Positions 1 through 64,000 of a DNA stretch of 64,000 nt are shown here, piece after piece (the stretch's first letter is position 1; each line of letters begins with the position of its first letter). Under the pieces are notes generated by a model. That model made no database searches, was not told where the DNA came from, and saw only the letters and a list, made by a program, of their open reading frames with translations. Position numbers and translations under genes: made by a program. The stretch spans positions 224,001 through 288,000 of the forward strand of contig CBDBKE010000001.1 in assembly GCA_965206645.1 (NCBI GenBank), read 5' to 3'. Source of the DNA: Terriglobia bacterium. GTDB taxonomy: Bacteria; Acidobacteriota; Terriglobia; JAJPHL01; JAPKYU01.

Positions 1-343
1 CCTGCAGTTCGTAGGCAAAGACGGTCGGCGCCAGCTTGCGCAGGTAACTGGTGCGCACGACGCCCAACGTGGTGTGACAGACCAAGTCGCAAGCGAGGAG
101 AGCAGCTTCTATTTGCTGTCGAAGCCCCTCCACATCGGGCGTGGGGGGAAGGGGGGAGTGTCCATCAAACAACAAGAGAAAATCGGCGTCCCCGAGCCGG
201 TGGCAGCGCTGGGCCTCCCTGACCACCGTGGCCTCCTCGCGCGCCAGGCTACCGGTCAGCACGATGGCCTTGAGACGCCGTCTGTATTTTTGCAAGCAGT
301 AATCCTGGGTCTGTTCGCAAATGGCGACCTTGACCGCCTCCAT
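1..343 (-). CDS. Nucleotidyltransferase-like (pol beta superfamily) protein, runs off the window start
   Basis: Manual translation from ATG 343 gives MEAVKVAICEQ...AIVLTGSLAREE...LGDADFLLLF, open to position 1, with the GS...DxD motif. Absent from the ORF track because there is no stop in the window. Confidence 0.6.
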   Translation of the reverse strand, partial: MEAVKVAICEQTQDYCLQKYRRRLKAIVLTGSLAREEATVVREAQRCHRLGDADFLLLFDGHSPLPPTPDVEGLRQQIEAALLACDLVCHTTLGVVRTSYLRKLAPTVFAYELQ

Positions 344-401
344 GGCGTGCGATTCCAGTGGGGTGACCAGACCGATTTTTTGTACCAACCGTAGTGAGAG
401 T

Positions 402-967
402 TCACATCGCAGCCTGGGGCTGTGAAACTGGTTTCAGTGGCAGGGGAGGGCTATAGGCCCCCGGCGCCGAGGGCCTATAGGCGAGCGCCGAGTGCGGCCG
501 CACCGTGTTGTATTGCACCCTCCACTGTTCAATCACCACCTGTGCCTCCTTCAACGAGTAGAAGATCTCTCCATTCAGGCATTCGTCCCGCAGCTTCCCA
601 TTGAAACTCTCGCAGTACCCGTTCCCCCAGGGACTGCCCGGTTCGATGTACAGTGTCCCGGTCCCTAGATTTGCCAACCACTGGCGCAGTTGTTTGGCGA
701 TGAACTCGGGACCATTGTCGGATCGAATCTGTTCCGGTATCCCTCGCCACAACATCACGTCCGACAACGCCTCAATGATTTGTTGGCTGCCCATCCTCCG
801 CTCCACCCGGATCGCCAGGCATTCCCGCGTGTACTCATCCAGCAAGGTCAGCAGCCGCAGCGTTCTCCCCTCGTGCGTTCTGGCACTCATGAAGTCGTAG
901 CTCCACACGTGGTTCGGTCGCTCCGGCCTCAGTCGTACACAGGAACCGTCGTTCAGCCACAGCCGTA
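402..967 (-). pseudogene. IS3 orfB, C-terminal DDE catalytic part
   Basis: RLWLNDGSC...WSYDF...SDNGPEF...CESFNGKLRDE, separated from its N-terminal part by the insertion. Confidence 0.85.
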
Positions 968-1037
968 TGACCTGCCTGGCGATTTCCGGACCAGCTGAAG
1001 CCTGAGAGAATGGCGCCCTCGGAGAAACGAGGGAGCC

Positions 1038-1301
1038 ATGAAGAAGACCCGGTTTACCGAAGAGCAGATGGTGACGATCCTCCGCGAGGCCGATCAGCGG
1101 CCCGTTCCGGAGGTGGCCAAAAAGAACGGCGTCAGCGCCCAGACGCTCTACGCCTGGCGGAAACACTTCGGCACGTTGGAGCCCGCCGATGTGAAGCGGC
1201 TGCGGCAGCTCGAGCAGGAGAACGGCCGGCTGAAAAAGATGGTGGCCGATCGAGATCTGGAGATCGACGTGCTCAAGGAGATCACCCGAAAAAAATGGTA
1301 G
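1038..1301 (+). CDS. IS3 transposase OrfA (HTH)
   Basis: MKKTRFTEEQMV...KRLRQLEQENGRLKK; A7 slippery run at 1289-1295 just before the stop. Confidence 0.9.
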   Translation: MKKTRFTEEQMVTILREADQRPVPEVAKKNGVSAQTLYAWRKHFGTLEPADVKRLRQLEQENGRLKKMVADRDLEIDVLKEITRKKW

Positions 1302-2218
1302 GCGCACGCGTGCGCCGGCCGCAGGTCGCGTATGCACGTGCACGCGGTCTGTCGGGTCGCCGCGCGTGCGCCTTGCTCTCCGTCGCACGGTCCACGCTGG
1401 GCTACCAGTCGCGGCTGGTCGACCGGGATGCCCCGGCGCTGGCCGCGATGCGTCGTCTGGCGGCGCAGTATCCGCGGTACGGCTATCGCCGGATTCGGAT
1501 TTTCCTAAAACGCGAAGGGCACACGATGAGCACGGACCGGACCCATCGCCTCTGGCGCCAGGCGGGGTTGCAGGTGCCTCGGCGGCGGCCGCGGCGCCGG
1601 GTCGCCCTGAGCCGGCCCCGCCCGGTGCCCGCCACTGCGGTCAATCACGTCTGGGCGTACGACTTCGTGTTCGACACCTGCGCGAATGGGCAGACGCTCA
1701 AGTGCCTCACCGTCGTCGACGAATGGACCCGCGAGTCACTCGCGATCGACGTGGCCGGCGGCATTCGGTCCGGGCGCGTTATCGAGGTGCTCACGCAGCT
1801 CGTGAGCGTCCACGGAGCCCCACGTTACCTCCGGTCCGACAACGGCCCCGAGTTTGTCGCGGGTGCGATTCTCCGGTGGCTGCTCCAGGCGCAGATCGAA
1901 ACCGCGCTCATCGAGCCGGGCAAGCCGTGGCAGAATGCGACCGACGAATCGTTCAACGGGAAGTTCCGCGACGAGTATCTGAGCCTGCAGTGGTTTCGGA
2001 ACCGCGTGGACGCGAAGGTGGGGATCGAGCAATGGCGACGGCACTACAACGACGTGCGACCGCACTCGAGCCTTGGCTATCTGACGCCAGCCGAGTTCAA
2101 AGCGCAGCTCCGTGCTGGCTCGGATGACGGTGGGCGCTCGCCGGCGATGCCGGCTCACGCTGACCAAGAAGAACACGAGAGCGACTTAACCATGCCGACT
2201 GGCGCTGTTCTCCAGTAA
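1295..2218 (+). CDS. IS3 transposase OrfB (DDE), joined to OrfA by -1 frameshift
   Basis: YGYRR, WAYDF, SDNGPEF, ESFNGKFRDE and RPHSSL motifs. Confidence 0.9.
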   Translation: MVGARVRRPQVAYARARGLSGRRACALLSVARSTLGYQSRLVDRDAPALAAMRRLAAQYPRYGYRRIRIFLKREGHTMSTDRTHRLWRQAGLQVPRRRPRRRVALSRPRPVPATAVNHVWAYDFVFDTCANGQTLKCLTVVDEWTRESLAIDVAGGIRSGRVIEVLTQLVSVHGAPRYLRSDNGPEFVAGAILRWLLQAQIETALIEPGKPWQNATDESFNGKFRDEYLSLQWFRNRVDAKVGIEQWRRHYNDVRPHSSLGYLTPAEFKAQLRAGSDDGGRSPAMPAHADQEEHESDLTMPTGAVLQ

Positions 2219-2551
2219 TCGGTGGTCCGAAGAAAGCCGGCAGGTCACGTCCTCGCGGCCTTTGTTTTTGCGGCACTTTCAGCCCTTCCCGCCGCCAAAT
2301 CCGCTGCACCCGGTCCTTGCCCACTTCCCAGCCCGCACTCCGCAGCAACGCTGTGATCCTCCGGTAGCCATATCGCCCGTACTTCGCTCCCAGGGCAATG
2401 ATCGCTCGGGTCAGAGCATCCTCGTCCACCCGATGAATCGGCTCGTATCGTTGTGTCCCTCGCCATTGCCCCAGCAGCCGGCAGGCATGCCGTTCCGACA
2501 ACCCGTGTTGCTCCCACGCACGCTCCACCGCACAACGCCGCCGCTCAGGGC

Positions 2552-2830
2552 TCAGAAGTTTCCCTGTGCCACATCCCGCAGTACCTGCTTCTCCAGAGAA
2601 AGCTCCGCTACCAACCGCTTCAGCCGCGTGTTTTCCTTCCCCAACTCCTTTAGCCGTTTTGCCTGCACCACCTTCAGCCCGCCGTATTCCTTCCGCCACC
2701 GGTAGTAGGTTTGGGTGTGGATTCCAGCTTCTTTGCAGGCTTGGGGCGCAGTCTTCCCGTTCCCCATCTGCACTTCTATCTGCCGTAGCACCGCTACAAT
2801 CTGCTCCGGCTTGTAACTCCTTGTCGGCAT
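2552..2830 (-). CDS. IS3 transposase OrfA
   Basis: MPTRSYKPEQIV...KRLKEL...QGNF; G GGA AAC slippery site; GAGGAGG RBS. Confidence 0.9.
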   Translation of the reverse strand: MPTRSYKPEQIVAVLRQIEVQMGNGKTAPQACKEAGIHTQTYYRWRKEYGGLKVVQAKRLKELGKENTRLKRLVAELSLEKQVLRDVAQGNF

Positions 2831-2897
2831 GACTTCACTTCCTCCTCAAGTGGATTCTCTCTCTTTCCACTTGGTACAAAAAGTGCCGGTCAGGTCA

Positions 2898-3250
2898 AAA
2901 TGGTCCAAGTAAGCTCTCATCTCGCGGCAGGACATCCCTGAGCGGTTCGAGAAGACGATTTCGGCACTTCCGTCTCCTGTGTCATGGGTCGTCCTGTGAT
3001 CGCGGCAATACCAGGAAAGGCGCTCCAACAAGTAACGCACCATGTAGAAGTAGAGCCGATAACGTTCCTGAAACTTCTCTGGCTCCTTGATCGAGGGTTT
3101 ATGGACCAGGACTGAAACCGTCCGAAGGTCGGCCTTGCTGATCTTGTCTACGAAGGGGAGGCGCTGCTCGTGGCTGAGGTCTTTAAAATGGAGCGGCTTC
3201 TTTCGGGGCTTGCGCAATTGATCTCTCAGCCGGTCTACTAATTTAACCGT
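2898..3250 (-). pseudogene. DUF3800-like protein fragment truncated by IS3
   Basis: PLHFKDL...LYFYMVRYLLERLSWYC...IVFSNR resembles DUF3800; no clear N-terminus and cut at the IS end. Confidence 0.5.
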
Positions 3251-3807
3251 CGTGAGTAAAGGCCGGAGTCATGTAGGTCGCACCGACTTGGGTTGTCAAC
3301 GGCGGCAGCGCAATCCAGCCACGGCAGGGGGTGTGGCGGGCGTCATTTATATTCATAAACGTCATTCCGAATTACAAGATTCTGGCTCGGGCTGGTACCA
3401 TCAGGACCCGCGCCCGACCCGCGTGGCGGAAGCCTCGCATGCGCGGTGTGATGGTGGTGCGATGTGGGGTTGCCAGCGGCACAGGCTCCGCGCCATGGAG
3501 CGGCGGCTAGACCACCTGTGCGCCCTGGCCCACGGCAGCCTCGCCAGACTGGGGCGAGGAGCCGGCCCTGCCGAGTCTCAAGAGTGAGTCCCCCCAGGAT
3601 CAACCTTCCAGCTTCACCGGGGGCGCATAGTGACGGTACGCGCCTGTCGATCTCTGGTGATCTCCAGGGCATCATCGAAGTGCTGACAGGGGTCTGTTGC
3701 GGTGACGATTCAGGCTCCTCGACCGGGCTTCCGAGTTCTTATGCGCCCCGGAATGCGCCCCTGGGCTTCACGCCGACAGCCTGAACGACGGCAATCTATT
3801 GAAAAGA

Positions 3808-3882
<75 letters not shown>

Positions 3883-4269
3883 TCTATTCAACAACTTCAA
3901 GCGATAGGGCTTACATACTTTCTAGCATGCCGGACAACATAAATACAACAAGAGCCTTACTCCACACCGGGGATCGTAGCCAAATGGAGCGTTGAAACCG
4001 TGCGTTCCTCAATCGTCGATCCAGGTTGTCCTGTGGATCCACTGGCCTACGATCGCCAGCGCAGAGAAGCCCACAAACTGAGTGTTTCGAATGCACACTT
4101 GCAAGACATTCCGTCCTGTCCTGATGCCCGATTTCTTACGCAGACGCAGAAGAACCCGAAGCCCGACCGTCAGTCACAGCCATCTCTCATGGGTCCTCAT
4201 CTGGGTCGGCTCTTGCTACAATACGAGCGGAATACGTCTGGTGAATCTTGAGGAGAGGGCCTGAAAACC

Positions 4270-4671
4270 TTGTCGAGAGAGGATCTAGTGAATCGCCGAA
4301 ACTGTTTACTATTGATTGGAACTGCCGTTGCAGGCCACTGCGCAGCACCCGGGGCGACGAAAGCCACGCAGCTCCACGTAAACCTTGATGTGGACCCGGC
4401 CCAGGAGAGCGAACTGATTGCCAACTTCCGAAACACCTTCCGCCCGGCGATAAGCAAGCAGCCTGGATTTATCGAGGTGAAGTTGTTGAAGCTCCGATCG
4501 GCCTTTGGGGGGCAGGCACCCCAGAACACCAACTACCGGCTGATTATCAGCTTCGAGACTGAGTCGCAGCGTCTGGCGTGGGTGGCAACTGAAGAGCACC
4601 AGCGGGCATGGCCAACCATCAAGAAGACATTGAAAGCTTCCAGGGGCCTCTTGCTCTACGATGTTGTGTAG
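4270..4671 (+). CDS. ABM-like (dimeric alpha/beta barrel) exported protein
   Basis: NRRNCLLL Tat-like leader; KQPGFIEVKLL...SFETESQRLAWVATEEHQ. Confidence 0.6.
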   Translation: MSREDLVNRRNCLLLIGTAVAGHCAAPGATKATQLHVNLDVDPAQESELIANFRNTFRPAISKQPGFIEVKLLKLRSAFGGQAPQNTNYRLIISFETESQRLAWVATEEHQRAWPTIKKTLKASRGLLLYDVV

Positions 4672-5054
4672 GCTGAGCGCGCACCCTATTTCGATGTGCT
4701 GCTGTCGCTAGCCACTTTTCTGGGGTTGCCGGCGACTGTAGGCCGTTTTGCAAATCGTTTTCCGGTAGTGGCTAAGCTTGCGACGCTGACAGGGTAAGCG
4801 GCCGCACCTCGTCCCCTTTTACTCCTGCGACGCGCTGTCGGGTTGGATCGATCTTAACGAAAAGAAAGCGCGCTTATGATTAGCATCGCCGACATGCGAA
4901 TCAGGGAAGATTGAATGCGGGCATGGTTCCCCTCATTCTCAGTATGGTGCCGCTTTTTCTGTTGATGCATCGGATGCAGTCGTTCAACTCCAGGCTGGGC
5001 CGGATGTTCATTCATGTTTCCCTCCCCGTCCTCTCTTGAAGGCGTTCTGTGGCG

Positions 5055-5084
5055 TTGACAGAGATCGTACTACGGTACTAAGAT
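5055..5084 (+). promoter_or_regulatory. Sigma70-type promoter with a DgoR/FadR-like operator
   Basis: TTGACA-18-TAAGAT with the palindrome CGTACTACG (5066-5074) in the spacer; GGAGG precedes ATG 5105. Confidence 0.55.
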
Positions 5085-5104
5085 TCCCGCGACTGGAGGG
5101 CCGT

Positions 5105-6310
5105 ATGGCGTCAGGGAGAGCGATAGGGATCGGTGTAATTGGCATGGGATGGATGGGGTTGGTTCACAGCCGTGCATACAGACAATTCCGCGATCGGTTT
5201 CCTGACAGCGAGATCCGGCCCCGTCTAGTGATCTGCGCCGATGACGTGGGAAATCGCGCCCAAGAGGGACAGGACCTTCAGGGATTTGAAAGTTGCACCA
5301 CCGATTGGCGAGAAGTGATCGCACACCCGGACGTTGAGGCGGTGGACATCACTGCGCCAAACATCTTGCACCTGGAAATGGTTCGAGCAGCAGCCGAGGC
5401 CGGTAAGCACGTATCCTGCGAGAAACCCATGGGGCGAAGTCCGGTAGAGACCGCCGAGATCGTGGCCGCAGCCCGCCGCGCAGGGGTGTTCACCAGTACT
5501 GGCTTCAACTACCGGTTGGCACCAATGGTGCAGTATGCACACCAACTGGTCCGGGCAGGACGGCTTGGAAAGATTACGCACTGCCGAGCCCGGTTCTTCG
5601 CCGGATACGGGGCCGATCCGAGGTCAGTGCTCTCATGGAGGTTCGAGCGCTCAATCGCAGGCTCGGGAGTACTGGGCGACATTATGTCACATATGATTGA
5701 TATGTCGCACTTCCTTGCAGGCCCGATTCAGAGCCTGGTTTCGACCAAAGAAACGTTCATCCCACAACGTCCGATTGCATCGCACGGTGTCGGCACTCAT
5801 TTCACCAAGAGCGCCGGTGGTGAGCTAGGTGAAGTCACCAATGAAGATTACGTGAGCGCACTGGTCCGGTTCACGAATGGCGCTCGGGGCACTTTAGAGA
5901 CTTGCCGCGTGGTCAGCGGACAAAAATGCCAATTTCTTTTCGAGATCCACGGAACGGATGGTGCTTTGAGCTGGGATTACGAGCGGATGAATGAAGTGAA
6001 ACTGTTTCTACCGGATAGTCCGGAGCACGAGGGATACACCCGTATTTGCGGTGCACCAAATCATCCCTTTTTTGCCAATTTCTATCCCGGTCCAGGCAAT
6101 AGCATGAGCTATGAAGACCTGAAAACGATCGAGGCCTTCCAGTTTCTGCAGTCCGTGAAGACCGGCGTGCAGGGAGAACCAGGATTTCGGGAGGCGCTGG
6201 CCGTGGCGGAAGTACAGGCAGCGATTATTCGTTCCTGGGAGTCCGGAACGTGGGAAAAAGTCCAAACGATCAGTACGGGAACAGCCCAGGAGGTGGCTAA
6301 CATCCGATGA
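5105..6310 (+). CDS. Gfo/Idh/MocA family oxidoreductase
   Basis: IGVIGMGWMG, AGKHVSCEKP and GVLGDIMSHMID motifs. Confidence 0.92.
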   Translation: MASGRAIGIGVIGMGWMGLVHSRAYRQFRDRFPDSEIRPRLVICADDVGNRAQEGQDLQGFESCTTDWREVIAHPDVEAVDITAPNILHLEMVRAAAEAGKHVSCEKPMGRSPVETAEIVAAARRAGVFTSTGFNYRLAPMVQYAHQLVRAGRLGKITHCRARFFAGYGADPRSVLSWRFERSIAGSGVLGDIMSHMIDMSHFLAGPIQSLVSTKETFIPQRPIASHGVGTHFTKSAGGELGEVTNEDYVSALVRFTNGARGTLETCRVVSGQKCQFLFEIHGTDGALSWDYERMNEVKLFLPDSPEHEGYTRICGAPNHPFFANFYPGPGNSMSYEDLKTIEAFQFLQSVKTGVQGEPGFREALAVAEVQAAIIRSWESGTWEKVQTISTGTAQEVANIR

Positions 6311-7353
6311 GCAATCGAAGTTTGCGCTGGGGGCTGATGAGCACTGCGGCCATCAACGAGAGAATGATTCCTGCGATTCGGAATTCAGGCCGTTCCAGTG
6401 TCGTCGCGGTCGCGAGCCGGAGCCGAGAGAAAGCGGAGTCGCACGCTGCGAAATGGGGCATCCCTCGCGCCTATGCCGGATATGAGGCCTTGCTCAAGGA
6501 TCCGGAGGTCGATGTTATTTATATTTCGCTGCCGAACTCCAGTCATAAGGAATGGAGTGTACGCAGCGCCGATGCGGGAAAACACGTTTTGTGCGAAAAA
6601 CCACTGGCCCTGACGACCGATGAAGTTGACCAGATGGCGACGGCGGCGCAGCGGAACGGGGTGATCATTCAGGAGGCCGCGATGTACCGTTGTCATCCGC
6701 AAACCTTTCGTGTTCTTGAATTGGTCAAGGAAGGAAGCATTGGAGAACTGCTGGTGATTCAAGGGGTTCACAACTTCACTCTTGATATCGAGCACGACTT
6801 CAGATGGGATCCGAAACTCGGTGGAGGGTCGCTTTGGGATATGGGCATATATCTCGTCAGCTTCGCGCGCATCATTGTGGGTGCTGAGCCTCTGGAAGTT
6901 ATGGGATGGCAGGTCCTCAGCAAATCCGGCGTGGATCTCAACTTTGCTGGCCAGATGCGATTTCCAGGCGGCGTCATAGCTCAGTTGGTCAGCAGTTTCG
7001 AGACCACAGCCGAGACCGGGTTGGTCTTACTCGGCAGGGAGGGAGTCATCCATCTGGATCTGCCTTTCATGAATCGTCCCGGGATTCCCGGCCATGTCAG
7101 CGTGATTCGCTACGGCGCTCCTACAGAGGGCACGTTCGGTGACGAACCATCCAGTGTGGACACCAAGACGATTACGTTTGGAGGCGATTCCTATCAATGC
7201 CAGGTGGAAGCGCTGGCGGCGAGCATTCTCGATGGCGCGCCGGTCGTGCTGCCGTTAAGTGAAAGTCGCGGAAACACAGCAGCTACAGTAGCTTTGTACG
7301 AATCGGCCGAAAAAAATGCTCCGGTCCCACTGCCAGCTCAGGCAGCGCATTGA
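6307..7353 (+). CDS. Gfo/Idh/MocA family oxidoreductase
   Basis: AGKHVLCEKP and GGGSLWDMGIY motifs; ATGA overlap with the upstream gene. Confidence 0.92.
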   Translation: MSNRSLRWGLMSTAAINERMIPAIRNSGRSSVVAVASRSREKAESHAAKWGIPRAYAGYEALLKDPEVDVIYISLPNSSHKEWSVRSADAGKHVLCEKPLALTTDEVDQMATAAQRNGVIIQEAAMYRCHPQTFRVLELVKEGSIGELLVIQGVHNFTLDIEHDFRWDPKLGGGSLWDMGIYLVSFARIIVGAEPLEVMGWQVLSKSGVDLNFAGQMRFPGGVIAQLVSSFETTAETGLVLLGREGVIHLDLPFMNRPGIPGHVSVIRYGAPTEGTFGDEPSSVDTKTITFGGDSYQCQVEALAASILDGAPVVLPLSESRGNTAATVALYESAEKNAPVPLPAQAAH

Positions 7354-7428
7354 CAAACGGTGCGAGATCCTCCTGGATAGCTCCAGTACTGTAGGGGCGA
7401 AGGTAACTGCTAATCGTGATATTTCTTC

Positions 7429-8226
7429 ATGGTAACTCCTAAACAATCACACGGCCCATTTCGGCTGTCGGTGTGCGCGGAAATGGTTTACCCCAATCTC
7501 CCTTTTGTCGAGCGCGCAAAAAAACTGAATCAGGCGGGATTTCTAGTCGACTTCTGGACGAGGGCAGGCCCCGAGATCAACGAATTGACAAAGGCGGAAA
7601 TCCGAGTTGGCACGATGGGGGTTACCACGGACGGGAGCATGATGCACCCGGATGGAGTGGAACCTTTGCTCGCGGGTGTGCGCCAACGTTTACTTGTCGC
7701 TGAGAAGCTCCACTGCACCGAGTTGAACTTGTTGCTGGGAGTGCTCGGCCCGAACGGAGAAGTCATTCATGCGATCGCCGAGCATCCAGCGACGAGGTGG
7801 ATCACTGCCTATAGGACCCTGTGCCGGATCGCGGAACTAGCGGAAAAGCACAATGTCATTTTCAACCTTGAGCCGTTAAACACGAAAACCGACCACCCTG
7901 GCTATGCGCTCTCGCGGATCGGCGATGCAGTGCGATTAATTGAACAGGTCGGTAGTCCCCGCGTCAAGATCCTCTTCGACATCTACCACCAGCAGGTAGA
8001 GGAGGGAAACACGATTCAACTGGTCCGGCACTACCACCCATATGTCGGCTATATCCACGTCGCGGATGTCCCGGGTCGGCATGAGCCGGGCACCGGTGAA
8101 ATCAATTACCCTAAGGTGGCAGAGGCTCTTCGTGAGGTTGGATACCAAGGAGTAGTCGGGCTGGAAGCGATTCCCTTGGCTGATGATGAACAGGCTCTAG
8201 GCCGTTTCCGTGAGGTGTTTGGCTAA
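7429..8226 (+). CDS. Hydroxypyruvate isomerase-like TIM-barrel sugar isomerase
   Basis: LEPLN..DHPGY, FDIYHQQ and ADVPGRHEPGTGEINY motifs. Confidence 0.88.
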   Translation: MVTPKQSHGPFRLSVCAEMVYPNLPFVERAKKLNQAGFLVDFWTRAGPEINELTKAEIRVGTMGVTTDGSMMHPDGVEPLLAGVRQRLLVAEKLHCTELNLLLGVLGPNGEVIHAIAEHPATRWITAYRTLCRIAELAEKHNVIFNLEPLNTKTDHPGYALSRIGDAVRLIEQVGSPRVKILFDIYHQQVEEGNTIQLVRHYHPYVGYIHVADVPGRHEPGTGEINYPKVAEALREVGYQGVVGLEAIPLADDEQALGRFREVFG

Positions 8227-8386
8227 GCCGATCCGAAAGGTGGTCTGCGAGATCCTCTCTCGGTCGAGATAGAGGAACGCTTCCCCCTGAGCAACTCGAA
8301 GCCCCATACCGCGATCCAATCACCCTAGCACCGCCCGAAGTGACTACTGATAAATTCGCCTCAGCGGATTCTCTTCTGGCGCGCTT

Positions 8387-9184
8387 TTATTTGTCTTTTA
8401 TATTTTCTAATTGCTGTTCCTCTAAAATAGGGACATCCGGTTCCAGGGTTTTCCACCCCTCGGGATGGTCCGGATGAAGAACGCCGTAAAGAGTCTTGCC
8501 AGCTTCAGGTACCAAGGCCCTCACCGCGATACGGGCACCTCTACCGTCCCGCCTGCAGATCGCATCTGAAACCGCTTTGTGAAGCGGCAAACCAACGGAG
8601 GGTAAAAGGTGTCTTGTGATACGTTGCGTGCTACGTAGCGCCATTCTGATGGTCGCACCCATCTTTTTTAAAAGCTCGTTGTGGGAAGCGATAAAAATCG
8701 CATTGTGGAACTTTACGTCTGCCGCATCGTACGCGTCACCGTCGTCGGCAAAAAGTTCGGCTTGGCGGTAGGCGTCTCTTATTTTGCCTAAGTCCGCCAC
8801 GGAGCCCCGAAGCGCTGCGAGCTCACAGGCCGCCGTCTCAGCGATCAACCGAACTTCACAAAGATTTCGCACGAACAGATCGTCGACCCCCGCCTCACCT
8901 AGCCAGGCAAGTAGCTCTGGATCGAGGAGGTTCCATTCGTCGCGTGGTCGTATGCGGATGCCGACCTTGGGACGGACCTCCAGCAGACCTTTCGCGGCGA
9001 GCACTTTTGTCGACTCTCGGAGAACGGTTCGGCTAACCTTCAGGTGCTTTGCGAGATCGGTCTCGTTGGAGAGTCCGGGCTCTCGATCCGGAAACTTACC
9101 CTGCAGGATCTGTAATGCAAGATATTGGGTGATTTGATCGTGCAGTCTTTGTCTCTTGATTGGCGGGCGCCGTAACAAAGGCAT
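8387..9184 (-). CDS. FadR/GntR family regulator (DgoR-like)
   Basis: VSRTVLRES.KVLAAKGL...WNLLDP wHTH followed by an FCD domain (ADVKFH). Confidence 0.92.
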   Translation of the reverse strand: MPLLRRPPIKRQRLHDQITQYLALQILQGKFPDREPGLSNETDLAKHLKVSRTVLRESTKVLAAKGLLEVRPKVGIRIRPRDEWNLLDPELLAWLGEAGVDDLFVRNLCEVRLIAETAACELAALRGSVADLGKIRDAYRQAELFADDGDAYDAADVKFHNAIFIASHNELLKKMGATIRMALRSTQRITRHLLPSVGLPLHKAVSDAICRRDGRGARIAVRALVPEAGKTLYGVLHPDHPEGWKTLEPDVPILEEQQLENIKDK

Positions 9185-9233
9185 AGTATTGAGCCTGAAA
9201 TGTGCTATCGCGTATCTAGCTGGAATTGACCGG

Positions 9234-11876
9234 TCAACTCCGAGTGATAAATTCGTCTAGGTTCAAGAGCAACCGGGCGATTGCAACCCAGAGTGCTGCT
9301 TCGGGGGGGGAGATGTCTTGCAATTCCTGCGCAGGGAAAAGCTGGTAAGCCAGGTCCGGGTATTTTTCCAAGATTCTCTTTTGCTCTTGGTAATAGCTGG
9401 CGAGACGCTCGCTCTCTGAAGCCCCGGGCTCCCTGGCGAGGCACAGTTGGAAGGCGTAGCGCAGACGGTCATCCCAACTGCCACGCTCATGGCGCAGAAT
9501 CCGAACGGCCAGCACCTGGGCTGCCTCTACAAACACTGGATCGTTCAGCAGGTTCAAGGCCTGCAGGGGCGTGGTGCTTCGTTCGCGTCGAGTGCAGGGA
9601 AGAAGAGAATCCGGGGCGTCAAAGTTTGTTAGCAGTGGATAGGGAGTCGTTCGCAAAAACTTGATGTATAGTCCGCGCCGATAGCGGTCCGTCCCTTTGC
9701 TTCCCTCCCATCTGGGCGGTCCGAATACGAAGCCAAACTCGATCACACCCTCAGGCTGATGGGGCTCGATACTCCTGCCACCGATGACCGGACTCAAGAG
9801 GCCGCTTACGGAGAGCGCAGCGTCGCGAATCAGTTCCGCGGAGAGACGCAGGCGGACCTGACGAGCCAGCATCTTGTTACCGGGATCATTGGTTTCCATC
9901 TCTGGCCTTACGTGCGAGGACTGCCGGTAGGTAGCCGATTGCACGATGAGCCTGTGCATTTTCTTCATGTCCCAGCCACTTGACATAAAGTCAGTGGCTA
10001 GCCAGTCGAGCAATTCGGGGTGCGAGGCTGGCTCGGATCGTGTGCCGAAGTCACCTGGCGTCCCTACCAGGCCACGACCGAAAAACTCTTGCCAAGCGCG
10101 GTTGACCCATATGCGCGAGGTCAGTGGATTTTCCTCAGACACCACCCACTTGGCCAGGTCCAGGCGTGAAGGGTTGGGAGCCGGGGGAGGGGAATTGAGA
10201 ATGGACAGCACGCCCGGCTGGACCTCGATTCCCGGTTGTAGGTAATCCCCGCGGATCAGGATGTGGGTCTTGGGAGGCTGAGGATTCTGCATCAGGATCT
10301 GGGCCTCGGTAGGTCCAGGATATTCCTTTTTCAGATTATGCAGCTTCTCCTTTAGTTCTTCCAACTTCAGTTCTTCGTATTTTTTCTTCCCAACAGAAAC
10401 CTGATAAAAGTCGGCAAAAAAGTCGGTCAGCTTATCCTGCTGTTTTTGGGTCCGCTCGTGGGGAGGAAGCATCAGCAATTTGCCTCCCTCGTCCACTGTG
10501 ACCAGCAGGTTGGACCAACCGGCGTCGTAAGGAGGATTGGCGCCCGGGTTCCGCCCGGCCGCCAGCGTTTTCTTTTCCCAATCGGGATAGAGTTCCGGCA
10601 CCTTGTACTCAGCCAATAATGCTTTTCGTTTATGTTCGTACTCTACCTGCCGCTGTAGATAAGTCCCCAATTCTCCCAGGTAAGGGACTTCGATATTTGC
10701 TTCCTTAGCGCTATTGAAAAACGCGAAGAGCTGATAAAACTCGCGCTGGCTGATCGGATCGTACTTGTGGTCATGGCAACGGGCACAGCCGACCGTGAGC
10801 CCCAGCCAAACGGCTCCCAGGGTCGAGGTGCGATCCACAATCTGTTCGATCCGGTACTCTTCGGGTTTAACGCCACCTTCGCGATTCGTCAGGGTGTTGC
10901 GAAAAAATCCGGTCGCGATCTTTTGCTCGGCAGTAGCATTCGGCAGCAGGTCGCCCGCGAGCTGCTCGAGTGTGAACTGGTCGAAGGGAATGTTGCGATT
11001 CAGCGCTTGAATCACCCAATCGCGCCAACGCCAGGCGTAAGGACGGACAAAGTCCTTTTCATAGCCGTCACTGTCGGCGTAGTGAGCCAGATCAAGCCAT
11101 TGCCGCGCCCACTTCTCTCCGTAATGGGTCGAAGCAAGCAGGCGGTCCACCAGGCGCTCATACGCATCCGGGCGCTGGTCAGCTAAGAACTGGGCCACTT
11201 CCTCAGGTGTCGGGGGCAGCCCGATCAGATCGAAGTAGAGGCGCCGAATCAAAGTAGACCGGTCGGCCTCCGGAGAGGGCACGATTTTCTCTGCTTCCAA
11301 CCGAGCAAGGACAAAGGCATCAATCGGGTTGCGAATCCAGGTCTGGTTGCGCACGTTCGGAAGGGCCGGGCGCTGAGGGGCATTGAAGGCCCAGTGCTTA
11401 CTTCGTGGGCTTGGGACCTGCAGGGTGGTAGCTTGCTTCGCCGCCGCCGGCTCCTGCGCCCACTTGGCACCCTGGTCAATCCACCCTCGCAGAAGGCTCA
11501 CCTGCTCCACGGTCAGCCTTTCTCCCACCATCGGCATGACCGAACCCTTCACTAAGCCCGCGACCATGTGGATGAGCCTGCTTCCGGCGCTGTTCCCCGG
11601 CTTAATCACCGGCCCGGAGTTGCCTCCGGCCAACGTTGCAGCCTTACTGTCCAGGCGTAATCCACCCATCTGCTGCTTCGGGCCATGGCAGATGGAGCAC
11701 CTCTCTCGAAACAGCGGCTCGACGTCCCGTGAAAAATCAACCTGGATTTTTGCCGCAGGAGGCAACGCCTGGATGTCTATTTCCTGGGCCAAATGGGGGA
11801 CGTAAGCAATTCCCAGAAGAAAAAGCACCGCAACGCTTGATGTAAAGACCCGTTTGAACATGGAAATCAACTCCAA
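9234..11876 (-). CDS. Planctomycete cytochrome c / DUF1549 / DUF1553 (PSD1) protein
   Basis: CSICH, NPIDAF, YGEKWARQWLD, CARCHDHKYDPI, HPELLDWLA and TPLQAL motifs. Confidence 0.92.
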   Translation of the reverse strand: MELISMFKRVFTSSVAVLFLLGIAYVPHLAQEIDIQALPPAAKIQVDFSRDVEPLFRERCSICHGPKQQMGGLRLDSKAATLAGGNSGPVIKPGNSAGSRLIHMVAGLVKGSVMPMVGERLTVEQVSLLRGWIDQGAKWAQEPAAAKQATTLQVPSPRSKHWAFNAPQRPALPNVRNQTWIRNPIDAFVLARLEAEKIVPSPEADRSTLIRRLYFDLIGLPPTPEEVAQFLADQRPDAYERLVDRLLASTHYGEKWARQWLDLAHYADSDGYEKDFVRPYAWRWRDWVIQALNRNIPFDQFTLEQLAGDLLPNATAEQKIATGFFRNTLTNREGGVKPEEYRIEQIVDRTSTLGAVWLGLTVGCARCHDHKYDPISQREFYQLFAFFNSAKEANIEVPYLGELGTYLQRQVEYEHKRKALLAEYKVPELYPDWEKKTLAAGRNPGANPPYDAGWSNLLVTVDEGGKLLMLPPHERTQKQQDKLTDFFADFYQVSVGKKKYEELKLEELKEKLHNLKKEYPGPTEAQILMQNPQPPKTHILIRGDYLQPGIEVQPGVLSILNSPPPAPNPSRLDLAKWVVSEENPLTSRIWVNRAWQEFFGRGLVGTPGDFGTRSEPASHPELLDWLATDFMSSGWDMKKMHRLIVQSATYRQSSHVRPEMETNDPGNKMLARQVRLRLSAELIRDAALSVSGLLSPVIGGRSIEPHQPEGVIEFGFVFGPPRWEGSKGTDRYRRGLYIKFLRTTPYPLLTNFDAPDSLLPCTRRERSTTPLQALNLLNDPVFVEAAQVLAVRILRHERGSWDDRLRYAFQLCLAREPGASESERLASYYQEQKRILEKYPDLAYQLFPAQELQDISPPEAALWVAIARLLLNLDEFITRS

Positions 11877-11894
11877 GAGAAAAACTGCGGTCTC

Positions 11895-13343
11895 CTATGC
11901 CAGCAACTTCTGCACTACTTCGCCTGCGACATCGGTGAGCCGGAAGTCGCGCGCCATGTGGCGATAAGTGAGCCGCTTGTGGTCGAGTCCCAGTAAGTGC
12001 AGGAGGGTGGCATGCAGGTCGTGGATGTGAATCTTGTCTTCTACGATCCGCAGGCCCAAGTCGTCCGTTTGCCCGACGACCTGCCCGCTCCTAATGCCTC
12101 CCCCCGCCATCCAGATGCAGAAGGCAAACGGGTGGTGGTCTCGTCCCTCGCCGCCCTTGTCCGGGTCGTTGATCTGCACCATAGGAGTGCGCCCAAACTC
12201 CCCTCCCCAAATGACCAGCGTGGAGTCGAGCAGACCGCGCTGCTTCAGATCCTTCAGCAGTGCTGCGGTAGGCTGGTCGACGATCTCGCAGTTCTCCTTC
12301 AGGTTTTCCAGAAGTCTGCTATGGTCGTCCCAGCTCCCGTGCATCAACTGCACAAAGCGCACGCCGCGCTCGATCATCCTTCGGGCCAGTAGACAGTTGG
12401 TGCCGAAGGTCTTGGTCGGTTTTTTATCCACGCCGTACATCTCCAGCGTGCTCGCCGACTCCTTGGAGAGATCCATTAATTCTGGAGCGGCCATCTGCAT
12501 TCGGAACGCCAGCTCGTAGGAGGCGATGCGCGAGGCGATCTCAACGTCTCCAGTCTTAGCACGGTTGATCTCATTGAGATCCCGGAGAGCGTCCAGAGTG
12601 GAACGCTGCATTTCCCGGTTGACTCCGGGCGGATCCGACAGATAGAGGACAGGGTCACCCGTGTTCCGGAAAGTGACCCCTTGGTAAGTGGACGAGAGAA
12701 ATCCGCTGGACCAGTTCCCAGTGCCTGCCCCTGGAGAGGTGCCTCCAGAGCGGAGCACGACAAAACCCGGTAAGCTCTCCGACTCGCTTCCCAGACCGTA
12801 GAGAGCCCACGCGCCCATCGAGGGGCGCCCCACCAGCGGCGTCCCGCACTGCAGCATTAACTGGGCCGGGTGGTGGTTGAACTGCTCCGTGTACATCGAC
12901 CGGATCATGCAGATGTCGTCGGCCCGGCTCGCAATGTGCGGCAGCCAATCGGAAAACTCGATGCCGCTTTGCCCGTAGCGCCGGAACGAGCGCGGGCTCG
13001 CCCAAACCTTGGCCGTCGGCTTGATAAAGGCCAATCTCAAGTCCTTGGTCATAGAAGGCGGCAGAGACTGGCCCTCCCATTTCTTCATCTCTGCCTTGGG
13101 ATCAAACAGATCAACTTGACTCGGCCCACCGTCCATGTACAGGAAGATAACGTTTTTTACCTTTGCAGGGAAATGGGGGGACTTGGGAGCAAGCGGGTTA
13201 ATCTTTTTCGACGTTTGGGTAGCGTCACCCGCAAGGCCTTCGGCCTGCAACAGGTGCCAGAAAGCAACTGTCCCTAATCCCGCAGCCGTATCGCGCAAGA
13301 AGCTTCGGCGACTTTGGAGGGACTTGAGCTCTTGCCAGTCCAT
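11895..13343 (-). CDS. DUF1501 (sulfatase-like) Tat-exported protein
   Basis: SRRSFL leader; GGPSQVDLFDPK, WGGEFGRTP and GRDHHP motifs; usual partner of PSD1 proteins. Confidence 0.92.
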   Translation of the reverse strand: MDWQELKSLQSRRSFLRDTAAGLGTVAFWHLLQAEGLAGDATQTSKKINPLAPKSPHFPAKVKNVIFLYMDGGPSQVDLFDPKAEMKKWEGQSLPPSMTKDLRLAFIKPTAKVWASPRSFRRYGQSGIEFSDWLPHIASRADDICMIRSMYTEQFNHHPAQLMLQCGTPLVGRPSMGAWALYGLGSESESLPGFVVLRSGGTSPGAGTGNWSSGFLSSTYQGVTFRNTGDPVLYLSDPPGVNREMQRSTLDALRDLNEINRAKTGDVEIASRIASYELAFRMQMAAPELMDLSKESASTLEMYGVDKKPTKTFGTNCLLARRMIERGVRFVQLMHGSWDDHSRLLENLKENCEIVDQPTAALLKDLKQRGLLDSTLVIWGGEFGRTPMVQINDPDKGGEGRDHHPFAFCIWMAGGGIRSGQVVGQTDDLGLRIVEDKIHIHDLHATLLHLLGLDHKRLTYRHMARDFRLTDVAGEVVQKLLA

Positions 13344-13388
13344 CGGGGTGTTCTCCTCCAGAGTTTACATCATGTTAGGGGCTGTCAA

Positions 13389-15047
13389 CCGGAATTTCCA
13401 TTTTGAGCTTCACCTTCACCCGAAAACCTATGCCTCTTACCCTGTCGTGTCAATCGCAAATCGCCCGGGCCTCTTTGAGGTGGTAGTGCGGCACATTTTG
13501 GCTGTTCTTCGGAGTCGCTGTGCGGGTTTCGCCTGCCCAGCCTGCCTCGCCGCTGACACTTGTCCGGCCCGACCACTTCTGAGCACCTAAAATTACCCTC
13601 TCTCCTGGGTCGCTAGCCGTCTGGCAGCGGCAGTGCCGAGATCGTTCGCAGCATGCTGCTGAACAGCCTCCGGCTCAAGTGCCCTTCGGCCAGCAAAAGC
13701 CAGTAATATCGCGCATGTTTCACCAGCCGTCCTCCCGTTTTCACCAGCCGCTGCTGCAAACTCGTCAGCGACCAGTTGTTGATCCTCTTCGGTAGCACCA
13801 GCCGCCGCCACAGGTTTCCCAAGTTGTAGGCGATCAGGCTCAGCCATAGGCGCACCTCGTTCGACCGAAACCGATGGCAACTCAGCCGGGTCATCTTTAC
13901 CGCCTGCTTGCCTTCCTTGATCCATTGCTCTGCGGTGCCCCGCTTGTTGTAGAACCGGACCACCGCCCGGCTGTCGGTCTCCAGATTGGTGACGATGAAC
14001 CCCACGCGAGGGAACAGTTCGCCAAAGTGGAACTCCACCTTCGCCACCACCCGCCGCGCCTTTTTCCAACTGGCTGCCTGGTAGAGAAAGCTCTTGTACC
14101 AGACCACCGGCTTGTGGCTCGGTCGCCCCACTGGCCGCGTCAACAACTCCGCGATGTCCCTCTCCAGACTGTCGTTGGCCGGGATGCGAATCGCATACTT
14201 CACGTCCCGCTCCTCCAGTGCGTCGTAGATCTCCGGCTTGGCGAAGGCGGCGTCGGCGCGAAACACCACTTCCTTGCCCAGCTTCTGCTGCCGTTCGATC
14301 TCTGGCAGGAGAAGTTCTTCCCAATCCTCGGCGCTGTGCACGTTGCCGGGTCGCAGCTTGGCCGCCAGACAGTCACCCTCGCGACTGAACAGCAACAACG
14401 GGTGATAGCAACTCGACTCGAAATGCCCGTTGTAGGCGCTCTGCTCCTGTTCGCCGTAGACCGGGATCTCGGTGCTGTCCATGTCCAGCACCACCCGGCG
14501 CGGCGCATCCATAGCTTCCGCCCTGGCGATCAAATCCCGGTTGATCGCTGCCAAACCAGCAAGGTTCTCGTCTTGCGTCAGCAGTTCTGTCTCGAACGAC
14601 TGTAACCGGGAAGTCAGGGCTGCGCCACGTTCCCAGATCTTCTCCGAACCGATCAGCCGGAACGTCGGATCTTGGGAAAGCCGCTCGGCGTCGTTGACGT
14701 CTTCGTATCCTGCCAAGCGGCTGTAGATGGACTGCCGCAGCAAGTCAGCGAGGGGCAACCGGGTGTTCTTCCCCCGAGAGTCGATCAAGTGCTGTTCGAT
14801 AAGTTCGCCGAACCCCAAACGTTCGTCCAACTCGCGCACCACAATCAGACCGCCGTCGGAAGTGATTCGCGATCCCTGAAATGTGACCCGCAGAAACCGG
14901 TTGAATGACAGTTGAAACGCCTGTTTTTGGCTCTCACCCATTCGGTGTACACCTCCGGAAGGCAATGTTGATGCTGGAACCCGCATCAATACTGACGTTG
15001 GAGTCATTCAGAAGGTTGCCGCCGATAGTTCATAAAGGAAATCCGGG
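13389..15047 (-). mobile_element. IS1380-family element
   Basis: Ends CCGGAATTTCC and GGAAATCCGGG; 5-bp TSD GTCAA at 13384-13388 and 15048-15052. Confidence 0.92.
13613..14941 (-). CDS. IS1380 transposase
   Basis: ITSDGG, GYEDVND, LDMDST, FRADAAF and YNKRGTAEQWIKEGK motifs. Confidence 0.93.
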   Translation of the reverse strand: MGESQKQAFQLSFNRFLRVTFQGSRITSDGGLIVVRELDERLGFGELIEQHLIDSRGKNTRLPLADLLRQSIYSRLAGYEDVNDAERLSQDPTFRLIGSEKIWERGAALTSRLQSFETELLTQDENLAGLAAINRDLIARAEAMDAPRRVVLDMDSTEIPVYGEQEQSAYNGHFESSCYHPLLLFSREGDCLAAKLRPGNVHSAEDWEELLLPEIERQQKLGKEVVFRADAAFAKPEIYDALEERDVKYAIRIPANDSLERDIAELLTRPVGRPSHKPVVWYKSFLYQAASWKKARRVVAKVEFHFGELFPRVGFIVTNLETDSRAVVRFYNKRGTAEQWIKEGKQAVKMTRLSCHRFRSNEVRLWLSLIAYNLGNLWRRLVLPKRINNWSLTSLQQRLVKTGGRLVKHARYYWLLLAEGHLSRRLFSSMLRTISALPLPDG

Positions 15048-15145
15048 GTCAAGAAGAGCCGCAGATCTACCGCCAGTGCGTGGCCACCCGCAGCCTCTAG
15101 TGCAGACCCTTGGTCCCGCGCAAGCAATCCGTAGGTCATCAAGGA

Positions 15146-16351
15146 TCATGGCTTGAACAACCTGACCTCGACTTCGTAAGTGACCGACTCGCCCGGGCGA
15201 AGAATCGCCATGCCGGTGCGTTCCTGTTGGGAACCCCAGATCTTGCTGAATGGGTCGGTCCAATGGGTTTGCGGTTCGATCGCAATGAAGGGCTCGTCGG
15301 TAGGCGCCGCTACCTGAAAGGCTTGGATCGAGGGGCTCAAGGCAGTGACGCGAACGCCGTAGCCCGCTAAGCTATCGACTACAGAGGCGGCCGCGTGGCC
15401 GTCCGGATTTCTGACCAGACCTACGAAACAATCATCCAAGTACATCTGCCCGAGTTCCTTGCCCTGGGCTTCAGAAAAATCGTACGGCGTGCTCTGAATG
15501 CCGGCGACCTCGCCAGTGGGGAAGACATCGTCGTAATTGTTTACCAGAAGCCGCTTTCGCGCCGGAAGGTGCAGCCTCCCCTGCTCTCGCTTGCCGCTCG
15601 GGAACAAGAAATAGGGGTGCCAGGAAACTCCCATCGGCAACAACTCGTCGCCAATGTTTTTGGCCGTGACCGAGAACACGAAGGAATCGGCCCGCAGAGT
15701 TGCGGTGACAGTGAGAAAAGTCTTCGACAACCACTGGCCTTGGAAGTCTCCCGCGTCGAGCCGCCCGGTCACTTTCGCCTCGCCCTGGCCGGACTCCAAA
15801 GTGACTTCATCCATACGGTTTCGCAGAAACAGCCCGTGCACCGCACACTTCTCCGCTCCCGGCGCCTTACCCTGGCCGATCGCCGGCAGCTTGACGGCCT
15901 TGTCCAGAATCCGGGCCTGGACGCGGTTTTCATCAGGCAAGAATTCCCCGCGAATGCGGTTTGCGTAGGGAAGGAGAATTGCACCTCCCATTTGGTATGA
16001 TTGCTCTCCGTAAGAGTCCTGAGGGCCTCCGTCCATGATCTCCCTGACGGCCTCAAGAGAAGGCGATTGGAACATCTCGAAGGTGCCCTTGCCCGGCAGG
16101 TATGCCTGCATTTGGTAAATGTTCATGGAGCGCCCCGGAAGAATGTAGACCTTCAGTATTTGGAGCCCTCCATCGTCTGACTTGGGTGCGTTCAACACGA
16201 CGACCGGTTCGCTGCCCACCGTGGCACTAATCTTCTTTGCCGAAAACGCCTCCTTTGGGGCCGGCGGAGCCTGCTGGTCGTAGCCGCAACCTACGATAAG
16301 GGTTACTAGAAGTAAGCCAGTAAGGACGGCAAGTTCTCTCGCTGCTGCCAT
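15146..16351 (-). CDS. Aldose 1-epimerase family lipoprotein
   Basis: LIVGC lipobox; GGAILLPYANRI, VHG, WHPYF, LDDCF and AIEP motifs. Confidence 0.88.
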   Translation of the reverse strand: MAAARELAVLTGLLLVTLIVGCGYDQQAPPAPKEAFSAKKISATVGSEPVVVLNAPKSDDGGLQILKVYILPGRSMNIYQMQAYLPGKGTFEMFQSPSLEAVREIMDGGPQDSYGEQSYQMGGAILLPYANRIRGEFLPDENRVQARILDKAVKLPAIGQGKAPGAEKCAVHGLFLRNRMDEVTLESGQGEAKVTGRLDAGDFQGQWLSKTFLTVTATLRADSFVFSVTAKNIGDELLPMGVSWHPYFLFPSGKREQGRLHLPARKRLLVNNYDDVFPTGEVAGIQSTPYDFSEAQGKELGQMYLDDCFVGLVRNPDGHAAASVVDSLAGYGVRVTALSPSIQAFQVAAPTDEPFIAIEPQTHWTDPFSKIWGSQQERTGMAILRPGESVTYEVEVRLFKP

Positions 16352-16429
16352 GTGTAAAGCCTTTCTTAAGAGACTCAAACTGGCTCCCAGCGCGTAGTCG
16401 AGCCGAAAGCCTCCACTGAGGGGCAACCG

Positions 16430-17062
16430 CTAGCGGCGCGTCCGCGAGCGGGGTTCAACGCGGATAGCCAACAGCACGTGGGTGGGCTCGCCCTCAACGA
16501 CCGTAGGGGCGAACTGGAATTGCCGCAGGGCAGCTTCCAACGCAGAGTCGGTGGCGTCTTCCATCGGGCGCAGGCTGGCTACCTTTCCTTCCTGGTCCAC
16601 CAGAAGCAAATAGGAACAGGGGATATTCTGTAAGCCCGCAGGCAGGGGTGCCGCTCGCAGTGGCGGCAGGTGGCGGGCCCGCATGGGCACAAACAGCGGC
16701 GTATCGGTCGGAATCTTCCAGAAGCGCGCTGGGGATACTTCCACTTTCGCCGACTCTACCCATCCCTGGTCTTTCTTCCCCGGGATGTGGACCCGTGCCA
16801 GGAGCGCCCTGCCAGTGTCGCGCGCCGGGAGCAGAAAGGTGAACTGGAAGGCTGAGGACTCTTTCGGCAGCCGCGCGGCAATCTTGGCACCCGTAAATTG
16901 CAGGCGCCAGCGGCCGGTGGGCTCCACTTCGGCCACCATGGGGGAGATTGGATCAGGTGCCTTATAAATGGCAGCAAAGTGCCCTCGCGGCGTCACTACC
17001 TGCGCCAGGCAGACAGAAGCCAGCAAGGCACTGAGCAGCGAGGTTGCCAAAGCCTTCGTCAT
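16430..17062 (-). CDS. Exported hypothetical protein with a TonB C-terminal-like domain
   Basis: Signal peptide; LLVDQEGKV...ALRQFQFAPTVVEGEP. Confidence 0.6.
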   Translation of the reverse strand: MTKALATSLLSALLASVCLAQVVTPRGHFAAIYKAPDPISPMVAEVEPTGRWRLQFTGAKIAARLPKESSAFQFTFLLPARDTGRALLARVHIPGKKDQGWVESAKVEVSPARFWKIPTDTPLFVPMRARHLPPLRAAPLPAGLQNIPCSYLLLVDQEGKVASLRPMEDATDSALEAALRQFQFAPTVVEGEPTHVLLAIRVEPRSRTRR

Positions 17063-17112
17063 ATGCTCGCAGTAGCGGCCCAAGCCAAGCCTCCTCGCCG
17101 GTGGCTGCTGAG

Positions 17113-18147
17113 TCAAATCGTCCACCGGAGCAGGGCCGCTCCCGCCGTATATCCTGCCCCCACGGCCGTCAGCAGCACCAGATCCCCCTTGTTGAGTTTT
17201 CCGGCCTGCACAGCTGTGGCCAGTGCCAGAGGAATGGTGGCGGCGGTTGTATTGCCGTACTCATCAATGTTGATGATCACCTGGTCGCACCCCAGACCCA
17301 GGCGCTCAGCCGTGGCCTCGATGATGCGCCGGTTGGCCTGGTGGGGAACCAGGACCCGGACGTCGCGCCCCGTCAGCCCATTGCGGTCCAACAGCCCCTT
17401 GCAGATGTCGTACATCTTGCGGACTGCGTATTTGAATACCTGCCGTCCGTCCTGGTGCACGTAGTGCATGCGCTGGCGCACGGTTTCCTCGCTGGCCGGG
17501 CGACGGCTGCCCCCGGCCGGCATGTGCAAGGAGCCGCCGCCGGAGCCGTCAATTTCGTGCAGGTAATCGATCAGACCCTGCTCGCCGGCATCTGCCGGCT
17601 CCAACAGCACGGCGCCGGCGGCATCCCCGAACAGCACGCAGGTGGCGCGGTGGGTATAATCAACGATGCTGGACATGGTGTCGGCGCCAACGACCAGGAC
17701 GCGCCGGTGCGCCCCGTTGGCAATAAATTGGGTGCCCACGACCAGCGCGTAGAGGAAGCCGGAGCAGGCGGCTGACAGATCGAACCCCCAGGCGCCGCGC
17801 GCCCCGAGCTTGTCCTGGACCAAGCAGGCGGTGGCCGGGAACAACATATCGGGGGTCACGGTGGCGACCAGAATCACTTCCACGTCCTGCGGATCCAGGC
17901 CGCGCGCTGCCAGCGCCTTACGGGCCGCTTCCACCGCCATGTCGGAAGTGGCCATTCCGTCGCTGACCAAGTGCCGCGTGTGAATTCCCGTCCGATCCAG
18001 GATCCACTGCTCGGTCGTATTCACCATCTGTTCCAGGTCAGCATTCGTCAGCACTCGGGGAGGAACGTAGACTCCCAGGGAGGTGATTTTCGTCCGCGAT
18101 TGAGTCAAGGAAGCCTCGCCACACGCAGAAGCTGAATTTGTGTCCAC
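17113..18147 (-). CDS. fabH: 3-oxoacyl-ACP synthase III
   Basis: DLSAACSGF, LFGDAAGA, PHQAN and YGNT motifs. Confidence 0.95.
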   Translation of the reverse strand: MDTNSASACGEASLTQSRTKITSLGVYVPPRVLTNADLEQMVNTTEQWILDRTGIHTRHLVSDGMATSDMAVEAARKALAARGLDPQDVEVILVATVTPDMLFPATACLVQDKLGARGAWGFDLSAACSGFLYALVVGTQFIANGAHRRVLVVGADTMSSIVDYTHRATCVLFGDAAGAVLLEPADAGEQGLIDYLHEIDGSGGGSLHMPAGGSRRPASEETVRQRMHYVHQDGRQVFKYAVRKMYDICKGLLDRNGLTGRDVRVLVPHQANRRIIEATAERLGLGCDQVIINIDEYGNTTAATIPLALATAVQAGKLNKGDLVLLTAVGAGYTAGAALLRWTI

Positions 18148-18273
18148 AAGACGCCGTCTATTCTGCCATATTCAGCGCGAAGTCCGAACCGCGAAATGGA
18201 AAAGGCCGCTGAGACGCAACGCAGCGGCACCACGCTGCCGTCTGGCGACGGCGCACTTCATCGCCGTGGTGGG

Positions 18274-19185
18274 CTACCGTCGCCGGTGTGGGCTCCCTCT
18301 GGCCAGCTCTCGTTCTTGAACCGCACCGGCACGGGCACGCGAGCCCGGGTCATTGATGGACCAGTCGTAGCGGAAGAATTCTATTTTTGGGTTCCTCAGG
18401 AAATTCAGTGCTTGCAAGTTTCTGGGGGTTAGATACGGGAGGATATACTCAAGCAGGGTGACCCTGGGGGTTAGATACAGGAGGATATAGTCGGGCAGAG
18501 TGACCTTGCGGTCGGGGTTCCGCCTGCGGAGGTGCTGAAGAAAATCCTCCTCGTAGTCGCTCAGGTTGTAGAGCCCCGACAGGTAGACTCGGTTAGCGGT
18601 CGTGTCTATCGTGAGGTTTCGCTTTTGGTTAATAAACAGGCTGGCGGCTCGCTCCAACTGCTCCTGGAGCGCGGGGCCAGTGAAAGCATCCCGCGGCAGC
18701 AAGGGGCAACTCAGGGAGGCACAGACCAAGGCGAAGTGAATACGCGGGTCGTCGAATCGCCTGCGAATCATCTGGTTCTCCAGATGCGTCAGCGTCATCT
18801 GCTGGCCGCCGGCCAGAAACTTTCGCCGCCAGAAAAAGCTGTAGAGGAACCCCATATCGCGCACGCTGTTTACCGGGTACGCAGCCGAGACCGCTTTCAG
18901 AACAAACGCATTGTAGGCGTTCAGCCAGTAGGAGAGCCGATCGTCGCGGGTGGGAAAAAGATGCGGACGGTTGGCCGGGCTGGTCGCGGCCAGCATCTCC
19001 ACATAGCGGTCCAGCTCGGCGGGATTCTTCTTCAGGCCGGCGTAGTCGACCTCGCCGATCTCGTTCACATACCCCTTCAACACTCGGTCCAGCGGCGCAT
19101 GGTCAAAGCCGCTGGCCCATCCATCTCCTGCGCCAGCTCCTGCGAAAGTTAGCGTCAGGAAAACGAGTAAGGCAAGTACCCGCAT
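18274..19185 (-). CDS. DUF547 domain exported protein
   Basis: YWLNAYNA and DPRIHFALVCASLSCP motifs; signal peptide from Met 19185. Confidence 0.9.
   Translation of the reverse strand: MRVLALLVFLTLTFAGAGAGDGWASGFDHAPLDRVLKGYVNEIGEVDYAGLKKNPAELDRYVEMLAATSPANRPHLFPTRDDRLSYWLNAYNAFVLKAVSAAYPVNSVRDMGFLYSFFWRRKFLAGGQQMTLTHLENQMIRRRFDDPRIHFALVCASLSCPLLPRDAFTGPALQEQLERAASLFINQKRNLTIDTTANRVYLSGLYNLSDYEEDFLQHLRRRNPDRKVTLPDYILLYLTPRVTLLEYILPYLTPRNLQALNFLRNPKIEFFRYDWSINDPGSRARAGAVQERELARGSPHRRR
18422..18505 (-). repeat. In-frame 42-bp imperfect tandem duplication
   Basis: VTLPDYILLYLTPR followed by VTLLEYILPYLTPR. Confidence 0.85.
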
Positions 19186-19229
19186 ACATTGCAATAGATG
19201 CAGCCACCCCAGGGAAGGTGCACACCGGG

Positions 19230-21524
19230 TCAAGCCGAAATGGCTTTGCCGATTTGCACCAGGCCAGACTTGGGCGGCGCCAGACCGAAGCTGAGGACGT
19301 CCATCGGGCAGACGGTGACGCAGATGCCGCAGCCGATGCAACTGGAGTTGGCGTTGGTAATGGACTCCTGCTTGAGCGCAAAGCGCATCACGTCAATTCC
19401 CACCAGGCAGTTGCGGGTGCACTCGCCGCAGGCGATGCATTTTTCGTTGGAGGCAATGCGGTAGCGGCTGATGCTCAGCCGGGCGTAGGCGTGGCTGAAC
19501 AGCTCCATCATCTTGGCCAGCGGGCACCAGTAGCGGCACCAGACTTTGCCGCCAAAAAACGGATATAGCGTCAGCGGAAGAATGCCTACCAGCCAGATAT
19601 CGGCGACTATCCGGTAGATGTAGATGCCCCGCTGGGCGGGCTTGTTGAACGCCTCCACAACATCGCGGCCCAGCATCATCGCGGTGATCACGATGGCCGC
19701 AGTGAAAACAACCCAGTTCATCTTCTCCCAGCGCAGGCTGGCTTTGCCCTTGGGCGCCAAGTGGCGCCAGCGGTCCCCAAGTGTTTCGGCCAGACCGCCA
19801 CAGCCGCAGATCCAGGAGCAGTACCGCTTGCCGTGCCAGACGACCATCAGCGGGATGATGCCGAAAGCCAGCAACACCCCCCAGATCACCCAAATCTGGT
19901 GAGGATTGTAGAAGAAGTTGTAGAAGAACAGCGGCCAGGCATAGACGATGCCGTAGCTGCGCCAGCTTTGCTCGGCAAAGGTGGGGTCGCTGGCCAGCCG
20001 CTCACCTACCCACTGGTGCCGGATGGCCCACTGGAACAGGAATTCCGGCACCAGGAAAAAGAAGATCCATTGGAAGCCAATCAGGCTGGAGAAGCGCCAG
20101 ATTTGGAATTTGTCCTGCCGGTCCAGGCCCCAGCGCTTCAGTGCCTGCAAGCCGAAGAAGGTCATCACCACGGTATAGAGCACCGTGTACCAAAACTGGA
20201 CCGGGCGGTTGCCGAAATCGATCCAGTGGTAGGCCCAGCCTGTATAAGGCCAGAACTCCTGGTCCGGGCCAACCTTGATCCCGTACAGCGAGTAGAAGCT
20301 TAAGAAGGTAACGCCCAGCAACGACCACCGCCGGCCCCGCACTGCGGTCGCCAGCAAGGTGCCGAACGCGCCCAGCGCCACCAGACCGCCGAGCCAGCGG
20401 GGCATTTGCCGCGCCACGTCCAGCGAAGCCTGGCCGCCCATGACCCACAACCCCAGCAGGGTGGCCACCACCAGCGCCGCTGACCTCCCCAGGCTGCCCG
20501 TCCACTCGTTTTCCAGCCTCAGCCCCAACGACTTCAAGAATTGCCCGGGAAACTCCGAACCGGCCAGCACAAACGCGTGGCTGTAGGGGACTCTTTCGTT
20601 GGTTGTCTTGCCGTCTTTCTCGATTTTAAGGGTGGCCTCCTGCTCCCCGAACTCGGTGACGGCGGAGCTGAAAATGGGCCGAAGGCGCCTGGCAGCAATG
20701 GCTTCATTGAGCTGGCGCTCGTTGTCCTTGAAGAGCCGATAGAACTGCTCGCCGCGGTAGCTGAGCGTGACCTCGTTGCGCTCGCTCAGGGTGAGGGCGG
20801 CTTCAGCTGCTGTGTTGCCGCCGCCGACTACCAGAATCTGCTCGTCATGGTACAGCTTCGGACTAAAGAGGCGGTGATAGACGCGCTCTTGCTCCTCGCC
20901 GGGAACTCCCAACCAGCGGGGGTTGCCCCGCTGTCCGGTGGCCAGGACGATCCGCTGGGCCTGGTACTGTTTTCCCTGCTCCGTATGCAGTGTGAAGCTG
21001 CCGTCCTTGTGGCGGTTGATGCTTTTCAGTCCGTCGCCGGCATGAACCTCCAGGTCGTGATCGCGGATGATCTGGTTCCAGCGTTCGATCAGCGTTTCCT
21101 TGGTGGCCCCGTCCAGCCAGAGCTTGCCCTTGGGCGGGGTGTCGTCCGGCTCGGCGTAGATCCACTTGCCCTCAGGAAAGTCCTCGATGGTGTTGGCGAT
21201 CTTGTTCTTCTCCAACACCAGGCAGCGCAGCCCCTTGTCTTTGGCTGCCAGCGCCGCATTCAAGCCGGCGGCTCCGGTACCCACCACAATCACGTTGTAC
21301 ACGTTCGGGTCACTGGAGCGAGTCTCCAGCTTCCGGGCGATGTGCTCAATGACTTCCACGCCCTGCTCCATGGCCAGCTTGATCACCGGCGCCCCAGCAA
21401 GGTCGCCGATGACGTACAGACCAGGGATATTGGACTCGCGATGCTGGTTGAGATCCGGGCGCCGAGCCGCCCCGTTGGCCGTCTCGAAGATCCCTTCCAT
21501 CCAGCGTTGGAGTTTTCCGAGCAT
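19230..21524 (-). CDS. FAD/NAD(P)H oxidoreductase (TrxB-like) fused to a NapH-like membrane 4Fe-4S domain
   Basis: VGTGAAG, LATG and VVGGGNTA motifs; several TM helices; CSWICGC and CRYWCP; two CxxCxxCxxxC motifs. Confidence 0.88.
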   Translation of the reverse strand: MLGKLQRWMEGIFETANGAARRPDLNQHRESNIPGLYVIGDLAGAPVIKLAMEQGVEVIEHIARKLETRSSDPNVYNVIVVGTGAAGLNAALAAKDKGLRCLVLEKNKIANTIEDFPEGKWIYAEPDDTPPKGKLWLDGATKETLIERWNQIIRDHDLEVHAGDGLKSINRHKDGSFTLHTEQGKQYQAQRIVLATGQRGNPRWLGVPGEEQERVYHRLFSPKLYHDEQILVVGGGNTAAEAALTLSERNEVTLSYRGEQFYRLFKDNERQLNEAIAARRLRPIFSSAVTEFGEQEATLKIEKDGKTTNERVPYSHAFVLAGSEFPGQFLKSLGLRLENEWTGSLGRSAALVVATLLGLWVMGGQASLDVARQMPRWLGGLVALGAFGTLLATAVRGRRWSLLGVTFLSFYSLYGIKVGPDQEFWPYTGWAYHWIDFGNRPVQFWYTVLYTVVMTFFGLQALKRWGLDRQDKFQIWRFSSLIGFQWIFFFLVPEFLFQWAIRHQWVGERLASDPTFAEQSWRSYGIVYAWPLFFYNFFYNPHQIWVIWGVLLAFGIIPLMVVWHGKRYCSWICGCGGLAETLGDRWRHLAPKGKASLRWEKMNWVVFTAAIVITAMMLGRDVVEAFNKPAQRGIYIYRIVADIWLVGILPLTLYPFFGGKVWCRYWCPLAKMMELFSHAYARLSISRYRIASNEKCIACGECTRNCLVGIDVMRFALKQESITNANSSCIGCGICVTVCPMDVLSFGLAPPKSGLVQIGKAISA

Positions 21525-21532
21525 CTTTTGTT

Positions 21533-22282
21533 TTAATGGATGGGATGCTCCTTTTGCCAGCGGGCGGCCTCGGATTCAAACGACGGGGTCACCGCTGCGC
21601 CACAACCCAGGCAGGATTGAGCGGACGGGTGGTTGTGGTAGCCGCACTTGGGACACTCGGTGAAGGAATGGGTGTGGGGAACCTTGCGCAGACCCTTTGG
21701 AACGCCCTCGGGGAGCTGGCTCATTTGGCCAGAGGGTCGAGTGACCAGAACCAAGTAACCCGCCGCGTTCAAGAACAATCCGACGAAGAACCAGCGAACC
21801 GGCGGCAGGGCTTTCTGCACGGCCTGGTGCGCGCAGGCGCCTGCAAAGACCACCCCCAGCAGGACGTAGAGACCGGCGAAGAACCAGAACGGCGAGAGAG
21901 CCACCTGATCCCCTCGGGCGCTCAGGAAGGCGCCACCCGGCTTGAGCTGCGAAAGCCATCGACGCGGCTGGGCGCTTAGATGTTGCTGGCACGCTCCCAG
22001 GTGAACGGCGACGCGCTGGCCCTGCACCATATACACCACATCCCCCTCGTGCAGTCGTTCGTTGCAGACCACACAGAACTCCCCGGGCTCCGGTTCGACC
22101 CGCTTGCCTACCACCTTCCCGCCTACCATCAATTCATCCGGCGCTTCCGCCGGCGCGCCGCTGGTTGGGGGCATCATTCCCTTTTGCGGCGGCATCTCAA
22201 GGATGTGGCCGTGCTGCGCCATTACCATTTGCCCCGCCGCCAGGGCAAAGCCAATCATCGCTACTCGCGTCCAGAGAATCAT
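21533..22282 (-). CDS. Membrane protein with an N-terminal YHS/TRASH-like CxxC..HxxxC domain and a C-terminal zinc ribbon
   Basis: Signal peptide, FCVVC...VHLGAC, 2 TM helices, CPKCG...CLGCG. Confidence 0.7.
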   Translation of the reverse strand: MILWTRVAMIGFALAAGQMVMAQHGHILEMPPQKGMMPPTSGAPAEAPDELMVGGKVVGKRVEPEPGEFCVVCNERLHEGDVVYMVQGQRVAVHLGACQQHLSAQPRRWLSQLKPGGAFLSARGDQVALSPFWFFAGLYVLLGVVFAGACAHQAVQKALPPVRWFFVGLFLNAAGYLVLVTRPSGQMSQLPEGVPKGLRKVPHTHSFTECPKCGYHNHPSAQSCLGCGAAVTPSFESEAARWQKEHPIH

Positions 22283-22508
22283 GACCACATCGCCGTTTCT
22301 GTGCGCTCCACGACAGAGGCACAAACGAACACACAAATACTCTACATGATTCTTGGTGCCCAGGGCACCAGGGGAAATGTTTCCCCAGCGCGGCCCGACC
22401 TTAACCTTGGAGCAAAAATCCGGGGAGCGATAGTTCTTGGAGCGATCGTCCGGCAGACTGCCGCCACATGCAGGTGCAAGCGTTTGAACCGACATTTTCA
22501 ACGCGGCG

Positions 22509-25188
22509 TCAGCGAACCGGAATCGTGGCGGGTAGATCGGGATTGCTCACAATCCCGTTCTGGCGGATTTCGACCAGCACGGCGGCGCCCGGCGCCACCG
22601 TGGACGGCAGTACGGCGTTTACTTGGTACAGCCCTACAAATCCGGGCGCGAGACCTTGATAAGCCACCGGAGCCTCGACGCCGCCGATCGTCACCGTCAC
22701 CGGGAGCAACACTGTGCTGAAGGCAGGCGCGGCTTCGCCCGTGGCAGCCGGCGGATCGGTGACCCCCGGACCCGTCGTGAAGATTTGGAGCGTGTCGCCT
22801 CGCTGCGCCGGGTTCTCGGCCGTGATGGCACGCGATTGTCCGTCCAGGATCGCCCCGTTTGCCCCCGCAATGAATATCCCCGGCTGCGCCGGCGCGATCA
22901 GATAACTCTGCGGCGCGGTCAGTTGTCCGTTCACGTTCACGACGACCGAAACGCTGTCCCCGGACTGCAAGCTATAAGGGACCTGCGCGTTGATCTGCCC
23001 CGGCCCCGCGAAATACAGAGGGATGTCCTCCGTCCCGATGCGCACACTCACCCCACTCAATGTCCGCTCCAAGGGCAACTGGGTGGCAACGGTATTGACG
23101 GCGGCAAATCCCAACCCGAAGATCGAGATGATCCCGCCGGGCGAGAGCGGCCGCCGGGACGTGAAGCCGGCGCCTTCCACGACGCCGTCCGGCGACAACA
23201 CCGGCAAGCTCGCCAGCCCAGCCGCCGCCGAAGCAGCAACCGTGATCGTCCGTTCGACCGTCGCGTACGTCCCATGCAGCGCCACAAACGTCATCGTCAC
23301 CTCGGCCGCCTCACTTACCGGCACCCAGGTGCCGCTGTAGAAGCCATCGCCGAGCGACGCCATCGAGATGTTCAAGCCCTCCACGGCGGCTACCACTGTG
23401 GCGTCGCTCAGGCCCGAGCCGCAGGAGTCTACCACCGTCGCCAGCAGCGGGCGTGGGAACGAGACCGGCACCACCGATCCGGTTCCGACCGAGGTGACCA
23501 CCATTTCCATCGACTCCGCCGCGCATTGGGCCGCTCTCGGAAGCTCCCGCGCCACGACAAACGGAAACCCGGCATAGATGAGCACGACCTCCACCACCCG
23601 CGTGCCGCCGGGCGCGAACGTAGCCGTAATCCGGCCCCGGTAAGTCCCCAGGGGCAATTCCGTGAGATCGATTTCGACACTGACGTTTGCCGCCTGCGCC
23701 GAAACAACGCCGCTCGACGGGGTGATCGAAAGCCAGTTACCCCCCGTCTCGGTCATGGTCTGGAACTGGAACGTCGCCGAACCACCGCCGGTGTTCCCGG
23801 CAAACAGGTCATTCACCGGAATTTCGATTTCACCTTCCTGGATGACAAATAGCAGGCCGTGGGAGGAAAGCTCCGGCGATGCCGGTGTCGCCGCGGGAGC
23901 CACGTTCAGCGTCACCGTAACCAATTGCGGATCGTTCGCCGCCCCCGGCGCCGAGACCGGAACCAGCGCATGATAGACGCCCGCACTCAGTCCTGCCGTG
24001 CTGATGCTCAGCACCGTCGACGACGCGCCTGTCCGCCCGGCGGTCGCGGTCCCCGACAACTCCGAAAACTGCAGCCAGTTCTGGAGAGCCGTCAAATTAG
24101 CCGGGATCGTCCAGTTCAAGTCGCCGAGGCCGCCATTAATGATCCGCAGCGCTTGCGGTGGCGGCGTGCCGCCTGCCGCCGTCCGGAAGACGAACGACGA
24201 CTGGCTCAGCAGCAAGCGGCTGCCGGCGGGACTCGCCACCACCGTCACCGGCACGCGCACCGAGCCCCCGCCCGCGGTATTCTCGATCAGGATCTCGGCC
24301 TGATACGTGCCCGGCGTGGGAAACGCCCCGAAATTCACGTCCAGGATCAGAGCAGATGGCAGAATTACGGTCGCCGTTCCGCTCGGCGGAGAAGCGACCA
24401 GCCACCCCGTTCCGTTCAGCAGCGTCACCGAAGCGCGCCAGATCAGTGTCCCTCCGCTGGCGCGGATTTGCAGTGCCTGGCGTTGCGTAGCTCCTCCCAC
24501 GAGGCCGGCCAACCTCAGCGACTCCGGGCGAACGCGGGGCGGGGCGGCCGACACACCGGCGGCCTCATCGACCACCACATTGTCGAACGTCTGGCTCGAA
24601 AAGTCGTACAGCGCGATCTGTCCGCTGGCAAAGGCATTGGTCGTGATCGTTGTAGCCGGCTCCGAGGCGCCATCCACATACGCGGAGTAGGTATTGCCCA
24701 CAACCTCGACGCGAATACGCGGGTCGCTGACGCCCGGGGTGAACAGGCCGCTGACAATATTGAATGCGCCGCCATAGGTGTTCCCATCGGTAACGACATG
24801 CCAATACAGCCCATTCCCGCCACTAAAGAAGCCTCCATTCACCAGTAAGACACCCGTTCTCCCAACGGATGTCCCCGGAGCCAGAGCGCTGCGGAGCCAT
24901 ACTCCGCCATCCCCCACATCGTTGATGTCGAGCTCGACCGAAAAATCGGTAAGGGCGAATGGGAGTGATGAATGAGCATTCGGGAAGTTGGTGAGAATTG
25001 TGGCCTTGTAGACGCCCCCCGCCGCGGTCCAAGCACCGATCTCGTTACCCCATTGTGGCGAAGCTCCGGAAGAAAAGTCGTCCGTAAAGATGATTTCACA
25101 TCGGCCAGTGCTAGCGGCAGAAGGCGAGTCCCGATGAGGAAACCAACGCAAATGTTGTTAGCAAGATCGCCCACCGTAGGAGGCGCAC
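22509..25188 (-). pseudogene. TIGR03437-type surface protein (BACON/Ig-like repeats), signal peptide out of frame
   Basis: C-terminal LSPGGIISIFG...GQINAQVP...GLAPGFVGLYQVN. Signal peptide VRLLRWAILL...GLA from GTG 25188 stops at 25111, in a different frame from the body. Confidence 0.7.
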
Positions 25189-25372
25189 GGTAGATTTTAG
25201 GCTCCTCGGAATTTTCTTGCTAGCGGCAGAAGGCGTTTGAAGGCGGATCACGTGCAGGAGCAAGGGAACCAGCACCCGGGATTTTGGAGCTTCAAAAAGA
25301 GACAGTCGTCGGAACGCTAGCGTCACGCGCCTGGGTGGCGGCCGCGACTCTAGGCAAACACTCTAGGCGCGG

Positions 25373-25633
25373 CTACTTCTTGTACCAGGCGGCATTGATC
25401 TCGGTGAAGTTGTTCCACTTCTCCGGCAGGTCATCCAGGGCGAAGATTGCCGTGACCGGGCAGACGGGCACGCAAGCCCCGCAATCAATGCACTCCACCG
25501 GGTCAATGTAGAGCATCTCGACGCCCTCGTACTCAGCCTCATCCTTCTTCGGATGGATGCAGTCCACCGGGCAAGCGTCCACGCAGGCAGTATCCTTCGT
25601 CCCGATACAGGGCTCGGCAATCACATATACCAT
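25373..25633 (-). CDS. Ferredoxin (3Fe-4S/4Fe-4S, FdxA type)
   Basis: EPCIGTKDTACVDACPVDCI...CIDCGACVPVCP. Confidence 0.95.
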   Translation of the reverse strand: MVYVIAEPCIGTKDTACVDACPVDCIHPKKDEAEYEGVEMLYIDPVECIDCGACVPVCPVTAIFALDDLPEKWNNFTEINAAWYKK

Positions 25634-25900
25634 CGGCGAACTCCCCTCAGGTCCCCAGCTTCAACTCAGCTTTCCACCAGAATCGCCGAGGAACCAGGCC
25701 TCTACGGAGAGAATACACTACCCTCCCCGCTAGATGCAAGTTATGAAAGATGACACCCTAGCAGAGGGCTTGGGTGTCCGCAAGTGCAAAGGAGCGAACG
25801 GCAAAGCCGCAGCAGTAAACGGCGCGCCGGCGAGGGCCACCCCATCCGGGGAGCTGAGTGACTCAACGCCAGCGGCTCGGACATCGTCTTTGCTAGCAGG

Positions 25901-27694
25901 ATGAACCCCGGCATGATGAGGACCGGAATTGCTGCCGCGGGCCGGATCCTGTGCGCCCAGATTCTGTGCGCTTTGCTGCTGTTGCCAGCGCTGGGTCAGG
26001 CTGCCGACCGGCAGGCCCAGCGGGCCTACCGCGAGGGACAGCGCCTGGAAAAGGCGGGTAAGCTTCGCGAGGCTCTGGACGCTTACAAGCGCGCCGCTGA
26101 ACTTGCGCCCAGGGACCCCCGCATGATCCTGCACCGCGAGATGGCCCGCCAGCGCGTAGCGTTCCAGCACGTGAGCGCCGGCCTGCGCCTGGTCCGCCAG
26201 AAACGCTACGCCGAAGCGGTGAGCCAGTTTGAGCAGGCATCGGAACTGGACTCCTCCAACGAATTCGCACGCCAGCAACTGGAGCGTGCCCGGGAAGCGG
26301 CAGACTTGGCGGCAGGGCGGCAGCAACGCCCGGCCCCTGCTCCCAGGTTGCCGGCGATCGAACCCTTGCTGGCCTTGCAGCCGCGCCCGGTGCGTCGTGC
26401 CTGGAACCTGCGCGGTGACCCGCGCGCTCTGTACCTGGCCTTGGGCGCCTTCTACGGAATCCAGTTTGAATTTGAGGACGCGGTCTCACGTGCTCGTACG
26501 CGATTCCATCTAGAAGAAGCCGATTTTGCTACCGCCGCTCGCGTCCTGGCCACCGTCACCGGGACCATCATCGCGGCGCTGGCGGAACAGGTGGCGCTGG
26601 TGGCTCCCGATACCCCCCAGAACAGGAAGCAGTTCGAGCGCCAGGTGTTGCAGCACTTGGTGGTGAACGAACTGGCTACGCCGGAGGCGATCACCGAAGT
26701 CGCCACCGCACTGCGGGCGCTGCTGGAGATGAAGTTTGTGCGGCCCAACCCGGTACAGAAAGTAATTACGGTGCGCGACACTGCAGCCAAGGTGCGGGCC
26801 GCCGAGCGTCTGGTGCGGATTTTGGATGTGGGCCGCCCCGAAGTGCTACTAGAATTGGAGACCCTGGAGGTGAACTCCCGGCGCGCCCGTGAGCTGGGAG
26901 TGCTCTCCCTCCAACAGACCAGCCTGTTCAAGCTGTCCCCGGTGGACGGTCGGGTGCAGTCGGGCGTGGCAGTCCCCCTGTCGCAGTTGCTCGGGCGCGC
27001 GCGCGCTACCGCCGGCGCCGAGTCCCAACCGCCCCTGGGCACATTTGGCGGAGGTCTCAGCTTCTTTGGCGTGACCCTACCCTTTATCGAATTTCGCGCC
27101 CGGCTCTCCGAGGTGCTGGTGCAGAGGATCTCGACACTGACGGTGCGCGGCAGCGACGGCCAGCCCGCGTCCCTGCTGGTGGGCGAGCGCTTCCCGGTCG
27201 TCAACGCCATCTACTCCCCTGCCTTTGCCGTCGATCTACAGCAAGGGCAGCAGCCGGGGACCTTGATCAACCCCGTCCCGTCGTTCACCTTTGAGGACAT
27301 CGGGATCAAGCTGCAGGTCACACCGCGGATCCACAGTGGGCAGGAGATCTCTTTGCACGTGCAGGCTCAGGCGCGATCGCTGACCGGGCAGACGTTCAGC
27401 GGCCTGCCCAGCTTCAGCAACCGCGAGACGGAGCAGGTGGTGCGGGTTCGCAATGGGCAGGCCACCCTGATCACCGGCGTCCTGTCCCGGGAAGAACGCA
27501 GCTCGCTGGTCGGAACTCCCTTCCTGGCTGAGGTTCCGGTGTTGGGTTACCTGTTTGGGCAGCGCACGCAGGAGACCGCCGAAACCGAGGTGATCATGGT
27601 GCTGACGCCGCACATTCTGCGCGAGCGCGCCGGCCCGCTAGCGGCGCGGGAGATCATCGCCCTGCCGCGGAAGTACGTGCCAGTAGCGCAGTGA
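25901..27694 (+). CDS. TPR-containing type II/III secretin family protein
   Basis: TPR N-terminus; EDIGIKLQVTPRIH and PFLAEVPVLGYLF motifs. Confidence 0.85.
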   Translation: MNPGMMRTGIAAAGRILCAQILCALLLLPALGQAADRQAQRAYREGQRLEKAGKLREALDAYKRAAELAPRDPRMILHREMARQRVAFQHVSAGLRLVRQKRYAEAVSQFEQASELDSSNEFARQQLERAREAADLAAGRQQRPAPAPRLPAIEPLLALQPRPVRRAWNLRGDPRALYLALGAFYGIQFEFEDAVSRARTRFHLEEADFATAARVLATVTGTIIAALAEQVALVAPDTPQNRKQFERQVLQHLVVNELATPEAITEVATALRALLEMKFVRPNPVQKVITVRDTAAKVRAAERLVRILDVGRPEVLLELETLEVNSRRARELGVLSLQQTSLFKLSPVDGRVQSGVAVPLSQLLGRARATAGAESQPPLGTFGGGLSFFGVTLPFIEFRARLSEVLVQRISTLTVRGSDGQPASLLVGERFPVVNAIYSPAFAVDLQQGQQPGTLINPVPSFTFEDIGIKLQVTPRIHSGQEISLHVQAQARSLTGQTFSGLPSFSNRETEQVVRVRNGQATLITGVLSREERSSLVGTPFLAEVPVLGYLFGQRTQETAETEVIMVLTPHILRERAGPLAAREIIALPRKYVPVAQ

Positions 27695-27875
27695 GCCTGC
27701 GCACCGACGGCTCCCTGTCGGTGGTGGCTCTGCCAGTTCAGACTGCTGAGCCAGTCCCCTTCAGCAAGTCGGACAAAGCTGGAACCTACCGGGTTGTCAT
27801 CCACTTGTTGGACAAGCGGGCATACAATAGTCCCGGCAGGCGACCGCCGCCAGATGAGCAAGCCCTATGTCCATC

Positions 27876-28875
27876 ATGCTTCGCGAAATCGGAGAGCAGC
27901 CGGGAGCGCTCGAGCGCACCTACCAGCGGGAGTTGGGCAAGGTCCGACGATTCCGTACCCTCTCCTCACTGCGCAACTTTCGCCTGGTGGTGCTGGTGGC
28001 TCGGGGCACGTCCGACACCGCCGCCCTATTCGGCCGTTACCTGATCGAAATCACCACCGGTATCCCAGTCTCTCTCTGCGCGCCTTCGGTACACACCCTG
28101 TACCGCAGCGGACTGCGGCTGGAAGGCGCGCTGGCGGTCGGCCTCTCGCAGTCTGGGGAGGATGCGGACGTCAACCTGGTCCTGGAATCCTGTCGCAAGC
28201 AGGGGGCCTACGCCTTGGGCATGACCGTCTTCGATGGTCGGCCTGGTGGACGAGTGCTGGTTCGTTCATGCGGGCAAGGAGCGCGGCGCGGCGGCCACCA
28301 AGACCTACACCAGCCAGCTGCTCCTGCTCTACCTGCTGGCCTGGGGGCTGGGTGGACGCATCGTACTGGAGGACTTGGCGCGACTGCCGGATCACGCCGA
28401 ACGCGCGCTCAAGCTGCGTCCTCAGGTGGAGTCCCTGGTGGAGCGCTACCGCTTTCTTCGGCATGCGGCGGTGGTGGCCCGCGGGCTGAATTACGCCAAC
28501 GCCTGGGAGCTGGCCCTGAAGCTCACGGAAACCTGCGACGTGGTCGCCGAGCGCTGCTCTTCGGCCGTTTTCTTGCCAACTTCTACACGGGTGGAATCCG
28601 GTTTCCCGGTGATCGTTTTCGCGCCGGCCGGCCTGACTCAAGAGGGCACCACCGACATCCTCCGGAGGCTGCAGGAAATGCGCGCTGAAAGCCTAGTCAT
28701 CTCCTGCCGGCCTCTGGACAAGCTGGCGACGCGCCTGCTGCGCATCCCCGTGGCGCTCCAGGAGCTGTACGCACCCATTCCTTACATCGTTCCCGGCCAG
28801 CTTTTCGCCGCCGCGCTGGCTGCCGTCAAAGGCCTGGACCCGGACACCCCGCGCAAGCCTACCAAGCTAAGTTGA
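27876..28875 (+). pseudogene. SIS-domain sugar isomerase (GlmS C-terminal-like), frameshifted near 28227
   Basis: MLREIGEQP, ARGTSD and SQSGE in one frame; AATKTYT and ELALKLTET in another. Confidence 0.82.
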
Positions 28876-29043
28876 ACCCAAGGTTGGAGGGCCGATCTTG
28901 CTGCCGACCCGCAACAAGTGGGAAGATGGAACGACCAGTTGGGCCAGCGTGTCAAAGCAGGCTTGGTGTTCAGGCGCGGACCGGGCGAACGTGACCGGCA
29001 TGCATGCCGCGGTGGGCAAAATAGCTGTGAGGAGATCCTTCCA

Positions 29044-29925
29044 ATGAAACAACCGAAGCCAATGAAGCAACCGAGGTTTTCCTTTATTGATCATCGCGTC
29101 ATCGGCTGGTATTTCCCATGGTTCATGAAAGGCCGGGTTCCGACGAGCAGCCCGTTGGAAACCAAGATGCGTATCGCCAAAGAGGCCGGCTTCGGTGGGG
29201 TCGGGACAAGCTGGTGGGACCTGGTTTCCTTTTACCAGGAGCGCGGCGCCCTGTCGCAACTCAAGACGCTCGCGCAGGAGCTCCACCTTCCCCTGACGGG
29301 ATGCACATTCGTCGCCGAGGGCTGGGCCTTCGCCAGTGGCAGCGGTCGGCAAAACGCGTTGTCCCTCGCCAAGTCTTCACTGGACCTGGCGCATGCCGCC
29401 GGCTGCCAGAACGCCAGCATTGTCGGGTCCTTTGAAACGGGAGAAGTGCGCCAGGCTGCCCAGGGGTTCCGGGAACTGTGCCAGTACGCGGACACCCTGG
29501 GGATGCCTCTGGGTCTGGAGTTTATCGGGCCGACCCCCCAATTAAAAAGCCTCGCCGTGGCTTGGGAAATAGTGGACCTTGCCGGCGCTGCAAATGGCGG
29601 TGTGACGATCGACAGCTATCACTTCTACGCGGGTTCCTCAAGCTTGAAAGACCTTGAGGTGTTCCCGCTGGACAAGATTGTTGCTGTCCATCTGGCGGAT
29701 GCGCCAGCGGACCTGAGCGACCCGGGCATTGACTTGGACCGGATCATGCCCGGGGAAGGAGAACTGGCGTTGCAGGAATTTGTTCAGGTCCTCGACGCCA
29801 AAGGATTCGACGGGTTCTGGCACGTGGAGTGCATCCAAGGCAAAGATTATGCTTCCGACCTCAAGGCGGTCGCTTCGCGCGCCTTCCAGCTCACGGAGAA
29901 GGTTGTCCGCTCGGCGCTCTCCTAG
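29044..29925 (+). CDS. Sugar phosphate isomerase/epimerase (IolI-like TIM barrel)
   Basis: LEFIG, IDSYHF, VHLAD and RIMPGEG motifs. Confidence 0.85.
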   Translation: MKQPKPMKQPRFSFIDHRVIGWYFPWFMKGRVPTSSPLETKMRIAKEAGFGGVGTSWWDLVSFYQERGALSQLKTLAQELHLPLTGCTFVAEGWAFASGSGRQNALSLAKSSLDLAHAAGCQNASIVGSFETGEVRQAAQGFRELCQYADTLGMPLGLEFIGPTPQLKSLAVAWEIVDLAGAANGGVTIDSYHFYAGSSSLKDLEVFPLDKIVAVHLADAPADLSDPGIDLDRIMPGEGELALQEFVQVLDAKGFDGFWHVECIQGKDYASDLKAVASRAFQLTEKVVRSALS

Positions 29926-30066
29926 CCCGAAGGCGCCTCACGCTAAAGAACAATCGCATCAGGGAACTGGCCGACCTGGCCGGATCGCTTGGGCAGGGAA
30001 ATGCGTAGGGGAATGTGTAGGGAGAAGGGAGCATCCCCGGGCAGCGGTCCGTAAAACTTCAACGGC

Positions 30067-30762
30067 TTGATGACTGCATCGGTTTCCGCGCGCCGCTGGC
30101 GCCAAGCCCAACGGCGCGAGCTGGATTTCTGGGAGCATTGGGGGGAACTTCCTGCCTACCAGGGCCTGGACCTGGAAAGCTACTGGGCTGGCGAGCGGAG
30201 GAAATTCGTCTTGCCGCCCGACTTCTTTGCCGGTCGCCGGGTACTGGATGTGGGCTGCGGTCCGGTCGGGTTGGTACACTTCCTGCCCGAAGCCGGGGCA
30301 CGAGTGCGCCTGGATCCGCTGCTGGTCGAATACCGCGGACGCCTGCCGTTGGCCGAGCCGCAACTGTCGCTGGCTGCAGCAGGCGAAGCCCTGCCGCTGG
30401 CTTCGGCAAGCTTAGATGTGTGCATCTGCTTCAACACATTCGACCACATGCGCGATCCGCAGGCGGCTCTGGCTGAGGTCCACCGCGTCCTGCGCCCGCA
30501 CGGAACGCTGCTGGCCATGGTCCACAGCTTTCCCGCGTGGGTGTTGCCGCTGCTTTGGCCAGATCGGCTGCATCCGCACCATTGGACCCATCAGGCCGCC
30601 GCGAGACTGCTGAACCGGCACTTCCATGTGACACACGCCCATCGCGCTCGCCGCCAGTTCCAGTTGCCTTTGCGTGCAATGCTGAAGCCCTCCGGATGGA
30701 AGTATGCCGCTGGCAACTTCGTCTTGTGGGCCAGCTATTTCACGGCGCAGCGACGCGGCTGA
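30067..30762 (+). CDS. Class I SAM-dependent methyltransferase
   Basis: VLDVGCG and EVHRVLRPHG motifs. Confidence 0.85.
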   Translation: MMTASVSARRWRQAQRRELDFWEHWGELPAYQGLDLESYWAGERRKFVLPPDFFAGRRVLDVGCGPVGLVHFLPEAGARVRLDPLLVEYRGRLPLAEPQLSLAAAGEALPLASASLDVCICFNTFDHMRDPQAALAEVHRVLRPHGTLLAMVHSFPAWVLPLLWPDRLHPHHWTHQAAARLLNRHFHVTHAHRARRQFQLPLRAMLKPSGWKYAAGNFVLWASYFTAQRRG

Positions 30763-30797
30763 GCACCGGCGTTCACGGCGCAGCGGCCCGGCTGAGC
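30739..30797 (+). repeat. 33-bp-period imperfect tandem duplication of the gene 3' end
   Basis: TTCACGGCGCAGCGACGCGGCTGAGC followed by TTCACGGCGCAGCGGCCCGGCTGAGC. Confidence 0.8.
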
Positions 30798-30846
30798 GCC
30801 CCGCCGTTCGAGCCAGCCAACCGGGTGTGCTAACATCGTTATTTAC

Positions 30847-32328
30847 ATGGCGTTCCGGCTGTACAACACGCTGACCGGTCGCGAGGAGGAGTTCGCGCCG
30901 CTGGAAGGTAACCTGGTCCGCATGTACACCTGTGGGCCGACCGTCTACGACTACGCGCATATCGGCAACTACCGCACCTTTGTCTTCCAGGACATCCTGC
31001 GGCGCCACCTGAAGGTCAAGGGTTACCAGTTGCTCCACGTCATGAACATCACCGACGTGGACGACAAGACCATCCGCAACGCCAGGGCGGCCGGAGTGAG
31101 CCTGCGGGAATACACCGAACGCTTCATCCAGGCATTCTCCGAGGACACCGAGAAGCTGCGGCTAGAGAAGCCCGAGCGGACTGCCCGGGCCACCGACCAC
31201 GTCCCGGACATGGTGGTACTGATCCAGAAACTGGAAGCCAAGGGATTCACCTACCGCAGCGACGGCTCTATCTACTTCCGCCTCTCGAACTTTCCCGACT
31301 ACGGCAAGTTGTCCAACCTCAATGTCGCCGGCATCCTGCCCGGCGCGCGGGTGGACGTGGAGGAGTACGAGAAGGAGCACCCACGCGACTTCGCATTGTG
31401 GAAGGCGGCCAAGGAAGGCGACCCCTACTCCTGGGACACGGCGCTGGGCCGCGGCCGCCCTGGCTGGCACATCGAGTGCTCGGCCATGTCCATGAAGTAC
31501 CTGGGCGAAAGCTTCGACATCCACACCGGCGGCACCGACCTGATCTTTCCCCACCACGAGAACGAGATCGCGCAGTCGGAAGCGGCCACCGGTCGCCCGT
31601 TCGTGCACTTCTGGCTGCACTGCGAGCATCTCATTGTGGAAGGGCGCAAGATGTCGAAGTCGCTGGGCAACTATTTCACGTTGCGCGACCTGCTCGATAA
31701 GGGACACAGCCCCGAGGCCATCCGCTACCAGCTGGCCTCGGTGCCCTATCGGCGGCACCTGAATTTCACCTTCGACGGGTTGCGGCAGGCTGCGGCTTCC
31801 ATCGAGCGGCTGCGCAACTTCCGGCTGCGCCTGGGCACCGAGACCTTCCCGCCCGGCGAGCCGGAGCAGGCCGCCGACCTGCTGCGGCGCGCCTCCACCG
31901 AGTTCGAAGCGGCGCTGGACGACAACCTGAACACGGCCGCCGCTCTCGGAGCCGTGTTCGAAGCGGTGCGCGAGCTGAACACCGCCGCTGACGCCGGCAC
32001 GTTTGGGGCCGGCAACGTGGCGGCGGCAGTCGGGCTGCTGGACCACTTCGACCACATCTTTGCCGTCCTGGAACCCCAAGTCCCTCTCGACTCGCTCGTT
32101 CCGTTAAGCCAGCCGGTTCCTAACGGGACCGCGACGGGACAGCAGCAGCAAGAAGGCAAGAAGCTGGTCCGCCTGCGTCCAGAAGAAGTGAAAGAGAAGT
32201 TACGGCAGCGGGCGGAGGCCCGCCAGGCCCGCGATTTTGCCCTGGCTGACCGCATTCGCCAGGAATTGCTCGCGCAGGGAGTCGTCGTCGAAGACACCAA
32301 GCAAGGCCCCCGGTTGAAGCGGAAATGA
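30847..32328 (+). CDS. cysS: Cysteine--tRNA ligase
   Basis: CGPTVY, HIGN, GRPGWHIECSAM and KMSKS motifs. Confidence 0.98.
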   Translation: MAFRLYNTLTGREEEFAPLEGNLVRMYTCGPTVYDYAHIGNYRTFVFQDILRRHLKVKGYQLLHVMNITDVDDKTIRNARAAGVSLREYTERFIQAFSEDTEKLRLEKPERTARATDHVPDMVVLIQKLEAKGFTYRSDGSIYFRLSNFPDYGKLSNLNVAGILPGARVDVEEYEKEHPRDFALWKAAKEGDPYSWDTALGRGRPGWHIECSAMSMKYLGESFDIHTGGTDLIFPHHENEIAQSEAATGRPFVHFWLHCEHLIVEGRKMSKSLGNYFTLRDLLDKGHSPEAIRYQLASVPYRRHLNFTFDGLRQAAASIERLRNFRLRLGTETFPPGEPEQAADLLRRASTEFEAALDDNLNTAAALGAVFEAVRELNTAADAGTFGAGNVAAAVGLLDHFDHIFAVLEPQVPLDSLVPLSQPVPNGTATGQQQQEGKKLVRLRPEEVKEKLRQRAEARQARDFALADRIRQELLAQGVVVEDTKQGPRLKRK

Positions 32329-32432
32329 CACGGCCTGCAACTCCTGCCTTGGCCCGCCCCAACCTGTTTGGCTGCGACTAGGCCCTGCCCTTCCCGAGTC
32401 CAGGCGGACCTCGCGGTGAAGGTCCCAAGCGA

Positions 32433-33429
32433 GTGCCTGGAAGAAGCTCAACGCGAGGCCTAAGATTGGCCGGAGGCTGGAGGCTTGAGACGCTGACGGA
32501 GGGCCGGTTTTGCGGGGCGATGCTGGGTGTCGCGGTCGGCGATGCGCTGGGGGCGCGGTTCGAAGGCGTTGGATCGGTGGACCCGGATGAACTGGCACAG
32601 TTCGCCAGTGATCCGGGTCCGCTTCGCTACACCGACGACACGCACATGACCCTGGGGCTTGCGCGGTCACTGATTGAAAAGCAGGGCTTCGACGCCGCGC
32701 ATACCGCCGAGGTATTCGCCCGAAACTTTGAGCAAGAGCCGTGGCGCGGCTACGGGTCTGGGCCTGCCGCACGTGTTCGGCTTGATGCGCCAGGGTATGC
32801 CGTGGGACCAAGCGGCGGGAAGCCTGTTTGGCGGCACCGGTTCCTACGGGAATGGGGCAGCCATGCGAGTGGCGCCAGTGGCCCTATTTGCCTTTCGAGA
32901 TTTGGACCGGGTGGCGCGACTGGCGCAGCAGTCCGGTGTGCTCACGCACACTCACGAGCGCGGTGTGGACGGTGCGGTATTGCAGGCTTGCGCGGTCGCT
33001 CTTCTGCTCGAGGCCGAGCCGGGGCGACCGCTGCACGCTCCTGCCCTGCTTCAGCAACTGGCTCGGCGAGTTCAGACGAAGCTTTTCCGCGAAATCCTGG
33101 AATTGCTGGAATCTCTCCCCGCCGACCTGCCTCCGCCCGAGGCGGCGTTGAGACTCGGTAACGGGATCGAGGCCTTCCGCTCCGTGCCCACAGCCCTGTA
33201 CGCCTTCCTTAGGCATCCCGACTCGTTTGCCGGTGCGGTCCTTTATGCGATCCGCCTCGGCGGAGACACCGACACCATCGCCTCGATGACGGGCGCCTTG
33301 TCTGGTGCGTATCTGGGCGAGGAGGCGATCCCCACTGGGTGGCGCGAACGCGTCGAGGACGCAGCGGAACTTCGGCGCCTGGCGCGCGCCCTCTTCTCGC
33401 TCCGCCATCAGCCCTCCAGAAACCCGTGA
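32433..33429 (+). pseudogene. ADP-ribosylglycohydrolase (DraG-like), frameshifted near 32760
   Basis: GDALG and YTDDT in one frame; GNGAAMR and GGDTDT in another. Start uncertain. Confidence 0.82.
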
Positions 33430-34301
33430 GCCAGGCGCCAGTTCAGTCCCTGCGCAGGCCGGACCACTTCGCGTTCCCACATCGTCAGCGCTGTGGCGGG
33501 GTCGGGGTCTCCCAGGGAAAAGATGGTGTTGATGAAGACGTCGCGGAAATCCCATGGGTCCATGTTGAACCGGGACGCCACTTCGGTCTGGAAGGCGGCC
33601 ACTGATTTTCGTCCGTTAGCATACCGGGTCGTTTCCTGCAAGCCGCACAGATAGGCGCGAACCGTTGCGGCATGGGCCACCTTCAGGTTCACCGCGACGT
33701 GCATTTCAAAATAACCCAGCACGCCCTGCCGAACGGGAAACACGTGAAGCGATCTTTCCACCGCCCGGCGAATCCGGCTGACCGAGGGTTCTGAGCCGAT
33801 CATGCCGTGAACCTGCCCAGCCAGCAGAGCTTGGACGCAGTCTTGCCGGGTCTGCATGGCGATCGCCGGAGGAACCTCGATCCCCCAACCGTGGCTCATC
33901 AGACTCAACCGGGTGCCAAAAGCGGAGCCTGACAAGAACCCGAACGTCTGTCCCTTCAGGTCATATACGGATTCAATCCGTTGCGTGGCGATTCCGGCGG
34001 TGAACAAGCACGAAAGGGAGCAGACCCGCCGGCAATCCGGTCCCAACTGATTTAGCAAGTCCCCCGGCACCAGTGCGAGTCCCACTTTGCCCTTGAGCAG
34101 CAGCTCGAAGCCGTCTCCTCCGCTTCGCGTCGACTCAATTTCCGCCAGAACTGCGTACTGCTTTTCCAGCAGCCGGTAGGGCTTCCCCTCTTCCGGCTCC
34201 CAGGTCAGCATCAAGGAGGGAATCACCGACAACGTCTGGGACTGGCCGATGTGCAGCCGCCTGGCGGGACGCCGGGAATTGAGAATCTGTCCCAGAGCCA
34301 T
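33408..34301 (-). CDS. Putative SsuA/NMT1-like substrate-binding domain protein, probably N-terminally truncated
   Basis: IESVYDLKGQTFG...ALLAGQVHG..GSEP; no signal peptide. Confidence 0.45.
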   Translation of the reverse strand: MALGQILNSRRPARRLHIGQSQTLSVIPSLMLTWEPEEGKPYRLLEKQYAVLAEIESTRSGGDGFELLLKGKVGLALVPGDLLNQLGPDCRRVCSLSCLFTAGIATQRIESVYDLKGQTFGFLSGSAFGTRLSLMSHGWGIEVPPAIAMQTRQDCVQALLAGQVHGMIGSEPSVSRIRRAVERSLHVFPVRQGVLGYFEMHVAVNLKVAHAATVRAYLCGLQETTRYANGRKSVAAFQTEVASRFNMDPWDFRDVFINTIFSLGDPDPATALTMWEREVVRPAQGLNWRLAHGFLEG

Positions 34302-34650
34302 CGTTGATCCAGCGCAACGACTAGAGGTCGCAAAATTGGACCGGAAAGCCGCGGGAGAAAGGAAGCAGCAGGAAATTCTGCTCGGGCAGGGCGAGGCCGA
34401 ACGAAAGCGGTTGATCGTGCGTGCCGACGGATCTCTGAAACAAAAGCTGGAGGCTTATGTGTAAGCCCAGCAGCTCTGGGCGAACGCGTATGCCAAGCGT
34501 CAGGTCCCGAATCTTGTGATGGGAGGGAATGGTGCTGGAGATACGGATAAAGCCACCAGTGACTTTTCCCGAATGATGCAGCTTCTCGTTGCCGGCCAGA
34601 TGGGACTGGATCTGTCCGTCCCGAAAGGTAAGACCGGAGGTGGACGGTAA
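34300..34650 (+). pseudogene. C-terminal fragment of an SPFH/band-7-like coiled-coil protein with an internal stop
   Basis: GEAERKRLIVRADGSLKQKLEAYV*AQQLWANAYAKRQVP...MGLDLSVP, with TAA at 34462. Confidence 0.55.
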
Positions 34651-34752
34651 CCGATCACGTGGCAGGTCCGCAAGTACCGGCCATTGTATGCTACACCGGG
34701 GTGAAGAACGGCCCGGGCAGGCCGCTTGGGTGCTTTCTCCACGATTGGAGCA

Positions 34753-36015
34753 ATGAACGCGGGGCAGCGAACTTCGTGGCGCGGGGTGATTGGGCCGGGC
34801 ATTCTGGTGGCGGCCACCGGCGTGGGCGCGGGTGACCTGCTGACTGCCAGCCTGGCCGGCTCTAAGGTCGGGCTGGCGATCCTATGGGCGGCACTGGTGG
34901 GCGCGATGCTGAAGTGGACCCTGAACGAGGGCATAGCCCGCTGGCAGATGGCCACCGAGACCACACTGCTGGAGGGCTGGGTGACCCGGCTGGGAAGCTG
35001 GATTCAGTGGGTCTTCCTGACTTACTTCTTTGTCTGGACGTTGATGGTCGGCGGCGCTCTGGTGAATGCCTGTGGAGTGGCTGGGAGCGGGCTGCTGCCG
35101 CTGGGCGACGCGAACACCTCCAAGATTGTCTGGGGCATCATTCATTCGCTGGCAGGCCTGGCTCTGGTGTGGGTCGGAGGATTCGCCTTGTTCGAGAAGG
35201 TGATGTCGGTCTGCATCGGCGGAATGTTTGTGTGCGTCCTGGTGACGGCGGCGCTGGTGGGGCCCGACTGGGGCGCGGTAGCAAGCGGCATCCTGACGCC
35301 CAGCATCCCGGAGGGAGGCCTGCCCTGGACGTTGGGCATTCTCGGGGGCGTCGGCGGGACGGTGACCCTGCTTTCCTACGGTTACTGGATTCGCGAGAAA
35401 GGCCGCACCGGGCAGAGCGGCGTGCGGCTCTGCCGCATCGACCTGGCGGTGGCCTACGTGCTGACGGCGCTGTTTGGCATGGCGATGGTCATCATCGGCT
35501 CGCGGATCCAGGTGGAAGGCCAGGGAGTCAGCCTTGCGATTCAGCTTGCCGAGGAGCTGGCGGTGGCGCTGGGCCCGTTGGGCAAATGGGTTTTCTTGCT
35601 GGGATTCTGGGGCGCCGTGTTCTCCAGCCTGCTGGGCGTCTGGCAAAGCGCGCCGTATCTGTTCGCCGACTTTCTCAACCTGCGCCGCGGCCGCTCCCAG
35701 CCAGGTGTGGATCTTTCGCGGAACCTTCCTCAAACCCGGGCCTACCGTGCCTACCAGATAGCGATCGCGGTGGTCCCGCTGGCGCTGCTGTGGGTCAGCG
35801 TTGAGCGTATCCAAGTCGGCTATGCCATCATGGGCGCCCTGTTCATGCCCCTGCTGGCTCTGACCTTATTGCTTATGAACAACCGGGTTCGCTGGGTAGG
35901 GGCGCAGTTTCGGAGCGGCTGGTTCACCAACGGGCTTCTGACCATCACCCTGCTGCTGTTCGCCTATATGGGTGCGCTACGGCTTTGGAGGCTGATGGCG
36001 TCCACCGGTGGCTAG
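34753..36015 (+). CDS. Nramp-family divalent metal transporter
   Basis: GPGILVAATGVGAGDL motif; about 11 TM helices. Confidence 0.88.
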   Translation: MNAGQRTSWRGVIGPGILVAATGVGAGDLLTASLAGSKVGLAILWAALVGAMLKWTLNEGIARWQMATETTLLEGWVTRLGSWIQWVFLTYFFVWTLMVGGALVNACGVAGSGLLPLGDANTSKIVWGIIHSLAGLALVWVGGFALFEKVMSVCIGGMFVCVLVTAALVGPDWGAVASGILTPSIPEGGLPWTLGILGGVGGTVTLLSYGYWIREKGRTGQSGVRLCRIDLAVAYVLTALFGMAMVIIGSRIQVEGQGVSLAIQLAEELAVALGPLGKWVFLLGFWGAVFSSLLGVWQSAPYLFADFLNLRRGRSQPGVDLSRNLPQTRAYRAYQIAIAVVPLALLWVSVERIQVGYAIMGALFMPLLALTLLLMNNRVRWVGAQFRSGWFTNGLLTITLLLFAYMGALRLWRLMASTGG

Positions 36016-36172
36016 GCTGCCGGTGGTTAGGCTGAAGGTTGAGGGAATTGAAGGTTGGGCCTGAGAGTTGCCCCGCTGGTATCCAGTCGAGGGTGGACTT
36101 TGAGTGCAGGGTATAATTGGGAAGGGAGTGCGGTCTTCGCGTTCCTCGCAGTGAAACTGGTCTCATCGGCTG

Positions 36173-36712
36173 ATGCCGGCTCAAGCGCTGATCCTGGACG
36201 TGGGCTGTGGGCGCAACAAGTACGACGGCGCCATCGGCGTTGACTACAATCCAGACACGGCGGCCGACGTCCTCTGCAACCTGGACCGGCCGCCCTACCC
36301 GTTTGCGGACAGCCAGTTTGACGAGGTGCGGGCCATACACGTCATTGAGCACGTCGCCGATGTGCTGGCCACCATGAAGGAGTTTCACCGGCTGGCACGC
36401 CCCGGTGGCAGAATCGTCGTGGTGACCCCGCACTACACCGACTTCAGCTCCTTCTGTGATCCTACGCATCGCTGGCACCTGAACAGCTTCAGCTTCCGCC
36501 ACTTCGGCGAGGACCACGGAGGGTTTGGCTACTACACCCGGCAGAAGCTGCGGGAGAGACGGATGCACGTGCGGCTGCTCGCGTTGTGGCGCTGGCTGGG
36601 CTTCGAGTATCTGGTGAACCACTCCCGCCGGTTCCGGCGCTTCTGGGAGTATTACCTCTGCTACATCGTACGCGGCAAGGTGCTCACCTTTGAATTCGAG
36701 GTGCTGAAATAG
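36173..36712 (+). CDS. Class I SAM-dependent methyltransferase
   Basis: LDVGCG, HVIEH and DPTH motifs. Confidence 0.88.
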   Translation: MPAQALILDVGCGRNKYDGAIGVDYNPDTAADVLCNLDRPPYPFADSQFDEVRAIHVIEHVADVLATMKEFHRLARPGGRIVVVTPHYTDFSSFCDPTHRWHLNSFSFRHFGEDHGGFGYYTRQKLRERRMHVRLLALWRWLGFEYLVNHSRRFRRFWEYYLCYIVRGKVLTFEFEVLK

Positions 36713-36814
36713 GCGTCGTGGACGGGTTGGACCTAGCGCGAGCACGGTACAATGAAATGAGGTTGACGGCGGAGGCATGTTGCCACCTATAAGGTCCCGT
36801 AACGGAAGAGCCCC

Positions 36815-37273
36815 GTGATTTGGCCGCACCTGCTCCGCCGCACGCTCGGTTCTTTGCGCCAGGCCGGCTGGGTTGGAGCGGAGGCTGCTTTCGGAGCGCA
36901 GGGAGAAGAGCTCGCGTACTGGTACCTGCGCGACCGCGGCTTCACCCTGGTGGCGCGCAACTATCGCCACGCAGGAGTCGGCGGGGAAGTGGATCTGATC
37001 GGCTGGGATGGCGAGACGCTGGTTTTTGTGGAGGTCAAGACGCGCCAGTCGGCGGAAGTGCGCCAGGCCGAGGACGCCGTGGACCGGGAGAAGCGGCGCC
37101 ACCTGGTGCAGGCGGCGCGCGATTATCGGCGTTGCGCCCATCTGGAGGTGCCTTACCGCTTCGACGTCGTCAGCGTCTATCCGCATCCAAACCGAGGGCG
37201 GCGGCCGAGCGGCGAGCCCGTAGTGGAACACTTCCGCGACGCCTTCAGTGAGACCGACGGAGGCGTGCCATAG
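36815..37273 (+). CDS. yraN: YraN (UPF0102) family nuclease-like protein
   Basis: GEE.A..YL, RNYR...GEVDLI, LVFVEVKTR and RFDVV motifs. Confidence 0.9.
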   Translation: MIWPHLLRRTLGSLRQAGWVGAEAAFGAQGEELAYWYLRDRGFTLVARNYRHAGVGGEVDLIGWDGETLVFVEVKTRQSAEVRQAEDAVDREKRRHLVQAARDYRRCAHLEVPYRFDVVSVYPHPNRGRRPSGEPVVEHFRDAFSETDGGVP

Positions 37274-37322
37274 CCGGCGATGCGGGAATGGCCGCCGAGC
37301 TGCCTTACCGAGGAGGAAGCGG

Positions 37323-38333
37323 TTGCCTGAGCTGAGGAAAGACCCGATTACCGGGCGCTGGGTGATTATCTCCACGGACCGGGCCAAACGGCCGACCGAC
37401 TTTTCGGTCGAGCCGGCTGAAATCCGAGGCGGCTTCTGCCCGTTTTGCCCTGGCCACGAAGATAAGACGCCGCCGGAAATTCTGGCCTACCGCAGCGATG
37501 GGAGTGGGCCGAACTCGACTGGCTGGTGGGTGCGCGTAGTCCCCAACAAGTTTCCCGCCCTGTGTATCGAGGGAGCCGTGAGCCGACAGGGCGAAGGACT
37601 GTTCGACAAGATGAGCGGCATCGGCGCCCACGAGGTGATCATCGAGACGCCGGTCCACGGGCAGACGCTGGCGACGCTGCCGGAAAAGCGCGTCGAGGAC
37701 GTGCTGTGGGCTTTCCGCGACCGGATGATCGATCTACAGCGGGACAAGCGCTTCCGCTACGTTCTCATTTTCAAGAATCACGGCGCACCGGCCGGCGCCT
37801 CGCTGGAGCATAGCCACTCCCAACTGATTGCGCTGCCCATCGTGCCCAAGCGAGTGCGCGAGGAGGTGGACGGGGCGAAAGGCTACTACGCCTACAAGGA
37901 ACGGTGCGTCTACTGCGATATCATCCGCCAGGAGCGGGATTCCGGCATCCGGGTGATCTCCGAGAACGAAGACTTCCTAACCGTGGCGCCGTACGCGCCG
38001 CGCTTCCCGTTCGAGACCTGGGTCCTGCCTAAGGAGCACGAGTCGGCCTTCGAGAACTCGCAGACGCATTTCTACGAGAACTTGGCGCGGGCGCTGAAGA
38101 ACCTGTTGATGCGGGTGAACACGGTGCTGGAGATGCCCAGCTACAACCTGGTGTTCCACACCTCCCCAGTGAAGGAAGCGCCCAACAACTATTATCACTG
38201 GCACCTGGAGATGATGCCCAAGCTGACCCGGGTGGCCGGCTTCGAATGGGGTACCGGCTTCTACATTAATCCGACACCGCCGGAGGAAGCCGCCAAGTTC
38301 CTGCGCGAGGTGTCCCTGGAGCCAGCCGGCTGA
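37323..38333 (+). CDS. galT: Galactose-1-phosphate uridylyltransferase
   Basis: PELRKDP, CPFCPG and GASLEHSHSQ motifs; TTG start after GAGGAGG. Confidence 0.95.
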   Translation: MPELRKDPITGRWVIISTDRAKRPTDFSVEPAEIRGGFCPFCPGHEDKTPPEILAYRSDGSGPNSTGWWVRVVPNKFPALCIEGAVSRQGEGLFDKMSGIGAHEVIIETPVHGQTLATLPEKRVEDVLWAFRDRMIDLQRDKRFRYVLIFKNHGAPAGASLEHSHSQLIALPIVPKRVREEVDGAKGYYAYKERCVYCDIIRQERDSGIRVISENEDFLTVAPYAPRFPFETWVLPKEHESAFENSQTHFYENLARALKNLLMRVNTVLEMPSYNLVFHTSPVKEAPNNYYHWHLEMMPKLTRVAGFEWGTGFYINPTPPEEAAKFLREVSLEPAG

Positions 38334-38412
38334 GCGGCCGGGCGGAGGGGCTGCACGAGCCGGGATGGCAATTGACCCCTGCGCCGCAAGGGCGGTAGAA
38401 TCATTTTTGGGC

Positions 38413-38487
<75 letters not shown>

Positions 38488-38498
38488 GGGTTTCCACG

Positions 38499-38521
38499 GC
38501 CCCCGTGGCGGGGGCTTTTCT
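38499..38521 (+). terminator. Possible intrinsic terminator
   Basis: GCCCCCG-TGG-CGGGGGC followed by TTTTCT. Confidence 0.45.
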
Positions 38522-38550
38522 GCCAGCGTCGGTCACGCCTTGCGGGAGGT

Positions 38551-38625
<75 letters not shown>

Positions 38626-38756
38626 ATATCTTTCAGCTACTTGCCTGACAACACGCCTGTTAGCCCCAAAACCGTTCTTGCTGCTCGATGACGCTGATTG
38701 CCGGTGAATGTGGCCTTTTGAGGCAGAAAGCCGGACCAAAACCGGACGGGCTTTTT

Positions 38757-38879
38757 TCACTGGACCAACTCCTTCGCCCGCTGGGCTTCGATGGCGGCAC
38801 TGTAGCGTGCCATGGCCGCCTGTTGGTGGGCCTGGCTGATGTGTACGTACCTTTCAACCATCCTAATCGAGTTGTGCCG
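38757..38879 (-). pseudogene. Tyrosine integrase C-terminal remnant
   Basis: Manual translation gives HNSIRMVERYVHISQAHQQAAMARY...VQ*, matching box II with the catalytic Tyr. Confidence 0.65.
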
Positions 38880-38964
38880 GTTTTGTTCCCGCACAATTCC
38901 CGCAAACTGCGTGCGGTTAGGTCCTTTGTTTTGAAGCGGAGTGCATGTAAGCTGTTGGCTGGTT

Positions 38965-39014
38965 CTACCTTGACACGGTAGAGGTCAGCGGTTCGAGCCC
39001 GCTCGGGCCTACCA
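38965..39014 (+). other. 3' half of tRNA-Val(GAC), att-site remnant
   Basis: CTACC-TTGACAC-GGTAG AGGTC AGCGG-TTCGAGC-CCGCT CGGGCCT ACCA; no D-arm or 5' acceptor strand. Confidence 0.85.
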
Positions 39015-39069
39015 CTCGTTTCAATCACTTCCGATAATGGCACGGTGAATTCACCGGAGGGAGGGAACG

Positions 39070-40047
39070 ATGAGAACTTTTCTGCTTGTATTGCTGGTTG
39101 GAGCGCTGGCAGTGGGCAAGCTGTCTTCCCAGAGCGCGACGCCCCCTCCCGGCCGCACTGTCACAAAGGCGGAATACGAACGCTGGAAGATCGAGCTTAC
39201 GAACTGGGGACGATGGGGCCAGGACGACGAGATCGGAGCCTTGAACTTGATTACGCCGGCCAAGCGAAGGCAGGCGGCGGCTCTTGTAAAGGAGGGCTTC
39301 TCGGTTTCCCTCGCAGGGGACGTTGATACCGTTCAGGCTGTTGACAATTGGTATCCCTATGAGCACACCATGCTGACGATCGGGAAGGACCGAATCGCGG
39401 TCAATTACCACGGGATTGCCCATTCGCACGTCGATTCGCTGGCCCACATGAATGCGAACGGAGTCTTCTATAACGGCTATACGCCGGATCCGGAAACGGT
39501 GCTCAAGGAAGGACACTCGAAAAACTCTATCCACAACGTAAAGAATGGCATCTTCACCCGCGGCATCCTGATCGACATTCCGCGACTGAAAGGTGTGCCG
39601 TATCTCGAACCCGGCACGCCCATTTACGTGGAGGATCTCGAGGCGTGGGAACAGAAGGCAGGGGTGAAAGTGTCGTCCGGGGATGTGCTGTTCGTGCGCA
39701 CGGGCGTGTGGGCCCGCCGGAAGGCCAAAGGGCCGTGGCTCCGAGGCAGGAGAGAAGGCGGCCGCTCGGCCGGGCTCGATCCCTCGGTGATCCCGTGGTT
39801 GAAACAGCGCGACGTCGCGGTCATGGGGAGCGACCATCCGCAGTATGTGTCCCCGTCGCCTCTCACGGCAGCTGTTCACGATTTCGCCTTGATCTACTTG
39901 GGAGTCCACTTGTTCGACAATCTGGATCTCGAAGCCCTTGCCGATGCGGCGGCCGCCCGAAACCGGTGGGAATTTCTGCTGACGGCGGCTCCGCTGCCGA
40001 TTCGTGGCGGCACCGGATCACCTTTGAATCCCATCGCGACATTTTGA
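39070..40047 (+). CDS. Cyclase family (kynurenine formamidase-like) exported protein
   Basis: NWGRWG.DDEIGALN, HSHVDSLAH, RGILID and GGTGSP motifs. Confidence 0.9.
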   Translation: MRTFLLVLLVGALAVGKLSSQSATPPPGRTVTKAEYERWKIELTNWGRWGQDDEIGALNLITPAKRRQAAALVKEGFSVSLAGDVDTVQAVDNWYPYEHTMLTIGKDRIAVNYHGIAHSHVDSLAHMNANGVFYNGYTPDPETVLKEGHSKNSIHNVKNGIFTRGILIDIPRLKGVPYLEPGTPIYVEDLEAWEQKAGVKVSSGDVLFVRTGVWARRKAKGPWLRGRREGGRSAGLDPSVIPWLKQRDVAVMGSDHPQYVSPSPLTAAVHDFALIYLGVHLFDNLDLEALADAAAARNRWEFLLTAAPLPIRGGTGSPLNPIATF

Positions 40048-40659
40048 TGGATAGTCCGTCGAGTATGGTTTCGGCGGGAGAAGATGTATCGCTCGAAAAG
40101 GCGGCGGCGGCGTGGAAGGTGTATAAGTCCTTATGCGCCGATAGAGGTGGCCAGAAATGGATCGGTTAGTTAGTTAGGTGCCTGCCATTCTAGCAACCTT
40201 AATGTTTGCCGGAATCCCTTAAAACCCGATGGCACCATGGCCGCTCGCGAACGTATGTTGAATGGAAATTTGATGCCGATGAAGAAACTCACCCGCTCCC
40301 ATTCAAGAGTCGGGAAGAGATCCTCCAGAGCGTCCATCAAGCAAGTCGGAAGCTGAATTTTGGTGGGCATTTGAATCTCCCCAGTTATCCATAAATGAAA
40401 TGGCGGAGCCCCGGGTGCTCGGCTCCGGAGCCTATGTGGTAAACGCTAACCGACTTGTGAGGACCTATCCGCCGGATCTGAGGCAACCGTCTTGTACTCA
40501 GAGGCTTGCAGCCATATTTAAAACCCACGGCTGGAACAAGGCGAACCTCATCACTTGCGTCATTACCAAGACAACCGAAGCCGTCCGGCCTGGCGAATCG
40601 GCGTATCATTCGCCCGAGGGAAGAATCAGCTGCCCTACCGTTTGCCATAGGAGTCCTAG

Positions 40660-41265
40660 ATGACGAAAGCCAAAACTGGCTGGCTGCTACCGGGAATATT
40701 GTGTCTGGCTTCTCTTGTCGTGGCCCAAGACACGGCTTGGAAGAAGTACATGGATGCCGCTAAGGTGGCCTTCGACCGGGATCGGTACGCCGAAGCGGAG
40801 AAACAACTGCTCACCGCGCTGAAGGAGGCGGAAAAGTTCCGAGAGCAGGACCGGCGTTTGGCAGTCAACCTGGGCGCCCTGGGAACGGTCTACCGCGCCC
40901 AGGGTAGGTACGCCGAGGCCGAGCCGCTCTTGCGGAGGGCGCTGGCGATCGTCGAGAAGCGGGTCGCCGAGAAAGAGCTGGAGCCGGAGGATCCTCGAGT
41001 GGTGGAAGTGGTGGCTCCGATCCTCGACAACCTGGCAGCGCTTTACACCGCCCAGGCCAAGTACGCCGAGGCCGAGCCGCTGTTCCGGCGAGCGCTGGCG
41101 ATTCGCGAGAAGGCCCTGGGGCCGGAGCGCCCGGAGGTAGCCAAGACCCTCGACAACTACGCTGAGCTTCTACGAAAGACGAACAGGGAGGCCGAGGCCG
41201 CCAAACTGGAGGCCCGCGCCAAGGCCATCCGTGCCAAGCACGCTGGAAAGAACCCGCCGAAGTGA
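40660..41265 (+). CDS. Exported tetratricopeptide repeat protein
   Basis: Signal peptide; two YAEAEPL..RALAI repeats. Confidence 0.9.
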   Translation: MTKAKTGWLLPGILCLASLVVAQDTAWKKYMDAAKVAFDRDRYAEAEKQLLTALKEAEKFREQDRRLAVNLGALGTVYRAQGRYAEAEPLLRRALAIVEKRVAEKELEPEDPRVVEVVAPILDNLAALYTAQAKYAEAEPLFRRALAIREKALGPERPEVAKTLDNYAELLRKTNREAEAAKLEARAKAIRAKHAGKNPPK

Positions 41266-41523
41266 CCTACCTCCTTTTCACCAGCAGCGCCGGATAGGTC
41301 TCCCCTAACGGGCTAGTGTTTACCTATGTTCCAAGCCTGGAGGGTGAGTGGTGTTCTTTGACTCGCGCCTACCATCGAGAATTTCAGGCCAGCCACTTCG
41401 TGTCAGGCCTGCTTCATATACCGAGCAAGAATCATTTTCCCAACGTAAGGGACTCTCTTGTTGTGGTATACGTTGTCAAGATAGTTATTCTCGCTGGCTC
41501 GCAGGAGAGTCCGGGTAGGGTTC

Positions 41524-41838
41524 ATGGAAAAGCGGCGCCATCCGAGGTTCCCGGTCGAGATCCCAGTCCGTTGCGAATTCGGGGACCATGCCCGGCAATT
41601 CCGGGTGGTGAATATATCGCGTTTCGGCATGCTGGTGAAGGGCATCGAGCTGCCGCAGGTGGGCACGTTAGTGACGATGCGATTCTCGCTGGCCGGATCG
41701 GAGGAGACGGAAATGACGGCGGTAGTGCGCCACCACGTACATGGCGGCGAGGTGGAATTCATCGGGGTGGAATTCATCGAGGTGCTGCAGGAGCAGCAGA
41801 TACAGCTGATCGATTACTTGGATCGGCTGGCAACTTAG
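41524..41838 (+). CDS. PilZ domain protein
   Basis: RRHPRF and NISRFG motifs (RxxxR and D/NxSxxG). Confidence 0.85.
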   Translation: MEKRRHPRFPVEIPVRCEFGDHARQFRVVNISRFGMLVKGIELPQVGTLVTMRFSLAGSEETEMTAVVRHHVHGGEVEFIGVEFIEVLQEQQIQLIDYLDRLAT

Positions 41839-41874
41839 GAAGGCAAACCGCCGTGGCGATCGCGCTCGCGCACC

Positions 41875-42021
41875 CGAGTCCCGGCCGGCCCCGGCGTCGG
41901 CGCTGGTCGCGTAGCGCACGAGGGACACGCGGTTGACGCCGGGCTGCCGAGCGGCAGTCAGCATGGCAATGACCGGCCCGTAGCCGCACATAGCAAACGA
42001 CGGACACCTGATCAATTCCAC
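41875..42021 (-). pseudogene. AmmeMemoRadiSam protein B (MEMO1) C-terminal fragment
   Basis: MCGYGPVIAMLTAA...LVRYATSAD. Confidence 0.6.
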
Positions 42022-42183
42022 ACATCCCTCAAAGTGTCACTGGCCTGAGGTGCCGTCCCCCACCCGCAAGCCATGCTGAAGGGACGCAGTATAGACGCGG
42101 GGAGGTTTGTTCTCACGGGGACACCTCGGTAGGATAGAATTCCACAGGGGACTGAAGCGGCAACCCCATAAAATCAGGAGCAA

Positions 42184-43128
42184 ATGATGCGTGCAATCAT
42201 TCATCCCCTCACTCTCTTGGTAGTTTGCCTGGCTGTCGTCTCGCCGAGGGGTGCAGCCGAAGATGTTGCTGGCAGTGCGGACTACCCGGACATCGGCCGG
42301 TTTGCAGATTCGGCCATCAAGTCCTACAAGGTCGAGAACTACGGCAAGACTGTGCTGGCCACGGGGCCGGTGCGGTCCGCCAGGGATGCTAAGAAGACGG
42401 CCCGGAGGGTCGAGGGCAAGATCACTCGGATTCTATACCGCGTGCCTCCGGGCGTGTCGGCGCTCGAGGTGTTCCGAAATTTCCAGGCGAGAGTCCGTGA
42501 AGCGGGCTATGAATCGATCTTCTCGGGCGGACCGGGCGACATTCGTCCCTACGATTTCAAGTACAAGCACCCGGTGGAAATTCTCGATAAGATCTCGATC
42601 AGCAATGAGATTCATTATCTATCTGCAAAGAAGAGTTCGGGCGCCGGAGAGATTTATCTGTCGGTGCTGGTCAGTCCGCACAGCGGCGGTGACGGACAGC
42701 GGGTGCGCGTGATCGCAGCCGAGACCAAGACGATGGAAATGCAGATGACCGACGCGGAAAAGATGCAGCTCGACATTGGAGCGACCGGGAAGGTGGTGCT
42801 TTACGGTATCTATTTCGATCATGACCGGGCGAGCATCAAGCCGGAGTCCAAGGCGACGCTGGATGAGATCGCCAAGCTCCGCGGCTCGCAGTCGTCGCTG
42901 AAGCTCATTGTGGTCGGGCACACCGATAATTCCGGTCGTTTCGACTACAACATGGATCTTTCCCAGCGCCGGGCCCGAGCTGTCGCGGACGCACTCATCG
43001 CAAAGTATGGTGTTGCGCGAAATCGCCTGCGGAGCGAAGGCGTGGGTTACCTTGCCCCGGCAGCCAGTAATGACACTGACCAGGGGCGTACCCTCAATCG
43101 TCGCGTGGAGCTGGTCAAAGATCGCTAG
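42184..43128 (+). CDS. OmpA-family peptidoglycan-binding exported protein
   Basis: GIYFD, VVGHTD, LSQRRA and NRRVELV motifs. Confidence 0.9.
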   Translation: MMRAIIHPLTLLVVCLAVVSPRGAAEDVAGSADYPDIGRFADSAIKSYKVENYGKTVLATGPVRSARDAKKTARRVEGKITRILYRVPPGVSALEVFRNFQARVREAGYESIFSGGPGDIRPYDFKYKHPVEILDKISISNEIHYLSAKKSSGAGEIYLSVLVSPHSGGDGQRVRVIAAETKTMEMQMTDAEKMQLDIGATGKVVLYGIYFDHDRASIKPESKATLDEIAKLRGSQSSLKLIVVGHTDNSGRFDYNMDLSQRRARAVADALIAKYGVARNRLRSEGVGYLAPAASNDTDQGRTLNRRVELVKDR

Positions 43129-43329
43129 TCTGGCCCGCACCCCTCGCCGACCGGGGCACCTGATCGAACAAGCATGGAGGCGGAAATCGGCCCGTTCCTG
43201 TCGATACGTGCTGGGAGGCTAATATGTTCTTATCTTCCAGCCCGGATCGATGCGCGAGCTGCCGCCCCACGAGCCTGTTCTTCCCATGACGCCAAGCCTC
43301 ATACTTGACCTTCCCGCTCTTTTCCAACA

Positions 43330-43437
43330 AAAGGTATACGCTGGCTGGTAGTGGAACTCCCTGTCGAACTTTCCGCATACACTCGCTGGTAGCCCTCTGC
43401 CAGAAGACCCTTGAGAAGCTTTTAGGCTCCGAGAAGC
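43330..43437 (-). pseudogene. Possible AraC HTH C-terminal fragment cut by IS
   Basis: GFSEPKSFSRVF abuts the IS end. Confidence 0.3.
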
Positions 43438-43504
43438 CGACCTGACCGGCACTTTTTGTACCAAGTGGAAAGAGAGAGAATCCACTTGAGGAGGAAGTGA
43501 GGTC

Positions 43505-43783
43505 ATGCCGACAAGGAGTTACAAGCCGGAGCAGATTGTAGCGGTGCCACGGCAGATAGAAGTGCAGATGGGGAACGGGAAGACTGCGCCCCAAGCCTGC
43601 AAAGAAGCTGGAATCCACACCCAAACCTACTACCGGTGGCGGAAGGAATACGGCGGGCTGAAGGTGGTGCAGGCAAAACGGCTAAAGGAGTTGGAGAAGG
43701 AAAACACGCGGCTGAAGCGGTTGGTAGCGGAGCTTTCTCTGGAGAAGCAGGTACTGCGGGATGTGGCACAGGGAAACTTCTGA
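43505..43783 (+). CDS. IS3 transposase OrfA
   Basis: Nearly identical to 2552-2830. Confidence 0.9.
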   Translation: MPTRSYKPEQIVAVPRQIEVQMGNGKTAPQACKEAGIHTQTYYRWRKEYGGLKVVQAKRLKELEKENTRLKRLVAELSLEKQVLRDVAQGNF

Positions 43784-44637
43784 GCCCTGAGCGGCGGCGT
43801 TGTGCGGTGGAGCGTGCGTGGGAGCAACACGGGTTGTCGGAACGGCATGCCTGCCGGCTGCTGGGGCAATGGCGAGGGACACAACGATACGAGCCGATTC
43901 ATCGGGTGGACGAGGATGCTCTGACCCGAGCGATCATTGCCCTGGGAGCGAAGTACGGGCGATATGGCTACCGGAGGATCACAGCGTTGCTGCGGAGTGC
44001 GGGCTGGGAAGTGGGCAAGGACCGGGTGCAGCGGATTTGGCGGCGGGAAGGGCTGAAAGTGCCGCAAAAACAAAGGCCGCGAGGACGGCTGTGGCTGAAC
44101 GACGGTTCCTGTGTACGACTGAGGCCGGAGCGACCGAACCACGTGTGGAGCTACGACTTCATGAGTGCCAGAACGCACGAGGGGAGAACGCTGCGGCTGC
44201 TGACCTTGCTGGATGAGTACACGCGGGAATGCCTGGCGATCCGGGTGGAGCGGAGGATGGGCAGCCAACAAATCATTGAGGCGTTGTCGGACGTGATGTT
44301 GTGGCGAGGGATACCGGAACAGATTCGATCCGACAATGGTCCCGAGTTCATCGCCAAACAACTGCGCCAGTGGTTGGCAAATCTAGGGACCGGGGCACTG
44401 TACATCGAACCGGGCAGTCCCTGGGAGAACGGGTACTGCGAGAGTTTCAATGGGAAACTGCGGGACGAATGCCTGAATGGAGAGATCTTCTACTCGTTGA
44501 AGGAGGCGCAGGTAGTGATTGAGCAGTGGAGAGTGCAATACAACACGGTGCGGCCGCACTCGGCACTGGGCTACAGGCCCCCGGCGCCGGGGGCCTATAG
44601 AGTCTGTGTGAAAACCGCTCTTGCGAGTCACGTATAA
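43780..44637 (+). CDS. IS3 transposase OrfB, C-terminal tail replaced by IS1182 sequence
   Basis: WSYDF, SDNGPEF and ENGYCESFNG motifs. Confidence 0.88.
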   Translation: MSPERRRCAVERAWEQHGLSERHACRLLGQWRGTQRYEPIHRVDEDALTRAIIALGAKYGRYGYRRITALLRSAGWEVGKDRVQRIWRREGLKVPQKQRPRGRLWLNDGSCVRLRPERPNHVWSYDFMSARTHEGRTLRLLTLLDEYTRECLAIRVERRMGSQQIIEALSDVMLWRGIPEQIRSDNGPEFIAKQLRQWLANLGTGALYIEPGSPWENGYCESFNGKLRDECLNGEIFYSLKEAQVVIEQWRVQYNTVRPHSALGYRPPAPGAYRVCVKTALASHV

Positions 44638-45993
44638 TGCGCCTTAAGGGGGCGCGATGAAATTCTTGACCTACAACCCGGAGCAAGCGTATCTGCTACC
44701 GCCCAGCGTGCGGGAGGTGCTGGGAGAAGATCACATCTGTTTTTTTGTGCACCAAGTCGTGGAGCGGCTGGAACTGAGTGCGTTTGAGCAGGGCTACGTG
44801 GAAGAAGGCCGCCCGGCCTATCATCCGGCGCTGTTGCTGAAGGTGTGGCTGTATGCCTACGCGCTGGGCGTGACCTCGGCCCGCCGTCTGGAACAGCGGG
44901 TGCGGGAGGACCTGGCGTTCCGTTATCTGGCGGCCGGAGCGGGGCCGGACTTTTGGACGCTGAACCAGTTTCGGACGCGGCACGCCCGTGCCCTGAACGA
45001 TCTGTTCACACAGGTGGTGGAGTTGGCGCGGTCGCTGGGGATGGGGCGGCTGGGACACGTGGCCATGGACTCGACGCGGGTGGCGGCCAACGCCTCGCAG
45101 GACCGGGTGGAGACGGTGGCCAAGTTGAGGGCAGAGCGAGCCAAAATTCGGCGGCAGATTCGTCGCTGGCAGAAACAATGTGACACGCAGTCCTGCGAGG
45201 AAGCGGCTGGCCAGCAACTGAGCGGCAAGCAGATGGCAGCGCTGGAGAAGCGGCTGGAAGAAATCCCGCGATGCCTGGAGCGGTTGCGCAAAAGCGGGCT
45301 GAAGCGGCGTTCGGAAACCGATCCCGACAGCCGGTTTTTGCGCGACCGCAAGGGATTCACGCTGGGTTACACGGCGGAGGTGGCGGTCAGCGAAGATCAT
45401 CTGATTGTCGAGCAGCACGTGGGGCAAAACGCCACCGACAACGCGACGCTGGTCCCTCTGGTGGAGGCGGTCGAGCGGCGCTGCCGGGAACGCCCGCAGA
45501 AGGTCAGCGCCGACAGCGGCTTCTTTTGCTTGGAGACCATCGTGGAACTGGCCCAGCGTGGCCTGGACGTCTATGTGCCCGACTCGAACTTGGCGCGGGA
45601 ACTGAACCGAGGCCAACGCGCGCCCGGAGCACCTGCTGTACGGCATCCGGAACATCGGCGAATGCGACGCAAGCTGCGCGACCCGGCCGGCCGGGCGGTT
45701 TATCAGCGGCGCAAGGCGATCGTGGAACCAGTGATCGGGGTTTTGAAAGAACAGCGTGGAATGCGGCAGTTCCGGCGGCGGGGCCTGGAGAAGGTCGCGG
45801 TGGAGTTCGCGCTGGCCGCAACGGCCTTCAACCTCACCCGCCTGTGGCGCAACAAACCGAAGCTAAATCAGGAAGGCTAGTTCAGCAGACTCCCGGACCG
45901 GCGACTCGGCGAAGATCGAAACACCAGAATTCTGGAGCGAATCATGATCCCTTTTGATTTCCAGCCAGCTAAACCGAGTTTCCACACAGGCTC
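44600..45993 (+). mobile_element. IS1182-family element
   Basis: Ends GAGTCTGTGTG and CACACAGGCTC; 4-bp TSD TATA at 44596-44599 and 45994-45997. Confidence 0.92.
44657..45880 (+). CDS. IS1182 transposase
   Basis: GRPAYHP, PDFWTL..FR, DSTRV.ANAS, ADSGF and RK.IVEPVIG motifs. Confidence 0.93.
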   Translation: MKFLTYNPEQAYLLPPSVREVLGEDHICFFVHQVVERLELSAFEQGYVEEGRPAYHPALLLKVWLYAYALGVTSARRLEQRVREDLAFRYLAAGAGPDFWTLNQFRTRHARALNDLFTQVVELARSLGMGRLGHVAMDSTRVAANASQDRVETVAKLRAERAKIRRQIRRWQKQCDTQSCEEAAGQQLSGKQMAALEKRLEEIPRCLERLRKSGLKRRSETDPDSRFLRDRKGFTLGYTAEVAVSEDHLIVEQHVGQNATDNATLVPLVEAVERRCRERPQKVSADSGFFCLETIVELAQRGLDVYVPDSNLARELNRGQRAPGAPAVRHPEHRRMRRKLRDPAGRAVYQRRKAIVEPVIGVLKEQRGMRQFRRRGLEKVAVEFALAATAFNLTRLWRNKPKLNQEG

Positions 45994-46372
45994 TATAGCC
46001 CTTTTCTACTACCAAAACCGGTTTCAAGGCCCCAGGCTATGATGTAGACTCTCACTACTGTTGGTACAAAAACTCGGTCTGGTCAGCACCACGCGTCCGT
46101 TACAGCGCTGCACGAGTCGAAAACCCGGCCTGGCGGTCGAGAGAGCGGGCCGTGGGTTCCGAACCGAAGGGGGGGAACTCTCCAGCGAGGAACACAGCGA
46201 ACTGAACTTGTATCGCCACTGCTCTCGCCGTGTTTTGCTTGGTCCTCTCGACGGACGACGCCTCAGCCTTTTAGGTTTTGTACTGGGTTTGGCTGCCGCA
46301 ACACCGCATGGGGGCAGTTCCCTGCCGACTCAGCGGTCCAATCCACCTAGGAGCTAGAATGGCTCTAGTTCG

Positions 46373-49300
46373 ATGACCACCCACTCAGGCCAGGCCACGG
46401 CGGTCCTCGCCGAAAAGCCCTCCGTTGCACGAGACATTGCCCAAGTCCTGGGCGCCCACCGGCGTGGCGAGGGGTTCCAGCACGGCAACGGATACATCGT
46501 GACGTGGGCCATCGGTCACCTTGTCTCGCTCGCCGAACCCCACGAAATCAATCCTGCCTGGCGTCGTTGGCGGCGGGATCTGCTCCCGCTGTTGCCTCGC
46601 GAGTGGCCCCTGGTCGTCTACGAAGAGACTCGTGATCAGTTCGAGGTCGTCCGAAGAATCCTCCGCAGCAACAAAGTCGCCCGGATCGTGGCGGCGACCG
46701 ATGCAGGACGGGAGGGCGAGCTGATCTTCCGCTACATCTACAAGTTGGTCGGATGCACGAAACCGGTGGAGCGCCTCTGGATTTCCTCGCTGACATCCGA
46801 GGCAATTCGGCAAGGCTTCCGCACGCTGAAGCCTGCCCGAGCATACGACTGTCTCGCCGATGCGGCCCGAGCGCGCAGCCGGGCCGACTGGCTCGTCGGC
46901 ATGAACCTCTCCCGCCTCTACAGTCTGGACTGCCAGCAACAGCTGTCAGTCGGACGGGTACAGACACCGACCCTGGCCATGGTGGTCGAGCGGGAGTTGG
47001 CGATTCGCTCGTTCGTGCCCGAGGACTATCTGCAGGTCGTCGCGACCTTCCAACCCTTGGAGGGTGCCGGCGACGAGCCAGGAGAGCAATCGGATGGCTC
47101 CGCGCAAAAGCTGTCTTTCAAGGGAACATACTTCCGGCCGGCTGAGAACCCAGCGTCGGTCGGCAAAGCTGAGCTTCTCGACAAGGGCCCATCCCAGCGT
47201 GGCACGCGGCTGCCGGCCGACGGTGAGGAAGCCCGCCAGATCGTCGAGCGGGCCCAAACGGGAGAGGCTCACATCGCGTCCATCGAATGCGAGACGAAGC
47301 GGCTGGCGCCTCCCTTGCTCTATGACCTGACGGAGCTGCAGCGCCACGCCAATCGACTCTACGGCTTCAGCGCGAAGCGGACCTTGGATCTCGCGCAGAA
47401 CCTCTACGAGAAGCACAAGCTCCTCACGTACCCTCGCACCAACAGTCGTCATCTCTCCCAGGACGTGGCAGCAACACTGGACAAAGTCGTACGGGCGATC
47501 GCCGGGCCCTATCAAGCGTCACTTGCTCCGGGAACCGGCAGGCGCCCCCTGGGTCGGCGGTTCGTCGATGACGCCAAGGTCACCGACCACCACGCGATCA
47601 TCCCCACCGGCGTTGCGGGATCACCGCCGCGCGGCGATGAAGCCAAGATCTATGACCTGGTGTGCCGTCGTCTGCTCGGTGCTTGGCACCAGGACCACGT
47701 CTGGGCTGTCACCACCATCATCACCACCGTCACTTCGCCTGCCGAGCCAGAGCAATCGGACCGCGTGGTCGACCGCTACTGCAGCCCGGGCATGTCGGTC
47801 GAACAAGAAGGCTGGAAAGTGCTGGACCTGGCGCCCCCAAGTAAAGCCGCCAAACGAAAACCGACAGCGGAAGAGATCCGAGACGACTCCTCGTCAAAGA
47901 ACTCCCCCTCCGACGGAGAAGGCGCACAGAGAATCCCACCGGGACTGGCACAGGGCCAGCCACAACGAGTCTCCCACGTCGAAGCGCTTTCCAAGAAGAC
48001 ACGGCCGCCGAAGCGATTCACCGAGGCCACGCTGCTGACGGCGATGGAGTCTGCCGGGAAGACGCTCGAAGAAAAAGAGCTTTCCGACGCCATGAAAGAC
48101 CGCGGGTTGGGCACGGCGGCGACCCGCGCGACGATCATCGAGACAGTGTTGCGAAGGGAATACCTGCGGCGTAAGGGCAACTCCCTCGAGGCGACCGAGA
48201 AAGGGATTCACTTGATTGACGTCGTGCACGCTGCGGTCAAGAGTCCGGCCATGACCGGCGAGTGGGAAGCGCAACTGCGCGAGATCGAACGCGGCCAGGG
48301 CCAATTCCAGAAGTTCATGCAGGGGATCGAGGAGTACCTTCGCCACGTTGTCGGCAAGAAGCCGGTGCAAGGACAGCCCGAGCCCTACGCGGAGCATCAG
48401 TCATCCCTTCGGCCGACGGCGGAGTCGCTCGGATCTCGGCCGACCCGTTCCCTTGAGCAAACAGAACGGCGCTCTCTGGCTGCGAGTGCGGGGGCTGGCC
48501 CACAAGGGGCGCTCTCTCACGCCCCGGCAGAGGTGGATCGCGGTCCGCCCACAGCTCGTGTGTCTACGGGCACGGACGGTGCGGAACAGGGTGGGTCCGG
48601 GCTCGGCGAGCTGCTGCGGTCCGGCTTCGGCTTCGAGTCATTCCGTCCCTATCAGGAGGAGGTCTGCGAGGCAGCCGCCGCCGGGCGTGACGTGCTACTG
48701 GTGATGCCCACCGGCGCCGGCAAATCGCTCTGCTACCAACTCCCTGGCCTGGCGCGCGGGGGCGTGACGCTGGTCATCAGCCCCCTGATCGCGCTCATGG
48801 AAGATCAGGTTGCCAAGCTCCAACAAACGGGCCTTCGTGCGGAGCGGATCCACTCTGGGCGCGACCGGGGGCTCAGCCGCGAGGTCTGTTTCCGTTACCT
48901 CGAGGGGAAACTCGATTTTCTCTTCATCGCCCCGGAACGGTTGAATGTGACAGGCTTCCCGGAGATGCTCGCCAAGCGGACTCCCACGCTCATCGCGATC
49001 GACGAGGCACACTGTATCTCACACTGGGGTCACGATTTCCGTCCCGAGTATCGCATGTTGGGACAGCGGCTCGCCCCGCTGCGTCCCGCTCCCGTCATCG
49101 CACTGACCGCGACCGCGACCCCGCTGGTGCAAGACGACATCATCGAACAGCTCGGGCTCAACAACCCGTTATGCGGGATCCACGGATTCCGGCGCGACAA
49201 CATCGCCATCGAGGTCATCGAGAGGACGCCGAGTCAACGCCCTCCAGCAGTCAAGGAGCTGCTCGCGGAGCCAGTGCAGCGCCCCGCCATCATCTATGCG

Positions 49301-50644
49301 CCCACGCGCAAGTCCGCCGAAGAGCTCGCGCTGGAGTTAGCACCACAGTTCTCGACAGCGGCCTACCACGCGGGAATGATGCCGGAGACCCGCGACAAGG
49401 TCCAAACAGCGTTTCTGTCGGGCACACACGAAGTCATCGTCGCCACGATCGCCTTCGGGATGGGGATCGACAAGCCCAACATCCGCACGGTCGTGCATAC
49501 CGGCCTACCGGGCAGCGTGGAAGCCTACTATCAGGAAATCGGCCGGGCCGGACGCGACGGCAAGCCGTCCCGGGCGGTGCTGATGTATTCCTGGGCCGAC
49601 CGCAAGACGCACGAGTTCTTCCAAGGGCGCGACTATCCCGCTGTGGAAGAACTGGAGCGGATCTTCGAGAAACTGTCCAACGAACCCGAGGCCCGCCAGA
49701 AACTCAAGCAGCAGGTTCGAATGGACATGATCGTCTTCGAGAAAGCGCTCGAAAAACTCTGGATTCACGAGGGAGCGCTGATCGATCCCGAAGAAAACGT
49801 GCGGCGCGGTCATGACCGCTGGAGGGCACCCTATATCGCGCAACGCGAGTACAAGCTCAAGCAGCTTGACCGCATCGTCCGCTTTGCCTCCTCACATGAG
49901 TGTCGCATGCGCGACCTCGTCCGACACTTCGGCGACCAAGCGGACTCGCAACAGCCGTGCGGCACCTGTGACATTTGCGCTCCGGATTCTTGTGTCGTGC
50001 AGCGGTACCGGCAGCCCAGCGAAGAAGAAAACGTCAGTCTCGATCAGATCGTTGAAGCCGTCAAGGCGCAAGAGGGGCTGGCCCTCGGCCGGTTGCACGA
50101 ACAAGTCGCCAAAGCGACCCCGCTGGAACGAAAGACTTTCGAGAAGCTGCTGGGTGGGTTGGCCCGGGCAGGGCTCGTCAAGACAATCGCTGCTGCCTTC
50201 GATAAGAACGGGCGGAGGATCGAATATCGCCGCGTTTTTCTTACCCAGGAGGGCCGGCAGCTCACTGGCTCGGCCGCACCCCTCGTCTCGTTGCCGGTCG
50301 AGGCTCCCCCTGCCCCCAAGAAGAAAAAGAAGAAACGCACGGCGAAGCCCGGAAAGAAAGAGCCACGACCGGAGAAGCACAGGCCCACTGTTCAGCCCAT
50401 CGAAGCCGACGACGGACTCCCGGATCCACAACTGGTCGAGCAGCTGCGAGCCTGGCGTCTTGAGAAAGCCCGTGCGCAGCGCATCCCAGCTTTCCGCGTC
50501 TTCCCGGACCGAACCTTAAACTCCATCGCGCAATTGCGCCCCACCAACCAGGAAGAGCTCTTACAAGTGCCAGGCATCGGGCCCCGTCTCGCTCGTAAAT
50601 ACGGTCGGAAGATTCTCTCGCTCGTAGCCGGAAACGACAAGTGA
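46373..50644 (+). CDS. DNA topoisomerase III - RecQ helicase - HRDC fusion
   Basis: Type IA motifs AEKPSVA, ATDAGREGE, GRVQTPTL and TYPRT. RecQ motifs PTGAGKS, DEAH, WGHDFRP, QEIGRAGRDG and CGTCDIC. C-terminal HRDC domain. Confidence 0.93.
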   Translation: MTTHSGQATAVLAEKPSVARDIAQVLGAHRRGEGFQHGNGYIVTWAIGHLVSLAEPHEINPAWRRWRRDLLPLLPREWPLVVYEETRDQFEVVRRILRSNKVARIVAATDAGREGELIFRYIYKLVGCTKPVERLWISSLTSEAIRQGFRTLKPARAYDCLADAARARSRADWLVGMNLSRLYSLDCQQQLSVGRVQTPTLAMVVERELAIRSFVPEDYLQVVATFQPLEGAGDEPGEQSDGSAQKLSFKGTYFRPAENPASVGKAELLDKGPSQRGTRLPADGEEARQIVERAQTGEAHIASIECETKRLAPPLLYDLTELQRHANRLYGFSAKRTLDLAQNLYEKHKLLTYPRTNSRHLSQDVAATLDKVVRAIAGPYQASLAPGTGRRPLGRRFVDDAKVTDHHAIIPTGVAGSPPRGDEAKIYDLVCRRLLGAWHQDHVWAVTTIITTVTSPAEPEQSDRVVDRYCSPGMSVEQEGWKVLDLAPPSKAAKRKPTAEEIRDDSSSKNSPSDGEGAQRIPPGLAQGQPQRVSHVEALSKKTRPPKRFTEATLLTAMESAGKTLEEKELSDAMKDRGLGTAATRATIIETVLRREYLRRKGNSLEATEKGIHLIDVVHAAVKSPAMTGEWEAQLREIERGQGQFQKFMQGIEEYLRHVVGKKPVQGQPEPYAEHQSSLRPTAESLGSRPTRSLEQTERRSLAASAGAGPQGALSHAPAEVDRGPPTARVSTGTDGAEQGGSGLGELLRSGFGFESFRPYQEEVCEAAAAGRDVLLVMPTGAGKSLCYQLPGLARGGVTLVISPLIALMEDQVAKLQQTGLRAERIHSGRDRGLSREVCFRYLEGKLDFLFIAPERLNVTGFPEMLAKRTPTLIAIDEAHCISHWGHDFRPEYRMLGQRLAPLRPAPVIALTATATPLVQDDIIEQLGLNNPLCGIHGFRRDNIAIEVIERTPSQRPPAVKELLAEPVQRPAIIYAPTRKSAEELALELAPQFSTAAYHAGMMPETRDKVQTAFLSGTHEVIVATIAFGMGIDKPNIRTVVHTGLPGSVEAYYQEIGRAGRDGKPSRAVLMYSWADRKTHEFFQGRDYPAVEELERIFEKLSNEPEARQKLKQQVRMDMIVFEKALEKLWIHEGALIDPEENVRRGHDRWRAPYIAQREYKLKQLDRIVRFASSHECRMRDLVRHFGDQADSQQPCGTCDICAPDSCVVQRYRQPSEEENVSLDQIVEAVKAQEGLALGRLHEQVAKATPLERKTFEKLLGGLARAGLVKTIAAAFDKNGRRIEYRRVFLTQEGRQLTGSAAPLVSLPVEAPPAPKKKKKKRTAKPGKKEPRPEKHRPTVQPIEADDGLPDPQLVEQLRAWRLEKARAQRIPAFRVFPDRTLNSIAQLRPTNQEELLQVPGIGPRLARKYGRKILSLVAGNDK

Positions 50645-50678
50645 CCTTGGGCAGAACGCGTGCTGCCGGGGGGCGTTA

Positions 50679-51267
50679 GAGTCTGTGTGGAAACTCGGTT
50701 TAGCTGGCTGGAAATCAAAAGAGATCATGATCCGCTCCAGAATTCTGGTGTTTCGATCTTCGCCGAGTCGCCGGTCCGGGAGTCTGCCGAACTAGCCTTC
50801 CTGATCTAGCTTCGGTTTGTTGCGCCACAGGCGGGTGAGGTTGAAGGCCGTTGCGGCCAGCGCGAACTCCACCGCGACCTTCCCCAGGCCCCGCCGCCGG
50901 AACTGCCGCATTCCACGCTGTTCTTTCAAAACCCCGATCACTGGTTCCACGATCGCCTTGCGCCGCTGATAAACCGCCCGCCCGGCCGGGTCGCGCAGCT
51001 TGCGTCGCATTCGCCGGTGTTCCGGATGCCGTACAGCAGGTGCTCCGGGCGCGCGTTGGCCTCGGTTCAGTTCCCGCGCCAAGTTCGAGTCGGGCACATA
51101 GACGTCCAGGCCACGCTGGGCCAGTTCCACGATGGTCTCCAAGCAAAAGAAGCCGCTGTCGGCGCTGACCTTCTGCGGGCGTTCCCGGCAGCGTCGCTCG
51201 ACCGCCTCCACCAGAGGGACCAGCGTCGCGTTGTCGGTGGCGTTTTGCCCCACGCGCTGCTCGACAA
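50679..51267 (-). mobile_element. 3' part of a second IS1182 copy, truncated at an att junction
   Basis: Near-identical reverse complement of about 45405-45993. Confidence 0.9.
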
Positions 51268-51305
51268 GCAGGAGGTCGGAGGTTCGAGCCCTCCACCGCT
51301 CACCA
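51264..51305 (+). other. att site: 3' half of a tRNA-Val(TAC)-like gene
   Basis: ACAA GCAGG AGGTC GGAGG-TTCGAGC-CCTCC ACCGCTC ACCA, next to the integrase 3' end. Arm-like repeats AACTGT(A/C)AA at 51361-51380. Confidence 0.85.
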
Positions 51306-51390
51306 TTTAACTTACTTGTTTTCATCACCCGTCTGCCTTGCCTCTCGTTGCCGAAGACGGAACTGTAAAGAAACTGTCAAAAAACTGGCT

Positions 51391-52563
51391 CTAGATGGCC
51401 AGCGCTGTAAAGGAACTCGCGCCGTGCTCGTTCGCCTGTCGGTCGAGCTTGGACAGCGCTTCCCGCATCATGTTGAGCTTCGCGTGGCTGTAGCGCTTGA
51501 ACACCTGCGAATCGCCTTGTCGGAGCATCTGCGTCACGAAATGATCCGCCACGCCCCCGGCGCTGAGCCGGGTCGCAAACGTGTGGCGCAGCTCGTATAG
51601 CGAAAAATGCGGCAGCCCGGCGCGCTGGAGCGTCCGGTTCCACAGCTTTTGCACCGTCGTGATGTGCGGCTTGCTCAAGTCCATCCGCGAGCTCGGGAAC
51701 AGGTAGTCGGAATCGCCGCTCTGCTTCATCTGTGAGGCGAACGCTTGACGGGCTCTGTCGGTCATCGGCATGTCCGCGATACCATTCACCGTCTTGGAAT
51801 CCGGCAGATGCACGATCCCGTTCTCCAGATCGACCTGTCCCTTTCGCATCGGGATCAACTCCCGATAGGGCCGCAGCCCCATCTCCACCATGATCGCGAT
51901 GATGTTGCGCAGGTACAGGGGCGCGCAGGCTTCCAGCCAGGCCTGCTTCGAGGCGGTCAGATAGTGCGGCTTGCGCGTCGTGCCCGCCAACGCCACCGGA
52001 AACTCCACCCCATTACAGGGATTGACCGCCAGCCGCCGCTTCTTCACCGCCACGTTCAGGATACGTCTCAGGACGCGAAACTCCTGATGCACGGTGGCAG
52101 GTTTGAGCCTGCCGCGAAGTTGCAGCCCCAACTTGGTATGCACCCGCTTGCCTGTATTCAATCTGGTCATCAGGTACGATTCGATATCTTCCGGTGTGAT
52201 GTCCGATAGTCTGTTCTTGCCGAACCGGGGCCTCAGGAACTTCAACGCGCCGAGGTTCTGCACGTGAGTCTTCTCGCTCCGGAAGGGTGGTTTGGATCGG
52301 TTCTCAAGGAACCAGTCCGCCCACTCGTTGAACCTGATCTCCCCGCCCGGCGCGGCGCTCGGCAGCAACCCCTCGTCGCGAGCCACCAACCGTTTGCGCA
52401 TCACCTTCTCGGCTTCCCCTTTTTCTCTCTGCCCTGTCGAGGTCTGTCTCCACCTCCCGTTCTGCTCTCGATAGCTCATCCACCAGACGCGTGAATTGCA
52501 CCGCAGGTACAGGCTACCAGCGGTATTTCTGGGTCTACCTGTCTTGTTCATCGATTCCTCCAT
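51391..52563 (-). CDS. Tyrosine integrase
   Basis: MGLRP, DSKT, YELRHTFATR and KRYS motifs; N-terminal arm-binding-like domain. Confidence 0.93.
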   Translation of the reverse strand: MEESMNKTGRPRNTAGSLYLRCNSRVWWMSYREQNGRWRQTSTGQREKGEAEKVMRKRLVARDEGLLPSAAPGGEIRFNEWADWFLENRSKPPFRSEKTHVQNLGALKFLRPRFGKNRLSDITPEDIESYLMTRLNTGKRVHTKLGLQLRGRLKPATVHQEFRVLRRILNVAVKKRRLAVNPCNGVEFPVALAGTTRKPHYLTASKQAWLEACAPLYLRNIIAIMVEMGLRPYRELIPMRKGQVDLENGIVHLPDSKTVNGIADMPMTDRARQAFASQMKQSGDSDYLFPSSRMDLSKPHITTVQKLWNRTLQRAGLPHFSLYELRHTFATRLSAGGVADHFVTQMLRQGDSQVFKRYSHAKLNMMREALSKLDRQANEHGASSFTALAI

Positions 52564-52753
52564 TCACATGAAATTGCTGGCGCCACTCGGCTAGCTCCGA
52601 CAATCGGAAGCGGATCGAGCGGCCCATCATGCGGTAATGGGGAATCTGCTTTCGCTCGACGTAAGCATACACCAGCGAGGGGCTGACGCCCAGGAAGCGG
52701 GCGGCGGCCTTCACCGTGATCGGGGCTTCCCTCGCTTCTGTGTCCAGGCTCAT
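52535..52753 (-). CDS. Excisionase-like HTH_17 protein
   Basis: TVKAAARFLGVSPSLVY...IP..R.GRSIRF. Confidence 0.88.
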   Translation of the reverse strand: MSLDTEAREAPITVKAAARFLGVSPSLVYAYVERKQIPHYRMMGRSIRFRLSELAEWRQQFHVNGGIDEQDR

Positions 52754-52968
52754 CCTTCCTCCTCTACTCTCCACGCCGGACCGAGCGCTCCGTCAGATCC
52801 ACCTTCCGCCCCGGATCGGCGAGTCCGGCGGCTTGCGTCTTCGGGAAAGACGCCGTACTCCTGGGCGATCCAGGCCGGGACTTCCAGCGTCTCGTCACCG
52901 TCCCGGCCGAGCTCCAGGGCGAAGTCCCTGATGGTATTCACCCGTATGATTTTTTCTTCATCCCTCAT
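52750..52968 (-). CDS. Small hypothetical protein
   Basis: Overlaps both neighbours in the operon. Confidence 0.55.
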   Translation of the reverse strand: MRDEEKIIRVNTIRDFALELGRDGDETLEVPAWIAQEYGVFPEDASRRTRRSGAEGGSDGALGPAWRVEEEG

Positions 52969-53923
52969 TGTGTTCCCTCCAGATCGGCTTGATGATCCAG
53001 TGGTTCTGTGGCGCGTCGTAGCCCTGGACGAGCAGCGCTTCCTCCACGAAGCGGCGTCCCTCTCGCCGTGTCATGTGAATCACCATGGCGATGCCGTCCA
53101 CCACGCCCCGGCAGGTCACCTCCCAGGGAAGCTCACCGCCGCCCTGCATGGCGCAACTGGCGATGCGCGACAAGGCCGACTCGGCGTTGTTGGCGTGTAC
53201 GGTGGTGAGGGAGCCGCCGTGTCCGGTGTTGAGGGCTTGCAATAGATCAGCGGCCTCGCCGCCCCGGACCTCGCCCACCACGATGTGATCCGGGCGGTGA
53301 CGCAAGGCGTGGCGGACTAAATCACGGATCGTCACCGCTCCGGTTGCCAGTCCGCGAGCCTCGAAGCGGACGCAATTAGAGCGCTCAATGCGAAGCTCAA
53401 GGGTGTCCTCGATGGCGACGATGCGCTCGTCGTTGGGAAGCAATTCAATAAGTGCGTTAAGCAGGGTGGTCTTGCCCGATCCAGTGCCGCCTGAAACCAG
53501 GATGTTTCGCCGGGAGCGCAACACCCGCTCGGCTTCCGCTCGCACGTCTTCGGGGAGTGCGCCTTGCTTCACGAGATCATCCGCCGAGAACGCCCGCTTG
53601 CCAAAGCGCCGCATGGTGATCGCCACTTGAGGACTCGCGGGCGGAACACAGATGGCAACCCGCGAGCCGTCGTCCAGGCGCGCATCGACAATCGGCGAGC
53701 TCGCCGGATCCAAGCCCAAAGGACGGGCAATGTGGATGGCCGCCCGCAATAGGGCCGATTCGTCCAGGTCCGGCGCGTCATGTGCCGTCAACCGCCCGGC
53801 CCGCTCGACCCAGACATTGCCGGGGCCGTTAATCATGATCTCGCTGACTTCGGAATCTTCCAGGGCGCTTTCCAATCCCGGTAGAAATGGTTTCAGGTGT
53901 TCCAGTCCACTCGCGGTGCTCAT
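52958..53923 (-). CDS. CpaF/VirB11-family secretion ATPase
   Basis: SEIMING, GGTGSGKTT, IEDTLEL, LRHRPD.IVVGEVRG and NTGH..TTVH motifs. Confidence 0.93.
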   Translation of the reverse strand: MSTASGLEHLKPFLPGLESALEDSEVSEIMINGPGNVWVERAGRLTAHDAPDLDESALLRAAIHIARPLGLDPASSPIVDARLDDGSRVAICVPPASPQVAITMRRFGKRAFSADDLVKQGALPEDVRAEAERVLRSRRNILVSGGTGSGKTTLLNALIELLPNDERIVAIEDTLELRIERSNCVRFEARGLATGAVTIRDLVRHALRHRPDHIVVGEVRGGEAADLLQALNTGHGGSLTTVHANNAESALSRIASCAMQGGGELPWEVTCRGVVDGIAMVIHMTRREGRRFVEEALLVQGYDAPQNHWIIKPIWREHNEG

Positions 53924-56049
53924 AATTGACCCGCCGCTTTCGCTCTCCAATACGAATGTGCGAGGGGCAGATAGTGAGGCTTGAGGTAGACCCGGCGCGG
54001 TTCAATCGACTGCGACCCGTCATAGGGCAGACAGATCGCTTGACAGTTCGAGAGCAGCGTGAAGTCTCGCGGGTGAAACACGGCCTCGCGTTGCTCCCGG
54101 AAAGACTTGGTCGCGCCGATGCTGCCCCCGCCTCCACCGGCGCGGCCCGACAGCGGGGAGACTTCCGCCCGCTTGGAGGTCTCGCTGATGGTGTAGGATC
54201 CCTTGATCTTCGCCACCTGCCCGCACATTTCGCTTGCAATCTTGGCGCTGGCGTCGTCGCTGAGAGACAGGAAAATCCGTGTGCGGAGCGTCTGCAACAG
54301 CGACCGCCATGCTTCCGAGCTTCCCAACACGGAGCGGAGCGAGGAAATGGATTGCGTGGCGACAATCGGGATGCAGCGGCATTGCCGGGTCAGCGCAAAG
54401 GATTTCTCATCGCCCGATGGATCGTCCTCACCCACCGAAGCGAAGGCTTGATATTCGTCACAGATAAAGACGGCAGGCCGGAAATAGACCCCCGGCGACT
54501 CCTTCATCTTGGTCGGGCGCATGAGAAGCGCCTGTAGCCAGGCGTTCTTGAGCATCACGCCCACGGCGCGGGCCAGCGCCGGGTTCGATCCGGCGGGCAT
54601 GTTCAAGGCCAGCACCTTGCCCCTTTCGATCAATTCATAGAGCGGGGGCAGGTGTCGCGGCCCGGCGATTCGTTCCTCTTCGACCGGCGGGATCGACGTG
54701 GGCGCGGGTTTGTCTCCTTCCCCGCCGTCCGGCTTCTTGTTCAGTTCCTGGGCTTCTTCCCCGGCCCGCTTCGCGGCCCTGGCCTGAACTGCAATGGCTT
54801 GCGGATCGTCGGGGACTTCCGGCGGCCCCGGACAAAACACCTTTGCCACATCCGGCATATCGAACATGGCAAGGAACACCGAAACCCCCTCCACAATCGA
54901 GGACTTCACTTTGTTGTCCAGCGTTTGCCAGTCGTTGACAAACCAGCGCTTCACCGCCTCCACTCGTTCTCTCACTTCGTCGCCGGGTCCGGGGTCCCAA
55001 ACCACCCGGTAGGTCAGCTTGAGCTCGTCCAGTTTGTTGAGCATGGGACGGGAGTAGGCGGCCCGCACTTCTTCCGTTCCCGGTATGTCTTTCCATAGCC
55101 ATTCAGCCAAGGTCATGATGTGGGCTTGGTATACGACCTCTGGAATGAAAACCGTGCCTCTGTTCAACTCGTCGCTCCACGCTTCGGCTTGCTCGATCTT
55201 GGCAGCGAAAAGGTCCGGGTCGATGGCGCAGCGGTAGACCTGCTGCAACGTCACCCACCGTTCCGGGAAGATTCGGTGAAGCTCAATGATCCAGCGGACC
55301 AGATTGGTATAGGCTTGCTGCCAGAACGGTTCCTTGCCCTTGCCGAATAGCTGGTTGAGAAGGCTCGAAACGGTGTAGGCCAGCGAGTAGGAATCGAGCC
55401 ACCAGGCCGAGAGCGGGTTCCATTGCCAGCGGTCCTTCATGCCAAGCTCGATGTAGTCTTTTCCCCGGCCTGCCTCGGTCAGGATTTGGCGGATGTCGTG
55501 ACAGAAATCTCCCTTGACTTCGAGCATGAGCGCTGCCGCCCGCATCTGTGGATTCGCCGCTTGCCAGCCGAGAAGTTGCTTAGCGAAGGGGTGCATACAA
55601 GCCGAGGTCTTGCCGGACCCGACGGCCCCGAAGATCGCCACGCCGGTATACAGCCCGCGCTCCGGGATGGTGAGCCAGGAGGGATTGAAAATCTCCCGCG
55701 CCTCGACCGGATGATGGACCTCCCCGATGACGATGGCCGGGGCCGTTTGCCGGGGTGAAAGCGGCCAGGTCGGGAGCGCCCCAAAGGGCGCAAAATCCCG
55801 CCGCCGCGATTCCAGCCAGACCTTCCAGACGGACAAGAGAACGAGGCCCGCGAGCATGACGGCGAAGAAAGGCGAAGCGTAGTACCAGAGCATCACCCAG
55901 CCGTAGAAGTTCGGGGTGTGGTAGTCCATCAGATCGAGCAAGGGACTATCCCCAAGCATGGGGAAGGGACGGTGGACAAAGCTCCACAGGGCGTACCCCA
56001 GCGCGCCGAAAAACAGAAGGATGTGAGGAATGAAGCGCCTCCATTTCAT
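53920..56049 (-). CDS. Type IV coupling protein (TraD/VirD4-like)
   Basis: Two N-terminal TM helices; GAVGSGKT, FICDEYQ and VATQSISSL motifs. Confidence 0.88.
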   Translation of the reverse strand: MKWRRFIPHILLFFGALGYALWSFVHRPFPMLGDSPLLDLMDYHTPNFYGWVMLWYYASPFFAVMLAGLVLLSVWKVWLESRRRDFAPFGALPTWPLSPRQTAPAIVIGEVHHPVEAREIFNPSWLTIPERGLYTGVAIFGAVGSGKTSACMHPFAKQLLGWQAANPQMRAAALMLEVKGDFCHDIRQILTEAGRGKDYIELGMKDRWQWNPLSAWWLDSYSLAYTVSSLLNQLFGKGKEPFWQQAYTNLVRWIIELHRIFPERWVTLQQVYRCAIDPDLFAAKIEQAEAWSDELNRGTVFIPEVVYQAHIMTLAEWLWKDIPGTEEVRAAYSRPMLNKLDELKLTYRVVWDPGPGDEVRERVEAVKRWFVNDWQTLDNKVKSSIVEGVSVFLAMFDMPDVAKVFCPGPPEVPDDPQAIAVQARAAKRAGEEAQELNKKPDGGEGDKPAPTSIPPVEEERIAGPRHLPPLYELIERGKVLALNMPAGSNPALARAVGVMLKNAWLQALLMRPTKMKESPGVYFRPAVFICDEYQAFASVGEDDPSGDEKSFALTRQCRCIPIVATQSISSLRSVLGSSEAWRSLLQTLRTRIFLSLSDDASAKIASEMCGQVAKIKGSYTISETSKRAEVSPLSGRAGGGGGSIGATKSFREQREAVFHPRDFTLLSNCQAICLPYDGSQSIEPRRVYLKPHYLPLAHSYWRAKAAGQL

Positions 56050-56115
56050 GGGTCCGTCTGCCTTCCGTCAGCGCCCCCGCTGGGGGCTGCTCCGAGCCTT
56101 CCCGCAGGGATCAAT

Positions 56116-56219
56116 GAGGACGATAGCGACCCCATGGGGCAGCGATAGGGGCATGTGACACAGTGCCTCTATCGGGGCCACATGACCCCCCGGTTTTCGG
56201 GGGGGTCGCTATCGTCCTC
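56116..56219. repeat. 18-bp perfect inverted repeat enclosing nested hairpins
   Basis: GAGGACGATAGCGACCCC (56116-56133) and GGGGTCGCTATCGTCCTC (56202-56219). Confidence 0.85.
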
Positions 56220-56387
56220 CCCGATTCTGCTCCTTCGGCGCAGCGGAGGCCGAGTGACAAGGGAGAGCCACAGAAGAATGAGAGAGATACGGAAATATGG
56301 AGTTGGGACACCCTTTGTCGAAATCGTGTGACATCCCCCCCTCTGTGACTGTCACATTTAACACGCGGCCCCCAGTCACACGAAAAA

Positions 56388-57505
56388 GGGCGTTGGTGCA
56401 TGAATCGTCCTCGGCTCCCCCGCTAGCATTGGCTCGGTGTTCCGATCCATCATGGAGATCAAGGGGGGCAACGTCATGGCCGCAGGGAAGTCGAGCCGAG
56501 TCAACCGCAAGTACAAGACGAAATGCAGAATCTGGAACTGGAGGGAGTACGAGCGGGGCCTCAGGAGCCGCGGCGACGTCACGATCTGGCTGAGCGAGGA
56601 GGCGATCGCCGCGTGGACACCGGCGAAGAACGGTCTCCGCGGAGGCCAGCGGCGGTACTCGAACCTCGCGATCTTGACCGCGTTGACGCTGCGGGTCGTC
56701 TTCCACCTGCCGCTTCGCCAGACCGAGGGTTTCCTAGACTCGCTGCTCAGCTTGATGGGCCTCGACCTCAAGGCCCCGGACCACACCACACTCTCGCGCC
56801 GGAACCAAATCGTTGAGGTGCCGCCTCTAACCCGAGCCCACGACGGCCCGATCCACTTGATCGTCGATTCCACGGGGCTCAAGATCCTGGGTTGCGGCGA
56901 ATGGAATTCGCACAAGTACAAGGCATCCAAGAAACGCCGGGACTGGCGAAAGCTGCACATCGGAGTGGATGACGAGGGGTTCATTGTGGCGGCCGAACTC
57001 ACGACGAGCAGCGGGGACGACGCCTCCGCCCTGCCGGATCTGCTCGACCAGATCGAGGCTCCCATCCGGCGTTTCACGGCGGACGGGGCCTACGACAACA
57101 GGGCGATCTACGATCGGGTCGGCGCGGCCGGTACAGAGGACGTCGTGATCGTGATCCCCCCTCGTCGCTGTGCGGTGTCCGCGGGGCCCACGGACGGCCC
57201 GTGGGCGCAACGAGAAGCGGCTCTTCAGAGAGTTCGTAAGATCGGACGACGAGAGTGGCAGAAGGAGTTGGGCTACCGACAGCAGGCGCGCGTTGAGAAC
57301 TGGTTCTTCCGATACAAGTCAGTGCTCGGAGGAAGCCTGAAGGCGAGGAACAGCAACGCGCAAAGGAAAGAGACCACGATCGGGTGTCACATCCTCAACC
57401 GGATGGCCGAGCTCGGCAGGCCGAAGTCCTACGCCGTGGTGTCATGAACGAGGGGTTGGGAAAACGGCCTGACTCGCGCCAAGGTTGAATCGTGCAACAG
57501 CGCCC
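56388..57505 (+). mobile_element. IS5-family (IS903-like) element
   Basis: IRs GGGCGTTGGTGCATGAATC and GAATCGTGCAACAGCGCCC; no TSD. Confidence 0.9.
56476..57447 (+). CDS. IS5-family transposase
   Basis: NWREYE.GL..RG, PDHTTLSRR, DSTGLK, WRKLH and ADGAYD motifs. Confidence 0.92.
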   Translation: MAAGKSSRVNRKYKTKCRIWNWREYERGLRSRGDVTIWLSEEAIAAWTPAKNGLRGGQRRYSNLAILTALTLRVVFHLPLRQTEGFLDSLLSLMGLDLKAPDHTTLSRRNQIVEVPPLTRAHDGPIHLIVDSTGLKILGCGEWNSHKYKASKKRRDWRKLHIGVDDEGFIVAAELTTSSGDDASALPDLLDQIEAPIRRFTADGAYDNRAIYDRVGAAGTEDVVIVIPPRRCAVSAGPTDGPWAQREAALQRVRKIGRREWQKELGYRQQARVENWFFRYKSVLGGSLKARNSNAQRKETTIGCHILNRMAELGRPKSYAVVS

Positions 57506-57791
57506 CGAGGCGGCGCTAAAAACTTGGAGCAGCCGGGCGGGTGAGCAGAGCAGTCAACGGGAATATGGACCGAGCCGAAACGACCCGGAAGTGCAGGAGG
57601 AAATCAAGTACATCGAGACCGCGCTTAACAATGCGGACACAAGGATCATAGCGAAGTACGGAGGGGTCGAGGAAATCTCGGACAGGCTGATGGAACTGAA
57701 AGACCTTCCCAAGTCGAGCGGCCCCGGAGCCACCATCGACGACTACGAGACGTGGGTTTCTGACCGCTTGAGGGCGGAGGAAACAGTCTAG
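57506..57791 (+). pseudogene. C-terminal fragment of an unknown gene cut by IS5
   Basis: Protein-like frame from the IS end to TAG 57791. Confidence 0.4.
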
Positions 57792-58005
57792 TGAACCGTA
57801 CTGATAGAACCTCAGATTTCAGGCGTTCCGGAGTCAAGGCCGGGGTCCAGGCCTTGCCGGACCATCGTGCCACAAATATAAGGGGGGGTATGGGGCATAA
57901 ATCGGCTGGGTGGTGTTCCACCGCCATTTTCCTTACTTTGTTGTACCACAGTAGCTTAGACGCTACTACCAAGCCAGACCGTGCCGATACAGAGGAAAAG
58001 GGAAA

Positions 58006-58124
58006 GACGGAAGCGACCCCCCCCTTTTTGCCGCTCTAGCGGCAAACATGGCGGGGGTTTGGGGCAGGGTTTGTTACAGGGTTTGGGGCATACCCTGCCC
58101 CCCCTTATGGGGGTCGCTTCCGTC
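58006..58124. repeat. 16-bp perfect inverted repeat enclosing 12-bp iteron-like repeats
   Basis: GACGGAAGCGACCCCC and GGGGGTCGCTTCCGTC flank GGGGGTTTGGGG CAGGGTTTGTTA CAGGGTTTGGGG. Confidence 0.85.
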
Positions 58125-58225
58125 CAAATTGTCCCTGCGGGAAGGCTCGGATAAAGGCCCATGCGCAGCAACGGATACGCGCCGGAGAGAGGCCGGATGA
58201 AATGGTGTCATCCGGTTGGTTCTGG

Positions 58226-58265
58226 TTGCTTTTCCAAGGAAGTTAGACTAGTTTTATGTCTAGTC
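58226..58265 (+). promoter_or_regulatory. Putative vapBC promoter/operator
   Basis: TTGCTT-17-TAGTTT overlapped by the palindrome GACTAG-N8-CTAGTC. Confidence 0.45.
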
Positions 58266-58290
58266 ATTCTTTTGGCGGAGGTAACGCTGC

Positions 58291-58551
58291 ATGAGCAAGA
58301 CATGGCAGGTGCAAGATGCCAAGGCGCGTTTCAGCGAGTTGCTTGAGACGAGTTTGGCCGAAGGCCCCCAGATCGTGACCAAACGGGGCGTGGAGACGGC
58401 CGTGCTGTTACCCATCGACGAGTGGCGACGATTGGAGAAGCGGGCTAGGCCGGATCTCAAGCAACTACTGCTCGCTCCAGAGGCTCGCACGGATGCGCTG
58501 ACGCCGCCACGGCCGCAGCATCGCCACCGCGTGTCTCCGAGCTTCGATTAA
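58291..58551 (+). CDS. Phd/YefM family antitoxin
   Basis: WQVQDAKARFSEL...GPQIVTKRG. Confidence 0.92.
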   Translation: MSKTWQVQDAKARFSELLETSLAEGPQIVTKRGVETAVLLPIDEWRRLEKRARPDLKQLLLAPEARTDALTPPRPQHRHRVSPSFD

Positions 58552-58555
58552 ATCC

Positions 58556-58978
58556 GTGTACCTGCTCGACACCAATGTCGTATCGGAACTGCGCCGTCCT
58601 CATCCGCATCCAACCGTCGTCCGGTGGATTGAAGAAGTGGCCGCCGATGAACTGTTCCTGTCCGCGGTGACGGTCGGGGAGATCCAAGCAGGCATCGAAC
58701 TCACCCGCGAGCAGGATGTCGCCAAGGCGGAGGAACTGGAAACATGGCTCAGCGCGGTGCTGGCCTCCTATAACGTCCTCCCCATGAACGCAACCACATT
58801 CCGGGAATGGGCGAGGCTCAAGCATCGCCGTTCAGACACTCTGCTGGAGGACGCCATGATCGCCGCGACGGCCGTGGTGCATCGGCTGACGATCGTGACC
58901 CGGAACGTGCGCGATTTTGACCAGCTCGGGGTAGATCTCCTGAATCCATTCGAACACGAATCCGACGTGCGGCGGTAA
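58556..58978 (+). CDS. vapC: VapC PIN-domain toxin
   Basis: [18 protein letters not shown] and VTRNVRDF motifs. Confidence 0.93.
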
Positions 58979-58997
58979 GCTGGAGGAATCACAACCT

Positions 58998-60617
58998 ATG
59001 GCGAGCCGGACACCCCCTAAGACGCGCACCCGCTCGGAAATGACTCCGCAGAGCACAGGTGCCACGACCGGCTATGAGGCCGAGCTTTGGCAGATGGCCG
59101 ACACCCTGCGCGGCTCGATGGACGCGGCCGAATACAAGCATGTCGTTCTCGGCCTGATTTTCCTGAAGTACATCTCCGATGCCTTCGAGGAGAGGCACGC
59201 CCGTCTCGAAGGCGAGAAGAAACAAGGCGCCGACCCGGAGGACCCGGACGAGTATCGCGCCGAGAACATCTTCTGGGTGCCGCCCGAGGCTCGATGGACG
59301 CATCTCAAAGCACAGGCAAAGCAACCCACCATCGGCCAGCTCATTGACGACGCCATGACCGGGATCGAGCGCGACAACCCGGCGCTCAACAACGTGCTGC
59401 CCAAGGACTACGCCCGCCCGGCGCTGGACAAACAGCGGCTTGGCCAGATCATCGATCTGATCAGCAACATCAGGGTCGGCGACGAGGAGGCCCGCTCCAA
59501 GGACGTGCTCGGCCGCGTCTACGAATATTTCCTGTCACAGTTCGCCAGCGCCGAGGGCAAGAAGGGTGGCGAGTTCTATACCCCGCGCTGTGTGGTCAAG
59601 CTGCTGGTCGAGATGCTGGAGCCCTATCGGGGCCGGGTCTACGATCCCTGCTGCGGATCGTCCGGCATGTTCGTACAATCGGTCGAGTTCATCCGCGCGC
59701 ACGCCACCGGCAACGGCAACGCTGGAAAAGCGCCCAAGGGCACCAAGGCCGACATCTCGATCTACGGGCAGGAGTCCAACTACACGACCTGGCGGCTGGC
59801 GAAGATGAACCTCGCCATCCGTGGCATCGACGGGCAGATCGCCCACGGCGACACGTTCCACAACGACCGCCACCCCGACCTCAAGGCCGATTTCATCCTG
59901 GCCAACCCACCCTTTAACGTCTCCGATTGGGGCGGCGAGCGGCTCACCGACGACAAGCGCTGGCAATACGGCGCCCCTCCCAAGGGCAACGCCAACTTCG
60001 CCTGGGTGCAGCATATGGTGCACCACTTGGCACCGGGCGGCACGGCCGGCTGCGTGCTCGCCAACGGCTCGATGTCGTCGGGCCAGTCGGGTGAGGGCCA
60101 GATCAGAAAAACCCTCATCGAGGCGGACCAGGTGGACTGCATGGTAGCGCTGCCGGGCCAGCTCTTCTATTCCACCCAGATTCCCGCCTGCCTGTGGTTC
60201 CTCGCCCGTGACAGGCGCAATGGCAAGCTCCGCGACCGGCGCGGCGAAGTGCTGTTCATAGACACCCGCAAGCTGGGCCGCATGGTGGACCGCACCCACC
60301 GTGAGCTGACGAATGAAGACATCGCCCGCATCACCGATACCTACCATGCCTGGCGTGGTGAGAAAGGCGCGTGTGAGTACGCCGACGTGCCCGGTTTCTG
60401 CAAGTCGGCGACATTGGAGGAGGTACGCAAGCACGGCCACGTGCTCACGCCCGGCCGCTACGTCGGTGCGGAAGCACAAGAGGACGACGGCGAGCCCTTC
60501 GCGGACAAGATGAAGCGGCTGGTTGCCGAACTGCGCCAGCAGCAGACCGAGGCCGGGAAGCTGGACGCCGCCATCAAGGCAAATCTCAAGAGCCTGGGGT
60601 TTGGGAACAGTCCGTGA
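58998..60617 (+). CDS. hsdM: Type I RM methyltransferase subunit
   Basis: [25 protein letters not shown] and NPPF motifs. Confidence 0.96.
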
Positions 60618-60661
60618 CCTGCCGCGATGACAAGGTCTTCTTTTCTTACGCCGCGTGACGC

Positions 60662-60691
60662 TTGACGTCTATCGTCAACAATCGCTACACT
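60662..60691 (+). promoter_or_regulatory. higBA promoter with palindromic operator
   Basis: TTGACG-18-TACACT; palindrome TTGACG-tctat-CGTCAA; ATG lies 9 nt after the -10. Confidence 0.65.
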
Positions 60692-60700
60692 GGCGTTAGC

Positions 60701-60982
60701 ATGATTCTCGGATACCGGGACAAGAGAACCGAACTGTTCGCCGGTGGAGCTTTCGTCGCAGCATTCCAGGGATTTGAAAGGCAGGCAACGAAGCGGCTTT
60801 CAATCCTGAACGCGGCGCCATTGCTGGACACTTTGAGGGCCTTGCCAAGCAATCGCCTGGAAGCTCTCAGAGGCGAGAGAGAAGGACAGTACTCCATCCG
60901 GATCAACCGGCAATGGCGTATCAGCTTCACTTGGAGCGACGGTCCGGGGCCGACCGACGTTGAGATTGTGGACTATCACTAA
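60701..60982 (+). CDS. higB: HigB (RelE-like) toxin
   Basis: PSNRLEALRG.REGQYSIRINRQWRI and EIVDYH motifs. Confidence 0.92.
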   Translation: MILGYRDKRTELFAGGAFVAAFQGFERQATKRLSILNAAPLLDTLRALPSNRLEALRGEREGQYSIRINRQWRISFTWSDGPGPTDVEIVDYH

Positions 60983-61002
60983 AAGCGAGGAGGACGGGAG
61001 GC

Positions 61003-61293
61003 ATGTTAAAGCGTGTCGTTCATCCCGGGGAGATTCTGAAAGACGAGCTTGCGGAACTGGGCGTGACCCCAACGACGTTCGCGCGCCAGATCAATGTGCC
61101 GCCGAACCGGGTCAGCCAGATTATCGCCGGCAAGCGTTCCGTGACCGGCGACACCGCCCTGCGGTTCGGGCACTGGTTCGGAGTCGATCCTCAATTCTGG
61201 CTGAACCTCCAGACGCAATTCGATCTCGTCGTCGCCGACCAGCGAGTTGGAGCGTCCGTGCGTGAATTGCCGGTCGCGCCGCAAGCGACGTAA
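61003..61293 (+). CDS. higA: HigA antitoxin
   Basis: HPGEIL, GKRSVTGDTALR and FWLNLQ motifs. Confidence 0.93.
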   Translation: MLKRVVHPGEILKDELAELGVTPTTFARQINVPPNRVSQIIAGKRSVTGDTALRFGHWFGVDPQFWLNLQTQFDLVVADQRVGASVRELPVAPQAT

Positions 61294-61374
61294 TTACCGC
61301 CTGCTGTCGGTGTTTGTCTCTCCGAGGTATCACTGGGTGCAAGCGGGGAGCCGTTTGACAGGAGGAGTTCGGGT

Positions 61375-62484
61375 ATGGCGGGTGAGTGGTGTAGGTATAA
61401 CGTCAGTGAATTGATCGAGAAAGAGGCCCTTGCTATTGGGGATGGCTACCGAGCAAAAAATGCGGAACTTTCACGCACTGGTCTCCCGTTTGCGAGAGCA
61501 AGCAATATTGGAAATGGATTTCACTTTTCTGACGCTGACTGCTTTCCTGAGGATCATACGTACAAGCTTGGCGAAAAGATTAGCCGACCCGGCGATGTTG
61601 TGTTTACGTCTAAGGGAACGGTTGGTCGATTTGCCTTCGTAAGAGAGGAAACTCCGCGTTTTGTCTATTCGCCACAACTCTGCTATTGGAGACCTCTAGA
61701 CAAAGAGATCCTAGACGCACGCTTCCTCTATTACTGGATGGCAAGCCGCGAATTCCTCTTGCAAGTCAAGAGTGTTGCCAGCCAGACCGATATGGCGGAA
61801 TACGTTAGTCTTCGGGATCAGCGCCAAATGCACATCACTGCTCCGCCCCCCCCCGAACAACGCGCCATCTCCCACATCCTGGGCACGCTGGACGACAAGA
61901 TCGAGTTGAACCGGCGAATGAACGAGACGCTCGAAGCAATGTCGCGGGCGCTGTTCAAGTCCTGGTTTGTCGATTTCGACCCCGTTCGCGCCAAGATGGA
62001 AGGCCACGACCCCGGTCTGCCCCAACACATCGCCGACCTCTTCCCCGACCGGCTTGTGGAGTCCGAGCTCGGCCAAATTCCCGAGGGGTGGGAGGTAAAG
62101 ACACTTGGAAGCGTTGCGGATAATCCGAGGCGAGGAGTTCGGGCACAGGAAATCGATCCTGGAACACCCTACATCGCACTTGAGCACATGCCGAAGCAGT
62201 GCATCGCGCTTTCAGAATGGGGCACTGCTGATGACGTATCTAGCGGTAAATTCGAGTTCACACGAGGCGACATTCTGTTTGGCAAGCTTCGCCCATACTT
62301 CCACAAAGTGGGCATTGCCCCACTACAGGGAGTCTGCTCAACCGATATTGTCGTCATTTCGCCAGTCTCTCATGACTGGTTCGGCTTCATTCTCGGCCAC
62401 GTATCCAGCTCAGAGTTCGTCGATTACACGAGCGCCGGATCCACAGGAACGAAGATGCCGCGCACCAAGTGGAGCGATATGGCC
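61375..62484 (+). pseudogene. hsdS: Type I RM specificity subunit truncated by IS30
   Basis: TRD1, then PPPEQRAI..ILGTLDDKIELNRRMNETLE and IPEGW; TRD2 is cut after GTKMPR. Confidence 0.88.
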
Positions 62485-63129
62485 GGTGGTCTCAACCCAT
62501 CGACGCAACACTTTGCCTTGAAAGGAGGAGGTGGAGTGTATGCGGATGAAGCAAAGAGCTCGTCGCGGTTACACGCTGGCGGAACTGGAGGAGGTGTGGG
62601 ATCGGTGGAAACGAGGGGAGTCGCTCAAGTCGATTGGACGAGTGTTTTGTAAGCAGCCATCGTCTGTTTACCATCAGCTTGCTCCGTACGGAGGCATCCG
62701 TCCTCGGCCACCACGCCGTTCATGTTGGGCACTGACGTTGTCGGAGCGCGAAGAGATCTCTCGAGGCATTGCGGCACATCAATCGATACGATCCATCGCC
62801 GGGTTGCTGGGTCGCTCACCATCGACGGTGAGCCGGGAGATTCGGCGGAATGGCGGCGATAATGACTATCGAGCAGCGGAGGCCGATGAGCAAGCCGGGG
62901 AGAGGGCCCGCCGGCCGAAGCGGTGTCAGCTGGTCAAGCATCCACAACTACGACGGGTAGTGGCCAGAAAGCTCAGCATAAACTGGTCGCCTGAGCAGAT
63001 CGCCAGCTGGCTGAAACGAGCCTATCCGAAGGATCCGTCCTATCACGTGTCTCACGAGACCATCTACCGCAGCCTGTTTGTTCAAGCCCGCGGTGCGCTG
63101 AAGGCAGAGCTGATGCAGCATCTGCGGTC
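62485..63129 (+). mobile_element. IS30-family element, 5' part, interrupted by IS3 (transposase fragment from 62540)
   Basis: End GGTGGTCTCAACC...GCAACAC; LTLSEREEI, GRSPSTVSREI, WSPEQI and SHETIY motifs. Confidence 0.88.
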
Positions 63130-64000
63130 TGACCAGACCGATTTTTTGTACCAACCGTAGTGAGAGTTTACATCGCAGCCTGGGGCTGTGAAACTGGTTT
63201 CAGTGGCAGGGGAGGGCTATAGGCCCCCGGCGCCGGGGGCCTATAGCCGAGCGCCGAGTGCGGCCGCACCGTGTTGTATTGCACCCTCCACTGTTCAATC
63301 ACCACCTGTGCCTCCTTCAACGAGTAGAAGATCTCTCCATTCAGGCATTCGTCCCGCAGCTTCCCATTGAAACTCTCGCAGTACCCGTTCTCCCAGGGAC
63401 TGCCCGGTTCGATGTACAGTGTCCCGGTCCCTAGATTTGCCAACCACTGGCGCAGTTGTTTGGCGATGAACTCGGGACCATTGTCGGATCGAATCTGTTC
63501 CGGTATCCCTCGCCACAACATCACGTCCGACAACGCCTCAATGATTTGTTGGCTGCCCATCCTCCGCTCCACCCGGATCGCCAGGCATTCCCGCGTGTAC
63601 TCATCCAGCAAGGTCAGCAGCCGCAGCGTTCTCCCCTCGTGCGTTCTGGCACTCATGAAGTCGTAGCTCCACACGTGGTTCGGTCGCTCCGGCCTCAGTC
63701 GTACACAGGAACCGTCGTTCAGCCACAGCCGTCCTCGCGGCCATGAAGTTAGCTGTTTTTCCGGCGGCACTCGTTCAGCCCTTCCCGCCGCCAAATCCGC
63801 TGCACCCGGTCCTTGCCCACTTCCCAGCCCGCACTCCGCAGCAACGCTGTGATCCTCCGGTAGCCATATCGCCCGTACTTCGCTCCCAGGGCAATGATCG
63901 CTCGGGTCAGAGCATCCTCGTCCACCCGATGAATCGGCTCGTATCGTTGTGTCCCTCGCCATTGCCCCAGCAGCCGGCAGGCATGCCGTTCCGACAACCC
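63130..64000 (-). mobile_element. IS3-family element, copy C (partial; orfB frameshifted near 63743-63775)
   Basis: Same IR as at 364; near-identical to copy A. Confidence 0.92.

Follow-up and report, generated by a model that had tools for sequence, protein, structure and literature searches.

The window analysed here, a 64,000-nt stretch of DNA from a Terriglobia bacterium, contains a topoisomerase III-RecQ-HRDC fusion gene flanked by insertion sequences (Table 1). The gene is one open reading frame with zero internal stops. Pfam searches of the 1423-aa protein identified, all above cut-off, Toprim (aa 10-139, 39.8 bits), Topoisom_bac (aa 159-650, 337.5 bits), DEAD (aa 758-916), Helicase_C (aa 960-1063), RecQ_Zn_bind (aa 1157-1202) and HRDC (aa 1353-1418, 79.8 bits). 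Among NCBIfam models, the fusion protein exceeded the cut-offs of NF005829 'DNA topoisomerase 3' (640.5 bits against 597) and TIGR00614 recQ_fam (396.5 against 219.8) and fell short of that of the recQ equivalog model (490.6 against 640.2). These matches agree with an earlier, sequence-only reading of the locus, which had described a single 1423-aa frame holding a TopB core, a RecQ with a Zn motif and HRDC. A mini-ORF precedes the gene in all four close copies, and here its stop shares letters with the ATG of the fusion gene (ATGA overlap).

Table 1 Features of the fusion gene and its surroundings (window coordinates; aa, fusion protein numbering)
Feature	Position	Strand	Details
IS element A	43439..44600	+	transposase ORF 43636-44637: HTH_21, rve, rve_3 (Pfam)
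IS element B	44589..46001	+	transposase ORF 44657-45880
Left inverted arm	45401-46001		last 601 nt of IS element B
Transferred and duplicated unit	46085..50678	+	gene + 288 nt upstream + 34 nt downstream
Mini-ORF	46360..46377	+	five codons (ATG..TGA), behind GGAG; read from sequence
Topo III-RecQ-HRDC fusion gene	46373..50644	+	1423 aa
Type IA topoisomerase core	46400..48355	+	aa 10-661
Toprim catalytic residues			E14-K15, D110/E114/E116 (alignment)
Catalytic Y353	47429-47431	+	aligned to E. coli Topo III
N357	47441-47443	+	R355 nearby in same motif
Linker 1	48356..48604	+	aa 662-744, P/G/A/S-rich
RecQ helicase core	48605..49609	+	aa 745-1079
RecQ core motifs			Walker A 778-785, DEAH 877-880, motif VI 1054-1063
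Clade-specific 81-aa insert	49610..49852	+	aa 1080-1160, helicase core/Zn module junction
RecQ Zn-binding module	49853..49987	+	aa 1161-1205; C1177, C1196, C1199, C1202
Possible winged-helix region	49988..50272	+	aa 1206-1300, sub-threshold WH hints
Linker 2	50273..50422	+	aa 1301-1350, Lys/Arg/Pro/Ala-rich
HRDC domain	50423..50632	+	aa 1351-1420
Right inverted arm	50671..51271	-	truncated, inverted copy of IS element B 3' part

Alignment of the topoisomerase core with E. coli Topo III (E about 8e-82) indicated that Y353, in the previously reported motif YPRTNS, is the catalytic tyrosine. A lysine after the Toprim glutamate is described as a mark of Topo III (PMC10969213). The 16-aa loop of Topo III, here at about aa 560-575, was present in the fused proteins and TopB, and was a gap in the TopA of the same genome. 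Since the protein has this lysine, this loop and a score above the NF005829 cut-off, its topoisomerase half was assigned to the Topo III type. Throughout the subfamily, Listeria TopB included, the Toprim DxD has Gly in place of its second Asp; unlike E. coli Topo III, the core is a Firmicutes-type enzyme (Toprim 'DAG'). Whether the Asp-to-Asn change in YPRTNS is conserved in homologues had been raised as a question. It is not: of 121 fused proteins, 119 have Asp at position 357, and only the query and its 99% twin have Asn. This position also varies among stand-alone Topo III enzymes (Asn in 5/13), so D357N, a private change at a naturally variable site, says little about activity. E14, K15, D110, E114, E116, Y353 and R355 were invariant in all aligned fused proteins (121/121), as were K784, DEAH, motif VI and the four Zn-module cysteines; every catalytic motif is therefore retained in both halves. 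About 95 aa around the catalytic tyrosine are absent from one fused homologue (G270), which, like N357 and the Toprim Gly, counts against the reading preferred below.

The RecQ core aligned with E. coli RecQ 1oyw (E 3.3e-95), and the HRDC domain matched the solved RecQ HRDC domains 2ma1, 2rhf and 1wud. The helicase half differs from E. coli RecQ in that it falls in a separate clade, carries an 81-aa insert and has no detectable RQC. In profile alignments the insert is a gap in canonical RecQ, and among fused proteins its length is near-constant (81-86 aa; majority fraction 0.68). The WH-like region of the sequence-only reading (here aa ~1206-1300) was not confirmed, as Pfam RQC models matched none of the fused proteins scanned (0/8, E up to 10) and winged-helix hints, in 4/8, were sub-threshold. 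Linker 1, earlier estimated at ~85 aa, measures 83 aa. It is 55% P/G/A/S and unconserved (column majority fraction 0.11), with a length of 31-168 aa (median 80) across 121 fused proteins. A long unconserved linker suits independent action of the halves no less than their coupling. The Lys-rich linker before HRDC was also confirmed; it contains KKKKKK, and its length is 36-122 aa across the fused family.

The same architecture was found in all of the 120 best database relatives listed (1306-1533 aa), with Topoisom_bac, DEAD, Helicase_C, RecQ_Zn_bind and HRDC in 120/120 and Toprim in 118/120. Of the 150 best representatives of clusters at 50% identity, 56 contained both halves, and in every one of these (56/56) the topoisomerase preceded RecQ. 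Fused frames occurred in 8/401 genomes sampled from the host's phylum (Acidobacteriota) and in 2/201 genomes of a Planctomycetota sample. The query ORF is one intact representative of a large and as yet unnamed family, spanning at least these two phyla, in which a flexible, variable linker joins the Topo III core to the RecQ half. Similar fusions had been mentioned as annotations in other bacteria, and they indeed exist only as annotations, under the name 'DNA topoisomerase 3'; full-text literature searches returned no description or characterisation of a fused topo III-RecQ family, which seems never to have been studied.

All 29 fused topoisomerase halves formed one clade (SH-aLRT 100), separate from 13 stand-alone TopB; the RecQ halves shared a clade with topo-less relatives nested among fused forms. 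Subclades of the topoisomerase tree reappeared in the RecQ tree and persisted down to about 33-40% identity, and the two halves have diversified together since a fusion that arose once. G169, G289, G264, G266, G186, G196 and G373 gave TopA-level matches only. A number of lineages thus retain the RecQ half but have no Topo III-type gene, so RecQ of this clade works in the absence of the topoisomerase, which counts against the reading preferred below. The simplest reading of the trees is one old fusion with later losses.

As previously noted, the gene sits between IS elements: transposase ORFs lie on its left, and it is enclosed by 601-nt inverted arms that are 98% complementary. IS element A has 66 copies in the same genome (at least 90% length and at least 90% identity). 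IS element B, with a transposase ORF matching DUF772, DDE_Tnp_1 and DDE_Tnp_1_6 (Pfam), has 15 near-full copies. A second copy of the unit, 99.78% identical, lies at G000:C4:1123470-1128085; both 1423-aa frames are intact and they differ at 4 residues. In four runs, each from a different study (X1, X2, X15 and X17), contigs bridge linker 1, show no joint or indel within the ORF, and all stop at 46085 and 50678; those of X15 and X17, which are RNA libraries, may derive from DNA. In the genomes L024 and L025, rpoB-region identity is only 73-78%, yet the gene is 97-98% identical over 46284/46353-50678 and its flanks are unrelated; it was recently exchanged with distantly related Acidobacteriota. 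The dN/dS among the four close copies was 0.27-0.45. The copy in the window is single-gene mobile cargo between IS arms. Gene duplication, recent transfer and the nested topo-less RecQ relatives were absent from the sequence-only reading.

We consider it probable (about 0.6) that this intact member of the fusion family, duplicated and transferred as cargo, acts as a tethered RecQ-driven decatenase or dissolvase. The function is one that we infer from reactions known for separate RecQ and Topo III. Stimulation of Topo III decatenation by E. coli RecQ is reported in PMC5714178, and both PMC7245102 and PMC8185306 call the cooperation of RecQ with Topo III universal. The RecQ half would bind and unwind duplex or branched DNA in the 3'->5' direction, dependent on ATP, thereby exposing single strands beside the tethered Topo III, which would cut one strand via Y353 and pass another through the gate. 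Overall, the fusion would catenate and decatenate duplex DNA with stimulation by ATP, unlink hemicatenanes and converging forks, and dissolve double Holliday junctions to give non-crossovers. The covalent tether, rather than SSB or RMI1-type bridging, would keep the partner at high local concentration.

E. coli RecQ and Topo III (with SSB) represent the same two enzyme families but are two proteins, whereas in the fusion a tether of 83 aa unites them in a single polypeptide. The proposed dissolution activity is modelled on the Sgs1-Top3-Rmi1 and BLM-TOP3A-RMI1/2 dissolvasome, likewise described as an HRDC-bearing RecQ-family helicase with Topo III. Those complexes are non-covalent and require RMI1 as bridge and gate modulator, and the tails of eukaryotic Top3 bear Zn fingers; nothing resembling RMI1 was seen in the fusion. 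In Listeria monocytogenes (NZ_LR134400.1), recQ and topB lie on one strand, 24 nt apart. Listeria TopB has the LAEKPS, ATDAGREGE and TYPRTDS motifs common to the fusion family, but it is only about 40% identical to the fusion, and the pair consists of two genes with recQ first, opposite to the domain order of the fusion.

The halves could also act independently, with the gene only ensuring co-expression, equal dose and co-transfer. The unconserved linker 1 of widely varying length and the nested topo-less RecQ relatives are consistent with this, as is the movement of the gene between genomes as a single unit, which would favour one-gene packaging as such. We regard such uncoupled action as rather unlikely, since the single clade of topoisomerase halves, the subclades shared over deep divergence and the uniform domain order argue against it, and RecQ as a separate protein is already known to stimulate Topo III in vitro (PMC5714178).

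It is improbable that, within a functional family, this particular copy is merely carried along in an IS-ridden genome, hypomorphic or in decay, with neither of the host's two copies needed. Both copies carry the private D357N beside the catalytic tyrosine and already differ from each other, dN/dS is as given above, the host retains a canonical RecQ, and its genome is IS-laden. Against this, both frames are intact, Asn occurs naturally at position 357 in stand-alone TopB, all other catalytic residues are retained, and the host genome has no other Topo III-type gene.

A role in defence or in a mobile element, as a DpdF-like helicase of a Dpd-type system or as a conjugation/ICE accessory topoisomerase, is very unlikely. 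The PADLOC profile PDLC02865 'DpdF' (1499 positions), which spans the fused architecture, matched aa 8-1335 with 1755.6 bits, but the curated NCBIfam DpdF model reached only 192.6 against a cut-off of 550; DpdF is itself described simply as a RecQ-clade helicase (bioRxiv 10.1101/2024.02.29.582594). A tyrosine integrase, a VirB11-like ATPase and a VirD4/TraG-like protein are encoded downstream, yet an IS arm stands between the fusion gene and this ICE-like module. No TGT-like, ParB-like, further helicase or conjugation gene adjoined the fusion in 7 other genomes, in L024/L025 or at the C4 copy, and none of the 10 contexts examined contained neighbours typical of the dpd (7-deazaguanine) island. 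Conjugative plasmids often carry a stand-alone topB (among the 5000 best plasmid records, 4022 were conjugative), but no plasmid record covered at least 80% of the query.

Still less can be said for a machine like reverse gyrase, performing ATP-driven directional supercoiling in a rigid helicase-topoisomerase assembly. Reverse gyrase is likewise a natural covalent fusion of an SF2 helicase-like domain with topoisomerase IA, and is described as the only characterised one (PMC7245102, PMC8185306). As the sequence-only reading had stated, the fusion has the opposite domain order and a different helicase: the rgy model scored 95.6 against 471.7 bits, and the helicase, unlike that of reverse gyrase, is a complete RecQ that includes Zn and HRDC. 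In place of a rigid interface, the fusion has a long, variable, low-complexity and disordered connector. RecQ-Topo III cooperation is said to differ from reverse gyrase in PMC7245102, which also describes hyperthermophiles as having 'uniquely' fused these units; the present family occurs in MAGs named Acidobacteriota and Planctomycetota. Finally, an assembly or annotation artefact (two misjoined genes, or a sequencing error masking a stop) can, as far as contig evidence goes, be dismissed, for although linker 1 is low-complexity and GC-rich, no supporting evidence was found, and the sequence-only reading's counter-case of homologues that are always two genes, and of a stop or misjoin in the linker, is contradicted by the identical architecture of relatives from many assemblies, the two copies in this genome, intact fused copies in other genomes, on contigs of 6.8 Mb and 1.4 Mb, and the contigs of four runs crossing 48356-48604 without an indel.

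The host also encodes a canonical RecQ with RQC, so the fusion gene may be dispensable there. Elsewhere, the fusion was the sole RecQ-family match in 4/5 fused hosts checked and its neighbours in 7 other genomes were ordinary chromosomal genes, which suggests that in those lineages it may have a housekeeping role.

The gene at window positions 46373-50644 (+) is one frame of 1423 codons without an internal stop, and six Pfam domains scored above their gathering thresholds in its product. Among NCBIfam models, the N-terminal half exceeded the cut-offs of NF005829 'DNA topoisomerase 3' (640.5 vs 597) and TIGR01056 (542.8 vs 515.75), and the C-terminal half exceeded that of TIGR00614 recQ_fam (396.5 bits vs 219.8); the narrower recQ equivalog TIGR01389 was not reached (490.6 vs 640.2). 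The topoisomerase core aligned with the E. coli Topo III structure (E about 8e-82), the helicase core with the E. coli RecQ structure 1oyw (E 3.3e-95) and the HRDC domain with solved RecQ HRDC domains (2ma1 at E 4.9e-12). The frame and both model libraries bear out the uninterrupted 1423-aa product with topoisomerase, RecQ, Zn motif and HRDC described in the sequence-only reading; every testable point of that description held, with the exception of the 'WH-like' region, which may be a winged helix. Pfam RQC matched nowhere in the whole fused protein and in none of eight fused C-terminal pieces at E values up to 10; the canonical RecQ of the host does match it (81.4 bits). When the fused family was compared by profile with 7 canonical RecQ proteins (5 of them without RQC), the helicase core, Zn module and HRDC aligned and the WH region did not. 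The 81-aa insert preceding the Zn module was missing from canonical RecQ in the same comparison.

The best 120 relatives, taken from 7818 matches among 8000 scored candidates, were 1306-1533 aa long. Topoisom_bac, DEAD, Helicase_C, RecQ_Zn_bind and HRDC were present in all 120, and Toprim in 118; with regard to the domain-architecture check proposed earlier, these relatives share the fusion. Where these proteins were named, they were called only 'DNA topoisomerase 3/III' or plain 'topoisomerase', in keeping with the earlier remark on similar fusions as annotations, and the named records came from MAGs labelled Thermoanaerobaculia, Acidobacteriota or Bryobacteraceae. The window stretch, or part of it, was present in twenty public sequencing runs; runs X19 and X20 contain only 0.09-0.10 of its words and are no evidence of habitat. 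Contigs of four runs from four studies (X1, X2, X15 and X17) were compared with the window, and within the ORF they showed zero joints and zero indels. The linker, earlier named as the place where a stop or misjoin would count against the fusion, is crossed intact by contigs of all four. X15 and X17 are metatranscriptome libraries, in which the presence of a contig is no proof of transcription, and we attach no significance to the thin cover of X17 at 47169-47836. As far as contigs can show, an assembly artefact is ruled out by the architecture shared by 120/120 relatives together with these bridging contigs.

Features of the fused protein (aa), contigs bridging linker 1 (window 48356-48604) and genes of the neighbouring ICE-like module (window positions)
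Feature	Position	Strand	Family length	Basis or remark
Toprim	aa 10-139			Pfam
Topoisom_bac	aa 159-650			Pfam, 337.5 bits
Linker 1	aa 662-744		31-168 aa, median 80	55% P/G/A/S, column majority 0.11
DEAD	aa 758-916			Pfam
Helicase_C	aa 960-1063			Pfam
Insert before Zn module	aa 1080-1160		81-86 aa	conserved, majority 0.68
RecQ_Zn_bind	aa 1157-1202			Pfam, 38 bits
Linker 2	aa 1301-1350		36-122 aa	basic
HRDC	aa 1353-1418			Pfam, 79.8 bits
Run X1 contig	46085-49474			bridges linker 1
Run X2 contig	48071-48733			bridges linker 1
Run X15 contig	46803-49384			bridges linker 1
Run X17 contig	47825-50302			bridges linker 1
Tyrosine integrase	51391-52563	-		ICE-like module
VirB11/T2SSE-like ATPase	52958-53950	-		ICE-like module
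VirD4/TraG-like coupling protein	53920-56049	-		ICE-like module

Residue conservation was read over 121 aligned fused proteins. The residues E14-K15, D110, E114, E116 and HH 406-407 were invariant save for two N-terminal gaps, which account for the two proteins of the 121 without the Toprim Glu-Lys pair E14-K15. A Lys after the Toprim Glu is given as a Topo III mark in PMC10969213. Y353 and R355 (YxR) were invariant in 121/121 and align with TYPRSD of E. coli Topo III. The same held for the core residues of the SF2 motifs PTGAGKS 779-785 (Walker A, K784), DEAH 877-880 and QEIGRAGRDG 1054-1063 (motif VI), and for the Zn-module cysteines C1177, C1196, C1199 and C1202. The Toprim acidic cluster DxDxxG reads D110-A-G112-R-E114-G, with Gly replacing the second Asp; since this Gly also occurs in Listeria TopB and in every one of the 13 stand-alone TopB from the phylum sample, it represents a subfamily form. 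The fused proteins and TopB share a 16-aa segment (about aa 560-575) that falls in a gap of the host TopA and aligns with E. coli Topo III apart from a gap of one residue; we take it to be the 'decatenation loop' of domain IV, without counterpart in Topo I. A role of the decatenation loop is mentioned in PMC7587558.

The YPRTNS motif noted from the sequence was confirmed, with N357 in the window protein, and the question of whether this D-to-N change is conserved in homologues was answered in the negative: position 357 is D in 119/121 fused proteins, and N only in the window protein and its 99% twin. N is shared by the two host copies, and D is present in two Bryobacterales MAG loci with close copies (L024 and L025); the change is therefore private and recent. 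Among the 13 stand-alone TopB the equivalent residue is most often N (5), followed by D (4), S (2), A (1) and E (1), and N at this position is, judged by these alignments, tolerated in nature. No paper on the residue equivalent to position 357 was found in the full-text literature searched. In E. coli Topo I, Ala at the equivalent D323 is reported to leave activity.

The spread of the family was examined by comparing aa 560-1160 with 1.84 billion cluster representatives. Among the best 150, which were inspected, 56 hold both halves, always in the order topoisomerase then RecQ (17 of them end to end), and 94 hold RecQ alone; identity to the window protein goes down to about 33-40%. In the phylum sample of the host (401 genomes, with the unpublished G024, G049 and G152 included in the tallies), 33 genomes had a Topo III-type match above cut-off, and 7 of those had fused frames of at least 1348 aa (G000, the host, with G010, G029, G045, G095, G361 and G365). 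A further fused frame, the eighth, lies in genome G270 of this sample, where the match is split. A sample of 201 genomes from the phylum of the Planctomycetota MAG G404 contained the fused gene in 2 genomes and a stand-alone relative of the RecQ half in 4. Named records of the fusion come from Bryobacterales, Terriglobia and Planctomycetota MAGs.

Trees of both halves were built by quick IQ-TREE searches (LG+G4, SH-aLRT support only) with 29 fused rows: the window protein, 19 of 120 database proteins, hand-picked to span the identity range, and 9 proteins from loci. Loci L027 and L028, whose frames look broken, and the short G095 contig were excluded, and 13 stand-alone TopB, out of 26 unfused TopB-positive genomes, were added to the topoisomerase tree. 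All 29 fused topoisomerase halves formed one clade (support 100) apart from the 13 stand-alone TopB. In the RecQ tree, one clade (support 100, long stem of 1.33), distinct from canonical RecQ including that of the host, united the fused halves with 7 stand-alone, topoisomerase-less relatives (RecQ2). The RecQ2 proteins were scattered among the fused forms; forcing the fused RecQ rows together was 95.95 log-likelihood units worse (p-AU 8.7e-6, in an AU test run after tree inspection). The two trees agree in subclades. In genomes with stand-alone RecQ2, matches to the Topo III model reached no more than TopA level, and the N-terminal extensions of these proteins held no topoisomerase remnant. 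We read these trees as a probable single fusion event, followed by co-evolution of the halves and at least 3 later losses of the topoisomerase half. Locus L061 (G270:C104, 7744-11796) encodes a 1350-aa fused homologue in which about 34 residues replace window-protein aa 317-444, and which therefore is without the catalytic-Tyr domain; the remainder is kept at 50-59% identity. Either a naturally topoisomerase-dead variant or a fault in the assembly may explain this. The fused genes of L027 (Planctomycetota MAG) and L028 (Terriglobia MAG) look split over several frames in ORF picks, which may reflect frameshifts, pseudogenes or long-read errors.

The host genome is 97.9% complete, spans 4.41 Mb in 4 contigs and contains two fusion copies, one TopA-like gene and one canonical RecQ with RQC, and no stand-alone TopB was found in it. 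Window 46085-50701 corresponds to 1123470-1128085 of host contig C4 at 99.78%, and the two fusion proteins differ by 4 residues. As noted from the sequence, the window copy lies between IS elements: inverted 601-nt arms of one IS flank it (45401-46001 and 50671-51271, 98%). The arms and the second copy may point to composite-transposon-like IS cargo; the right arm, however, is truncated, the flanks of the C4 copy differ from those of the window, and no target duplication was readable. The DDE_Tnp_1-type IS adjoining the gene has 15 near-full genome copies, and an rve-type IS at window 43439-44600 has 66 near-full and 17 partial ones. The L024 and L025 copies are 97-98% identical at the nucleotide level, limited to 46284/46353-50678; their 8-kb flanks are unrelated to the window, transposases adjoin the gene there as well, and the rpoB regions of their genomes are 73-78% identical to that of the host. 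A near-identical gene with unrelated flanks and divergent rpoB shows that this one gene has recently been transferred horizontally between the host and the Bryobacterales MAGs, in either direction. Contigs ended at 46085 and 50678 in all four compared runs; upstream they most commonly continue into sequence matching the C4 flank, and downstream into sequence matching the L024 flank. The dN/dS values among the four close copies were 0.27-0.45.

Scans for promoters and terminators found no signal above the chance level. A GGAG followed by a five-codon mini-ORF (window 46350-46377), whose TGA overlaps the fusion ATG (ATGA), is enclosed by a CTAGA..TCTAG inverted repeat; all 4 close copies retain it, and it may have a role in coupling or controlling translation. 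The 8 kb at window 38001-46085 are duplicated at the start of contig C4 (1318-9400, 99.5%) and carry tRNA-Gly and tRNA-Cys (38413-38625), cyclase, TPR and OmpA-family genes and two IS elements. Downstream, window 51269-56388 holds an ICE-like module with 3 near-full and 6 partial genome copies at about 92% identity. On the 5' side of the C4 copy (L090, G000:C4:1112000-1131900, 2156-8615) we observed an S1/P1 nuclease, an MmeI-type restriction-modification enzyme, a catalase-peroxidase-like gene and IS fragments.

From the parts and their conservation, we infer a fit with a tethered RecQ and Topo III reaction, in which the helicase half would open duplex or branched DNA using ATP and the topoisomerase, kept close by the tether, would pass strands via a transient single-strand break. 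The flexible linker favours tethering over a rigid machine. Topo III decatenation is stimulated by RecQ in a reconstituted replication cycle (PMC5714178), and the RecQ-Topo III partnership is called universal and is said to differ in its working from reverse gyrase (PMC7245102, PMC8185306). The fusion is the sole RecQ-family gene in 4/5 fused hosts checked. Its neighbourhoods in 7 other genomes were ordinary and unconserved, except for htpG upstream in both genomes of one family. In Listeria monocytogenes NZ_LR134400.1 (L089, 2950-6899), separate recQ and topB genes follow each other on the same strand, 24 nt apart, in the opposite order to the domains of the window fusion; this record is filed as a 594-kb 'plasmid'. 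A link between the fusion and a lack of Topo IV was rejected: a single GyrA/ParC-type match is seen not only in the host but also in 2/4 other fused hosts and 5/5 unfused comparators. One such match was seen in the host and 7/9 other genomes, and a separate Topo IV was not found with that query in most.

The boldest reading, that the family is a self-contained single-chain 'dissolvasome', a portable genome-stability module captured and duplicated in an IS-rich host, is one to which we give a probability of about one in five. Its main rival is that the two halves act independently. The existence of topoisomerase-less RecQ relatives and the unconserved linker 1 speak for independent action. A function in Dpd defence (as DpdF) or conjugation was also considered. 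The PADLOC model PDLC02865 'DpdF' (1499 positions) covers aa 8-1335 of the fused protein with 1755.6 bits, and DpdF is a RecQ-clade helicase according to bioRxiv 10.1101/2024.02.29.582594. The curated DpdF model NF041063 scored 192.6 against a cut-off of 550, and neither dpd-like genes (at Pfam level) nor conjugation genes accompany the fused gene in any of ten contexts examined; DpdF identity is unlikely. Reverse gyrase was dismissed on the TIGR01054 rgy score (95.6 vs 471.7) and the domain order, topoisomerase then helicase.

No description of a bacterial Topo III-RecQ fusion was found in full-text literature, a corpus with subscription journals mostly outside it and supplements excluded; supplementary alignments of such reviews (e.g. 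Figure S1 of PMC10969213) may list the architecture. The word 'RecQ' does not occur in a review of type IA diversity from 2024 (PMC10969213), which names reverse gyrase as the sole enzyme using a helicase domain; the Significance section of PMC7245102 states that hyperthermophiles 'uniquely' fused helicase and topoisomerase units. Public annotation and one HMM library show the Topo III-RecQ architecture, which is therefore unrecognised rather than unseen. The labels 'DNA topoisomerase 3' and PADLOC 'DpdF' both hide it, and automated defence annotation with PDLC02865 could mislabel the family as DpdF.

Cooperation of RecQ and Topo III is conserved from bacteria to humans (BLM-TOP3A), and studies of the hand-off of DNA from helicase to topoisomerase still rely on loosely associated partners or on the mechanistically different reverse gyrase. 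Single-molecule and structural studies of this hand-off would gain a simple system in a natural, mesophilic RecQ-Topo III on one chain, with natural variation in a tether of 31-168 aa and with topoisomerase-less relatives and the homologue without the Tyr domain as controls. The family corrects the view of such fusions as confined to hyperthermophiles, as printed in the Significance section of PMC7245102. The fused gene is also a probable case of a genome-maintenance enzyme that travels between distant lineages as IS cargo of one gene. If the dissolvasome reading were true, neither SSB- nor RMI1-type bridging would be needed: the tether would let one chain unlink hemicatenanes and double Holliday junctions into non-crossovers, and the whole activity, held in one gene, would travel between distant bacteria. 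By suppressing IS-mediated crossovers and unlinking chromosomes, it would pay in a host that carries 66 copies of one IS and in which no Topo IV-type gene was found.

Follow-up and report, generated by a model that had tools for sequence, protein, structure and literature searches.

How does one half of a tRNA gene, lying directly beside an integrase gene, come to be joined to the interior of an insertion sequence (IS)? This question is raised by positions 51267/51268 of the 64,000-nt stretch of DNA analysed here (the window), which corresponds to C1:224001-288000 of the genome G000, an assembly of four contigs. The preliminary description of this locus had proposed an integrative element inserted at a tRNA-mimic secondary site within an IS1182 transposase gene. 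Based on the sequence comparisons presented below, it is assumed, at a probability of roughly 85%, that a member of a family of conjugative elements of the Acidobacteriota was inserted by site-specific recombination into a pseudo-attB within an IS1182 copy. This assumption follows from the combination of both halves of one IS, a repeat shared by the two junctions, proper element ends, a primary site and the recurrence of the event.

The IS is present in the window in an intact form of 1403 bp (44597..45999, plus strand), with a transposase gene at 44657-45880 encoding 407 aa. The assignment to the IS1182 family is based on the NCBIfam model NF033551, for which a score of 321.3 bits was determined compared to a cut-off of 270; the transposase also matches the Pfam families DUF772, DDE_Tnp_1_6 and DDE_Tnp_1. 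In G000, 15 full-length or near-full-length copies were found, which are 98-100% identical and share the ends AGAGTCTGTGTG...CACACAGGCTCT, so that the IS is a discrete multicopy element whose termini match as terminal inverted repeats. Within the intact copy the target site is unoccupied and reads CTGC-TCGACAA-TCAG on the minus strand (approximately 45401-45415).

Another copy in the window is split. Its 3' part (approximately IS 809-1403) occupies approximately 50674..51267 on the minus strand, corresponding to C1:275271-274677 (IS 805-1399), and represents the host-side left arm of attL. This inverted partial copy is 98% identical to the intact IS over 601 nt and ends at ...GCTGCTCGACAA. At this point the intact IS continues with TCAGATG, while the broken copy changes to the 38-nt 3' half of a tRNA-Val(TAC) gene (51268..51305, plus strand), which is borne by the element, extends from the 3' side of the anticodon stem (GCAGG) to the CCA and forms the core of the attL arm on the side of the element. 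Since both partners continue with CAG, the exact switch point may lie anywhere within 51267-51271. Immediately before the tRNA half, at 51257..51267 (plus strand), lies the left copy of an 11-bp direct repeat, CTGCTCGACAA, which comprises the stem-like CTGC and the 7-nt spacer TCGACAA. The tRNA half equals positions 40-77 of the tRNA-Val(TAC) of G000 save one T/C in the acceptor stem, and over 42 nt the region showed 97.6% identity to positions 36-77 of the host tRNA. It is followed by a conserved element-side arm of 85 nt from the tRNA end to the integrase stop codon (51306..51390, plus strand), which is common to the sibling elements at tRNA-Val, tRNA-Ala and tRNA-Pro. ARAGORN called no tRNA at the left junction, which is expected because only half a tRNA is present. 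Chance matches were excluded with probes of 18 and 32 nt, for each of which the expected number was 0 (100 shuffles). The arrangement reported earlier, an IS copy that tracks the intact one and then gives way to a tRNA 3' half adjoining the integrase gene, was thus found complete and in its place. The accompanying suggestion of an anticodon-like stem-loop holds in so far as the host tRNA-Val(TAC) contains exactly CCTGC-CTTACAA-GCAGG; the rebuilt stem-loop is trivial, since its 3' side is supplied by the element.

The preliminary description had further predicted that the missing 5' part of the IS lies beyond the 64 kb, and this part was found 36 kb downstream on the minus strand, at the end of the element. 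It comprises IS 2-819, is located at C1:312061-311244 of G000, likewise in minus orientation, and directly abuts the 331-bp conserved right arm of the element. The two parts sum to one IS, split within transposase codons 250-253, and according to a SNP table both belong to the same older (approximately 98%) IS subfamily. The far junction reads ...GTGGAAGACGCCAGC CTGCTCGACAA TCAGATGATCTTCG..., the right copy of the direct repeat being located outside the window at C1:311244-311254 (87244-87254 on the scale of the window). CTGCTCGACAA is therefore present at both junctions, and the element interval extends from C1:275268 to C1:311243, approximately 36 kb. The end of the right arm, ...GTGGAAGACGCC(A/T)GCCTGC, also read as ...GAAAACCGTGGAAGACGCC(A/T)GCCTGC, occurs 15 times in G000. 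At the far end there is neither an intact tRNA-Val nor a lack of the IS remainder, but the other IS half. A deletion between a tRNA and an IS was rejected since this half exists, and an insertion of the IS into a tRNA gene was rejected since the IS is the interrupted partner.

The second junction also bears on the possibility that an IS was brought next to a tRNA-linked island by a chimeric join in the assembly or by an illegitimate deletion. G000 is very repeat-rich, and in four public read runs no listed contig bridges 51267/51268; the contigs continue into the intact IS, while those of one run lead into a real tRNA-Val. Neither the junction of an excised circle nor a restored IS was seen in these contigs. 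In the best run 0.65 of the sampled words were present, and the contigs are short and end at repeat borders. Consequently, the junction rests on one assembly and on the like junction in the genome G003. Neither a chimeric join nor a deletion would, however, explain why the other IS half, the proper element end and the 11-bp repeat meet in a reciprocal junction at a distance of 36 kb, and G003, which was assembled separately, contains the same left junction (98.2% identity over 2.1 kb) together with two right junctions. Such an origin is regarded as very improbable. In run X15, a loose end of 13 letters would be compatible with an element end fused to this IS site in the opposite orientation, but it is too thin to count.

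Outside the split IS, a TopoIII-RecQ fusion gene was found on the left, and LemA and M48 peptidase genes on the right. The search for a target-site duplication of the split IS gave an ambiguous result with no clean match. No ancestral empty site was found, and the TopoIII-RecQ gene is absent from three genomes of the same genus. The TopoIII-RecQ left flank is also duplicated at C4:1123470-1128061.

The presumed primary site of the element can be derived from its siblings. The sole tRNA-Val(TAC) gene of G000 (C4:2048746-2048822) contains the anticodon arm CCTGC-CTTACAA-GCAGG, and the sibling beside it showed a DNA identity to the window element of 97% over the first 400 nt and 94% over 2.7 kb, with integrases that are 97% identical. 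This sibling adjoins an intact, regenerated gene; a displaced 3' fragment of tRNA-Val was not found. Altogether, siblings lie beside intact tRNA-Val(TAC), tRNA-Ala(GGC) and tRNA-Pro(GGG) genes, their first 400 nt past the tRNA end being 93-97% identical at the DNA level. For the tRNA-Pro(GGG) sibling the far boundary, 36.8 kb away, could be determined as a direct repeat of tRNA positions 33-77. Since this repeat begins at position 33, the crossover is located at the 5' edge of the anticodon loop, in agreement with the crossover within the anticodon loop on which the earlier proposal had been built. The same sibling encodes VirB2, VirB3, a VirB4-like ATPase, VirB8, VirB9/CagX, VirB10/TrbI, VirB11, an 825-aa coupling protein and ArdC, and this type IV secretion set indicates that the family consists of conjugative elements with an anticodon-centred attP. 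Thus, the tRNA-Pro sibling shows both features of a tRNA island, the regenerated tRNA target and the displaced far fragment, while the window copy shows an IS as its left flank and the other half of this IS at its far end.

The part of the element inside the window (51268..64000, plus strand; continuing to C1:311243) begins with an apparently intact tyrosine integrase gene at 51391..52563 on the minus strand (390 aa; PF00589, E 3e-19). An alignment with the XerA chain 5hxy_A spans the catalytic region, including GLR, LRHTFAT and the RYSH tyrosine, and the catalytic columns are kept across six integrases of the family, the exception being a change of His to Ser in a paralogue. The next genes, also on the minus strand, encode a VirB11/TrbB-like secretion ATPase (52958..53950; PF00437, with TIGR02788 and TIGR02782 below their cut-offs) and a VirD4/TraG-like coupling protein (53920..56049), which is shortened at its 5' end to 709 aa compared to 825 aa in the sibling. 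In the region of the coupling protein, the homology to the siblings ends at element coordinate 5121. An IS5-like transposase gene follows at 56437..57447 (plus strand); its IS ends the conserved module, and beyond it the type IV secretion genes of the sibling are absent from the window copy. The cargo at 58556..62652 (plus strand), assigned by Pfam, comprises a PIN toxin, the type I restriction-modification subunit HsdM, a HigB-like toxin and HsdS. What the window element shares with its siblings is limited to 5.1 kb at its start and 331 bp at its end; the remaining interior consists of IS copies, type I restriction-modification and toxin genes and sequence that recurs as duplicates at other places on the contig. 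The set for mating-pair formation is incomplete in the window copy, which contains only VirB11 and the shortened coupling protein. No Pfam family match to a relaxase was obtained in the window copy or in the tRNA-Pro sibling, and several open reading frames showed no match at all. The window copy is a decayed conjugative element, and with the loss of the secretion genes it could no longer transfer itself. The interior of the element was rebuilt, and it is conceivable that its two ends derive from different copies.

A right junction of the same type was found a second time in G000, at C3:149087, where the same arm is followed by CTGATCGACAA and then by IS 819 to 38, with the one-base variant CTGA. 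Compared to the IS part on C1, the IS part on C3 differs at 8 of 819 sites, while unrelated copies of this subfamily differ at 7-9. The resemblance between the element DNA on C3 and that on C1 is confined to the last 331 bp; the more internal DNA on C3 matches a different right end, located at C4:2063296-2061876. The divergence of the IS parts together with the differing element DNA indicates that the junction on C3 is a separate insertion by another variant of the element. Among 41 genomes (G000 and 40 relatives), the right-junction pattern was detected in two, namely G000 and G003. The latter represents a second species of the genus and contains two right junctions of this type along with a left one, and the outer flank of its left junction differs from that in the window. 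One attL and two attR are present in G000 as well as in G003, so that shared ancestry, instead of repeated events, may account for some of the recurrence. A metagenome scan with the 22-nt left junction yielded five matches, four of which are coincidental within coding sequence. In the fifth (L123) a tRNA-Val-like 3' half follows, but the left flank contains no IS-like open reading frame, and it was not counted as support.

Relatives of the integrase, with identities of 46-97%, were found in Acidobacteriota assemblies only. A hand count gave approximately 38 loci with the conserved arm, approximately 13 of which lie beside an intact tRNA gene (Val, Arg, Pro or Lys isoacceptors), while in approximately 25 the tRNA 3' half stands alone and is joined to non-tRNA DNA as in the window. 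In G031, a Terriglobia chromosome of 4.04 Mb with approximately 25 integrase relatives, the right arm gave 34 matches, and 29 junctions could be read. In a fixed register, 14 of 21 left junctions were paired with a right junction of identical 7-mer; when a length of 36-39 nt is allowed for the tRNA half, this number rises to 19 of 21, compared to a chance value of 0.04 over 609 comparisons. The left junctions L021 and L055 had no partner. In 15 cases the two members of a pair are separated by 10-63 kb and oriented as expected, and in four they are inverted at a distance of more than 1 Mb.

The pair L027/L096 of G031 splits an IS3 orfA between ...LVAELSLE and EKQVLQEVAEGNF plus stop. At the same IS3 orfA site, right ends were found in G000 and a left end in a third genome, which amounts to three genomes overall. 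The tRNA half of the IS3-targeting lineage is degenerate. Further targets are integrase genes of sibling elements, which are hit in both orientations. The idea that a multicopy IS serves as a secondary attB, advanced in the preliminary description, gains support from this recurrence at C3:149087, in G003 and, for IS3 orfA, in three genomes. In G000, the uninterrupted target is known for seven distinct right-end junctions, which comprise 10 right ends, and in all seven the change to target DNA fits directly after the (C)CTGC-type end of the arm. Left partners for the orphan right ends of G000 at the IS3 and integrase-gene sites were not found, and the window element is the sole element of this genome with both junctions intact.

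In another explanation, no element freshly integrated into the IS. Instead, an inversion or translocation, either integrase-mediated or homologous, among resident elements and IS copies, or the inheritance and reshuffling of older junctions, would have brought together ends that never belonged to one insertion. This would be in line with the crowding of G000 with IS copies and element fragments, with its 15 right ends compared to 5 left ends and with the mosaic interior of the window element, as well as with the four of 19 pairs in G031 that are inverted at more than 1 Mb and the distances of 1.4-2.7 Mb between the like junctions of G003. On C1, however, the two IS halves are exactly complementary, co-oriented and on one contig, and each of them adjoins the correct element end. 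Moreover, a rearrangement would still require at least one original integration at the IS position and would therefore alter the dating of the event, not its nature. For the window element this explanation is considered improbable, and integration into the IS is preferred.

With regard to the choice of the target, the resemblance to the tRNA is of limited value. Compared to the 17-bp core of tRNA-Val, the IS site matches at 11 of 17 positions (6 mismatches). In G000, 1,363 sites match the tRNA core better than the IS site, and 7,767 match it equally well or better, so that mimicry by itself fails to explain the choice of the IS. Accordingly, the site named as a tRNA mimic does resemble the core and is flanked by both IS halves, but with such a modest likeness it is a poor mimic. 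CTGCTCGACAA occurs 35 times in G000, comprising 16 occurrences in IS copies, two at the junctions and 17 elsewhere.

A further peculiarity concerns the spacer. Both junctions of the window element carry TCGACAA and not CTTACAA of the tRNA loop, and unlike spacers were not seen in any pair. For ICEBs1, the consulted extracts of PMC3715440 describe that an exchange between unlike overlaps leaves unlike spacers at the two ends. The like spacers at both junctions do not fit such a simple exchange model. The tRNA-half subtype GCAGTAGGCCGCCGG... was found with at least five different spacers. Conversely, certain spacers recur with tRNA-half subtypes, namely TGGAGAA (with the degenerate half), TGCGYAA, CGCCCAA and TTGGCTA, the last at two unrelated targets. 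The flanks of the targets are weakly conserved and correspond only roughly to (T)GC-N7-GC.

These observations could be accommodated by the same integration with an unusual chemistry, in which any 7-nt spacer between short GC...GC flanks is accepted and the spacer of the target ends up on both sides, equivalent to a target-site duplication of 7 bp and not to an overlap shared beforehand by attP and target. Directed heteroduplex repair or gap filling could be the source of such a duplication. TCGACAA at both C1 junctions, the identical spacers in 19 of 21 pairs of G031 with none unlike, the variety of spacers next to one tRNA-half subtype, the spacer of the target at all seven distinct right-end junctions of G000 with a known target (10 right ends) and the loose requirements for the flanks would all be compatible with it. 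On the other hand, we know of no tyrosine recombinase that acts by target-spacer duplication. The coupling of spacers to tRNA-half subtypes rather fits an overlap borne by the element, and a spread from cell to cell into the same site would also yield identical spacers. In addition, for heterobivalent integrases the composition of the overlap is stated to be free and its identity mandatory, according to the extracts of bioRxiv 10.1101/2023.11.06.565760 that were consulted. Altogether, this chemistry appears unlikely. It is favoured instead that every lineage underwent one re-targeting, after which it spread among identical sites, since a single re-targeting per lineage, in comparison to a duplication of the target spacer, needs no new chemistry.

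For the window element, the following course of events can be proposed. The family module comprises the tyrosine integrase, VirB11, the coupling protein and the type IV secretion genes, with an attP that holds the tRNA 3' half and a crossover at the 7-nt anticodon loop, and the normal target of the window copy is tRNA-Val(TAC) with CCTGC-CTTACAA-GCAGG. In the event at the IS, the attP, composed of the right arm, CCTGC, a 7-nt overlap, GCAGG and the tRNA half, would have paired with gCTGC-TCGACAA-TCAGa in the transposase gene, followed by strand exchange on either side of the 7 nt. The products are present in the sequence as an attL with the IS 3' part, the spacer, the element-borne tRNA half and the integrase gene and, 36 kb away, an attR in which the right arm ending in CCTGC is followed by the same spacer and the IS 5' part. 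The IS copy is thereby inactivated, and no tRNA is rebuilt. The integrase encoded next to attL is the probable catalyst, and the 7-nt spacer probably represents the overlap. An attP that once carried TCGACAA would presumably match every copy of the IS, by analogy with the saf mutants of phage lambda. The IS is probably favoured by its many identical and harmless copies, and such insertions presumably survive because an insertion into mobile DNA costs the host nothing; the latter would account for the many known targets that are IS or sibling elements. With the same spacer in attL and attR and an intact open reading frame for the integrase, an excision could restore the IS precisely.

Extended to the whole family, this leads to a more far-reaching proposal, which we regard as possible, at somewhat less than an even chance. 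The 7-nt crossover would be effectively re-writable and, either by adoption of the spacer of a mismatched site or by a constant copying of the target spacer, allow the elements to quit the tRNA genes and to colonise repeated, harmless DNA such as IS1182, IS3 orfA and the integrase genes of their siblings with dozens of copies per genome, while the tRNA half, having become useless, decays. If this is true, it would describe a natural path from a site-specific island to a transposon-like element, with IS as spreading landing pads.

The class of event, a secondary-site integration by a tyrosine integrase, is known; new are the multicopy IS as the target, the recurrence and the family-wide 7-nt pattern. 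Integrases that target tRNA genes are usually viewed as strictly site-specific, and their secondary sites as rare dead ends. A secondary site in a multicopy IS that is repeatedly used and possibly restorable on excision runs counter to the view of a dead end, and with up to 34 element ends in one chromosome of 4 Mb and a consistent 7-nt rule it is a widespread habit within the family. Methods that detect islands by matching an intact tRNA gene to the fragment displaced from it likely miss or misplace such elements. Furthermore, nested mobile elements can seed large rearrangements, and the family provides natural material for studying how the target of an integrase changes.

In the literature searched, no description of an IS as attB for a tRNA-targeting element was found. 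A close parallel is ICEBs1 of Bacillus subtilis, likewise a conjugative element with a tyrosine integrase, a primary attB in a tRNA gene and look-alike secondary sites. According to the consulted parts of the ICEBs1 work (PMC3715440), its attB is a 17-bp site in which 5-bp inverted repeats surround a 7-bp crossover spacer, and the secondary sites described there by Menard and Grossman 2013 have 2-12 mismatches, a range that includes the 6 mismatches of the IS site. As far as these parts go, the secondary sites of ICEBs1 were obtained in the laboratory after deletion of the primary site and lie in single-copy genes, whereas the use of the IS site is natural, repeated and directed at multicopy DNA. 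In the same account, unlike spacers result in unlike attL and attR; in the present family, both ends share the spacer, the trait is family-wide, and up to 34 right ends per genome were found.

An anticodon-loop class of tRNA-gene islands was reportedly distinguished by Williams in 2002, and the tRNA-Pro and tRNA-Val siblings fit this class. The similarity to anticodon-loop islands as treated in the consulted sections of the Islander article (PMC4383910) comprises the integrase beside the tRNA 3' end, the tRNA 3' part carried by the element, the crossover centred on the anticodon and the displaced fragment at the far end. A search of the type outlined in these sections looks for the displaced fragment that belongs to an intact tRNA gene (PMC4383910), while the intact tRNA-Val of G000 is located on another contig than the window element. 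Unlike such islands, the window copy has a target that is not a tRNA gene; its tRNA half lacks a partner, and a tRNA gene is not regenerated.

Conjugative transposons of the Tn916 and CTnDOT type resemble the present family in being conjugative, in using a tyrosine recombinase and in occupying many insertion sites per genome. Their enzymes tolerate unlike coupling sequences and leave differing ends, and no tRNA half is carried. In contrast, the spacers are identical at both ends in every pair seen here.

For phage lambda, secondary att sites and the saf mutants reportedly described by Weisberg et al. in 1983 are said to indicate that any overlap sequence works as long as the two partners agree. 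The passage through a secondary site can reportedly rewrite the overlap of the phage and thereby shift its site preference, a result likewise attributed to Weisberg et al. in 1983. While saf is a laboratory phenomenon of one phage, the corresponding process in the family described here would be a natural and repeated route to new targets, including repeated DNA.

Counted genome-wide, the right ends of the elements (the conserved right arm) outnumber the left ends (tRNA 3' half and integrase), with 15 versus 5 in G000, the genome of Terriglobia bacterium GCA_965206645.1, and 34 versus about 21 in G031, a related 4.04-Mb Terriglobia chromosome rich in these elements. Many right ends are orphans, several lie nested in integrase or VirB11 genes of sibling elements, and some left/right pairs are separated by more than 1 Mb. 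These elements appear to be one of the main causes of rearrangement.

Duplicated segments were also observed close to the window junction. A topoisomerase III-RecQ helicase fusion of 1423 aa (window 46373-50644, within 46002-50670; C1:270085-274676) is flanked by two inverted IS1182 copies, and the region is duplicated with 99.85% identity at C4:1123470-1128061. The fusion is absent from all three same-genus genomes, and a similar one occurs in some more distant relatives. Furthermore, 8 kb of the window (38000-46085) are duplicated with 99.5% identity on another contig (C4:1317-9400), comprising tRNA-Gly(GCC), tRNA-Cys(GCA) and an IS3-family copy with an intact IS1182 nested in its end. A palindrome at the end of an IS3-family element, GGCCCCCGGCGCCGGGGGCC, directly adjoins 11 of the 15 full IS1182 copies (e.g. 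at window 44575-44600), which occur on either side of it, and this association suggests a hairpin-directed target preference. The IS1182 copy split by the window element is flanked on one side by a variant palindrome.

Two further candidate junctions were found at the IS site or with the same 7-nt crossover spacer. At a loose end at window 51272, a short contig of the public read run X15 reads ...CTCGACAA GCAGG, followed by 13 letters which are the reverse complement of the right arm of the element. This would fit an opposite-orientation insertion into this IS site in another organism, but the reading comes from a single contig and is too short to be relied upon. The metagenome contig L123 comprises the identical 12 nt GCTGCTCGACAA, here joined to another tRNA-Val-like 3' half, which has the T arm ACTGG...CCAGT; no IS-like ORF was found in its left flank, and it may represent another lineage sharing the spacer.

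In one element lineage the tRNA likeness of the half itself is lost. The degenerate half (GCAGGCGACCGGGAGGGTRGAAACGG...CCA) was found at C4:1109995 of G000 and at the loci L025, L027, L040 (as a variant) and L050. It is accompanied by the spacer TGGAGAA in L025, L027 and L050, and by other spacers in L040 and at C4:1109995. The target is IS3 orfA in L025 and L027, and other sites are occupied in the remaining three loci. Such a half would fit a decay of the tRNA half once rebuilding a tRNA is no longer needed.

The real tRNA-Val(TAC) gene is located within C4:2048746-2050066 (L004:8746-10066), with a sibling element downstream and a paralogous second integrase, 49% identical, immediately upstream. 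Six additional copies of the tRNA-Val(TAC) 5' half (positions 1-40 or 1-42) were determined in G000, at C4:1073427, C4:1974988, C3:689641, C3:881069, C3:8573 and C3:425847. The working gene therefore seems to be made up of halves borne by elements on either side of it. Islands carrying a tRNA 5' fragment are known but form a minority, with 159 versus 3760 according to the counts stated for Islander (PMC4383910).
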